NCBI RefSeq assembly: GCF_036365525.1
Contig: NC_090404.1
Span: 8,866,001 to 8,930,000 of the forward strand
Source: Heterodontus francisci
Taxonomy: Eukaryota
DNA: 64,000 nucleotides
Direction: 5' to 3'
A model generated the notes under the pieces. That model was not told where the DNA came from and ran no database searches. It saw only the letters and a list, made by a program, of their open reading frames with translations. The translations under genes and the position numbers were made by a program. Below, piece by piece: positions 1-64,000 of this stretch (its first letter is position 1; every line of letters begins with the position of its first letter).

Positions 1-12691: not shown

Positions 12692-13299
12692 CAGTAGCTA
12701 TAAACTTTTCTGTCTTATGGGTGAACCCAGCTCTCCATTCCTCCGCCTGTCTCACCACACTCAAAGTAAATGTTTCTCCCGCAGGCTGTTGTTAATATCG
12801 CAACTGCTGGTTTACCAGTGAAACCTGCCGTCTGCTTCACTGCAAGTGTGAGAGACAGGTTTGTCGGTGCAGCCTAATGTACAATGAATGATGACACTTT
12901 AAAAGTGCGAATTTCCAGCCAAACCCCTGTCCCATCAAAACCGCTCAGTGTCACAGAATTAGAATGGCCACTTCTTGGCGGACCGATACCAGTTGGATCA
13001 CATCGAAGGGGATCTCGATGAGAATGATCTGATTAATTAGATTAGGGGCCAATTTAGGGAACTCCTCCTGAACGTTATTCGCAGCAAATTGAAAAGTTTT
13101 TTCCTGTGTGATTTGATCAATGAAATGTTTGTAAAAGACAACAGAAGAGAAAGATTGAGATTTTCAGTGTGGGACGGAAGTGAGATAATTGAACGGAGAA
13201 GCAACACATTCCCAACAAGAGCAGATACAGATGACTGGTCCAGGACAGGTCTCCCATCTTTTATTTCTTTACTGGCTCCATTAACAACGCTTTTGCCTT

Positions 13300-14084
13300 G
13301 AATCATCCTTTGTATATTGAAATTGTCTACTCTCTGGCAAGGCCAGAAGGATACATTCCATAGCTAAGAGGTGTCAATTACACCCATCCTGAACTCATCA
13401 AGAGACCTTTTTTGAGTTGAATAGGTTCTTCTGAACCAAAGAATATATGAAGTAGCCACATCCTGGGCCATTGTCGTTCACCACAGGGAGGAAGATCTGT
13501 ATCTCCCAACAGCAAGATGTGAGAGACTTCTAAATTAACCGCAGCTCTCTAGAGAGAAATTCAGGAGAAAGCATCACCAAAGCTTGTCCAGCTGAGAGCT
13601 GGGAGAAAATGAAGCAAGCCAAAAAGGAAGGCACTGTGAATTCTACATTTCAATATGTGCAGCAGAGAATTGGAAGTGATCCCCTGTCTTCGAACTGAAC
13701 TTTCAACCAACAGAGAAATTTACAAACACCTCAAGCCTGCAAGTGAAGGGAAATTGACCTCTGGGAAAGTTCAGCAGGTTTATTATGAATCCCAAACCTC
13801 ACTTCGAACCACTTACCCATTTTCCTCTCTATCCATCGCTTCTTGTGTGGGTATGCCAGTGAATCCATGAGTTGGTGTGGTTACGACGATTTTGGGATAA
13901 GGCACATTGTTCAATAAATAACCAATCCTCAGCTTTTAAACCTACAAGAACACCTGTCTCTTTCTGTTTATTTGACAAATAAAACGCAAAGGGGTTAAAA
14001 CGGGAATAACAAAAACACTTGCTCCGGTAGGGTGGGAGTTGAACAGTGAGAACCACTCACATCCGTCACCACGTGACCATAACA
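13300..14084 (+). mobile_element. Possible solo LTR / LTR 3' part (paralog at ~7950-8135)
   Basis: Contains AATAAA motifs and ends in ...CATAACA; repeated at 7990-8135; 5' boundary unclear. Confidence 0.3.
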
Positions 14085-14139
14085 CTGCGTAGACCTGCCT
14101 TGTGGTGCTAATTCCTCGGTATCCCTGTCCCATAGTTCT

Positions 14140-15048
14140 AATTTGCTGATGACACAAAAATGGGCGGTGTAGTTAACCGTGAGGAGGAAAGCCGTGGACT
14201 CCAGAATGATATCAATGGTTTAGTTGAGTGGGCGGAAAAGTGTCAAATGGAATTCAATCCAGAGAAGTGTGAGATGACGCATTTGGGGAGGGGAAATAAA
14301 GCGAGGGAATACACAATAAACGGGAGGATATTGAGAGGGGTAGAAGAAGTGAGAGACGTTGGAGTGCATGTCCACAGGTCCCTGAAGGTGGAGAACAGGT
14401 AGATAGAGTGGTGAAGAAGGCATATGGATTGCTTCCCTTTATTGACCGAGGTATAGAATACAAAAACTGGGATGTGATGCTGGAATTGTATAGAACGCTG
14501 GTTAGGCCACAGTTGCAGTATTGTGTACAGTTCTGGTCACCACATTACAGAAAGGACATAATTGCTCTGGAGAGAGTACAAAAGAGATTTACAAACATGT
14601 TACCAGGGCTTGAAGGTTGCAGCTATGTGGAAAGATTGGATAGGCTAGGGTTGTTTTCCCTGGAACTGAGGAGACTGAGGGGTGACATGAGTGAGGTGTA
14701 TAAAATTATGAAGGGCCTAGACAGAGTAGACAGGAAGGACCTGTTTCCCCTGGCGAGGAGGTCAATTACCAGGGGGCACAGATTTAAGGTGATTGGTAGA
14801 AGGACTAGAGGGGACATGAGGGGAAACATTTCCACCCAGAGGGTGGTGGGTGTCTGGAATTCTCTGCCAGGAATGGTGGTGGAGGCAGAGACCCTCAATT
14901 CTTTTAAAAGGTACTTGGACATATACCTGTAGTGCTATGGACCAGGTGCTGGAAGGTGGGATTAGTTTGGGTGGCTAGCTTAGTCAGCCAGCGCAGACAC
15001 AATGGGCTGAATGGCCTCCTTCTGTGCTGTACATTTTCTATGGTCCTA
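14140..15048 (+). mobile_element. 5'-truncated CR1 LINE
   Basis: FADDTK...VVKKAYG...CVQFWSPHY...RLRGD peptides and CR1 3' UTR. Confidence 0.92.
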
Positions 15049-15067
15049 ACTGCTTTGTTAGAATGAC

Positions 15068-15138
15068 TTGCTGGGCTGGAATTGGACCCGGGGTGCAGCA
15101 GTAAAAGCGCCAAATCCTAATCAACTAGACCACCAAGA
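15068..15138 (-). pseudogene. tRNA-Glu-derived pseudogene (paralog of 8852-8916)
   Basis: Reverse complement TCTTGGTGGTCTAGTTGATTAGGATTTGGCGCTTTTACTGCTGCACCCCGGGTCCAATTCC; flanks 8860-9570 and 15075-15750 are homologous. Confidence 0.7.
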
Positions 15139-16309
15139 AATAACATTTATCAACTTTGTGGACCCATTGTAGATATAATTGATGGTATCGGTGTTAATTT
15201 GGATATCACTTTGACTTTTTGTGCTGGATGTAAATCCATTTCATAACTGCTGCTTACATATTTATTTACATGCGTCTGTGTTCTTCGTTCATTTTTTCGG
15301 TTGAACCTGTCTTCTATCGAAGGTACTTTCTGTCTATTTATTTCTCTCTTACCTTTCATTTACACCTAAATACAGTTAGACACAACACAGATAAACAGAA
15401 ATACATTGAGAAATAACACACACATACACACACATTTATTCAGAATATTCATACTTCCACAATACATTTACAAGCATCACAGTATCAATTATCAATATTT
15501 ATATATTTAGAACCTGATGTATATTATAAAAATAAATGTTCATTTACAGCTGACACACATACAAAGCATCACACTCAGAACATTTGTATGGAAACATGAC
15601 AGCTACATACACACACTCAGTTTATATTGTCACACGGTCCCGTCAGAAGTTGAATAGTTTTTCACAAAGCTGCCCATCCTGTTGAGTATTCAAAGCAGTT
15701 TCCTACTTTCATAGCGGTGATTCTGGGACTCGGTGTGTGGAATTGGATGTGAAAGCTAAAGGAAATTCACCGCTCGTTCAATGTGTTTTAAACAGACAGA
15801 CAGGCAGACAATTGTATCGATTGTTTGCGACCTGATATTGTTTTATTATTGATGATCAATTGGAATTATCTGGAAAGTATCTGGATTTCCAAATCCCTTC
15901 ACATCCACAAGAGTCAGATTGACAAAACGTTCGCTCAGAGAATTAAATATTCTCACCTCTGTCTGTGTAAATAATATTTCGTGCATTGGAACAGCGACTA
16001 CAACTGAAACGTATTTCATTACCTATAAGACGCTTTTGGATGTCCCGAGGCCTTGAGAGGCGCTGCATAAATGAAAATCTCCCCCTTTCTATTATAAAAA
16101 TGCATTTTCGTCATCATGGTTTATCACTCTAGGGGTTACATTTATTGTCCGCCTGTTTCCACGGGGACCAGTAGAGTTTCTTCTTTCCATCTCTTTGGTT
16201 CACTCCGTCTATGGTTGGTGACCAGTCTCCACCTCCTGTGATGTTCTGCATTCCGTCTCCAATCTGCTCAGAGATTCTCTCGCTGAACAGGACACCCGCG
16301 GTCTTTCTT

Positions 16310-16810
16310 TTTATTCTTTCATGGGGTGTGAGAGTCTCTGGCAAGGCCAGCATTTATTGCCCATCCCTAATCGCCCTTGAGAAGGTGGTGGTGAGCTGCC
16401 TTCTTGAACTGCTGCAGTCCATTGGGTGTCGGTGCCTCCACAGTGCTGTTAAGAGAGGAGTTCCAGGATTTTGACCCAGAGACACTGAAGGAATGGCGAT
16501 ATAGTTCGAAGTCAGGATAGTGTATGGTATGAAGGGGAACATGGAGCTGGTGGTCTTCCCATGCGTCTGCTGCCCTTGTACTTCTAGGTGGCAGAGGTGG
16601 CGGGTGTGGAAGGTCCTGGCGAAGAGGACGAGGTGAGTTGCTGCACTGCATCTTGTAGATGATACACACTGCTGCCAGTTTGCACCAGTGGTGGAAGGAG
16701 TGAATGATTAAGGTGCTGGACGGGGTGCTGATCGAGCAGGCTGCTTTGTCCTGGATGGTGTCGAGCTGCTTGAGATGTTTGGAGCTGCACTCATTCAGGA
16801 AAGTAGAGAA
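16310..16810 (-). mobile_element. CR1/L2-group LINE 3' fragment (left arm of inverted duplication)
   Basis: LDTIQDKAAC...HHW...YKM.CS.SPR...SKSWNS...FKKAAHHHLL peptide. Confidence 0.8.
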
Positions 16811-16930
16811 CATGTACCTTGTAGATGGTAGAAAGGAGGGAAACGTGTAATAGGGAAAATGGAGCGGTGTGGAGGGGCTTTGGAGCAAGGAATTCAGCCA
16901 AGCCCAAGTTAGTGCATTCATTAGTCAAGA

Positions 16931-16936
16931 TTTATT
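16931..16936 (-). terminator. PolyA signal AATAAA downstream of the IgH TM exons
   Basis: TTTATT on plus strand, ~365 bp 3' of the putative TM2 acceptor. Confidence 0.4.
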
Positions 16937-17175
16937 AACAATTGCAAAAGGAATATTTTACATAAAAGACTTTTAAAAAATGGATCCAAAATGAATACAA
17001 CAACTGCACATCACATTGAGAACAGAACACATGTGGTCTGAACTGTCTGTAAAAATGTAACAGACCAGTGAGAGAAAAAGAGGGGCTCAATATAAAGTGA
17101 AGAAACAATTGTGAATAAGGAATAGTTACTTATTTACACATGAAGTTTAAACAACGGTGAAACTCGAAGATACAT

Positions 17176-17301
17176 TTACATTATAACCACGATTATCTCA
17201 AACATTTCAAACAGAAAAACGGAAATAATGTTTATGATTTTCCCAACGACAGATTCGGAACCATAAACTGAAGGAATTTTACTTTTACAGTTTTTCGTAA
17301 C
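17176..17301 (-). pseudogene. Putative IgH TM2 / cytoplasmic-tail exon; canonical VK-stop replaced by read-through
   Basis: Strong acceptor TTCTTTTATCCCTCTTTTCCAG|GTT ACG AAA, 144 bp after the TM1 donor. Phase-0 splicing gives VTKNCKSKIPSVYGSES...VVIM*. Confidence 0.5.
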
Positions 17302-17445
17302 CTGGAAAAGAGGGATAAAAGAATGAAACAGAGACTTCGTGATCCAGGAAATTCATCGCAGAGTTTTTTTTCATCTCCGAAACTTTTCGAGATTTGTTAA
17401 ACAGCTTCAGTCAAATTGAAGTGTGAGTGGATTGAATCTTCTCAC

Positions 17446-17573
17446 CTTCACCAGAGTGACGGCAGCACTGTAGAAAATACTCAGGAAGAACAGGATGATG
17501 AATGTGGAAGCGGTTGTCCAGATGTTGCCGCTCTCTTCCTCATTGTCTTCAATCCAGATGTGATCTGAGGAAT
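17446..17573 (-). CDS. IGHM: Immunoglobulin heavy-chain (IgM-like) transmembrane exon TM1, orphan in this window
   Basis: Acceptor TTTCCTCCTCTACATCCCCGTAG, phase-1 exon of 128 nt = (D)SSDHIWIEDNEEESGNIWTTASTFIILFFLSIFYSAAVTLVK, donor GTGAGA. Has the acidic spacer and the membrane-Ig motif W-T-T-x-x-x-F-x-x-L-F-x-L-S-x-x-Y-S-x-x-V-T. Confidence 0.88.
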
Positions 17574-17939
17574 CTACGGGGATGTAGAGGAGGAAATAGA
17601 TTTATATCATTTATTAGTCCAGGATATAAGATTTTTATTTCGCATTCGCAGTTCTCTTCCTTAAGCTATTATTTTGTTCTCTAATTTAATTTTCAATGTA
17701 GGTATTTTAAGTTAATCACTCTCAGTAATCTATTTCTGTTACAAACTCTACAGCTGTTCTTCCTTTATGATCCTCGTGCAGGCCGTGATAAAATATGTCA
17801 GGTTTTTTTTCAGTCGCTGACACTATTTTCTTTTGGATCAATTCGTTCTATCATCAGAGATTGTTATGGTGAGAGATACGGAGATCTCTGAACACATCTT
17901 CAAAATAATTGTTAACGATCAGTAAAACTCCCTCGATAT

Positions 17940-18618
17940 CTCAGCCAGGCAATGACCATAACCAACAAGAGGGAATCTAACCATCTCCCCTTGACGTTCA
18001 ACGACATTACCATCTCTGAATCTCCATCATCAACATCCTGGGAGTTAACATTAACAGGAAAATTAGCTGGAGTAGACAAATGAATACTGTGGATAAAAGA
18101 GCAGGTCAGAGGCTGGGAATTCTACGGCGAATAGCACATCTCCTGACTTCCCAAAGTCTGCCACCATCTACAAGGCACAAGTCAGGACTGTGATGGAATA
18201 CGCTTCACTTTCCCGAATGAATGCAGCTCTAACAAAACTCAAGAAGCTCGACACCATCCACTGGATCAGCACCCCGTCCACCACCTTAAACTTTCATTCT
18301 CTCCACCACTGGCGCACAGTGGCAGCAATGTATACCGTCTACAAGATGCACTGCAGCAGCTCACCTCGTACTCTTCGACAGCACCTTCCAAACCCGCCAC
18401 CTCTGTCCCCTAGAAGTACAAGGGTAGCAGACGCATGGGAACACCACCACCTGCAAGTTCCCCTCCAAGCCACACTCCCTCCTGACCTGGTACTATATCG
18501 CCGTTCCTTCACTGTCACTGGGTCAAAATCCTGGAACTCCCTTCCTAACAGCACAGTGGGTATACCTCACCCACATGGACTGCAGCGGTTCAAGAAGGCA
18601 GCTCACCACCACCTTCTC
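17940..18618 (+). mobile_element. CR1/L2-group LINE 3' part (right arm of inverted duplication; tail resumes at 19625)
   Basis: ORF 18190-18630 is homologous to 16367-16800 in the opposite orientation. Confidence 0.8.
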
Positions 18619-19624
18619 ATAAGAACATAAGAACTAGGAGCAGGAGTAGGCAATTCAGCCCCTCGAGCCTGTTCTGCCATTCAATATGATCATAGCTGAT
18701 CTCATCTTGGCCTCAACTCCACTCTCCTGCTCGTTCTCCATAACCCTTCAACCCATTACTAATTAAAAATCTGTCACTCTCCTCCTTAAATTTACTCAAT
18801 GTCCCGGCATCCACCACACTCTGGGATAGTGAATTCCACAGACTCACGACCCTTTGAGAGAATTAATTTCTTCTCATCTCGGTTTTAAATCTGCTACCCC
18901 TTATCCTAAAACTATGACCTCTCGTTCTACATTGCCCCACCAGAGGAAACATCCTCTCTACGTCTACTTTGTCAATCCCCTTAATCACCTTATATATCTC
19001 AATTAGATCTCCTCTCATTCTTCTAAACTCCAGAGAGTAAAGGCCTAAACTGCTCAATCTCTCTTCATAAGACAAACCCCTCATCTCTGGAATCAATCTA
19101 GTGAACCTCCTCTGAACTGCCTCCAATGCAACCACATCCCTCCTCAAGTAAGGGGACCAAAACTGTACACAATGCTCCAGGTGCGGTCTCACCAATGCCT
19201 TGTACAGTTGCAGCAACACTTCCCTACTTTTAGACTCTATTCCTTTCGCAATAAATGCCAAAATTCCATTTACCTTCCTGATCACCTGCTGCACCTGCAC
19301 ACTAGTTTTCTGCGATTCATGCACGAGGACACCCAGATCCCTCTGCACCGAAAAACTCTGAAGTTTCTCTCCATTTAGATAATAATTTGCCTTTCTATTC
19401 TTCTGACCAAAATGGACAACCTCACACTTATCCACGTTAAACTCCATCTGCCAAATCTTGGCCCATTCACTTAATCTATCCATATCCATTTGTAAATTTC
19501 TTATTTCATTGTTGAAACTTATTATCCCATCTATTTTAGGGTCATCCGCAAATTTTGCTATAGTACCTTCTATCCCTGCATCCAAGTCATTAATATAGAT
19601 TGTAAATAGTTGGCGCCCAAGGAC
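18619..19624 (-). mobile_element. 5'-truncated CR1 LINE nested in the preceding LINE
   Basis: 256-aa RT C-terminal ORF 18863-19633 (FADD); (TTCTTATG)n tail at 18619-18635. Confidence 0.92.
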
Positions 19625-19973
19625 CAAGGACAATTAGGATGGGCAGCAAATGCTGGCCTAACCAGCGATGTCCACATCCCAGAACAGAATACAAACAGAC
19701 TGCGGATTTCCTGTTGAGTGAAGAGAATCTCTGAGCAGATTGGAGACCAAATCCAGAACATCACAGGCGGTGGAGACTGGGCATCAGCCAAAGATGAATT
19801 GAACCAAACAAATGGAAAGAAGAAACTCCATTGGTCTCGGTGGAAGCAGGAGTACAATAGTGTAACCCCTAGCATGATATAGTACATGGAAGAAAATGTT
19901 TTTTATAATAGAAAGGGGGAATCTTATTTATGCGGCACCTTTCACGGCCTCGGGAAATCCAAAATTTAATAAG

Positions 19974-21087
19974 TTTCCTTTCATTGCAGCAGCTTTTTCG
20001 GGAGCAGAGTGCGAGCGAGTGAGCAGCTGGGAAGGTCAGTTTGAAAGTAAACTTAATTTCCTTTTGTTTTTGGCAGAGGCCAGGGGGCTGCTGGGTAAGT
20101 AAAACACTATATATTTGGGTGGTTTAAAATAACTTTCCTTTCATTGCAGCAGCTTTTTCGGGAGCAGAGAGTGCGAGCGAGTGAGCAGCTGGGAAGGTCA
20201 GTTTGAAAGTAAACTTAATTTCCTTTTGTTTTCGGCAGAGGCCAGGGGGCCGCTGGGTAAGTAAAACACTACATATTTGGGTGGTTTAAAATAACTTTCC
20301 TTTCATTGCAGCAGCTTTTTCGGGAGCAGAGTGCGAGCGAGTGAGCAGCTGGGAAGGTCAGTTTGAAAGTAAACTTAATTTCCTTTTGTTTTCGGCGGAG
20401 GCCAGGGGGCTGCTGGGTAAGTAAAACGCTCTTTATTTGGGCGGTTTAAAATAACTTTCCTTTCATTGCAGCAGCTTTTTCGGGAGCAGAGTGCGAGCGA
20501 GTGAGCAGCTGGGAAGGTCAGTTTGAAAGTAAACTTAATTTCCTTTTGTTTTCGGCGGAGGCCAGGGGGCTGCTGGGTAAGTAAAACGCTATATATTTGG
20601 GCGGTTTAAAATAACTTTCCTTTCATTGCAGCAGCTTTTTCGGGAGCAGAGTGCGAGCGAGTGAGCAGCTGGGAAGGTCAGTTTGAAAGTAAACTTAATT
20701 TCCTTTTGTTTTCGGTGGAGGCCAGGGGGCTGCTGGGTAAGTAAAACGCTATATATTTGGGCGGTTTAAAATAACTTTCCTTTCATTGCAGCAGCTTTTT
20801 CGGGAGCAGAGTGCGAGCGAGTGAGCAGCTGGGAAGGTCAGTTTGAAAGTAAACTTAATTTCCTTTTGTTTTCGGCGGAGGCCAGGGGGCTGCTGGGTAA
20901 GTAAAACGCTATATATTTGGGTGGTTTAAAATAACTTTCCTTTCATTGCAGCAGCTTTTTCGGGAGCAGAGTGCGAGCGAGTGAGCAGCTGGGAAGGTCA
21001 GTTTGAAAGTAAACTTAATTTCCTTTTGTTTTCAGCGGAGGCCAGGGGGCTGCTGGGTAAGTAAAACGCTATATATTTGGGCGGTTT
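19974..21087 (+). repeat. Seven ~160-bp tandem monomers forming the CR1 5' UTR
   Basis: Units start at ~19974, 20133, 20294, 20454, 20614, 20774 and 20934; nearly identical. Confidence 0.97.
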
Positions 21088-21264
21088 CTGAACCCGAGAC
21101 ACCACACTTGTAGTGTCTCCCACCCGCCCTCCTCCTCTAACCAAAAAAAAGGACTCGGTGGGGTGTATATAAGGTAAGGCTTTTTCTATTTCTCTGGTTT
21201 TATCGTGATTGGTAAAAACTTTTCATTCCTTTTTCATTTAACTAAGTTAAGCTTAAGATTAAAA

Positions 21265-22212
21265 ATGGCAGGAGATCTCAGACCCGTGTCATGCTCCTCT
21301 TGCTCAATGTGGGAGCTCAGGGACATGGCTGATGTCCCTGACTCATTCACGTGCAGGAAGTGTGTCCAACTGCAGCTCTTGTTAGACCGCATGACGGCTC
21401 TCGAGCTGCGGATGGACTCACTTTGGAGCATGCGCGATGCTGAGGAGGTCGTGGATAGCACGTTTAGTGAATTGGTCACACCGCAGATTAGGATTGCTGA
21501 GGGAGAAAGGGAATGGGTGACCAAAAGGCAGAGAAAGAGCAGGAAGGCAGCGCAGGAGTCCCCTGCGGTCATCTCCCTCCAAAACAAGTATACCGTTTTG
21601 GATACTGTTGAGGGAAATGGCTCACCAGGGGAAGGCAGCAGTAGCCAGGTTCATGGCACCGTGGCTGGCTCTGCTGTTCAGAAGGGCGGGAAAAAGAGTG
21701 GAAGGGCTATAGTCGTAGGGGATTCGATTGTAAGGGGAGTAGATAGGCGGTTCTGTGGCTGAAAACGAGGCTCCCGAATGGTATGTTGCCTCCCAGGTGC
21801 ACGGGTCAGGGATGTCTCAGATCGGCTGCAGAACATTCTAAAGGGGGAGAGTGAACAGCCAGTTGTCGTTGTGCACATAGGCACCAATGATATAGGTAAA
21901 AAACGGGATTAGGTCCTACAAGCAGAGTTTAGGGAGTTAGGAGCCAAGTTAAAAAGCAGGACCTCAGAGGTAGTAATCTCAGGATTGCTACCAGTGCCAC
22001 GTGATAGTCAGAGTAAAAATGAAAGAATAGTCAGGATGAATGCGTAGCTTGAGAGATGGTGCAGGAAGGAGGGGTTCAGATTTTTGGGACATTGGGACCG
22101 GTTCTGGGGGAGGTGGGACTATTACAAATTGGACGGTCTACACCTGGGCCGGACTGGAACCAATGTCCTTGGGGGTGCTTTTGCTAACACTGTTGGGGAG
22201 GGTTTAAACTAA
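21265..22212 (+). pseudogene. CR1 ORF1 (Cys-rich zinc finger / zipper + SGNH-GDSL esterase), three premature stops
   Basis: MAGDLRPVSCSSC...CRKC; IVVGDS, HIGTND and DGLH motifs. Stops at ~21760, ~21910 and ~22045. Final TAA overlaps the ORF2 ATG. Confidence 0.9.
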
Positions 22213-25200
22213 TGTGGCAGGGGGATGGGAACCAATTGAGGAGGTCAGTTGACAGGAAGGAGGTAGTAACAAAAGCCTGTAAGGAACTAGATAATGAAGT
22301 CAGTGTGACTAAGGGGAAGAGCAGGCAGGGAGCAGATGATGAATGTAAAGGGACTGGTGGTCTGAGGTGCATTTGTTTTAATGCAAGAAGTGTAGTAGGT
22401 AAGGCAGATGAACTTAGGGCTTGGATTAGTACCTGGGAGTATGATATTGCTATTACTGAGACTTGGTTAAGGGAAGGGCATGATTGGCAACTAAATATCC
22501 CAGGATATCGATGCTTCAGGCAGGATAGAGAGGGAGGTAAAAGGGGTGGAGGAGTTGCATTACTGGTCAAAGAAGATATCACAGCTGTGCTGAAGGAGGG
22601 CACTATGGAGGACTCGAGCAGTGAGGCAATATGGACAGAACTCAGAAATAGGAAGGGTGCGGTAACAATGTTGGGGCTGTACTACAGGCCTCCCAACAGC
22701 GAGCGTGAGATAGAGGTACAAATATGTAAACAGATTATGGAAAGATGTAGGAGCAACAGGGTGGTGGTGATAGGAGATTTTAATTTTCCCAACATTGACT
22801 GGGATTCACTTAGTGTTAGAGGTCTAGATGGAGCAGAATTTGTAAGGAGCATCCAGGAGGGTTTTCTAGAGCAGTATGTAAATAGTCCAACTCGGGAAGG
22901 GGCCATACTGGACCTGGTGTTGGGGAATGAGCCCGGCCAGGTGTTTCAAGTTTCAGTAGGGGACTACTTTGGGAATAGTGATCACAATTCCGTCAGCTTT
23001 AGAATACTCATGGACAAAGACGAGAGTGGTCCTAAAGGAAGACTGCTAAATTGGGGGAAGGCCAACTATACCAAAATTCGGCAGGAGCTGGAGAATGTAG
23101 ATTGGGAGCAGCTGTTTGAAGGTAAATCCACATTTGATATGTGGGAGGCTTTTAAAGAGAGGTTGATTAGCGTGCAGGAGAGACATGTTCCTGTGAAAAT
23201 GAGGGATAGAAATGACAAGATTAGGGAACCATGGATGACAGGTGAAATTGTGAGACTAGCTAAGAGGAAAAAGGAAGCATACATAAGGTCTAGGCGGCTG
23301 ATGAAAGACGAAGCTTTGAAAGAATATCGGGAATGTCGGACCAATCTGAAACGAGGAATTAAGAGGGCTAAAAGGGGTCATGAAATATCTTTAGCAAACA
23401 GGGTTAAAGAAAATCCCAAAGCCTTTTATTCATATATAAGGAGAAAGAGGGTAACTAGAGAAAGGATTGGCCCACTAAAGGACAAAGGAGGAATGTTATG
23501 CTTGGACTCAGAGAAAATGGGTGAGATTCTAAACGAGTACTTTGCATCGGTATTCACCGAGGAGAGGGACATGACGGATGTTGAGGTTAGGAACAGATGT
23601 TTGAGTACACTAGGTCAAGTCGGCATAAGGAGGGAGGAAGTGTTGGGTATTCTAAAGGGCATTAAGGTGGACAAGTCCCCAGGTCCGGATGGGATCTATC
23701 CCAGGTTACTGTGGGAAGCGAGAGAGGAAATAGCTGGGGCCTTAACAGATATCTTTGCAGCATCCTTAAACACGGGTGAGGTCCCGGAGGACTGGAGAAT
23801 TGCTAATGTTGTCCCCTTGTTTAAGAAGGGTAGCAGGGATAATCCAGGTAATTATAGACCGGTGAGCCTGACGTCAGTGGTAGGGAAGCTGCTGGAGAAG
23901 ATACTGAGGGATAGGATCTATTCCCATTTGGAAGAAAATGGGCTTATCAGTGATAGGCAACATGGTTTTGTGCAGGGAAGGTCATGTCTTACCAACTTAA
24001 TAGAATTCTTTGAGGAAGTGACAAAGTTGATTGATGAGGGAAGGGCTGTCGATGTCATATACATGGACTTCAGTCAGGTGTTTGATAAGGTTCCCCATGG
24101 TAGGCTGATGGAGAAAGTGAAGGCGCATGGGATCCAGGGTGTACTAGCTAGATGGATAAAGAACTGGCTGGGCAACAGGAGACAGAGAGTAGCAGTAGAA
24201 GGGAGTTTCTCAAAATGGAGACGTGTGACCAGTGGTGTTCCACAGGGATCCGTGCTGGGACCACTGTTGTTTGTGATATACATTAATGATTTGGAGGAAA
24301 GTATAGGTGGACTGATTAGCAAGTTTGCAGACGACAGTAAGATTGGTGGAGTAGCAGATAGTGAAGGGGACTGTCAGAGAATACAGCAGAATATAGATAG
24401 ACTGGAGAGTTGGGCAGAGAAATGGCAGATGGAGTTCAATCAGGGCAAATGCGAGGTGATGCGTTTTGGAAGAGCCAATTCAAGAGTGAACTATACAGTA
24501 AATGGAAAAGTCCTGGGGAAAATTGATGTCCAGAGAGATTTGGGTGTTCAGGTCCACTGTTCCCTGAAGGTGGCAACGCAGGTAAATAGAGTGGTCAAGA
24601 AGGCATACGGCATGCTTTCCTTCATCGGACGGGGTATTGAGTACAAGAGTTGGCAGGTCATGTTACAGTTGTATAGGACTTTGGTTCGGCCACATTTGGA
24701 ATACTGCGTGCAGTTCTGGTCGCCACATTACCAAAAGGATGTAGATGCTTTGGAGAGGGTGCAGAGGAGGTTCACCAGGATGTTGCCTGGTATGGAGGGC
24801 GCTAGCTATGAAGAGAGGTTGAGTAGATTAGGATTATTTTCATTGAAAAGACGGAGGTTGAGGGGGGACCTGATTGAGGTGTACAAAATCATGAGAGGTA
24901 TAGACAGGGTGGATAGCAAGAAGCTTTTTCCCAGAGTGGGGGATTCAATTACTAGAGGACACGAGTTCAAAGTGAAAGAGGAAAAGTTTAGGGGGGATAT
25001 GCGTGGAAAGTTCTTTACGCAGAGGGTGGTGGGTGCCTGGAACGCGTTGCCAGCGGAGGTGGTAGATGCGGGCACGATGGCGTCTTTTAAGATGTATCTA
25101 GACAGATACATGAATGGGCAGGAAGCAAAGAGATACAGACCCTTAGAAAATAGGCGTCATGTTTCGATAGAGGATCTGGATCGGCGCAGGCTTGGAGGGC

Positions 25201-25271
25201 CGAAGGGCCTGTTCCTGTGCTGTAATTTTCTTTGTTCTTTGTTCAAAAGTGTCTTATGGCTAAGGAAGTAA
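22212..25271 (+). CDS. CR1 ORF2: APE endonuclease + reverse transcriptase, uninterrupted (1019 aa, reads past its likely natural stop)
   Basis: FNARS, ITETW, GDFN, SDH endonuclease motifs; SPGPDGI, NYRPVSL, GVPQGSVLGP, FADD RT motifs. TCG at 25164 corresponds to TAG in the 11.2-kb copy. Confidence 0.95.
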   Translation: MWQGDGNQLRRSVDRKEVVTKACKELDNEVSVTKGKSRQGADDECKGTGGLRCICFNARSVVGKADELRAWISTWEYDIAITETWLREGHDWQLNIPGYRCFRQDREGGKRGGGVALLVKEDITAVLKEGTMEDSSSEAIWTELRNRKGAVTMLGLYYRPPNSEREIEVQICKQIMERCRSNRVVVIGDFNFPNIDWDSLSVRGLDGAEFVRSIQEGFLEQYVNSPTREGAILDLVLGNEPGQVFQVSVGDYFGNSDHNSVSFRILMDKDESGPKGRLLNWGKANYTKIRQELENVDWEQLFEGKSTFDMWEAFKERLISVQERHVPVKMRDRNDKIREPWMTGEIVRLAKRKKEAYIRSRRLMKDEALKEYRECRTNLKRGIKRAKRGHEISLANRVKENPKAFYSYIRRKRVTRERIGPLKDKGGMLCLDSEKMGEILNEYFASVFTEERDMTDVEVRNRCLSTLGQVGIRREEVLGILKGIKVDKSPGPDGIYPRLLWEAREEIAGALTDIFAASLNTGEVPEDWRIANVVPLFKKGSRDNPGNYRPVSLTSVVGKLLEKILRDRIYSHLEENGLISDRQHGFVQGRSCLTNLIEFFEEVTKLIDEGRAVDVIYMDFSQVFDKVPHGRLMEKVKAHGIQGVLARWIKNWLGNRRQRVAVEGSFSKWRRVTSGVPQGSVLGPLLFVIYINDLEESIGGLISKFADDSKIGGVADSEGDCQRIQQNIDRLESWAEKWQMEFNQGKCEVMRFGRANSRVNYTVNGKVLGKIDVQRDLGVQVHCSLKVATQVNRVVKKAYGMLSFIGRGIEYKSWQVMLQLYRTLVRPHLEYCVQFWSPHYQKDVDALERVQRRFTRMLPGMEGASYEERLSRLGLFSLKRRRLRGDLIEVYKIMRGIDRVDSKKLFPRVGDSITRGHEFKVKEEKFRGDMRGKFFTQRVVGAWNALPAEVVDAGTMASFKMYLDRYMNGQEAKRYRPLENRRHVSIEDLDRRRLGGPKGLFLCCNFLCSLFKSVLWLRK

Positions 25272-25736
25272 TTTTCAGGTGTAGTCGCTGTTCCAACGCA
25301 GGAAATATTATTTACACAGTGAGGTGAGAATATTTAATACTCTGAGGGAACGTTTTGTCAATCTGACTCTTGTGGATGTGAAGGGATTTGGAAATCCAGA
25401 TACTTTCCAGATAATTCCAATTTATCATCAATAATAAAAACAATGTCCGATCACAAAAAATCGATACAATTGTCTGCCTGTCTGTCTGTTTATAACACAT
25501 TGAAATACCGTTCCGAACGGAAGAGTTGTTATCCTTCTTCTTCAGACTATACAGTGACGTAGGATTAATGAAAAACATTGATTCCGTGCCGTGACACCTG
25601 TAATTTACTCTATCTGTAAATACACCGCCGTCTGCGGTATTTCCACACAAAAGTATTGCCTGTAATCTCCAGCTGTCACCTGTGAAACCACTAAACTGAC
25701 GACTCGGCACCGTTTGGCCGAAGATGAGTTGCTGGA

Positions 25737-25751
25737 GCGCCATCCAGTGGC
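25737..25751 (-). promoter_or_regulatory. CTCF-like motif
   Basis: GCCACTGGATGGCGC on the minus strand. Confidence 0.5.
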
Positions 25752-26134
25752 GTCAGGTGGTAAACGGAATCCGACCTGTGAAACATTTGGATTCTCAATT
25801 TCACAGGGAAACTGCTGCATGATCATGTTGAACTATTATTATGTGAGAGTACTGCAGATGCGATTGCTTTGTTTTTATTATTGTAACTGCTGCCATTTCT
25901 TGTTTTGCTCTTACTACCGTTATTGTTTTATATTAATTCTGAGATTTATTGTTTTAGTTTTCTGGTGTGCCCAAGTCGCAAACGCATTACACGCGCATTT
26001 GCAGACATTAGAAGGACTTAACATGAATAATTCCTCAGTTCATCTGATTGGATTTATAATTTGGTAAGAAAAGAAGACTTTCGACCTCTCGAATCATCAA
26101 ATACAAAGATCAAGCAACATTCAGTAACTCCATA

Positions 26135-26272
26135 ATAATAAAAGCAAAATACTGCGGATGCTGGAAATCTGAAATAAAAACAAGAAATGCTGGAACCACT
26201 CAGCAGGTCTGGCAGCATCTGTGGAAAGAGAAGCAGAGTTAACGTTTCGGGTCAGTGACCCTTCTTCGGACT
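26135..26272 (-). mobile_element. Penelope-derived terminal repeat with mutated hammerhead core
   Basis: Minus strand CCGAAGAAGGGTCACTGACCCGAAACGTTAAC; same repeat family as 28735-28915 and 32790-32885. Confidence 0.65.
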
Positions 26273-26326
26273 TCAATAACTCCATGACGTGAAGGTGATT
26301 CATATTTTCCTATTGGATCAAAACAC

Positions 26327-26341
26327 TGTATATATATATAC

Positions 26342-26373
<32 letters not shown>

Positions 26374-26403
26374 CTGTGTGTCTGTGTGTCTGTGTGTGTG
26401 TGT
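26327..26403. repeat. (TA)n/(TG)n microsatellite
   Basis: Direct. Confidence 0.95.
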
Positions 26404-26432
26404 AACGCTCCCTGTGCAGTGGCCAATCACAC

Positions 26433-26648
26433 ACTCCCAGTGCAGGTACAGTTTGGGTTACATACAGAATAAAGCTCTCTCTACACCGTCCCATCAAACA
26501 CTCTCAGAGCAGGTACTGAACGGGATTAGATACAAGATAAAGCTTCATCTACACTGTCCCATCAAACACTCCCAGGATAAGTACACCACTGATTAGATGC
26601 AGAGTAAAGCTTCCTCTGCACTGTCTCATCAAATTCTCTCAGGGCAGG
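26433..26648. repeat. Three diverged units of the ~65-bp satellite
   Basis: TTAGATACA...AAAGCT...CACTGTCCCATCAAACACTCCCAGG. Confidence 0.85.
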
Positions 26649-26882
26649 AGGTAATATACACAGAGGCTCTGCCTGCATCGGGCCCGATGAGACATGAAAT
26701 GATGACAAAAATAAATGTAACAGTCAGTATTTTTTATGTTAAAGTAATGACTCTGATATTGCACTTTCGCATTTTACTTACGTTATTGCTTCTTTTACTG
26801 CATCACACACGCTTCTGAAACCCGTGAACTGGTCCTCTCCTCAGTCCCCATGCCGAGTGAGTTATTGTCAATCACTTTGTTT

Positions 26883-27176
26883 CACCGTGTCTCACTGCAC
26901 TGTAGTAGACCGCAGCTGCGCCGTGTTAACGGTGAGAGTGGTGGAACCTTTCTCACTGTCCACAGATATTTTAAACCTTCCCTCAACTCTCTCATCTCTG
27001 AATGTGGAGAGAAGATACTGGGGAGCTTGACTGAAGAACTATCGGTACCAGAATATAAAACACTTTAAAAAGCATTCTAAAATCACGAGCAAAAGTAACG
27101 TTATGATGAAGCGGAATGGTTTGTCCTATTCCTTGATGCACCGACATCTGGAATGTCACCGAGTGACAAGGAACAG
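26883..27176 (-). pseudogene. TCR alpha/delta-type V pseudogene
   Basis: FWYR*FFSQAPQYLLSTFRDERVEGRFKISVDSEKGSTTLTVN...AVYYSAVR with stop and frameshifts; heptamer CACGGTG without nonamer; acceptor at 27177-27179. Confidence 0.8.
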
Positions 27177-27643
27177 CTGTCAAAGCAAGAACAAAAATTA
27201 ACAGAATGACAGATGCAAGGAGAATTAATACAAGAAAAATGGCCTAATCTACTTATCTGTCTATCGATCTATTTACCCACCTGTCGGTCTATCCATCGAT
27301 ATGTCTACCTATTTATCTATTTATCTCACCATCTATATCTACCTCTTTATCTATATATTAATCTATCTCCCTCTCTCTTGCTCTATTTACCTATCTCAGT
27401 GTGTGATGCAGTGTTCAATGTTTGTTCATCTATTTACTCTGTATGTTGTGCAACTAAACATATAATATCTCAGTTGATTATATTTCGATGCATTGTATCT
27501 GTAGTAACAGCTATAGAATGATGTAACTTTAGCCAGAGGGAAGTTTAAACACGGACCATTAACATTTCTGAATATCACCAACATCTCCAAAGGGCTTGGT
27601 TTGGGGAAAGGTTAACGGTGCAGCAGAGACACGGCACTAAACA

Positions 27644-28104
27644 AGATATTGTGCATCTGGATGTGCTCTTTGACTCACTGTGTCCCCACGGCACAGTGAT
27701 ATAGACCGGCGTCCTGGGCCTCGGTGCCATCTGTAGAGATGGTGTTGGACTTCTTTATTCTGTCCAAGGACAGTGTGTAGCGTCCAGTAGTCTCCTGGTA
27801 AATGGAGCTGATAAATGTCGGTGCCCCTGTCAGTGTTTGTCTGTACCAGCCTACTCTATCTCCAGCAGCAATGGAGAGCCGGCAGTCCAGTTTAACCCGT
27901 TCCCCTTCCCGCGAAACCACCTGCTCAGGGTGTGAGCTCTGATCCTCACACTGAACGGCTGTAAACAAAACAAAATCACTCAACAACCACAAGGTATTAA
28001 GAAATTGGTGAAGCAAAGTCTCTGATCAGATAAATAAACTCACACAACATCAACAGCACCAGAACTCCAACAGGAACCCGGTTTTTGTGGAGGTTTCTGT
28101 TCAT
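27644..28104 (-). CDS. TCR alpha/delta-type V segment, apparently intact (leader 28104-28044, V exon 27958-27683, 23-RSS 27682-27644)
   Basis: Leader MNRNLHKNRVPVGVLVLLML/GT-AG intron; V has Cys, WYRQ, DAGLYHCA; RSS CACAGTG-23-ACAATATCT (weak nonamer). Confidence 0.85.
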
Positions 28105-28734
28105 GACGGTGAAGATGGACAAAAGGCGGATCAATCAGGGTCTGATTTCCAGACTGGGTCTTGCTGCCGAGTCCCAGACTCTCAATGGTGAGGAGAGGGA
28201 GGAGAGGGGAGAGCTTGACATTCTCCTCGTACAGGGTGAGACTGATGGGCGACATTCACCAATCGGACTATTGTGGGCTGTCGTCACCTGACATTATTCT
28301 CAGTGATTGGCTGTTTCTCACAACAAAAAAACTCTTGAACCGTCACTGGGAAGGAATTTCTCTTCTTGCTCTGAGTAATGATTCAGGAAGATTTGATCTT
28401 TGTTTATTTCTTTCCCAAATGTTCAGCGCGTCTGGAATCATAGAATTTTATAGCATTGTTCCAAACCTTATTTATCTGATGACCCGTCAATCTTTCTCCT
28501 TACTTATTCCTTTAAAAGAATATTAACTTCATATTTCCTTCTCTTGTTTGTTCACTATATATTTCACGTGATGTCCCTATGATTTCTGGTCACCGTGTTT
28601 ACTGGGGGGTGAAATTAATCCACCACTGGTGTGAATATTGTCCTAACTTCCATTATTATTTATTTGATTTGAACTGACGCTAAATAATAAGACAAAACAC
28701 CATAGAATTTTATACTCATTTATTTTCAACTCGT

Positions 28735-28915
28735 ATAATAAAAACAAAATATTGCGGATGTTGGAAATCTGAAATAAAAACAGAAAATGCTGGAAATACT
28801 CAACAGGCCCGGCAGCATCTGTGGACAGAGAAACACAGACCTGAAACGTTAACTCTGCTTCTCTCTCCACAGATGCTGCCAGACCTGCTGAGTATTTCCA
28901 GCAGTTTCTGTTTTA
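28735..28915. repeat. Palindromic pair of Penelope-derived terminal repeats
   Basis: GCTGGAAATACTCA...GGCAGCATCTGTGGA followed by TCCACAGATGCTGCC...TGAGTATTTCCAGC. Confidence 0.75.
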
Positions 28916-29153
28916 TGTTTTAAACTCGTTCTCGAGATGTTGCTGTCGCTGGCAATGCCGACATGAATTGGCCATTCCCTATCTACCCCTGATGACTATC
29001 TAAACCTCCTTAATTGAGTTTTTAACAATGCAACCCATTATATTTTATGTAAGACTGGTGAACTCACTGTTAGCGGGTAACCCCAGTTCGTGTACAGGGA
29101 GACTCGAGATTGTGAGGACGGAAGTGCTGAACTTGATGATAGAGAAGCATTTG

Positions 29154-29457
29154 AGTCATTGTACAGGGTGTCCCACCGTTTACCACAATGTGCATCTTCT
29201 CACAGTAACACACCTCACTGTCCAAAAATGTTATAAACTTTTCTTTCTGTCGAAAAACACTCCACACCGTCCGCTCTTGTCGGTTATTATGCCCTGATAA
29301 ACTGGAGATTATAAATTCCGGCGCCCGGTCCTATAACTCTCAGTACCACGTGATCCAAAAATTGTGTCTTCTGGTGGGATCGCACCGGATTTGAACCGCT
29401 TGCCCCTCCACCGCTGTCACGTAATCGGTTTGGGATATCCCGTCCTCACCACGGACC
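29154..29457 (-). pseudogene. TCR V pseudogene (not in ORF track)
   Basis: VRGEDGISQTDYVTAVEGQAVQIRC...TWY*EL*DRAPEFII.../DSEVCYC, then CACATTG-23-ACAATGACT. Confidence 0.8.
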
Positions 29458-30697
29458 CTGTTAACAGAAGACAAACATGGGAAACTCGCAATAGCTTTCT
29501 TTTCCTACCCAGCCTTCTTAATTCAGAATAACCACACGAGAATAAAACGGTGAATATCCCAATTGGATGTATTTCAGGATACAGGTTTTGAAATCGCAGA
29601 AATACCAATTGTCTCAGAATCCGCCTGTGTTATTGAGTAAGTTACTTTTCCCTGTTTTAATTTGCCATCGCCTGGAAAAGGCGGCCGCCCCTTCGAGGTT
29701 TGTTCTTCAGCGTCCTATAGTCAGACAGCTGACATGTTTGTCACCGACACGCCCGATATTCGGGCTGGTTGGACTTGGTAAACGTCAAAAGCGACTGGTG
29801 TCTATTCACTCTGTCGGGGTAGACTTTTCCTCGCAATGTGTCCGCAGCCAAACTTTCACCCTCTTGGACTCTGTGTTGAAGTGGACAGAGGCCTCCTTTT
29901 CTGATGGGGCTGACCGGAGTGAGCAGTGTGTCAGAACGTTTACCTTATAAGGCACTGGGGCTACTGAATACAAGGGAGAAGTGAGCACAAGCGGTCCCGT
30001 TGAACGGATTCACGCACTCGAGATAGAAAAAATGCAATTGTTTACAGCAGTGAAACATGATGCAGAAACCTGTAAAGCATTGTACAAAAATAGGGATAAT
30101 GGAGCAGATACAGAACTCTTGAGTGCTGTTGAAATAGCGACGGGTGAATTTGAAAGAGAGCCGAGAGTCTGGAGGCCTCAAATTTACAGGGAATGCAGTG
30201 GAGAACACGTGGGACACTCGGCAGAGTCAGGGATCTCCTTGCAGGGGAAGTTCACATTGACAGTGTCACGGGATATAATATCTGTTGACGCTGTTTGCAG
30301 TATTGCTCTGTACAGCACACAGACAATGCAAGTGTGAGGAAATTACATCTATAATAACTTCTCGAAAGAACCGTGTTACTCGCAGGCTGGGAAATGACTT
30401 AGCTACAAATACCTTCACCACTCAGCTGGGTTAAACTATGGGGGTGAAAGCAGATGTTGGATGACATAGAAAAATCTCAACCAATTCCGAATTGTAATAT
30501 GGCAAATGTTTTTATTTCGAAACTGTCGGCATGACCTGATTAATGTGTGAAATTATTATAGTGTTAGTGAAAATATAATACTAATTAATACAAATCTAAG
30601 AGCTGAAATTTACTCTTTTGTAAATTTCTATAAAAATTAACGTCAGTCAGTATTCGTTGAGGTAACGTGACCGGTGGTGGGACACAGCGGCCTGTCG

Positions 30698-30712
30698 GCG
30701 CCATCTGGTGGC
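30698..30712 (-). promoter_or_regulatory. CTCF-like motif upstream of the V at 31013
   Basis: GCCACCAGATGGCGC, near-perfect consensus. Confidence 0.65.
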
Positions 30713-31012
30713 CGGTGATAAAGAATCCTCTTTGAGCGGATCTCACAGACATTGTTCACCATTTGTGTTCTCTCTGTTTCCATTTCCGGGTTTGATTCAG
30801 GGTGGCGCGCTGAGGCTCTGACGCATGAGTTTTCCTCCCACCCTCCACCAATGGTGAGCCTGAACCTCCCTCACACTTCACTTTGTGATCACAGTGGGCA
30901 CAGTGTCCTGGTGTCGGGTTCACTTTGATACAAAACAGCGCTGCGTCCTCCAGGAGCCGCTCTCCGCCTGGATCTGCCGACAGTTACTTTACACAAGTCG
31001 ATAGGATCCGAC

Positions 31013-31584
31013 ATGAAGCTGAGCTTCACTTTAGTTATTATCTCCCTGGATTTCTTACTCGGCCCGCCGTGTGAGTGTGGTCACTATCTCTGTTTGTCAG
31101 GATTATTTTACACACTCGATACAATATGTATATATAGATATATATGTTATGTTGTGTTAGATTGTACTTTGCTGTATTATATTATATTGTATTCTGTTGT
31201 ATTTTGTTATATTATGTTATGTTGTATTGTGTTGTGTTGTATGAATTATGTATTATATCTGCATATTCTTCTCAGATGCCGCTGGTAGTGAAGAGGTATC
31301 ACAGTCTCCTGAGTCAGTGGTTGTTACCGAGGGAGACACTGCATCGTTGACCTGTTCCAGCACAGTAGCACGGATCCTACATTGGTATAGACAATACCCG
31401 GATCGAACCATGCAGCACCTGGCGAGCGGTACCAGTGATCAGAATAGGATCACGGCTCGCTTTATTTTAGCAGAGAAGCGAAGCACTCTGACTGTGAGCG
31501 TCACACGGATGACAGACACCGCCACCTATTTCTGTGCAGTGGAGACACAGTGTAGCAAAGATCAGCAGAGCCCGTACAAAAACC
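31013..31584 (+). CDS. TCR alpha/delta-type V segment, intact (leader 31013-31070, V exon 31276-31545, 23-RSS 31546-31584)
   Basis: MKLSFTLVIISLDFLLGPP leader; SLTC...LHWYRQYP...DTATYFCAVE; perfect CACAGTG-23-ACAAAAACC. Confidence 0.92.
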
Positions 31585-31686
31585 TGCCGGGGCTGGTCCT
31601 GACCGTGTGGAACCTGTGCAGTTAACAGAGAGCTGGAAGTTTTCTAACGCTATCCTTATTTTCCGTCGAACTTTAAACCAGACTCC

Positions 31687-32095
31687 ACGCGTTCCCCGTA
31701 TTCCTTACTGTTTATAATGACCGTGCTGCTCGGTGAGTCTGTGTTTAAATGGTCACTCTCTGTCTCATGCGTCACATTCAAACCCAGACTTAGACACATT
31801 CTGTGTTTTGTTACGGGAGCGAACGGCGCAGACTCAGTGTCCCAGGATCCGTCTGAGTTAACGGTTCAGGAAGAACAGACGGTAATATTCAGCTACAGTT
31901 ATTCCACATCTGACAGCTTTCTCTACCTCTATCGGTTCATCAACATTCCGGGAAAGCTCCGAGATATTTACCTGGGCGATATATCTCGGGGCATAAAGAT
32001 AAGTCTCAAGGTTTCCCAGAGCGGTTCTCTGTTGATTTGGACAAGGATAAAGAAGGAAATACAACCATTTTAATTGAAACCTGACAGTGTTTGTT
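31687..32095 (+). pseudogene. TCR V pseudogene (family of 41851-42303)
   Basis: Leader ATG changed to ACG at 31687, acceptor AG changed to GG, DSVSQDPSELTVQE..., first Cys lost, frameshift, no RSS. Confidence 0.8.
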
Positions 32096-32172
32096 CTCCG
32101 TGAATCTGGCATCAAACTAACCCTGCCGATAAAGGCACCAACCAGCACTTAACGGAGCTGTAAACTCGCTGA

Positions 32173-32712
32173 GGTTTTTGTACGGGGTCTTGGCTTTTAT
32201 CTGACGCTGTGCCTCACTGCACAGTAATAGACCGCTTCGTCCTCCACACTCAGGCCGCTTATATTGAGGTAACCGTTCTTATTAGACTCGTCAGCAGCCG
32301 CCAGATATTGTCCTGAAATTGCTGCGTCCTTAATTGCTAATAGTTTGCTAATAATCCAGTTCAGAGGCTGTGCCGATTTTTGACGATACCATTGCATGCT
32401 GTAAATATTTGGGTTTGTATATTCGCAATCTAACTGCACCGAACTCCCTTCTGACACGGTTATTGTCACCGGAGACTGAGTTACTGGATCCGCACATAGT
32501 CCGCCTGTGAAGTTAGAGTAATAAAGAACAGGAGGTTAAATAAGATTGATCTAAACTTGTGTCTATCTGTGTGAATGTGTGTAACCTCCCATCTACCCAG
32601 TTAATTACATTAAATCCTAGTACAAGCTCTTTGCATCAATCTGCTAACCTGCCTTTAATAACCTAATCCAGTACTTACTGCCCAACACAGCCGCCAGTAT
32701 GATCAGAAACAT
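32173..32712 (-). CDS. TCR alpha/delta-type V segment, intact (leader 32712-32679, V exon 32504-32212, 23-RSS 32211-32173)
   Basis: MFLIILAAVLG leader; VTQSP...QLDC...MQWYRQ...EDEAVYYCAVR; CACAGCG-23-ACAAAAACC. Confidence 0.9.
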
Positions 32713-32850
32713 GTCTGCCAGAATCCCTTGCAATGAATTGGAATGGAATGAGACAGAGACTGAGAAGCGGAGAGAGGTAACCCAGGGAAAAAACAAAAAA
32801 TGCTGGGATTACTCAGCAGGACTGGCAGCAACTGTGGAGAGAGAAGCAAA

Positions 32851-32885
32851 GTTAACGTTTCAGGTCTGTGACCTTTCATCAGAAC
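32851..32885 (-). ncRNA. Minimal hammerhead-ribozyme core in a Penelope-derived repeat
   Basis: CTGATGA-A-AGGTC-ACA-GACCT-GAAAC-GTTAAC on the minus strand. Confidence 0.5.
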
Positions 32886-33229
32886 AGAGGTAACCCGGGG
32901 CCTGTTCAGCTCATTGTTCCACGCATACACTACAGGAGGCGGCTCCATTGTGACCTCACTCAGGCTGCGATCCGTATTGGTCCTGGCGCTGGCATCACGT
33001 GACTTTGGTATGACCATGTTTCAACATGACGCCCCCTGCTTGCTGTTTCTGCTTACTCCCGTACAGAGTCGGGCCGTTGAATGGATTTCGGGTTTATTGA
33101 TTTACATATCAATACATGATCATCAGACATTGTCTCCCAACATCTAAATTAGAATGGAGTTGATCCAGTCTTTACTTTTGTTGATGTTTGTGCTAGAAAG
33201 CGGTCCTAAACCTTCTAAATAACGGTTTG

Positions 33230-33760
33230 AACATCAGCTGCAGTTCTGTGTACAATTCTGGGCACCACGAATTAGAAAGTACGTCAAGACATTGGAGAAA
33301 GTGCCGAGGAAATATACCAGAATGGTACCAAGGATGAGGGATGTTTATGTGAACAGAGTAAAGACACTGTCCTCCTTATATGAAAGATGTTTAAGGGAAG
33401 ATAATATTACGATGCTCAAAATTATAAATGATTTTGTTTGGGAGATCACACGTAACTGTTTCCACAAGTAAAATAAAATCGATAACCCATGCACCCGGAT
33501 TTAAGAGAATAGATAAAAAGACAATGAAAGATGAGATTTATTTATTACGCTGCGATTTATTAAAATCTGGAATGCACTGTCTAAAAGGATGGCGGAAGAC
33601 GATTTAATCGTAACTTCCAACCGGAAATTGTAGACAACTTGAAAAGGGGAAAAAACGGGTTTATGGAAAACAAGGGAGTGAAAGCTGAATTGGAGATTTC
33701 TTTCAAAGGGCACAGGTACGATAGGCTGAATGGCCTCATTCCGTGTTCTATGGTTCTATT
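33230..33760 (+). mobile_element. Old CR1 3' fragment
   Basis: CVQFWAP...-like relic and CR1 3' UTR ending TTCTATGGTTCTAT. Confidence 0.7.
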
Positions 33761-34113
33761 ATTCGAGTCCATTCATGTCCCTCCCACTCTATTTGTTGCC
33801 AGTCAGTCGAACAGTGATCAGGTGCAGGATGGCCACAGACTTCTGCAGATTCAACCGTCGCTATTTCCGCTCCATCAGTTCTGAGTACAGCTGAGTGTCG
33901 CCACACACTTCGCTCAATTTTGAGTCGGCGGTATCTCCGCCCACAGCTTCCGTTTGCTGCTTTCGCTCTAATCCGATTGTGTTATTGGAGCGATTGCTGC
34001 CGCGGGTCCATGCTTGTCATTGGTTGCATCAGCAATGCAGTGGGACGGGGATCTGTATTTCTGCTCCGACAGAGACTCTCCTGCACTGCAGAGTTACAGA
34101 TTCAGGAAATATC

Positions 34114-34617
34114 ATGGGGAACCGTCTCTTACCGCTTCTCATCATTATATCACTTCTCAGTATTTCCTTCCCAGTAAAAATCCATTCTCCCTCTGCTGCA
34201 TCCTAGATGTTATTGTTGATAACATAATAGTGATGGTGATGATGATGGCTATTTTGATCAATATGAGGCTGATTCTGACTGTTGTTATGACGATTTTTCA
34301 TGTTAGTATGGAGCCACCAAGACACAGTGGAACAGCCGGTTGCTGAAACAACGGATGAAGAGGAAAGTAACGTCACTCTAACCTGCACCTTGAAAACAAG
34401 CGCTTCTAACCCTGATGTGTACTGGTACAGTCAGCACCCCGGGCAGCCTCCACACTACATGCTTCGATTTATTGGAGGGAATGTATACAGGAACACCGAT
34501 ATCACTGTTCAGTTCTCTACTACATTTAATAAAACTGCCAAGATTACCGAGCTAACGATCGGCAACACCCTGATCTCCGACATCGCCGTGTATTTCAGTG
34601 CCATGGAGCCCATGCTG
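34114..34617 (+). pseudogene. TCR V segment, open frame but second Cys changed to Ser and RSS degenerate (leader 34114-34159, V exon from 34307)
   Basis: VTLTC...VYWYSQHPGQPP...DIAVYFSAME; heptamer CATGCTG, no nonamer at 23 bp. Confidence 0.82.
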
Positions 34618-34680
34618 CTGCAGAGATCGAGCGAATCCCGGATTTTTAAAAAGCCCTACACTGTGAGTTCCAGTTGGTGC

Positions 34681-34695
34681 TCAGCAGAGGGCGCT
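34681..34695 (+). promoter_or_regulatory. CTCF-like motif just 3' of a V
   Basis: TCAGCAGAGGGCGCT. Confidence 0.55.
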
Positions 34696-35533
34696 CTCCT
34701 CCACAGGGAGACCCTTAAAACTGCAACAAAGCACAAACCTCAACAACAGGCGAGGTCCACTTGCGTATTTATATTAGTTCGTGACTGCAACTTGCATTTA
34801 GCATTAAAAGTAGCTTTGCAAATCGATGTGAGCTGCCTTTATTCGCCTTTTGTCTTTCCCTGCCCTTTCCCTGCCTACTTGATCCTTATCACAGCCTGTC
34901 TCCACTCTTTACCCACAATTGTATGCATTTCATTCTTCCAGTCTTTAGGTTACAGATATAAACCTTTGCTACTTCTCTCTTTCTCAATTCAGAACCACTC
35001 CAACCCAGCTGCCTCTAGATTCAGCGCTGGTTTAAACCGACTTTACCAACGAAGATTTCACTTATTACTGAATAACATAATAATCCTGATACTCCTGCCG
35101 CGAGACTGCTTTCCCCAAATATGTATTGCATGTGCAAGTGTCGCAGCGCTTATAGACAGGCAGATTATATAATTTTCGAAAGGGACATTATTAATTAAAT
35201 CCGTTCCTTGCAAATGGACACTCCATGTTACAACACTGCCTCTGGTAGCCCCACCCGCAGCTTCCCTTTGCCTCTCTGAGCCACCGTCCATATCCTGTGT
35301 TCTTGGAGAGATTGCGGTTTCTGTTCCCTGTTGGTCCCTTCTCATCTTTTCCCCCTAATCGTTTAAATTTCCCCTTTCCAGTATTCAGTTTAACAACATA
35401 ACATCTTTGAGTTTGCTGGGAATATTACTTAGAACTACTGCAACCCCACAACCTGAATTGTCAGATAAGGTCACTGAGCAAGCACAGAATTTCTCACACC
35501 ATGTCCACCGACATCGGAATACTTCTTAGAATA

Positions 35534-35548
35534 GCCACCAGATGGCAT
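35534..35548 (+). promoter_or_regulatory. CTCF-like motif (paralog at 53617-53631)
   Basis: GCCACCAGATGGCAT; the duplicate carries TCCACCAGAGGGCGT. Confidence 0.55.
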
Positions 35549-36464
35549 CAGATCACAGTGTTGCTTTTCTGGATCAGTCCCCAGGCAGTGACTTAATTGC
35601 GGTTTCCCCCAAAACGGAGGATATTTTGTAATGAATAGAAGTTCAATAGTTGAAATCAACTTATTTCAATGGATTGGGAAAGTACATCCGACAATAATCA
35701 TCACAAACAGTTAAACATCCACATATCGAAGGATTGGCTTTTGATACTAACCAGTGCGCATGACAAGTGAATGGAGGGTGTGGAAGACGGGGAAAGGATA
35801 TTAAAATGTGAATGAGAGACACACCCTGAGATCTGATTTCTGAAGCCAGTAACTGTACCGTTAGTGGAAATCGATCCGAAAGGACCGAAAGACAAACCGA
35901 AACCGCATTTAATTTGTTTGTTTTTTTGCTTCACTCCTTTTTCTATTCTGTGAAAGTTTTTCATGTCCTGCTGGTGTTGGGTTCTTGTTAATGAGAATCC
36001 GCCCTACACCTCACCCTGGAGGTTTTGACCCCGCTCCCCGCGCTCTGTTTCCGCCACTTTCAGTCCATGAGGTGCAAATTGTTAAAAAATAAACCGATAC
36101 GCCGCTCTCTGTTTTCTCTCATCGCAAATCCAATATCTGAGGATTATGGATGTTTAATTCAATCATGACAAGCACAATGAATGCCGAAATTCAACAGGAA
36201 GATTTTAAACAGCATTTCAGGTGCAAAACAGGGAAGAAGACGGTGTTGGAAACGCTATTTAAGTTACAGCCGGAGTTTATTCTTTATTTCTGTTCAGTTG
36301 TTTGTTCAGTACAGCAGAGATCATCGTTTTAATAAGACGGATCTCTAAATCATTCCGGAAATACTGATCGGTGAGGGAAATCTCACTGCAGTCACGGTTA
36401 CCAGTGTGCTGATGGTGAATATACTGGAATTTGAGAGGAGGAATTGACGCCAGAATAAACCAAC

Positions 36465-37728
36465 CCCATTAACAATCCCATGTATCCGGTTACAATAACC
36501 AGACAAGGGTTTCAGTCCCCGCCCCACGACTCGAACAGCGGAACCATTCACCATATAAGGACAGTGACTGGAGCCCAGCTCGGGGTGTTTCCATTCACTG
36601 ACAGCCCGCTCACCAGCTACCGCTCTCACAGCACCACTGGGGACACAAGGAAGTGAGGTGAGAGAATCCTGAGACACGACAGCAGATTATTGAGGGTGGG
36701 GATTAGAACGGGTGTCTTCAAATATCCAACGGAGCGGACAGCGACAATGCGGCTACTCAGCATCTGGGTTGTGTGGGGAGCATTTCTGACAGGTAATTGT
36801 GGATTAAACACATTTAATCTTTTCTCTCATTTCACAAACAAGCTTTAAATCTGAATTTTAAACAGTCGTCAGTCTGATCTTTTCCTGTTTTAACATGTTT
36901 TTCAGATCGGAGTCATGGAGATTCTGTCACTCAGCTCCTGCCCTCAGATGTTAAGACAGAAGGAGAAGCTGTGACTTTAAGCTGTACCTATGATACTACA
37001 ATGAGCAGCTATACATTATACTGGTATCGACAACACCCAGATACACAGCCCGAGTTTATACTGAGGATATTCTCGAGCGGTGCTGAATATAAAGCAGATT
37101 TTGCTAAAACCCGTTTCTCTGCTGAGCTCCAGAAAGCGACTAAATTCACCGGTTTAACCATCTCGGGTCTGCAGCTGACTGACTCTGCCGTGTATTACTG
37201 CGCTCTCAGCCTCACAGTGATGGAAAGCTGTCTCACCCCTGTACAAAAACTGCCTTTGGACTGTGGGTGGGAGCTTCTGTCTGTTGTCGGTTGTGTAGAA
37301 TCGCGGGCAGATGCAGCCACAATGTGCAGCGCGCTGTCAGGCGCTCAAATACACACCGAGAGGAAACCAAATTAACCTCGGATCAAACTGTCACCCAACT
37401 GTTTCCAGGAGCGGCCGAGAAAACAAACTGCAGAATCCAATCAGACAGACAGATACATCACAGAATCATATTTGAAGACACCCGTTCTAAACCCCACCCC
37501 CAATAATCTGCTGTCGTGTCTCAGGATTCTCTCACCTCACTCCCTTGTGTCCCCAGTGGTGCTGTGAGACCGGTAGGTGGTGAGCTGTCTGTCAGTGAAT
37601 AGAAACACCCCGAGCTGGGTTCCAGTCAGAGACCTGATCGAGGAATGGTTCCGCTTTAAGGGGCCATGGGGTGGGAATGAAAACGTCGTCCGTTAATTGT
37701 CACCAGCAAGCTAAGGATTGTTAATGGT
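36465..37728. repeat. ~260-bp inverted repeat (36465-36725 / 37468-37728) flanking a V gene
   Basis: CCCAGCTCGGGGTGTTT...GAACGGGTGTCTTCAAATAT and its reverse complement downstream of the RSS. Confidence 0.9.
36747..37251 (+). CDS. TCR alpha/delta-type V segment, intact (leader 36747-36792, V exon 36906-37212, 23-RSS 37213-37251)
   Basis: MRLLSIWVVWGAFLT leader; DSVTQ...TLSCTY...LYWYRQHP...DSAVYYCALS; CACAGTG-23-ACAAAAACT. Confidence 0.95.
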
Positions 37729-38524
37729 GACAGAAAATATTCTAGCATTAAGGCGACACCCTGAAGTACAATGGACACTGGGGGATCTTTGCGCTTGGGG
37801 CCTGTTTTAAAGGTCACTGTCGTCACCTTATGAAATCAGTTCATTGTGTATTAACTGTCACTGAGTCAGAAACACACTCTGATCAAATAAACCCTGTGAA
37901 CAGGCGCGGTCAAACATTCCGGGAAACTGACAGGGGAGATGGGGAAAGAGCTGTTCAATATTGCAGGCAGGCACGGAAAGGGCAGCAAAGGACAAACAGT
38001 AAATTACAACGTCACAAATGGATTTGTCAATTTCAGTTTTAGTGTCGGGCTTTGGAGAAAGATCAGGAGAATGAAACTGATTGGATAGCTCTTTCAAAGA
38101 GCCGAGACGATGGGACGAATGGCCTCCTTCTGTGCTGTCAGATTCCATGATTCATTGAATTTCAATTGCAATAGTCAAACTTTCGTAATTATCCCCCGGA
38201 AGTTGCGATTGGTGATGTTAGCATATGGAAGAATAACAGTGACGGTATTTAACAATGTCATGGTGAAATCGTAAACATAAAATGGCATCTTAGCTTATTA
38301 AGCATTTTCGTAGCAACTTGACTAAAGTGACTTGACTCTGGTTTCAGATTAAGATTGTGGATTCCACTCAACTTCAGAAGCTGGATATGTTAACCAGGTT
38401 TCTAATCGGTGCAGTGCTGAAAGGACACGATCTTTTCAGGGATAATCTGAACCAGGTGTTTAAGTGCAACAAGTGTTGTCCAATCGCAGAATTGCATCTA
38501 AAATTGTGTTCTGAGTTTTGCGGA

Positions 38525-39935
38525 TGGTCACACCCTACCTCCTGCAAGGACTCCATTCCATTCTCCCAGTTTCTCTGTCTCCGACGAATCTGCTCTGATG
38601 ATGCTACCATCCATGACGGTGCTTCTGATCGAACAAAGAACAAAGAACAGTACAGCACAGGAACAGGCCATTCGGCCCTCCAAGCCTGCGCCGATCTTGA
38701 TGCCTGCCTCGACTAACACCTTCTGCACTTCCGGGGCCCAGATCCCTCTATTCCCTTCCTATTCATGTATTTGTCAAGATGTCTCTTAAACGTCGCTATC
38801 GTATCTGCTTCCACCATCACCCCCGGCAGCAAGTTCCAGGCACTCACTACCCTCTGTGTAAAACACCTGCCTCGCACATCCCCTCTAAACTTTGCCCCTC
38901 GCACCTTAAACCTATGCCCCCTAGTAACTGACTCTTCCACCCTGGGAAAAAGCTTCTGACTATCCACTCTGTCCATGCCGCTCATAACTTTGTAAACCTC
39001 TATCATGTCGCCCCTCCACCTCCGTCGTTCCACTGAAAACAATCTGAGTTTATCCAACCTCTCCTCATAGCTAATGCCCTCCAGATCAGGCAACATCCTG
39101 GTAAACCTCTTCTGTACCCTCTCCAAAGCCTCCACATCCTTCTGGTAGTGTGGCGACCAGAATTGCACGCAATATTCTAAGTGTGGCCTAACTAAGGTTC
39201 TGTACAGCTGCAACATGACTTGCCAATTTTTATACTCTATGCCCCGACCGATGAAGGCAAGCATGCCGTATGCCTTCTTGACTAACTTATCCACCTGCGT
39301 TTTCCTCAACCGAGGATTCCCCCCCCACTGTTGTTGACAGGACCCTCAACTGTGTCGGGCCCATTTCCCGCACCCCTTTCCCTCCCTCCCAGAACCGTGA
39401 CGGGGTTCCCCTTGTCCTCACTTTCCACCCCATCAGCCTCCGTATCCAAAGGATCATCCTCCGCCATTTCCGCCATCTCCAGCGTGATGCTGCTACCAAA
39501 CGCATCTTCCCCTCCCTTCCCCTGTCAGCATTCCGAAGGGATCGTTCCCTCCGCGACACCCTGGTCCACTCCTCCATTACCCCCACCACCTCATCCCCAT
39601 CCCATGGCACCTTCCCCTGCAATCGCAGGTGGTGTAATACCTGCCAATTTACTTCCTCTCTCCTCACTATCCCAGGCCCCAAACACTCCTTTCAGGTGAA
39701 GCAGCGATTTACTTGTACTTCTTTCAATGTAGTATACTGTATTCGCTGCTCACAGTGTGGTCTCCACTACATTGGGGAGACCAAACGCAGACTGCGTAAT
39801 TGCTTTGCGGAACATCTCCGCTCAGTCCGCAAGCAGGACCCTGAGCTTCCGGTTGCTTGCCATTTCAACACTCCCCCCTGCTCTCATGCTCACATTTCTA
39901 TCATGGGCTTGCTGCAATGTTCCACTGAACATCAG
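38525..39935 (+). mobile_element. Penelope-like element fragment (RT C-terminus + GIY-YIG), split by a CR1
   Basis: HPTSCKDSIPFSQFLCLRRICSDD at 38530-38630 resumes at 39300; NVVYCIRCSQCGLHYIGETKRRL...EH motif. Confidence 0.85.
38631..39299 (-). mobile_element. 5'-truncated CR1 nested in the Penelope fragment
   Basis: 198-aa ORF2 C-terminus; (TTCTTTGT)n tail. Confidence 0.92.
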
Positions 39936-39984
39936 CTGAGCGGCGCCGCGCACTTTCTGCCCTTACACAAAGTTTTCAGTTCTG

Positions 39985-40290
39985 TTTTTGCAGTGTCCCC
40001 GCCCACAGCTTCCTTTTGCTGCTCTCACTCTGACCCGCCTTGCCTGTCCTGTGGTATTGGAGAGATTACTGCTGGCTGTTCTCTGTTTGGTATTGGTCGG
40101 ATCAGTAGTGCAGTGGGGCGGGGGTCTGTATTTCTGCTCGGACAGAGCTCCCGCACTGCGGAGTTACAGACTCAGGGAGCATCACGCGGGACCGTCTTGC
40201 CCCGCTCCTCATCATTATATCACTTCTCTGGAAATATTCTCAACCGGTACAGTCAGCACTCCGGGCTTCAGCCACAGTTTTATGACCTGA
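39985..40290 (+). pseudogene. Relic V: promoter + leader paralogous to 33915-34165, most of the V exon deleted
   Basis: Collinear similarity; ATG changed to ACG at 40183, donor lost; GTACAGTCAGCAC (YSQH) remnant at ~40247. Confidence 0.7.
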
Positions 40291-40702
40291 GTCTCACGGC
40301 CTCACAGTTCTGAGGAGACTTCGCTGTTCTGAAGGGTTTTTCCTCGATGAAGTGACTGAATGTCTCCCCTCTGTTCAGTTCATTTCCTACTAGCTAGAGT
40401 GCCAGGTCTGATTGTGACTCCTGCGCACACTGAGTACTAGTTTGATATTTGCTCCACTAAGTTTGAAAGTTAAGGTGTCCATTAAATAAACAGAGATTGG
40501 AAGAACAGTCTAATCAAATATATTTTTATGAAATTAATATCAAGATTATTATATGAATAAACATTTTTCCAGTGCTGTATTATAAGTTGTACAGCTGTTG
40601 ATTCGGCTTTTTTACATTGACACTCTCCTGTGATAAATACTGACACTCCGTGTTTCACCCCACACTGCCTGCTATTCCGTTCACCTTGTCACACTGAGGC
40701 AG

Positions 40703-41266
40703 TGTTTTTGTACGAGGCTCCCTCTGGTTCCTGTCACTGTGTCTCTCAGCCCGCAGTAATACATCGCGCTGTCAGACAGCCGCAGGACGCGGATGGTGAA
40801 CTTCCCCTCCCTTTTCGAAGTGTCGAGAGATGCAGAAAATCGATTGCTCACGCCCTCTGCTCTGAAAACCTCTCCAGCAGAAGGGATGTACATTAAGAAT
40901 ATGGGTTCTTTCTCCCGGTCCTGACGGTACAGCTGTAAACTGTAGAAACCAGCAGTGGTCGAATAGTTGTAATTAATGGTCACCGAGTCTCCTTCAACCT
41001 GCATCACTGCACCCGGCTCCTGTGAGACCGAGTCTGCACAACGAACACCTACAGAAATTTAGAAATACCGAACTTTAAGCTTTTATTATCACTTTATTAT
41101 AACTAATATAAATGTGACAGAATCCGTGGTAAATAGAGAAAAGAAACATTTAAGAGGTAGATTTTCTATGTCAGTGACGTCTTAAAAAGGAAAAAGAAAA
41201 CATGTAAACTTTACCAGTTAAGAGAGCTGTAGCTGTGAGGAATGAATACAAAGCAACAACCAACAT
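40703..41266 (-). CDS. TCR V segment with open frame and good RSS but lacking first Cys and conserved Trp (leader 41266-41215, V exon 41048-40742)
   Basis: VTINYNYS (Cys to Tyr), LQLYRQ (Trp to Leu), DSAMYYCGLR; CACAGTG-23-ACAAAAACA. Confidence 0.85.
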
Positions 41267-41850
41267 GTTTGCAGAGAGTTGATGGCGGATTTGAACAGAA
41301 CGTGTTGAACCTGTAATTGTTTCAGTCAGGGTTGGGAAGATGTTGAGTAATATCCGGTCTCTCTTCCGATTGGTCCATTCTTGGAAGAGTGAACAGGTCA
41401 CATCCAAGTAGTTCAAAGCTCCTTTGTTCTCCGATTCATCCAATCAGCTCACAGCTCCTTTGTTCTCCAATTCATCCAATCAGTTCACAGCTCCTTTGTT
41501 CTCCAATTCATAACATCAGAGCAAGGAGCAGGGAACAGAGTAACATTGTTCTGCTCACAACAAAGAACTGGACGGGGATCAAACCCAATGTTGGCCCTTT
41601 AACAGGGTCAGTCGGTGAGATGGCAATGAGGGGAAATAATTGTTGTTGCGCTGGTATCAATGACGGAGCCTCCCATTATAAGAACTGCTCAAGCACCCTG
41701 GGAACCATCCACAGCTGATATTATGGGGCTTATTACACAGAATGACATAGAGTCGTAGCGCAGAAATATGCCATTCGGCAGAATTGATCTTTGAAGTTTG
41801 GTTTCCTTTCTATTATCTGATTGAGAGAGAGCTGTGAGAGTGCATTTCTG

Positions 41851-42303
41851 TTTTTTGTACTGAGTGGCTGGGGTGTAGGGCTCTGCGCAGTGATGCAGAG
41901 TCAGAGACAAGAGCCCGTACGGCATTTAAAGGAGCCATTTTCTTTGTCCAGGATAGCAGAGAAGCGATCTGGGAAAGCTGGAGATTTATCTCCCTGTCCA
42001 CTGCTGTATCTCCTCAGCAAATATCTCGGAGCTTGCCCAGGACACTGGATGTACCAGTAGAGGTCGGGAAAGTCACTGGGTGTGGAGTAACTGCAGTTCA
42101 GTATTATAGTCAGTCCTTCCTGAACCGCTAATTCACACGGATCCTGAGACACTGAATCTTTACCACTCGTTGCTGTAACAAAATACAGAAACAGTCAAGA
42201 GTCTGGGAGTAAGTAAAACCCCCGGAACACAGACTGATCACTTAATCACAGACTCACGAGGCAGCAAATTCATTATTACCAGTAAGGAATATGGGGAACA
42301 CAT
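41851..42303 (-). pseudogene. TCR V pseudogene (leader 42303-42258, V exon from 42172)
   Basis: ILNCSYS...LYWYIQCPGQAPRY...RFSA, then FR3 deletions/frameshift; heptamer lost, only nonamer-like ACAAAAAAC remains. Confidence 0.85.
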
Positions 42304-42554
42304 GGCGTCTGGTTTAGATTTCGATAGAAAATAACAAAATGTTATAAATATTTTTACCCTTCTAGTCTGATATCAAAACGTAAACTCAATAAGCGGGAAC
42401 TGGATTGACAGTGAGATTGTGGAGCGTCCCCCGGGGACAGGGTTGGCTGGTCACTGAGAACTGACACCAGATGTGCCCCAACCAGTGCGAGCTGTGGACC
42501 AACTACTGATGTCGTCGAACTAACCCTTTCCTCACCTCGCCCTGTGAGTGAGCC

Positions 42555-43037
42555 TCTCTCACTCGCTCTCTCTCTCTCTGATACACACACAAACACACAC
42601 AGTTTGGCTCTCTCTTTCTATCTATGTCTCAGTCTGTGTGTGTGGAGTCTGTCTGTCTGTCTGTCTCGGTGCCAATCAATCTGTTTTGCTCGGTCTCTGT
42701 ATTTCTTTATCTCTGTTTGCTTGCCCCTTTGTATCTCTCTCTCTCTCTCTCACTGGGTATCTATGTGTGTGTGTCTCTCTCTCTCTCTCTCCTTCTCACT
42801 CTCTCTCTTTCTTTGTCTATGTTCGGCGTCTCGGTGTCAATCAATCTGTTTAATTCGGTCGCTGTCTTTATTTGCTTCTCTCTTCCTCTCTCTCTCTCTC
42901 TCTCACTGGGTATCTATGTGTGTGTGTGTCTCTCTCTCTCTCTCTCCTTCTCACTCTCTCTCTTTCTTTGTCTATGTTCGGCGTCTCGGTGTCAATCAAT
43001 CTGTTTAATTCGGTCGCTGTCTTTATTTGCTTCTCTC

Positions 43038-43073
<36 letters not shown>

Positions 43074-43235
43074 GGTTTTACTCACTTTGTTCATCACGGC
43101 ATCTTTCTCCATCTCTCTCTCCATCTCCCTCCTTCCTCTGTCTTTTTTAACGGAGTCCCGCTCTGTCTGTTTATCTCACTCTCTTTCTCCCCCCACCCCC
43201 GTCTCTCACTCTCTGTCGCTGTCTCTCTCTCTCTA
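42555..43235. repeat. CT-rich low-complexity region with ~155-bp internal duplications
   Basis: (CT)n runs; TCTCGGTGTCAATCAATCTGTTTAATTCGG repeated at 42829 and 42984. Confidence 0.9.
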
Positions 43236-43711
43236 TAACATGAGAAGCAGAAAATAATCGAACTCAGTCTCAATCCCGGTCATCACTGCCAGCCAATGAT
43301 CCCCATTACCGTTCATAGCCTGAAGATTATGAGGGATATAATGTAGTGAACTCCACTCTACACTGGTGAGACTGTTTTTGAAAGGTGCCCTTGACGGAAC
43401 TGAGTCAATATTTTATTTACAGAAATTGTTTCTATTAGTCATCCTAGAAGACTGTAGGTTTGAGCTGACACTGGGGGTGAAAATGTCTGAATTTGACTCT
43501 GGCTTAAAATGGTTGATAAATGTCACTTATCCCAACATTGACAGAAATGGCTTCAGCTGGAAAAAAACGATCGGATCAGGAAGTATATTCTCTCATTTTC
43601 TGTACAAACTCTCGCGGAGTCAATTCTTGGTATTTTACAGAGATGCCACCTGCTTTCGCAACCCGCCCCCTCCACCACCACCAGCACCATCCCCGATGCC
43701 GAGCTGTACCT

Positions 43712-44233
43712 AATTTTTGTATGAGGCCCAAGGCAGGCTCATTCACTGTGGGTCTCTGGGCACAGTAATACACGGCGCTGTCTGTGATCTTCAAGTCTTT
43801 CATTGACAAGTGAAAAGTGCCTTGTTTTTGGTTGAGATTCGCGCTGAAGTGTTCAAAACCTGGAGCAATCTCATTATTCCCATAACTATCGGCTCTGAGC
43901 ATATACTGAGGGGCTTGGTGTGGATACTGGCGATACCAGAACAGATAATAGCTTGTAGCTGAATCCGATACGGTATATTTGCAGTTTATTGCTGAATCTG
44001 CACCCTCTTCTGATCTGACCCCTTGTTCTGACTGGGACACTGGGTCTCCATTACTCTTCTCTGAAAGTAAACAGCAGAAACACGGCAGGTTAGACGGAGT
44101 AACAGAAAGAGAATAATCACCCGGAGATAGAGATGTGAAATTGTTTGAGAACTGGGAATATTATAGAAAGGTCCCAATATCACTGACCTGTGATCAGGAC
44201 AATAATCAGAGTCAGACAGAGTTTCACCTCCAT
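43712..44233 (-). CDS. TCR alpha/delta-type V segment, intact (leader 44233-44188, V exon 44060-43751, 23-RSS 43750-43712)
   Basis: MEVKLCLTLIIVLIT leader; AINCKY...LFWYRQYPHQAPQY...DSAVYYCAQRP; CACAGTG-23-ACAAAAATT. Confidence 0.93.
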
Positions 44234-44899
44234 GGTTCCAGTGTGAACTCTAGAAACAGAGACTGTGATCACTCCCTTTACCGGACCTGCAATGGCAAAA
44301 TCTCAAACAGCGCCGAGATCTCATCAGATCGGGTGTCTTCTCCCCGCCCATTTGTTTCTCTCTGAGCAGCCGCTTCCTGCAGCTGGGGATCATGATATTT
44401 ATCAAGTGATCAGAGAGCGCCCTCCCGTGGACAGTACAAGCCACACACAGAACATTGGAAATGCGCACCGATGGAGACAGACACTGATAAACACCCACAC
44501 ACATACACATATGCATACATCTACAGACAGATAAGCACAGTCGATAAACACACAAAAAGTTTTAGACGTATTTTTTAGATAATCTGCAGACAGTGTGAGA
44601 GCGCAGTTTACTTCACATCACCACTCGAGGGCCCTCACTCATCGTGCTCACGTTTTCATGGCAGGAGATAAAGTATTGCCGGATGGGGAAGGCCGTTTTT
44701 CTCATCTTAATTCGTCCTTCGAGAAACCACACACCCCTACATTATCCTCCCGTTATTGCAAAGATAATTCTGGGATCTGGACTCTGTAAAACTGTGTGGA
44801 GACCATTTCAACTGTCAACAACTCTCTATGTGACCAACAATTAGTTGATCTCAGTCCCAAAGACTAATTTCATTTTTTCCTCTTAACTGCAGCTTCTGA

Positions 44900-45150
44900 A
44901 GCTGAAGAGACAGCCTCCTGGATCATCCCTGCTGTACCCCCATGTTTGAATACCTCCCTTGTTACTTGGTGACCAAAACTAAAGACAGTGCCCACGGTGT
45001 GTTCTGACCAGAGCTCTGCACTGTTCGATCAGGATTCCTTTTGACTCGAGTCCATGTTGCCTCGATGTTAAACATCCTGTTGGTGTTGATTTCTTCTCCA
45101 CTGCATTCACAGTCCATATGGGACGTGATTTCAGCGGGATACATCAGAAA
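44900..45150 (-). mobile_element. Highly decayed CR1 fragment
   Basis: SKGILIEQCRALVRTHRGHCL*FWSP resembles the CR1 LYRALVRPHLEYCVQFWSP motif. Confidence 0.55.
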
Positions 45151-45494
45151 TGGTGGGTCATATGATTATAAATTCACTTAGGGAGGCCCAGACGTTCGTG
45201 GGGCCCAATTATAGACGTACAGTAAGTCCCAGATTTGCCAGTCACGCCCATGTCCTGATAAAGAATGCATTTTTTAATTCTGCAAATATTTATGGGCTGT
45301 CTCCTTTATTATTTAGTACCACCTCAAATCAAATGAATAAAAATGGAAGCGTCCGTAATATTTACAATCGTGGAGGGCTAATTTACCCCATAGAAAATAG
45401 CTCCACAGCAGTAAAATAAGTAGGACAAGTACAACAGTTCAGGGACTGAATATCAATTTGGACAAAGTGGACAAACTAAGTTTACCCGAATTAC

Positions 45495-45509
45495 ACCACT
45501 AGGTGGCGC
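45495..45509 (+). promoter_or_regulatory. CTCF-like motif
   Basis: ACCACTAGGTGGCGC, near-perfect consensus. Confidence 0.65.
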
Positions 45510-45999
45510 GTTTGCCCCCTCAGCAATATTAATACAGGGGCAATGACGACCAAAAACCGTGAGAAGCACAGCAAAGTGAATGGTGAAAAGTGCAATCAAA
45601 AAATTGTTGTTTCTCTTTGTCTCATATACAAAAAAAACCTGATAGAGACCTGACGAACGTCATAGTAAATGTAAAATGTAAGAATAATGAAAGGAAATAT
45701 GAATTAAATATTGATTTAAATGAGTAAAGAAGGAGAAAAAATTGGGGTTCGGGTGCAAAGATTGGAGAACAAGTTGCTGATATGTGAAAGGGTTAAAGAA
45801 TCCAAGTGTTGTAAACAGGGGCAAGGATTTCAAAACACAGAGAGATGGTAATAAACCTGCACAAATCATTGTTCAGGCAACAGCTAGAATATTTGGAGCA
45901 GGTTTGTGAATCTTCTTCAGGATCATGTTAAAGTCAGGACAGGGTGCGGGAGAGATTGAGACAGAACCAGAAGTGGGAGATGATAGTTCTGAGCAGAGA

Positions 46000-47125
46000 G
46001 ATATCGAATCATGGAATGTTTATGGCACAGAAAGAGACCACTTGACACAATGTGTCTGTACCAGCCAGAAAAGGAAAGTGCCAACCAGTCTAATCGCTCT
46101 TTACAGCATTTGGTCCGTAGCCCTGCAGGTTACGGCACCTCACGTGCACCTCTGGGCACTTTTACAATGAGATGAGGTTTTTTGCCTTTCCCACCCTTTC
46201 AAAAAGTGAGTTCCAGACCCTCACCACGCTGTGGGTGAAACACATCCCTAAGGGAGGCTATGCTGGAACTGTATAACTCATTGGTTAGGCCACAACTTGA
46301 GTATTGTGTGCAGTTCTGGTCACCTCATTACAGAAAGGATGTAATTGCACCAGAGAGGGTACAGAGGAGATTTATGAGGATGTTGCCAGGACTGGAAAAA
46401 TGCAACTGTGAGGAAAGATTGGATAGGCTGGGGTTGTTCTCCTTGGAACAGAGAAGGCTGAGGGGAGATCTGATTGGAATGTACAAAATTTTGAGGGGCC
46501 TGGATATAGTCGAAGTGAAGGGTCTTTTCACCTTAGCAGAAAGGTCAGTGACGAGGGGACATAGATTTACAGTGATTTGTAGAAAAATTAGAGGGGAGGT
46601 GAGGGAAAACTTTTTCACCCAGAGGGTGGTGATGGTCTGGAACTCACTGCGTGAAAGGATAGTTGAGGCAGAGACCCTCACCTCATTCAAAAGGAGTCCG
46701 GATATGCATTTCAAGAGCTGTATTCCGCGGGGCTATGGACTAAACGCTGGAAGGTGGGATTAGAATAGGTGGATAGTTTTTCGGCCAGTACAGACATGAT
46801 GGGCCAAGTGGCCACTTTCTTTGCCTTAAACTTTCTATGATTCTATCTCCCCTTTAATCCTTCTACCAATCACTTTAAATCCATGCCCCCTAGTTACTGT
46901 CCCACTGCTCAGGTAAATAGGCCCTCCCCATTCACCCTGTCTAGGCTGTTCACAATTCTTTGCATCTCAATCAAGTCGTCCCTCAACGTCCTCTGTTTCA
47001 AGAAGAACCACAATCTATCCAATCGTTACTCATAGTTGCAATTTTCCTGCTCTGGCAACATCCTCTTAAATCTCCTCTGCATCATCTCAACTGCAATTCC
47101 ATCTTTCGATAATGAGCTGACCATT
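46000..47125. mobile_element. Nested CR1 fragments: plus-strand 46250-46845 inside a minus-strand copy
   Basis: 167-aa ORF2 C-terminus on plus; minus-strand CR1 3' sequence on both sides. Confidence 0.85.
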
Positions 47126-47130
47126 GGGGA

Positions 47131-49810
47131 GAGTTGGTGGGGAGGTGGTGGAGGCAGAAATCAGGTAACTATAGGCCAGTTAGCTTGACGTCTGTCATGG
47201 GGGAGGAGTTAAAATCAATCATTAAGGAGGCTACAGCTGGGTACTTAGAAAAACTCGAGGGAATCAGGAATAGTCAGCATGGTTTGTGAAAGGAAGTCAT
47301 ATTTAACCACTTTATTGGAGTTCTTTTAATGAGTAATATGCGCTGTGGATAAAGGGGCGCCGGTTGACATTCTGTACTTGGATTTCCAGAAGGCATTTGA
47401 CATGGTGCCACATGAAAGGTTATTACACAAAATACGAGCTCTTGCTCTAAGGGGAAACGTATTCTCATGGATAGAAGATTGGCTGGCTGGCTGGCAGAAA
47501 GAGAGATTATTCATAAATAGATCCTTTTCCGATTGGCAGGATGGGACGAGTATATCACTAACTTAATTGAGTTTTTTGAGGAAGTAACAAGAAGGATTGA
47601 TGAGGGTAGTGCAGTGGATGTGGTCTATATGGATTTTAGTAAGGCATTTAACAAGATCCCACATGGCAGACTGGTCAGTAAAATGAAAGCCCATGGGATA
47701 CAGCGGAATGTGGCAGGCTGGATCCAGAATTGGCTGAGGGACAGGAAACAAAGGGTAGTACTCGACGGATATTTCTCTGAATGGAAAGCTGTTTCCAGTG
47801 GTGTTCCACAGGACTCAGTGTCGGGTCCCTTGCTGTTTTTGGTATATATTAATGATTTGGACTTAAATGTGGGCGGCATGATTGGGAAATTTTCTGATGA
47901 CACAAAAATTGGCCGTGTAGTTGATAGTGAAGAGGATAGCTGTAGACTCCAGGATGATATCAATGGTTTGGCTGAATGGGTGAAAAAGTGGCAAATGGAA
48001 TTCAATCAGAAAAGTGTGAGCTAATGCATTTGGGGAGGGCAAATAAAGCGAGGAAGTACACAATAAACGGGAAGATATTGAGAGGGGTAGAAGAAGTGTA
48101 TACCTTGGTGGGAATGTCCACGGTCCCTGAAGGTGGCAGGACAGGTAGATAGTGTGGTGAAGAAGGCATATGGAATGCTTTCCTTTATTGGCCGAGGTAT
48201 AGAATTCAAAAGCAGGGATGTAATGCTGGCACTGTATAAAATGCTGGTTAGGCCACAGTTGGAGTATTGTGTACAGTTCTGGTCACCACATTACAGGAAG
48301 GACATAATTGCTCTGGAGAGAGTACAGAGGAGATTTACAAGAATGAACAGGACTCGAAAGTTGCAACTTTGAAGAAAGATTGGATAGTCTAGGGTTGTTT
48401 TTTCTGGAACTGAGGAGGCTGAGGGGTGACTTAATTGAGGTGTACAAAATTATGAGGGGCCTAGATAGACAGGAAGGACCTGTTTCCCCTGGAGGATAGG
48501 TTGACTAGCAGGGGGATCAGATTTAAAGTGATTGGTAGAAGGATTGGGATGGACATGAGGAAAAACGTTTTTTCACCCAGAGGTGGTGGGTGTCTGGAAT
48601 TCACTGCCAGGAACGTTGGTGGAGGTGGAAACCCTCAATTCTTTTAAAAGGTAGCTGGACATGCACCTGAGGTGCTGTAACCTGCAAAGGTACGGACCTG
48701 GTGCTGGAAGGTAGGATTAGATTGGGTGGCTAGTTATTTCGGCCGGCACAGAGGCGACAAAATGTTTCCATGGTTCTATGGAGTGGAGTCCCACAGAGGT
48801 CTGTGCTGGGGCCTTAGGTTTTTACAATTTATATCAACGACATAGACGAGGGGAGCGATGGCATGGTAGCAAAATTTACTGATGACACAAAGATAGGCAG
48901 GAAATTATGTTGTGAAGAGGGCAAAAGGAGCTTGCAGACCGATATAGATAGGCAGAGTGAGTGAGCAAAAATATGGCAGTGTATAATGTGGGAAAATGTG
49001 AATTTGTTCACTTGGGAGGAAGAATAAAAGAGCAGAGTATTACTTAAACGGAGAAAGACAGCAGAATTCCGAGGTGCAGAGGGATCTAGGTGTTCTAGTG
49101 CATGAGCCACAAAAAGTTAGCGTGCAGATACAGCAACGAATAAAGAAGGCGGATGGAGCACTATCCTTTATTATGAGAGGAATTGAAAATAAAAGTATGG
49201 ATGTTATGCTTCAGTTACTTAGGGCATTGGTGAGACTGCATCTCAAATACGGTGTGCACTTTAGGTCTCCTTATTTAAGGAAAGATGTAAATGCGTTGGA
49301 GGCGGTTCAGAGAAGGTTTACCAGATTGATACTTGGAATGAGCGGGTTGTCTTATGAGGAAAGGTTGGACAGACTGGGCTTGTTTTTACTGATATTTGGA
49401 AGAGTGAGGGGAGACTTGATTGAGGTATATAAGATCCTGAACGGTCTTGATAAGGCGGCTGTGGAAAGGATGTTTCCTCTTGTGGGTGAGTCCAGAACGA
49501 AGGGGCACTTTTTTAAAATTAGGGGTCGCCCTTTTAGGACAGAGATGAGGAGAATATTTTTCTCTGAGGGTTGTGCGACTTAATTGGAACTCTCTGCTTC
49601 AGAAGGTGGTGGAGGCGGGGTCATTGAATATTTTTTAAGGCGAAGGTAGATAGATTCTTGTTAGGTAAGGGAATCACAGGTTATCAGGGGGAGATGGAAG
49701 TGTGGAATTCGAAACACAAATTGATCAGCCATGATCTTATTGAATGCTGCAGCAGGCTCGAAGGGCTGAATGGCCCACTTCTGCTCCTAATTCGAATGTT
49801 CAAATGTATG
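47131..49810 (+). mobile_element. Mosaic of degenerate CR1 RT fragments (47550-48780 nested in another CR1)
   Basis: LDFQKAFD, DFSKAF, GVPQ, FSDD peptides with stops; two 3' ends. Confidence 0.9.
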
Positions 49811-50694
49811 TTTCTATGTTGGTTGACGCTTTTCCTACATTACACGAGTGACTATACCTCAAAGGAACCTCTGACTATAAAGCGATTTGGGATGTCCTGG
49901 TGTCGTGAAAGGCCCTATAAGAATGCAAGTCTTTCTTTATTTATTTGATTTATGGAACTCATTTCTCTAACATGCCAAACAGGGATTGAAACTCAACAGA
50001 TCAATGTGGGCAATCTAATCCCATAATCACAACAATCCTGTACCTCTCTGTATGGCATAGTTGTGTTATCTGTCACAGGCAGCAGGGGGCTTGAGACTGC
50101 AGTTCTGGACTGCTCTGGCAAGCTGCATCGCGGGGCTTCACTTAAATACTTCAGGGGTTCAAGTTATTTCGCCCAGAGCAGTGTCCCAGAGATCATAGGT
50201 GGGCCGCATGGTCCCTGAGTCACTGGCTGTGGGTTGTCTGAATAAACAACAGGTTCAAAACAAAAGCCTGTAGATTTCATACCGTCTCTGAGCACTGTCT
50301 GAAAGACATTCCCACAATGGACTGATACACAGGAGGGAACCAACACGGAATGGAGTAATGAGCATGCGCAGTTTCACTGATAGGCATCACCCCGAGAAAC
50401 TAATAGCAAACCATCGGTCCGGTGCAGTGAAAACTCAAACACAGTGATGGAGCGCCATCAAGTGATGATGAGAGGGAACTGACAGCCACTTTGTCCCAAT
50501 CCTGCGACAAGATTATACTGTTTACTGATTACTATTACTGCTGTTTTATTATTACTGTGGTTATGATTACAGTTATTGTTAGTGTTACTGTTGCCATTTT
50601 ATTGTTTGGCTTTAGATACAATTGCTGTGTTATATTCATTCTCAGGATGTTCCGGATTTACAGACTCTCCTTGCTGTTTTACACTGTCTGTATG

Positions 50695-51021
50695 GATGCG
50701 GTCGGTGAAGAGGAGGTGATGCCTCTCCCTCCGCGGGTGGTTGTCAGTGAAGCGAAAATTGTCTCCATGAATTGCTCCATTACCTTCCGTTTACTGTTCT
50801 ACACTTTTACAGACAGCAACCTTATCAGCCCCTCCAGCATCTGGGGATGGCCACAAGCTCACTGATCAACACGGGAGGATCACTACTTCAATCGGGGGAG
50901 ACTGCAAACGCAGTGCACTGACTGTCAGAAAGGAGCGAGTGACAGACACCGCCACCTTTCTCTGAGCTGTGAGGCCACAGTGTAACAAACAAATTACAAA
51001 TTCAGAGTCGGTACAGGAACC
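50695..51021 (+). pseudogene. TCR V pseudogene (family of the 31013 V)
   Basis: EEEV...VSMNCS, frameshift, DTATFL*AVR; CACAGTG with 30-bp spacer (ACAAATT duplicated) and ACAGGAACC; acceptor mutated, no leader seen. Confidence 0.82.
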
Positions 51022-51496
51022 CACAGAGTGGGAGAGCCGCTCTTCTGTCTTTGAACTATTGATACTGTTGGAACAATCGATATCTATAGTGAATGAAATC
51101 AAAAATAGTAAATAGAGAGAGAGTGACACTGAGAGAGAGAGAGATTTAAAGAAAGTGAGAAATAGAGTTGGAAACGCAAAGAGAGAAAATAGTAGTAAAA
51201 GCATGAAAGGAAGAATGAGAGAGAGAAAAACACTTTCCTAATCCGTGTAGAGCAAATTAGGAAAATGAGAGGACTGAAATAAAAGAAACAACCAGAATGA
51301 AACACAAAGCTACAAGGTAAGAGAAAGCTATGAAGAAATGGATTCGGAAATTAAGTAATAGGCACTTTCCTTTCAACTCACTCATTTCCCTTTCTCCTAT
51401 TTCCACAGTTGAATTGTCTGAAAAGCGTCTCCTCGTAAATGGCCGCTGGAAACTGACCAATAGATCAAATCACACTTTACTCTGCCCATTAACTGG

Positions 51497-53235
51497 ACAT
51501 AGGAACATAAGAGGAGGAGCAGGCCATTCAGCCCATCAAGCCTGATCCGCAATTCAATATGATCATGGCTCATCATTCACTTCAAACCCTTTTCCCCACC
51601 ATATATATCTGTCAATCTCTACGTCCAACATACTCAATGACTGAGCTTCCACAGTCCTCTGGGGTAGAGAATTCCAAAGATTCACAACCCTCTCCTCATC
51701 TTTGTTTTGTTTTAGTTTTAGAGATACAGCCCTGAAACAGGCCCTTCAGCCCACCGAGTCTGTGCCGACCATCAACCACCCATTTATACTAATCCTACAC
51801 TAATCCCATATTCCTACCACATCCCCACCTGTCCCTATATTCCCCTACCACCTACCTATACTAGGGGCAATTTATAAATGGCCAATTTACCTACCAACCT
51901 GCAAGTCTTTTGGCTTGTGGGAGGAAACCGGAGCACCCGAAGGAAACACACGCAGACACAGGGAGAACTTGCAAACTCCACACAGGCAGTACACAGAATT
52001 GAACCCGGGTCGCTGGAGCTGTGAGGCTGCAGTGCTAACCACTGCGCCACTGTGCCGCCCATCTCTGTCCTAAGTGTCTTCCCCCTTATTTTGAAATTGT
52101 GTCCCCTGGTTCTAGACTCCTCAACCAGGGGAAACATCTTACCTGCATCTACCCTGCCTATCCCTTTCAGTATTTTGTAGGTTTCAATGACATCACCTCT
52201 CATTCTTCGAAACTCTAGAGAATACAGGCCCAGTTTCCCCAATTGCTCTTCATAGGACAGTCCCGCCATCCTGGGAACAAGTCTGGTGAACCTTCATTGC
52301 ACTCCATCTATGGCAATAATATTCTTCCGACGGTAAGGGGACCAAAACTGCACATAGTTCTCCAAATGCAGTCTAACCAAGGTTCTGTACAATTGAAGCA
52401 AAGCTTCACTTCTCCTGTGCTCAAATCCTCTTGTGATAAAGGCCAACATACCGTTAGCCTTCTTAATTACTTGCTGCACCTGCGTGTTCGCTTTCAGTGA
52501 ATTATTGACAAGGACACCCAGGTCCCTTTGTACATCTACACTTTCTAATCTCTTATCATTGAACAAATACTCTGGACCTTTATTCCCAGGCCAAAATGGA
52601 TAACCTCACATTTTTCCACATTATTTTCCATTTGCAACGTTCTTGCCCACACACTACGTTTGTCCAAATCCCCTTGAAGACGCTTTTCATTTTCCTCACA
52701 ACACACATTCCCACCTAATTTTGTGTCATCTGCGAACTTGGAAATATTACATTTGGTCCCCACATCCAAATCATTGACATATATTGTGAACAGCTGGGGC
52801 CCAAATACTGATCCTTGTGGTACCCCACTAGTCACAGACTGCCAATGCGAGTGTGATCCGTTTATTCCCACTCTCTGCTTTCTGCCTATTAACAATCCTG
52901 AATCCATGCCAGTATATAACCTCCTATCCCATGTGCTTTAATTTTGCTAACCACCTCCTGTGGGGACTTTATCAAAAGCCTTCTGAAAATCCAAGTATAC
53001 TACGTCCACTTTGTATCAATTCTGTCAGGAACATCCTCAAAAGCTCCAACAGTTTGGTCAAACATGATTTCCCATTCATAAATCCATGTTGACTATGCCC
53101 AATCAGATCATTATTATCCAAGTGTCCATTTATTACATTCTTAAGAATAGATTCTAAAATTTGCCCTACTGCTGATGCTGGGTTAACAGGTCTGTAGTTC
53201 CCTGTTTTCTCTCTCCCTCCCTTCGTAAATAGTCT
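51497..53235 (-). mobile_element. Degenerate CR1 LINE interrupted by a SINE
   Basis: GNYRPV, SQHGF, GVPQGSV, FADD and 3' peptides. Confidence 0.9.
51702..52059 (-). mobile_element. Young HE1-like tRNA-derived SINE with CATCT TSD
   Basis: GGCGGCACAGTGGCGCAGTGGTTAGC...GGGTTCAATTC head, A-rich tail, CATCT on both sides. Confidence 0.9.
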
Positions 53236-54537
53236 CACTGGGGCAAAAAAGAAACGCTCAACAACAACAGGTGAGGTCCACTTGCAGAATTAGATTAGTT
53301 TGCGAATTAAATTCGCATCTATAATTAAAAACAAGCTGTATAAATACACCTGTGGAACCTGAACTGACTTTGTGTCTTTTGATGTCCTTTCTGTGTCTGT
53401 TCTTTCTCATCGCCTGTCTCCACGTTTTGCCCATCATAATTTAAATTTCGTTCTTCCAGTTTTTAATTCAACAATATAAAATCTGCTTCTGCTCCGCATA
53501 TTAATTTATAACAGATCCAATCCAGTTTCCCATAACCAGGAACTCGAAATAGGTCAGTGAATAAATACAGCATTGCTGAGACACTTTTCACCAGCATATA
53601 AACACTTCTCAGAAGATCCACCAGAGGGCGTCCGATCCATTTGTGGATCAAACCCCAGCCAGTGAGCGAAACCGAGTCCACGTTGGAATAAATAGAACAA
53701 TAGGTGAAATCAACATACCTCCATGGGATGGGAAGATATATCAGGGCAATAACCATCACATGTAACCATCCATCTATCGAAGGATTGACTTCTGACGCTC
53801 AAAACCGAGAAGGATAAGTGAGTGGAAGGTGTGGAACATGGCGAAAGCATATTAAAATGTGAATGACAGACACACCCTGAGATCTGAATTCTGAAGTTAC
53901 TCACTATACCCTTAGTGGAGATCGGTGTTAAAGGAGCGAAAGACAAACCGAAACCGCCCGGATGTTGTTTCTTTTTCTGCTCCTTTTTTAATCTGGGTGA
54001 AAGTTATAAGGACAGTTTTTCATGTCCTGCTGGTGTTGGGTTCTTGTTATGAGAATCCGTCCTGCACCTCACCCTGGAGGTTTTGAACCCGCTCCCCGCG
54101 CTCTGCTCCCGCCACTTTCTTCCCATGAGAGGCAAATTGCTAATAGAAAAGCATCGATTCGCCGCTCCTTCAATTTTCTCTCATCACAAATCCAAAATCT
54201 GAAGATTATACATGTCTAATTTAATCATTATGGACACAGAGAATGTCAGAATTCAACAGAAAGACTTTAAACAACATGTCAAATGCAAATTAGGGAAGAG
54301 GACAGTGTTGGAAACGCTGTTTAAATTACAGCGAGAGTTTATTCTTTATTTCTGTTCAGTTGTTTATTCAGTAACAGTTTTATCGTTCTAATATGACAGA
54401 TCTATAAATCACTCTGGCAAAATACAGAATCATTGTTAGTTCACGAGTTAACTGATCGGTGAGGGAATGTACACTGGAGTCACGGTTACCAGTGTGCTGA
54501 TGGTGAAGTAACGGGAATTTGAGAGGAAGAATTGAGA

Positions 54538-55207
54538 CATAGAGTAATACAAGCACAGAAACAGGCCCATCGGCCCATCGTGTCCATACCCATCAAGCAC
54601 TTATCTATTCTAATCCCATTTTCCAGCACTTGGCCCGAAGCCTTGTATTATGGGGTTTCAAGTGCTCATCTAAATACTTCTTAAATGTTGTGAGGGTTCC
54701 TGCCTCTACCACCACTTCCGGCAGTGCGTTCCAGATTCCAACCACCCTCTGGATGAAAACATTTTTCCTCAAATCCCCTCTAAACCTTCTGCCCCTTACC
54801 TTAAATCTATGCCCCCTGGTTATTGACAGCTCCGCTAGGGGAAAAAGCTTCTTCCTATCTACTCCGATCTATGTCCCTCATAATTTTGTATACCTCAATC
54901 AGGTCTCCCCTCAGCCTTCTCTGCTCTAAGGAAAACAACCCTAGCCTATCCAGTCTCTCTTCATAGCTGAAATGCTCTAGCCCAGGCAACATCCTGGTGA
55001 ATCTCCTCTGCACCCTCTCCAATGCAATCATATCCTTCCTGTGGTGTGGCGACCAGAACTGTACACAGTAGTCCAACTGTGGCCTAACTAGCGTTTTATA
55101 CAGCTCCATCATAACGTCCTTGCTCTTAAATTCTTCGCCTCGGCTAATAAAGGCAAGTATCCCATATCCCTCCCTAAGCACCTTATCTACCTGTGCTTCT
55201 GCCTTCA
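54538..55207 (-). mobile_element. 5'-truncated CR1 inserted after the duplication
   Basis: Absent from the paralogous site at ~36447; ORF2 C-terminal peptide. Confidence 0.9.
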
Positions 55208-55524
55208 GTCACCACGCCAGAATAAACCAACCCCATGAACAATCCCATGTTTCCTGTGACAATGACCAGACAAGGGTTTCAGTCCCCGCCCCACGTCTCT
55301 AACAGCGGAACCATTCCCCATATAAGGACAGTGACTGTCGCCCAGCTCGGGGTGTTTCCGTTCACTGACAGCCAGCTCACCACCTACCGCTCTCACAGCA
55401 CCACTGGGGACACAAGGAAGTGAGGTGAGAGAATCCTGAGACACGACAGCAGATTATTGAGGGTGGGGATTAGAACGGGTGTCTTCAAATATCCAACTCC
55501 CCTTTTACAGAGTGGACAGCGACA

Positions 55525-56028
55525 ATGCGGCTACTCAGCATCTGGGTTGTGTGGGGAGCATTTCTGACAGGTAATTGTGGATTAAACACATTTCATCTTT
55601 TCTCCCATTTCACAAACGTGTTTTAAATCTGAATTTTAAACAGTCGTCAGTCTGACCTTGTCCTGTTTAAACTTGTTTTCAGATCCGAGTCATGGAGATT
55701 CTGTCACTCAGCTCCTGCCCTCAGATGTTAAGACAGAAGGAGAAGCGGTGACTTTAAGATGTACCTATGATACTACAATAAGCTTCTATTATTTATACTG
55801 GTACCGGCAACACCCAGATACACAGCCCGAGTTTATACTGTGGAAATACTCGAGCGGTGGTGAAGATAAAGCAGATTTTGCTAAAACCCGTTTCTCTGTT
55901 GAGCTCCAGAAAGCGACTAAATTCACCAGTTTAACCATCTCGGGTCTGCAGCTGACTGACTCTGCCGTGTATTACTGCGCCTTCAGCCTCACAGTGATGG
56001 AAAGCAGTCTCACCCCTGTACAAAAACT
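55525..56028 (+). CDS. TCR alpha/delta-type V segment, intact (leader 55525-55570, V exon 55683-55989, 23-RSS 55990-56028), paralog of 36747
   Basis: Same leader; TLRCTY...LYWYRQHP...DSAVYYCAFS; CACAGTG-23-ACAAAAACT; same flanking inverted repeat. Confidence 0.95.
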
Positions 56029-57272
56029 GTCTTTGGACTGTGGGTGGGAACTTCTGTCTGTTGGGAGGTGTGTCGAATCGCGGGCAGATGCAGCCACAAT
56101 GTGCAGCGCGCTATCAGGCTCTCAAAGACACACCGAGAGGAAACCAAATTAACCTCGGATCAAACTGTCACCCAACTGTTTCCAGGAGCGGCCGAGAAAA
56201 CAAACTGCAGAATCCAGTCAGACAGACAGATCCAACACAGACACATATTTGAAGACACCCGTTCTAATCCCCACCCTCAATAATCTGCTGTCCTGTCTCA
56301 GGATTCTCTCACCTCACTTCCTTGTGTCCCCAGTGGTGATGTGAGACGGGTAGGTGGTGAGCTGGCTGTCAGTGAATGGAAACATCCCGAGCTGGGTTCC
56401 AATCAGAGACCTGACAGGGGAATGGTTGCACATTTAGAGACCGGGGGTGGGAATGAAACCCTGGTCTGTTAATTATCACCAGCAAGATGGGGATTGTTGA
56501 TGGTGACAGAAAACATTCCAGCATTAAGGAGACACCCTGAAGCACAATGGACACAGGGGGAACTGTACTCGGAGCTTGTTTTAAAGATCACAGTCACCAC
56601 CTTGTGAAATCTGTGCATTGTGTATAAACGGTCTCTGAATCAGCAACACACTCTGATCAAATAAACCCTGTGAACAGGCTGCGGTCAAAGACTCCGGGAA
56701 ACTGACAGGGGAGACGGGGAAAGAGCTGCTCAATATTGCAAGCAGGCACGGAAAGGGCAGCAAAGGACAAGAAGTAAATTACAACGTCACAAATGGACTT
56801 GTCAATTTCAGTTTTAGTGCAACTGCTCGTTCCAGGGCTTTGCAGAAAGACCAGGAGAATGAAACTGATTGGATAGCTCTTTCAAAGAGCTGACTCGATG
56901 GGCCGAATGGCCTCCTCCTGTGCTGTCAGATTTCATGATTTATTGAATTTCGATTGCCTCAGTCAAAACTTTCGGAATTATCCCCCTGAAGTTGCTATTT
57001 GCGATATTAGTATATCGAAGCTTCGCAGTAACAGTATTAACCAATGTCATGGAGAAATTGTAAATAGAAAATGGCATCTTATCTTATTAAGGATTTTCGT
57101 AGCAGCTTGGCTAGAGTGACTGGACTCTGGTTTCAGCATCAGATTGTGGATTCCACCTCAACTTCAGAAGCTGTGTGTATTGACCAGGTTTCCAATCGGT
57201 GCAGTGCTGAAAGGACACGATCTTTCCGGTATAATCTGAACCAATAATTCCTCCTCAACCCCTTGTCTGTTT

Positions 57273-57532
57273 AAGAACATAAGAAATAGGAGCAGGAGTA
57301 AGCCTTTGAGCCCCTCAAGCCTGCCCCGCCATTCAATAAGATCATGGCTGATCTGTCGCAGGCCTCAACTCCTCTTTCAGGCCTGCTCTGCATAACCCTC
57401 AACTCCCCGAGATTTCAAAAATCTATCTACCTCCTCCTGAAATATATTTAGTGCCCTAGCCTCCAAAACTCTCTGAGGCAGAGAATTCCAGAGATTTACC
57501 ACCTTCTGAGAGAAGAAATTCCTTCGCATCTC
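57273..57532 (-). mobile_element. CR1 3' end
   Basis: TAAGAACATAAGAA tail and CR1 3' UTR. Confidence 0.8.
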
Positions 57533-58603
57533 AGGGGCCCCTGTACATGTGGCCCCACCTGAAGGAGCAAGTGGAGCCTTGTTTGTGGTGGTGGAGCCTG
57601 GGACGCCCCTGGAGAACCTTTCCCATCTACTACTGGGTCAGGTTCCATAAGTGAAGGGGGGGTTGGTGGCGAGCCCTCTAAAGGCCGGCCCTCCCAGCCA
57701 AAATCCACTACCGATTAGGATGCACCCGACGCGGTTATGGTTGAAAATGCTGCCCCGTCTGCTAGGCCTGTGGGCGCTGGTAGGGTGGGAGATTGCCTCC
57801 TCTCTCTGCCTCCAGTCTTGGTTTCGGCTGTATGTCTGGAGTCTGGAATTATCGTCTCCCCTGGGCTGCTCATTGGCTTGGGGACGGAGGTGGAGGGGCA
57901 TCCTGAACCGCTGGCGCCCATTGTCTCCAGTTCCACTCAAAAACCCAGTGAGGACTCCACCACCATCGATCCTGAGGGTGGGATCGTGATGGAGGCGGGA
58001 CCAGCTGGCGAGGCCGGGACCTCCGCCCCACAGTGTGTGGTAGGTGTGTCGGCCGTTGGCAGTGATGACCCGGAGGAGGATGGGGACTTGGTGTGGGGCA
58101 CGGAGGACGACCTTGAATCCATCACCAGTGAGACAGTGGACTCTGTCGTGCCTCCCACTGAGTCTCCTCTCATCCCCGCCATAGAACACCAGGAATTCCT
58201 CGCAGCATGCAGAGGTTGCCACAATAAAGTTCAGCTGGCCCTTGGCTGGTGGTCGAGTCTGGCACGAATCATCCAGTCTGTCTGTGCCACCTTCAGGAAG
58301 GCAGGTAGGGTGAGGGCGTGAAACTGTTTGAGAGGCAATGGTTTAAAATGCTCCTCAATGGGTTGCTGGGGGAGTGTAAGGCGAGGTGTTCTTTCACTCC
58401 CTCATCACAATGAGGTATTGGTGATGGGATCAAATTACTTTTGACATGAAGATAACCATAGCCAGCCTCAACATTAACGGCAGCAGGGGGTCTCACCGCA
58501 GATTTCACAATCTCTCAGTTCTTGGGGAAGGGAGATATGCAGTGAGCTTTCTGAAGGAACCCCACACCGTTCTGGGAGACGAAGCCACCTGGCTCCTGGA
58601 GTG
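57533..58603 (+). mobile_element. Internal Tx1-clade fragment (ORF1 C-terminal part + start of ORF2 endonuclease)
   Basis: MKITIASLNINGSRG...AVSFLKEPHT at 58446 (APE motif I/II), preceded by a GC-rich low-complexity ORF1-like region. Confidence 0.75.
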
Positions 58604-61600
58604 GAGTTGGTGGAGGCAGAAATTAGGTAACTATAGGCCAGTTAGCTTGACGTCTGTCATGGGGGAGGTGTTAAAATCGATCATTAAGGAGGCTACAGCT
58701 GTGTACTTAGAAAACCCGAGGGAATCAGGAATAGTCAGCATGGTTTGTGAAAGGAAGTCATTTTTGACCACTTTATTGGAGTTCTTTGAATGAGTAATAT
58801 GCGCCGTGGATAAAGGGGTGCCGGTTGACGTTCTGTACTTGGATTTCCAGAAGGCATTTGACATGGTGCCACATGAAAGGTTATTACGCAAAATACGAGC
58901 TCTTGCTCTAAGGGGTAACATATTATCATGGATAGAAGATTGGCTGGCTGGCTGGCAGAAAGAGAGATTATTCATAAATAGATCCTTTTCCGATTGGCAG
59001 GATGGGACGAGTATATTACTAACTTAATTGAGTTTTTTGAGGAAGTAACAAGAAGGATTGATAAGGGTAGTGCAGTGGATGTGGTCTATATGGATTTTAG
59101 TAAGGCATTTAACAAGATCCCACATGGCAGACTGGTCAGTAAAATGAAAGCCCATGGGATACAGTGGAATGTGGCAGGCTGGATCCAGAATTGGCTGAGG
59201 GACAGGAAACAAAGGGTAGTACTCGACGGATATTTCTCTGAATGGAAAGCTGTTTCCAGTGGTGTTCCACAGGACTCAGTGTCGGGTCCCTTGCTGTTTT
59301 TGGTATACATTAATGATTTGGACTTAAATGTGGGCGGCATGATTGGGAATTTTTCTGATGACACAAAAATTGGCCATGTAGTTGATAGTGAACAGGATAG
59401 CTGTAGACTCCAGAATGATATCAATGGTTTGGCTGAATGGGTGAAAAAGTGGCAAATGGAATTCAATCAGAAAAGTGTGAGCTAATGCATTTGGGGAGGG
59501 CAAATAAAGCGAGGAAGTACACAATAAACGGGAAGATATTGAGAGGGGTAGAAGAAGTGTATACCTTGGTGGGAATGTCCACGGTCCCTGAAGGTGGCAG
59601 GACAGGTAGATAGAGTGGTGAAGAAGGCATATGGAATGCTTTCCTTTATTGGCCGAAGTATAGAATTCAAAAGCAGGGATGTAATGCTGGAACTGTATAA
59701 AATGCTGGTTAGGCCACAGTTGGAGTATTGTGTACAGTTCTGGTCACCACATTACAGGAAGGACATAATTGCTCTGGAGAGAGTACAGAGGAGATTTACA
59801 AGAATGAACAGGACTCGAAAGTTGCAGCTTTGAAGAAAGATTGGATAGTCTAGGGTTGTTTTTTCTGGAACTGAGGAGGCTGAGGGGTGACTTAATTGAG
59901 GTGTACAAAATTATGAGGGGCCTAGATAGACAGGAAGGACCTGTTTCCCCTGGAGGATAGGTTGACTAGCAGGGGGATCAGATTTAAAGTGATTGGTAGA
60001 AGGATTGGGATGGACATGAGGAAAAACGTTTTTTCACCCAGAGGTGGTGGGTGTCTGGAATTGACTGCCAGGAACGTTGGTGGAGGTGGAAACCCTCAAT
60101 TCTTTTAAAAGGTAGCTGGACATGCACCTGAGGTGCTGTAACCTGCAAAGGTACGGACCTGGTGCTGGAAGGTAGGATTAGATTGGGTGGCTAGTTATTT
60201 CGGCCGGCACAGAGGCGACGAAATGTTTCTATGGTTCTTTGGAGTGGAGTCCCACAGAGGTCTGTGCTGGGGCCTTAGGTTTTTACAATTTATATCAACG
60301 GACATAGACGAGGGGAGCAATGGCATGGTAGCAAAATTTACTGATGACACAAAGATAGGCATAAATTATGTTGTGAAGAGGGCAAAAGGAGCTTGCAGAC
60401 TGATATAGATAGGCAGAGTGAGTGAGCAAAAATATGGCAGTGTATAATGTGGGAAAATGTGAATTTGTTCACTTGGGAGGAAGAATAAAAGAGCAGAGTA
60501 TTACTTAAACGGAGAAAGACAGCAGAATTCCGAGGTGCAGAGGGATCTAGGTGTTCTAGTGCATGAGCCACAAAAAGTTAGCATGCAGATACAGCAACGA
60601 ATAAAGAAGGCGGATGGAGCACTATCCTTTATTATGAGAGGAATTGAAAATAAAAGTATGGATGTTATGCTTCAGTTACATAGGGCATTGGTGAGACTGC
60701 ATCTCAAATACGGTGTGCACTTTAGGTCTCCTTATTTAAGGAAAGATGTAAATGCGTTGGAGGCGGTTCAGAGAAGGTTTACCAGATTGATACTTGGAAT
60801 GAGCGGGTTGTCTTATGAGGAAAGGTTGGACAGACTGGGCTTGTTTTTACTGATATTTGGAAGAGTGAGGGGAGACTTGATTGAGGTATATAAGATCCTG
60901 AATGGTCTTGATAATGTGGCTGTGGAAAGGATGTTTCCTCTTGTGGGTGAGTCCAGAACGAAGGGGCACTTTTTTAAAATTAGGGGTCGCCCTTTTAGGA
61001 CAGAGATGAGGAGAATATTTTTCTCTGAGGGTTGTGCGACTTAATTGGAACTCTCTGCTTCAGAAGGTGGTGGAGGCGGGGTCATTGAATATTTTTTAAG
61101 GCGAAGGTAGATAGATTCTTGTTAGGTAAGGGATTCAAAGGTTATCAGGGGGAGATGGAAGTGTGGAATTCGAAACACAAACTGATCAGCCATGATCTTA
61201 TTGAATGCTGCAGCAGGCTCGAAGGGCTGAATGGCCCACTTCTGCTCCTAATTCGAATGTTCAAATGTATGTTTCTATGTTGGTTGACACTTTTCCTACA
61301 TTACACGAGTGACTATACCTCTAAGGAACCTCTGACTATAAAGCGATTTGGGATGTCCTGGTGTCGTGAAATGCCCTATAAGAATGCAAGTCTTTCTTTA
61401 TTTATTTGATTTATGGAACTCATTTCTCTAACATGCCAAACAGGGATTGAAACTCAACAGATCAATGTGGGCAATCTAATCCCATAATCACAACAATCCT
61501 GTACCTCTCTGTATGGCATAGTTGTGTTATCTGTCACAGGCAGCAGGGGGCTTGAGACTGCAGTTCTGGACTGCTCTGGCAAGCTGCATCGCGGGGCTTC

Positions 61601-64000
61601 ACTTAAATACTTCAGGGGTTCAAGTTATTTCGCCCAGAGCAGTGTCCCAGAGATCATTGGTGGGCCGCATGGTCCCTGAGTCACTGGCTGTGGGTTGTCT
61701 GAATAAACAACAGGTTCAAAACAAAAGCCTGTAGATTTCATACCGTCTCTGAGCACTGTCTGAAAGACATTCCCACAATGGACTGATACACAGGAGGGAA
61801 CCAACACGGAATGGAGTAATAAGCATGCGCAGTTTCACTGATAGGCATCACCCCGAGAAACTTTGAGCAAACCATCGGTCCGGTGCAGTGAAAACTCAAA
61901 CACAGTGATGGAGCGCCATCAAGTGATGATGAGAGGGAACTGACAGCCACTTTGTCCCAATCCTGTGACAAGATTATCCTGTTTACTGATTACTATTACT
62001 GCTGTTTTATTATTACTGTGGTTATGATTACAGTTATTGTTAGTGTTACTGTTGCCATTTTATTGTTTGGCTTTAGATACAATTGCTGTGTCATATTCAT
62101 TCTCAGGATGTTCCGGATTTACAGACTCTCCTTGCTGTTTTACACTGTCTGTATGGATGCGGTCGGTGAAGAGGAGGTGATGCCTCTCCCTCCGCGGGTG
62201 GTTGTCAGTGAAGCGAGAATTGTCTCCATGAATTGCTCCATTACCTTCCGTTTACTGTTCTACACTTTTACAGACAGCAACCTTATCAGCCCCTCCAGCA
62301 TCTGGGGATGGCCACAAGCTCACTGATCAACACGGGAGGATCACTACTTCAATCGGGGGAGACTGCAAACGCAGTGCAGTGACTGTCAGAAAGGAGCGAG
62401 TGACAGACACCGCCACCTTTCTCTGAGCTGTGAGGCCACAGTGTAACAAACAAATTACAAATTCAGAGTCGGTACAGGAACCCACAGAGTGGGAGAGCCG
62501 CTCTTCTGTCTTTGAACTATTGATACTGTTGTAACAATCGATATCTATAGTGAATGAAATCAAAAATAGTAAATAGAGAGAGAGTGACACTGAGAGAGAG
62601 AGAGAGATTTAAAGAAAGTGAGAAATAGAGTTGGAAACGCAAAGAGAGAAAATAGTAGTAAAAGCATGAAAGGAAGAATGAGAGAGAGAAACACTTTCCT
62701 AATCCGTGTAGAGCAAATTAGGAAAATGAGAGGACTGAAATAAAAGAAACAACCAGAATGAAACACAAAGCTACAAGGTAAGAGAAAGCTATGAAGAAAT
62801 GGATTCGGAAATTAAGTAATAGGCACTTTCCTTTCAACTCACTCATTTCCCTTTCTCCTATTTCCACAGTTGAATTGTCTGAAAAGCGTCTCCTCGTAAA
62901 TGGCCGCTGGAAACTGACCAATAGATCAAATCACACTTTACTCTGCCCATTAACTGGACATAGGAACATAAGAGGAGGAGCAGGCCATTCAGCCCATCAA
63001 GCCTGATCCGCAATTCAATATGATCATGGCTCATCATTCACTTCAAACCCTTTTCCCCCACCATATATATCTGTCAATCTCTACGTCCAACATACTCAAT
63101 GACTGAGCTTCCACAGTCCTCTGGGGTAGAGAATTCCAAAGATTCACAACCCTCTCCTCATCTTTGTTTTTTTTTTATTTAGAGATACAGCCCTGAAACA
63201 GGCCCTTCAGCCCACCGAGTCTGTGCCGACCATCAACCACCCATTTATACTAATCCTACACTAATCCCATATTCCTACCACATCCCCACCTGTCCCTATA
63301 TTCCCCTACCACCTACCTATACTAGGGGCAATTTATAAATGGCCAATTTACCTACCAACCTGCAAGTCTTTTGGCTTGTGGGAGGAAACCGGAGCACCCG
63401 AAGGAAACACACGCAGACACAGGGAGAACTTGCAAACTCCACACAGGCAGTACCCAGAATTGAACCCGGGTCGCTGGAGCTGTGAGGCTGCAGTGCTAAC
63501 CACTGCGCCACTGTGCCGCCCATCTCTGTCCTAAGTGTCTTCCCCCTTATTTTGAAATTGTGTCCCCTGGTTCTAGACTCCTCAACCAGGGGAAACATCT
63601 TACCTGCATCTACCCTGCCTATCCCTTTCAGTATTTTGTAGGTTTCAATGACATCACCTCTCATTCTTCGAAACTCTAGAGAATACAGGCCCAGTTTCCC
63701 CAATTGCTCTTCATAGGACAGTCCCGCCATCCTGGGAACAAGTCTGGTGAACCTTCATTGCACTCCCTCTATGGCAATAATATTCTTCCTCCGGTAAGGG
63801 GACCAAAACTGCACACAGTTCTCCAAATGCAGTCTAACCAAGGTTCTGTACAATTGAAGCAAAGCTTCACTTCTCCTGTGCTCAAATCCGCTTGTGATAA
63901 AGGCCTACATACCGTTAGCCTTCTTAATTACTTGCTGCACCTGCGTGTTCGCTTTCAGTGAATTATTGACAAGGACACCCAGGTCCCTTTGTACATCTAC
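58604..64000 (+). repeat. Recent tandem segmental duplicate of ~47143-52540 (offset 11461 bp), running off the window
   Basis: Paired ORFs at identical offset (47533/58994, 49074/60535, 50491/61952, 52243/63704) with few substitutions. Contains the same CR1 mosaic, V pseudogene, CR1 and SINE. Confidence 0.97.
62156..62482 (+). pseudogene. TCR V pseudogene, duplicate of 50695-51021
   Basis: Same frameshift, TGA at the second Cys and 30-bp RSS spacer. Confidence 0.82.

Follow-up and report, generated by a model that had tools for sequence, protein, structure and literature searches.

How did an immunoglobulin transmembrane (TM) exon come to lie by itself beside an array of TCR-type V segments, and is it still in use? 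An initial annotation of the 64-kb stretch of shark DNA analyzed here (the window) had offered two answers: what is left of an IgH cluster adjoining TCR alpha/delta V genes, or a route to chimeric receptors in which a TCR-type V domain is Ig-anchored. We find that the exon probably belongs to a truncated, dead IgM gene end that an inverted duplication and TE insertions left behind in situ. This relic of ∼1–1.4 kb would comprise a mu TM1 and a damaged TM2 with the TM1-TM2 intron between them, followed by a 3′ UTR with its poly(A) signal, and most likely it does nothing.

Sequence and translation reproduce the coordinates, splice sites and peptide with which the exon had been described. It runs on the minus strand from 17573 to 17446 and translates as SSDHIWIEDNEEESGNIWTTASTFIILFFLSIFYSAAVTLVK. 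Its 128 nt are made up of 2 nt of a split codon and 42 codons, which places the acceptor in phase 1; the exon ends in phase 0. The acceptor AG (17575–17574) follows a pyrimidine-rich tract, and the donor, GTGAGA from 17445, comes directly after the ..K codon. The features of a mu-type TM1 are all present, namely a W-TTAST-F...LS.FYS..VTL.K membrane segment behind an acidic spacer, a phase-1 AG acceptor and a GT donor right after the ..K codon. Local alignment with shark and other vertebrate mu chains reveals that every conserved position of the membrane segment is kept and that no residue is aberrant. Phase 1 is a general property of Ig and TCR exons; that this acceptor would fit J or C donors, as had been pointed out, is true but not particular to this exon.

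A phmmer search of the peptide against all PDB chains returned the TM of human membrane IgM as the best match (E 1.2e-8; five IgM B-cell-receptor entries), with IgG1 far weaker in the same search (E 6.5e-4). Among 1.84 billion representative proteins, 29 match at E < 1e-3, headed by shark Ig heavy chains (E 1e-11). The closest, at 88% identity, is AAB20992, a Heterodontus TM peptide of 43 residues labeled “immunoglobulin heavy chain”, also the sole protein returned by a separate homologous-protein search; Chiloscyllium punctatum chains come next, the best at 78% (a bamboo-shark mu chain with four CH domains). So near a match with a horn-shark peptide points to a shark resembling Heterodontus as the source. 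The bamboo-shark comparator P0002 has four C domains and can be aligned over its full length with human membrane mu (E 6e-77). In a tblastn search of the 64 kb with Ig heavy chains, TM1 was found at E 5e-16. The suggestion of an Ig-TM signature near shark IgM TM1 is borne out by the human IgM match and by the shark mu chains (78–88%), and comparison of the peptide with shark Ig TM exons, which the initial annotation had proposed, gives Ig TM matches with the mu class best. Judged by these sequence matches, the exon is a genuine mu-type Ig TM1. An IgW or IgNAR TM is ruled out because the best matches are mu chains, and the E-values rule out a chance ORF. The TM1 core pattern has no exact match in the metagenome contigs scanned.

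Features of the locus, in order of position within the window
Feature	Position	Strand	Description
Inverted duplication, left arm	15777–16804		Part repeat element, part unique DNA; 81–91% to right arm
TM2 candidate and 3′ UTR	16931–17301	−	Reads VTKNCKS..., 41 codons; AATAAA at 16936–16931
TM1-TM2 intron	17302–17445	−	GTGAGA donor, strong acceptor cttttatccctcttttccag
Ig mu-type TM1 exon	17446–17573	−	128 nt, stop-free, 42 intact codons, phase-1 start; from sequence, translation, and PDB, protein and tblastn matches
CH4-TM1 intron remnant upstream of TM1	17574–17954	−	Pyrimidine tract and AG; no coding relic, no CH match
Right arm, inner piece	18207–18619		Inverted copy of 16378–16804, 83%
LINE fragment in right arm	18620–19624	−	RT remnant ORF 18866–19633, weak RVT_1; copies at 49.4, 57.3 and 60.9 kb
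Right arm, middle piece	19625–19964		Inverted copy of 16034–16379, 81%
LINE insertion in right arm	19965–25243	+	Open 1027-codon endonuclease and reverse transcriptase ORF, 22188–25268
Right arm, outer piece	25244–25504		Inverted copy of 15777–16038, 91%
Nearest same-strand upstream V gene	27644–28104	−	Leader exon, V-set exon (..YHCAVG; V-set 2.5e-8), CACAGTG-23-ACAATATCT RSS; first V-array member

Little else of an IgM gene could be located. A six-frame tblastn search of the 64 kb with nine Ig heavy chains, shark mu P0002 among them, found no CH1–CH4 at E ≤ 10; apart from TM1, only V-set exons of the neighboring array were matched. A functional minicluster has Cmu1–Cmu4 upstream on the same strand, and these are absent from the 64 kb; it also has VH, D and JH with RSSs, and neither VH nor JH is detectable by tblastn in the window. 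The shark VH query P0009 shares only 26–32% identity with V segments of the window, which indicates that none of them is an IgH-type VH, and these low-identity matches are accounted for by TCR alpha/delta-type V-set exons. An RSS scan between 15 and 27 kb detected neither an RSS nor a J. The earlier statement that no recognizable VH, JH or intact CH lies upstream is confirmed by tblastn over the window, and the CH-domain search that had been advocated, run within these 64 kb, gave no CH match. Of the IgM gene, nothing but the 3′ end is present in the window. At most ∼630 bp of the former CH4-TM1 intron remain before TM1; by contig depth in public runs the stretch ahead of TM1 is low-depth and non-repeat to ∼17757, and repeat depth rises from 17758. 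The P0009 query itself (Chiloscyllium punctatum GCC37862) is a 276-aa gene model that joins VH-JH-CH1 directly to a mu TM and is either a truncated IgM relic or an annotation artefact.

Downstream of TM1, the second acceptor and the AATAAA reported initially are both present. The acceptor is strong (pyrimidine tract cttttatccctcttttccAG and AG at 17303–17302) and the only good one for TM2, and the AATAAA is the only one before the next repeat element. All canonical chains retrieved end in ...K plus VK, TM2 of a functional IgM contributing a two-residue VK tail and a stop. The frame behind the 17302 acceptor reads VTKNCKSK... and is not a canonical VK-stop, and no canonical TM2 (AG, then GTN-AAR-stop) is found within 5 kb downstream of TM1. 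The predicted tail after TM1 is hydrophobic, a read-through of the former UTR. TM1 and the TM2 candidate were searched separately, and the local alignment displayed TM1 beside the first 12 codons of the candidate. We take this non-canonical TM2 to be damaged. Since the TM1-TM2 intron is still present, a processed pseudogene is ruled out.

V-set segments with leader exons and 23-bp RSSs occur in both orientations from 27.6 to 56 kb. They display the features of a TCR V array (leader, WYRQ and YxCA motifs, RSS with 23-bp spacer, no adjacent J-C), and for the two segments checked the best single-domain PDB matches are TCR alpha/delta chains, TRAV21/DV12 in the case of the nearest V (27644–28104). 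Motifs, RSS type and PDB matches together make an array of the alpha/delta class likely, rather than of another V class. A homologous-protein search with the nearest V returned nothing, and one with a second V yielded Ig-like proteins without names from sharks, chimaera and teleosts. TCR-type V segments are indeed the nearest same-strand upstream genes, but the distance from TM1 is ∼10.1 kb and not ∼9 kb as first given; ∼6.3 kb of it is later LINE insertion, and before these insertions TM1 and V would have been ∼3.8 kb apart.

Further duplications and repeats were noted in the window. A direct segmental duplication of 5.4 kb (47135–52539 and 58597–64000, 98.6%) lies in the V array and reaches the window end. 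An older V-bearing cassette is duplicated at 35626–38454 and 53683–57243 (79–90%), which makes the V segments at ∼37.0 and ∼55.8 kb paralogous. Downstream of TM1, on the side opposite the V array, a minus-strand ORF of 384 open codons (1463–2614) encodes a C2H2 zinc-finger array with 11 Pfam fingers. Positions 6636–7769 hold ∼1.1 kb of low-complexity repeat with strong GC and AT skew, coding-like for Ser/Leu/Pro on the minus or Arg/Glu on the plus strand, and probably a degenerate microsatellite. Rfam gave no matches and ARAGORN no tRNA gene in the window.

Self-comparison of the window revealed that the orphan exon is located between two inverted arms. The spacer of 1402 bp (16805–18206) takes in TM1 and the TM2 candidate along with the intron and the AATAAA. 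In public runs the left arm has very high repeat depth at 16182–16772 and none at 15788–16181. As the arms consist partly of repeat and partly of unique DNA, they represent a segmental inverted duplication and not two independent TE insertions. The right arm is interrupted by two LINE sequences; the domains of the longer ORF are Exo_endo_phos (2.7e-14) and RVT_1 (1.1e-34). Its uninterrupted 1027 codons mark a possibly young or active element, and related RT sequence is present in many decayed copies across the window. The arm divergence and the two LINE insertions indicate that the break upstream of TM1 is old and real.

We compared positions 15000–20900 at 90% likeness with Logan contigs, and contigs only, of four public runs from three organisms; that these runs are RNA is a guess. 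Of the words sampled from 16900–17700, the indexed runs each contain 0.13 at most, and no run is recorded as RNA. Identity is 97–99% in all contigs over TM1, and each of them reads G at 17479 against A in the window, a synonymous difference (AGT/AGC, Ser). The base of this copy is thus found in no contig of the four runs, which as contigs drop rare variants. At 17474, most contigs of two organisms have G and encode Ser (TCC), where the window encodes Phe. Phe (LSIFYS) is also what every other vertebrate mu chain in the comparison has at this position, the orphan copy having kept the ancestral residue.

The longest contig (728 nt) ends in TM1; on the upstream side, beyond 17574, it no longer resembles the window, which is the appearance expected of a paralogue's mRNA with CH4 spliced to TM1. 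A 143-nt contig covers 17288–17402 unspliced at ∼95%, so that the intron is common to another copy. In a 570-nt contig, TM1 is followed by 65 unaligned bases, by 17296–17109 at 85% and by 197 more bases. From coordinates only, the end of this contig would fall near 16912, ∼20 nt past the AATAAA, like an mRNA 3′ end. If it is an mRNA, expressed copies may tentatively be credited with ∼62 additional bases directly behind the start of TM2, again by coordinates only, and the shorter sequence here would then explain the missing K-stop.

Compared with the 570-nt contig, the window has 1 difference in 119 positions of TM1 and 29 in 188 of the 3′ UTR. Were both stretches of the contig derived from a single paralogue, a relic in free drift from the time of divergence would be expected to have ∼9 differences in TM1 (roughly half the UTR divergence). 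The excess conservation of TM1 in this comparison, a weak one in a multi-copy family, possibly reflects gene conversion, constraint or the mixing of family members in one contig. Contigs of a run from another organism differ about equally in exon (4 of 131) and intron (6 of 115), as expected when a relic in drift is set beside a functional copy. The contigs give no sign that this copy is transcribed, and contigs cannot establish silence.

We infer that a complete IgM minicluster once stood in this place, amid interleaved IgH clusters and TCR alpha/delta V genes, that it decayed in the order of events given below, and that what remains is silent. A rearrangement would have placed an inverted copy of the downstream flank ahead of TM1 and, in the same event, removed or separated V, D, J and Cmu1–4 upstream. 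LINE elements would later have inserted into the right arm. The VK-stop of TM2 would already have been lost, and TM1 may still be open and canonical because it is short and the relic little diverged or because of occasional gene conversion from the many IgM paralogues. The proposal of an IgH-cluster remnant by TCR alpha/delta V genes is supported by the mu-type exon, the loss of the upstream IgM exons, a TM2 lacking VK-stop, and bounds set by the inverted duplication and TEs. Points against a dead relic are the fully intact TM1 and the good splice sites on both sides. That an orphan TM1 is actively held intact, either by selection, as an alternative anchor on TCR-type V or distant IgM transcripts, or by repeated gene conversion, in which case it would serve the region's IgM TM exons as a store of sequence, seems very doubtful to us.

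Decay in place has to be weighed against an origin elsewhere. In this alternative, which we regard as unlikely, no IgM cluster ever existed at the site and a 1.1–1.4-kb piece was imported from an IgM gene, either captured at a double-strand break in the center of a pre-existing palindrome or carried by 5′ transduction with a repeat element past the poly(A) site. The Ig-derived part is limited to the palindrome spacer, and the right-arm repeat extends ∼250 bp further inward (17955–18206) than that of the left arm, as if the spacer had replaced part of the latter. A repeat element of the same orientation starts ∼65–100 bp behind the inferred poly(A) site, and the intron of another copy (∼95%) is closer than the arms are to each other. 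However, the piece retains the TM1-TM2 intron and so was not a processed transcript, neither a target-site duplication nor a poly(A) tail could be found, and IgM genes are common in this chromosomal region, so that decay in place needs no extra event (PMC12227049).

The remaining possibilities are that the exon is in use or that the locus is misassembled. Splicing of distant upstream exons into 17573, from an IgM constant gene beyond the window or from a rearranged TCR-type VJ with a phase-1 J donor, is quite improbable. The open frame with canonical residues, the good acceptor, donor, second acceptor and AATAAA, the phase 1 that fits Ig/TCR J and C donors, and a TM1 far better conserved than the 3′ UTR relative to one contig would be in keeping with use, the product being an Ig-anchored chain with an unusual 41-residue tail. 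Yet V segments are the only possible partners within 46 kb upstream on the same strand, and V segments end in RSSs, not in splice donors; the supposed intron would include 6.3 kb of LINE insertions and an inverted arm, and the tail reads like former UTR. We know of no precedent for a V-J-TM chain without a C domain. The earlier idea of a route to chimeric TCR-V/Ig-anchored receptors finds no support, there being no J, RSS or donor-bearing exon between the V array and TM1, nor a contig in the four runs with the 17479 base of this copy. As for misassembly, a fold-back or collapsed-repeat misjoin could have put an IgM 3′ end among TCR V genes, and the exon does lie between inverted repeats, palindromes being a known source of long-read chimeras. 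Artefactual fold-backs are near-perfect, whereas these arms are only 81–91% identical and differ by two TE insertions. The window contains no N, and a like mixed IgM/TCR-V layout is found in four other elasmobranch assemblies (PMC12227049); we consider an artefact extremely improbable.

Comparison of the truncated IgM end with functional shark IgM miniclusters (Heterodontus AAB20992; Chiloscyllium GCC19654) reveals the same acidic spacer and WTTASTFI..LSIFYSAAVTLVK membrane segment, phase-1 acceptor, GT donor after ..VK, short intron, second acceptor and poly(A) signal. It differs from them in having no Cmu1–4, V, D or J in cis, no VK-stop in TM2 and no sign of transcription in contigs. Its genomic neighborhood and mixed Ig/TCR theme recall the shark Ig/TCR chimeras (IgHV-TCR delta trans-rearrangement, NAR-TCR, TAILV). 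In these, V domains are exchanged through RAG recombination and the TCR constant region and TM are kept; to our knowledge an Ig TM exon is part of none of the known shark chimeras, and there is no indication of such use here. If the exon did splice to TCR-type V(D)J transcripts, the result would be an Ig/TCR hybrid of a new kind; none of our findings points in that direction.

Truncated C-gene relics occur in mammals. In nurse shark, three pseudogene Ig-mu clusters are described (PMC5192425). Like Ig pseudogene clusters and orphons, the relic would be what remains of a duplicated Ig gene that no longer functions, with parts preserved by chance, but it is unusually small, consists of membrane exons only and is located within an inverted duplication. 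Flajnik et al. (2025, PMC12227049) found IgM, IgW and IgNAR clusters in linkage with TCR alpha/delta in four elasmobranchs, and V exons of TCR type interspersed among the IgH clusters; their account covers whole V(D)JC clusters and makes no mention of pseudogenes. The interleaving of IgH with TCR alpha/delta V genes is thus already published. Our locus shares with this complex the Ig heavy-chain material beside TCR alpha/delta-type V segments on one chromosome, but contributes a 3′ fragment only, in contrast to the whole clusters. It adds modestly to what is known of the ways in which shark IgH miniclusters may break up inside a region common with TCR alpha/delta, here by an inverted duplication and LINE insertions that would have left a membrane-exon fragment behind, and it leaves the published picture unchanged.
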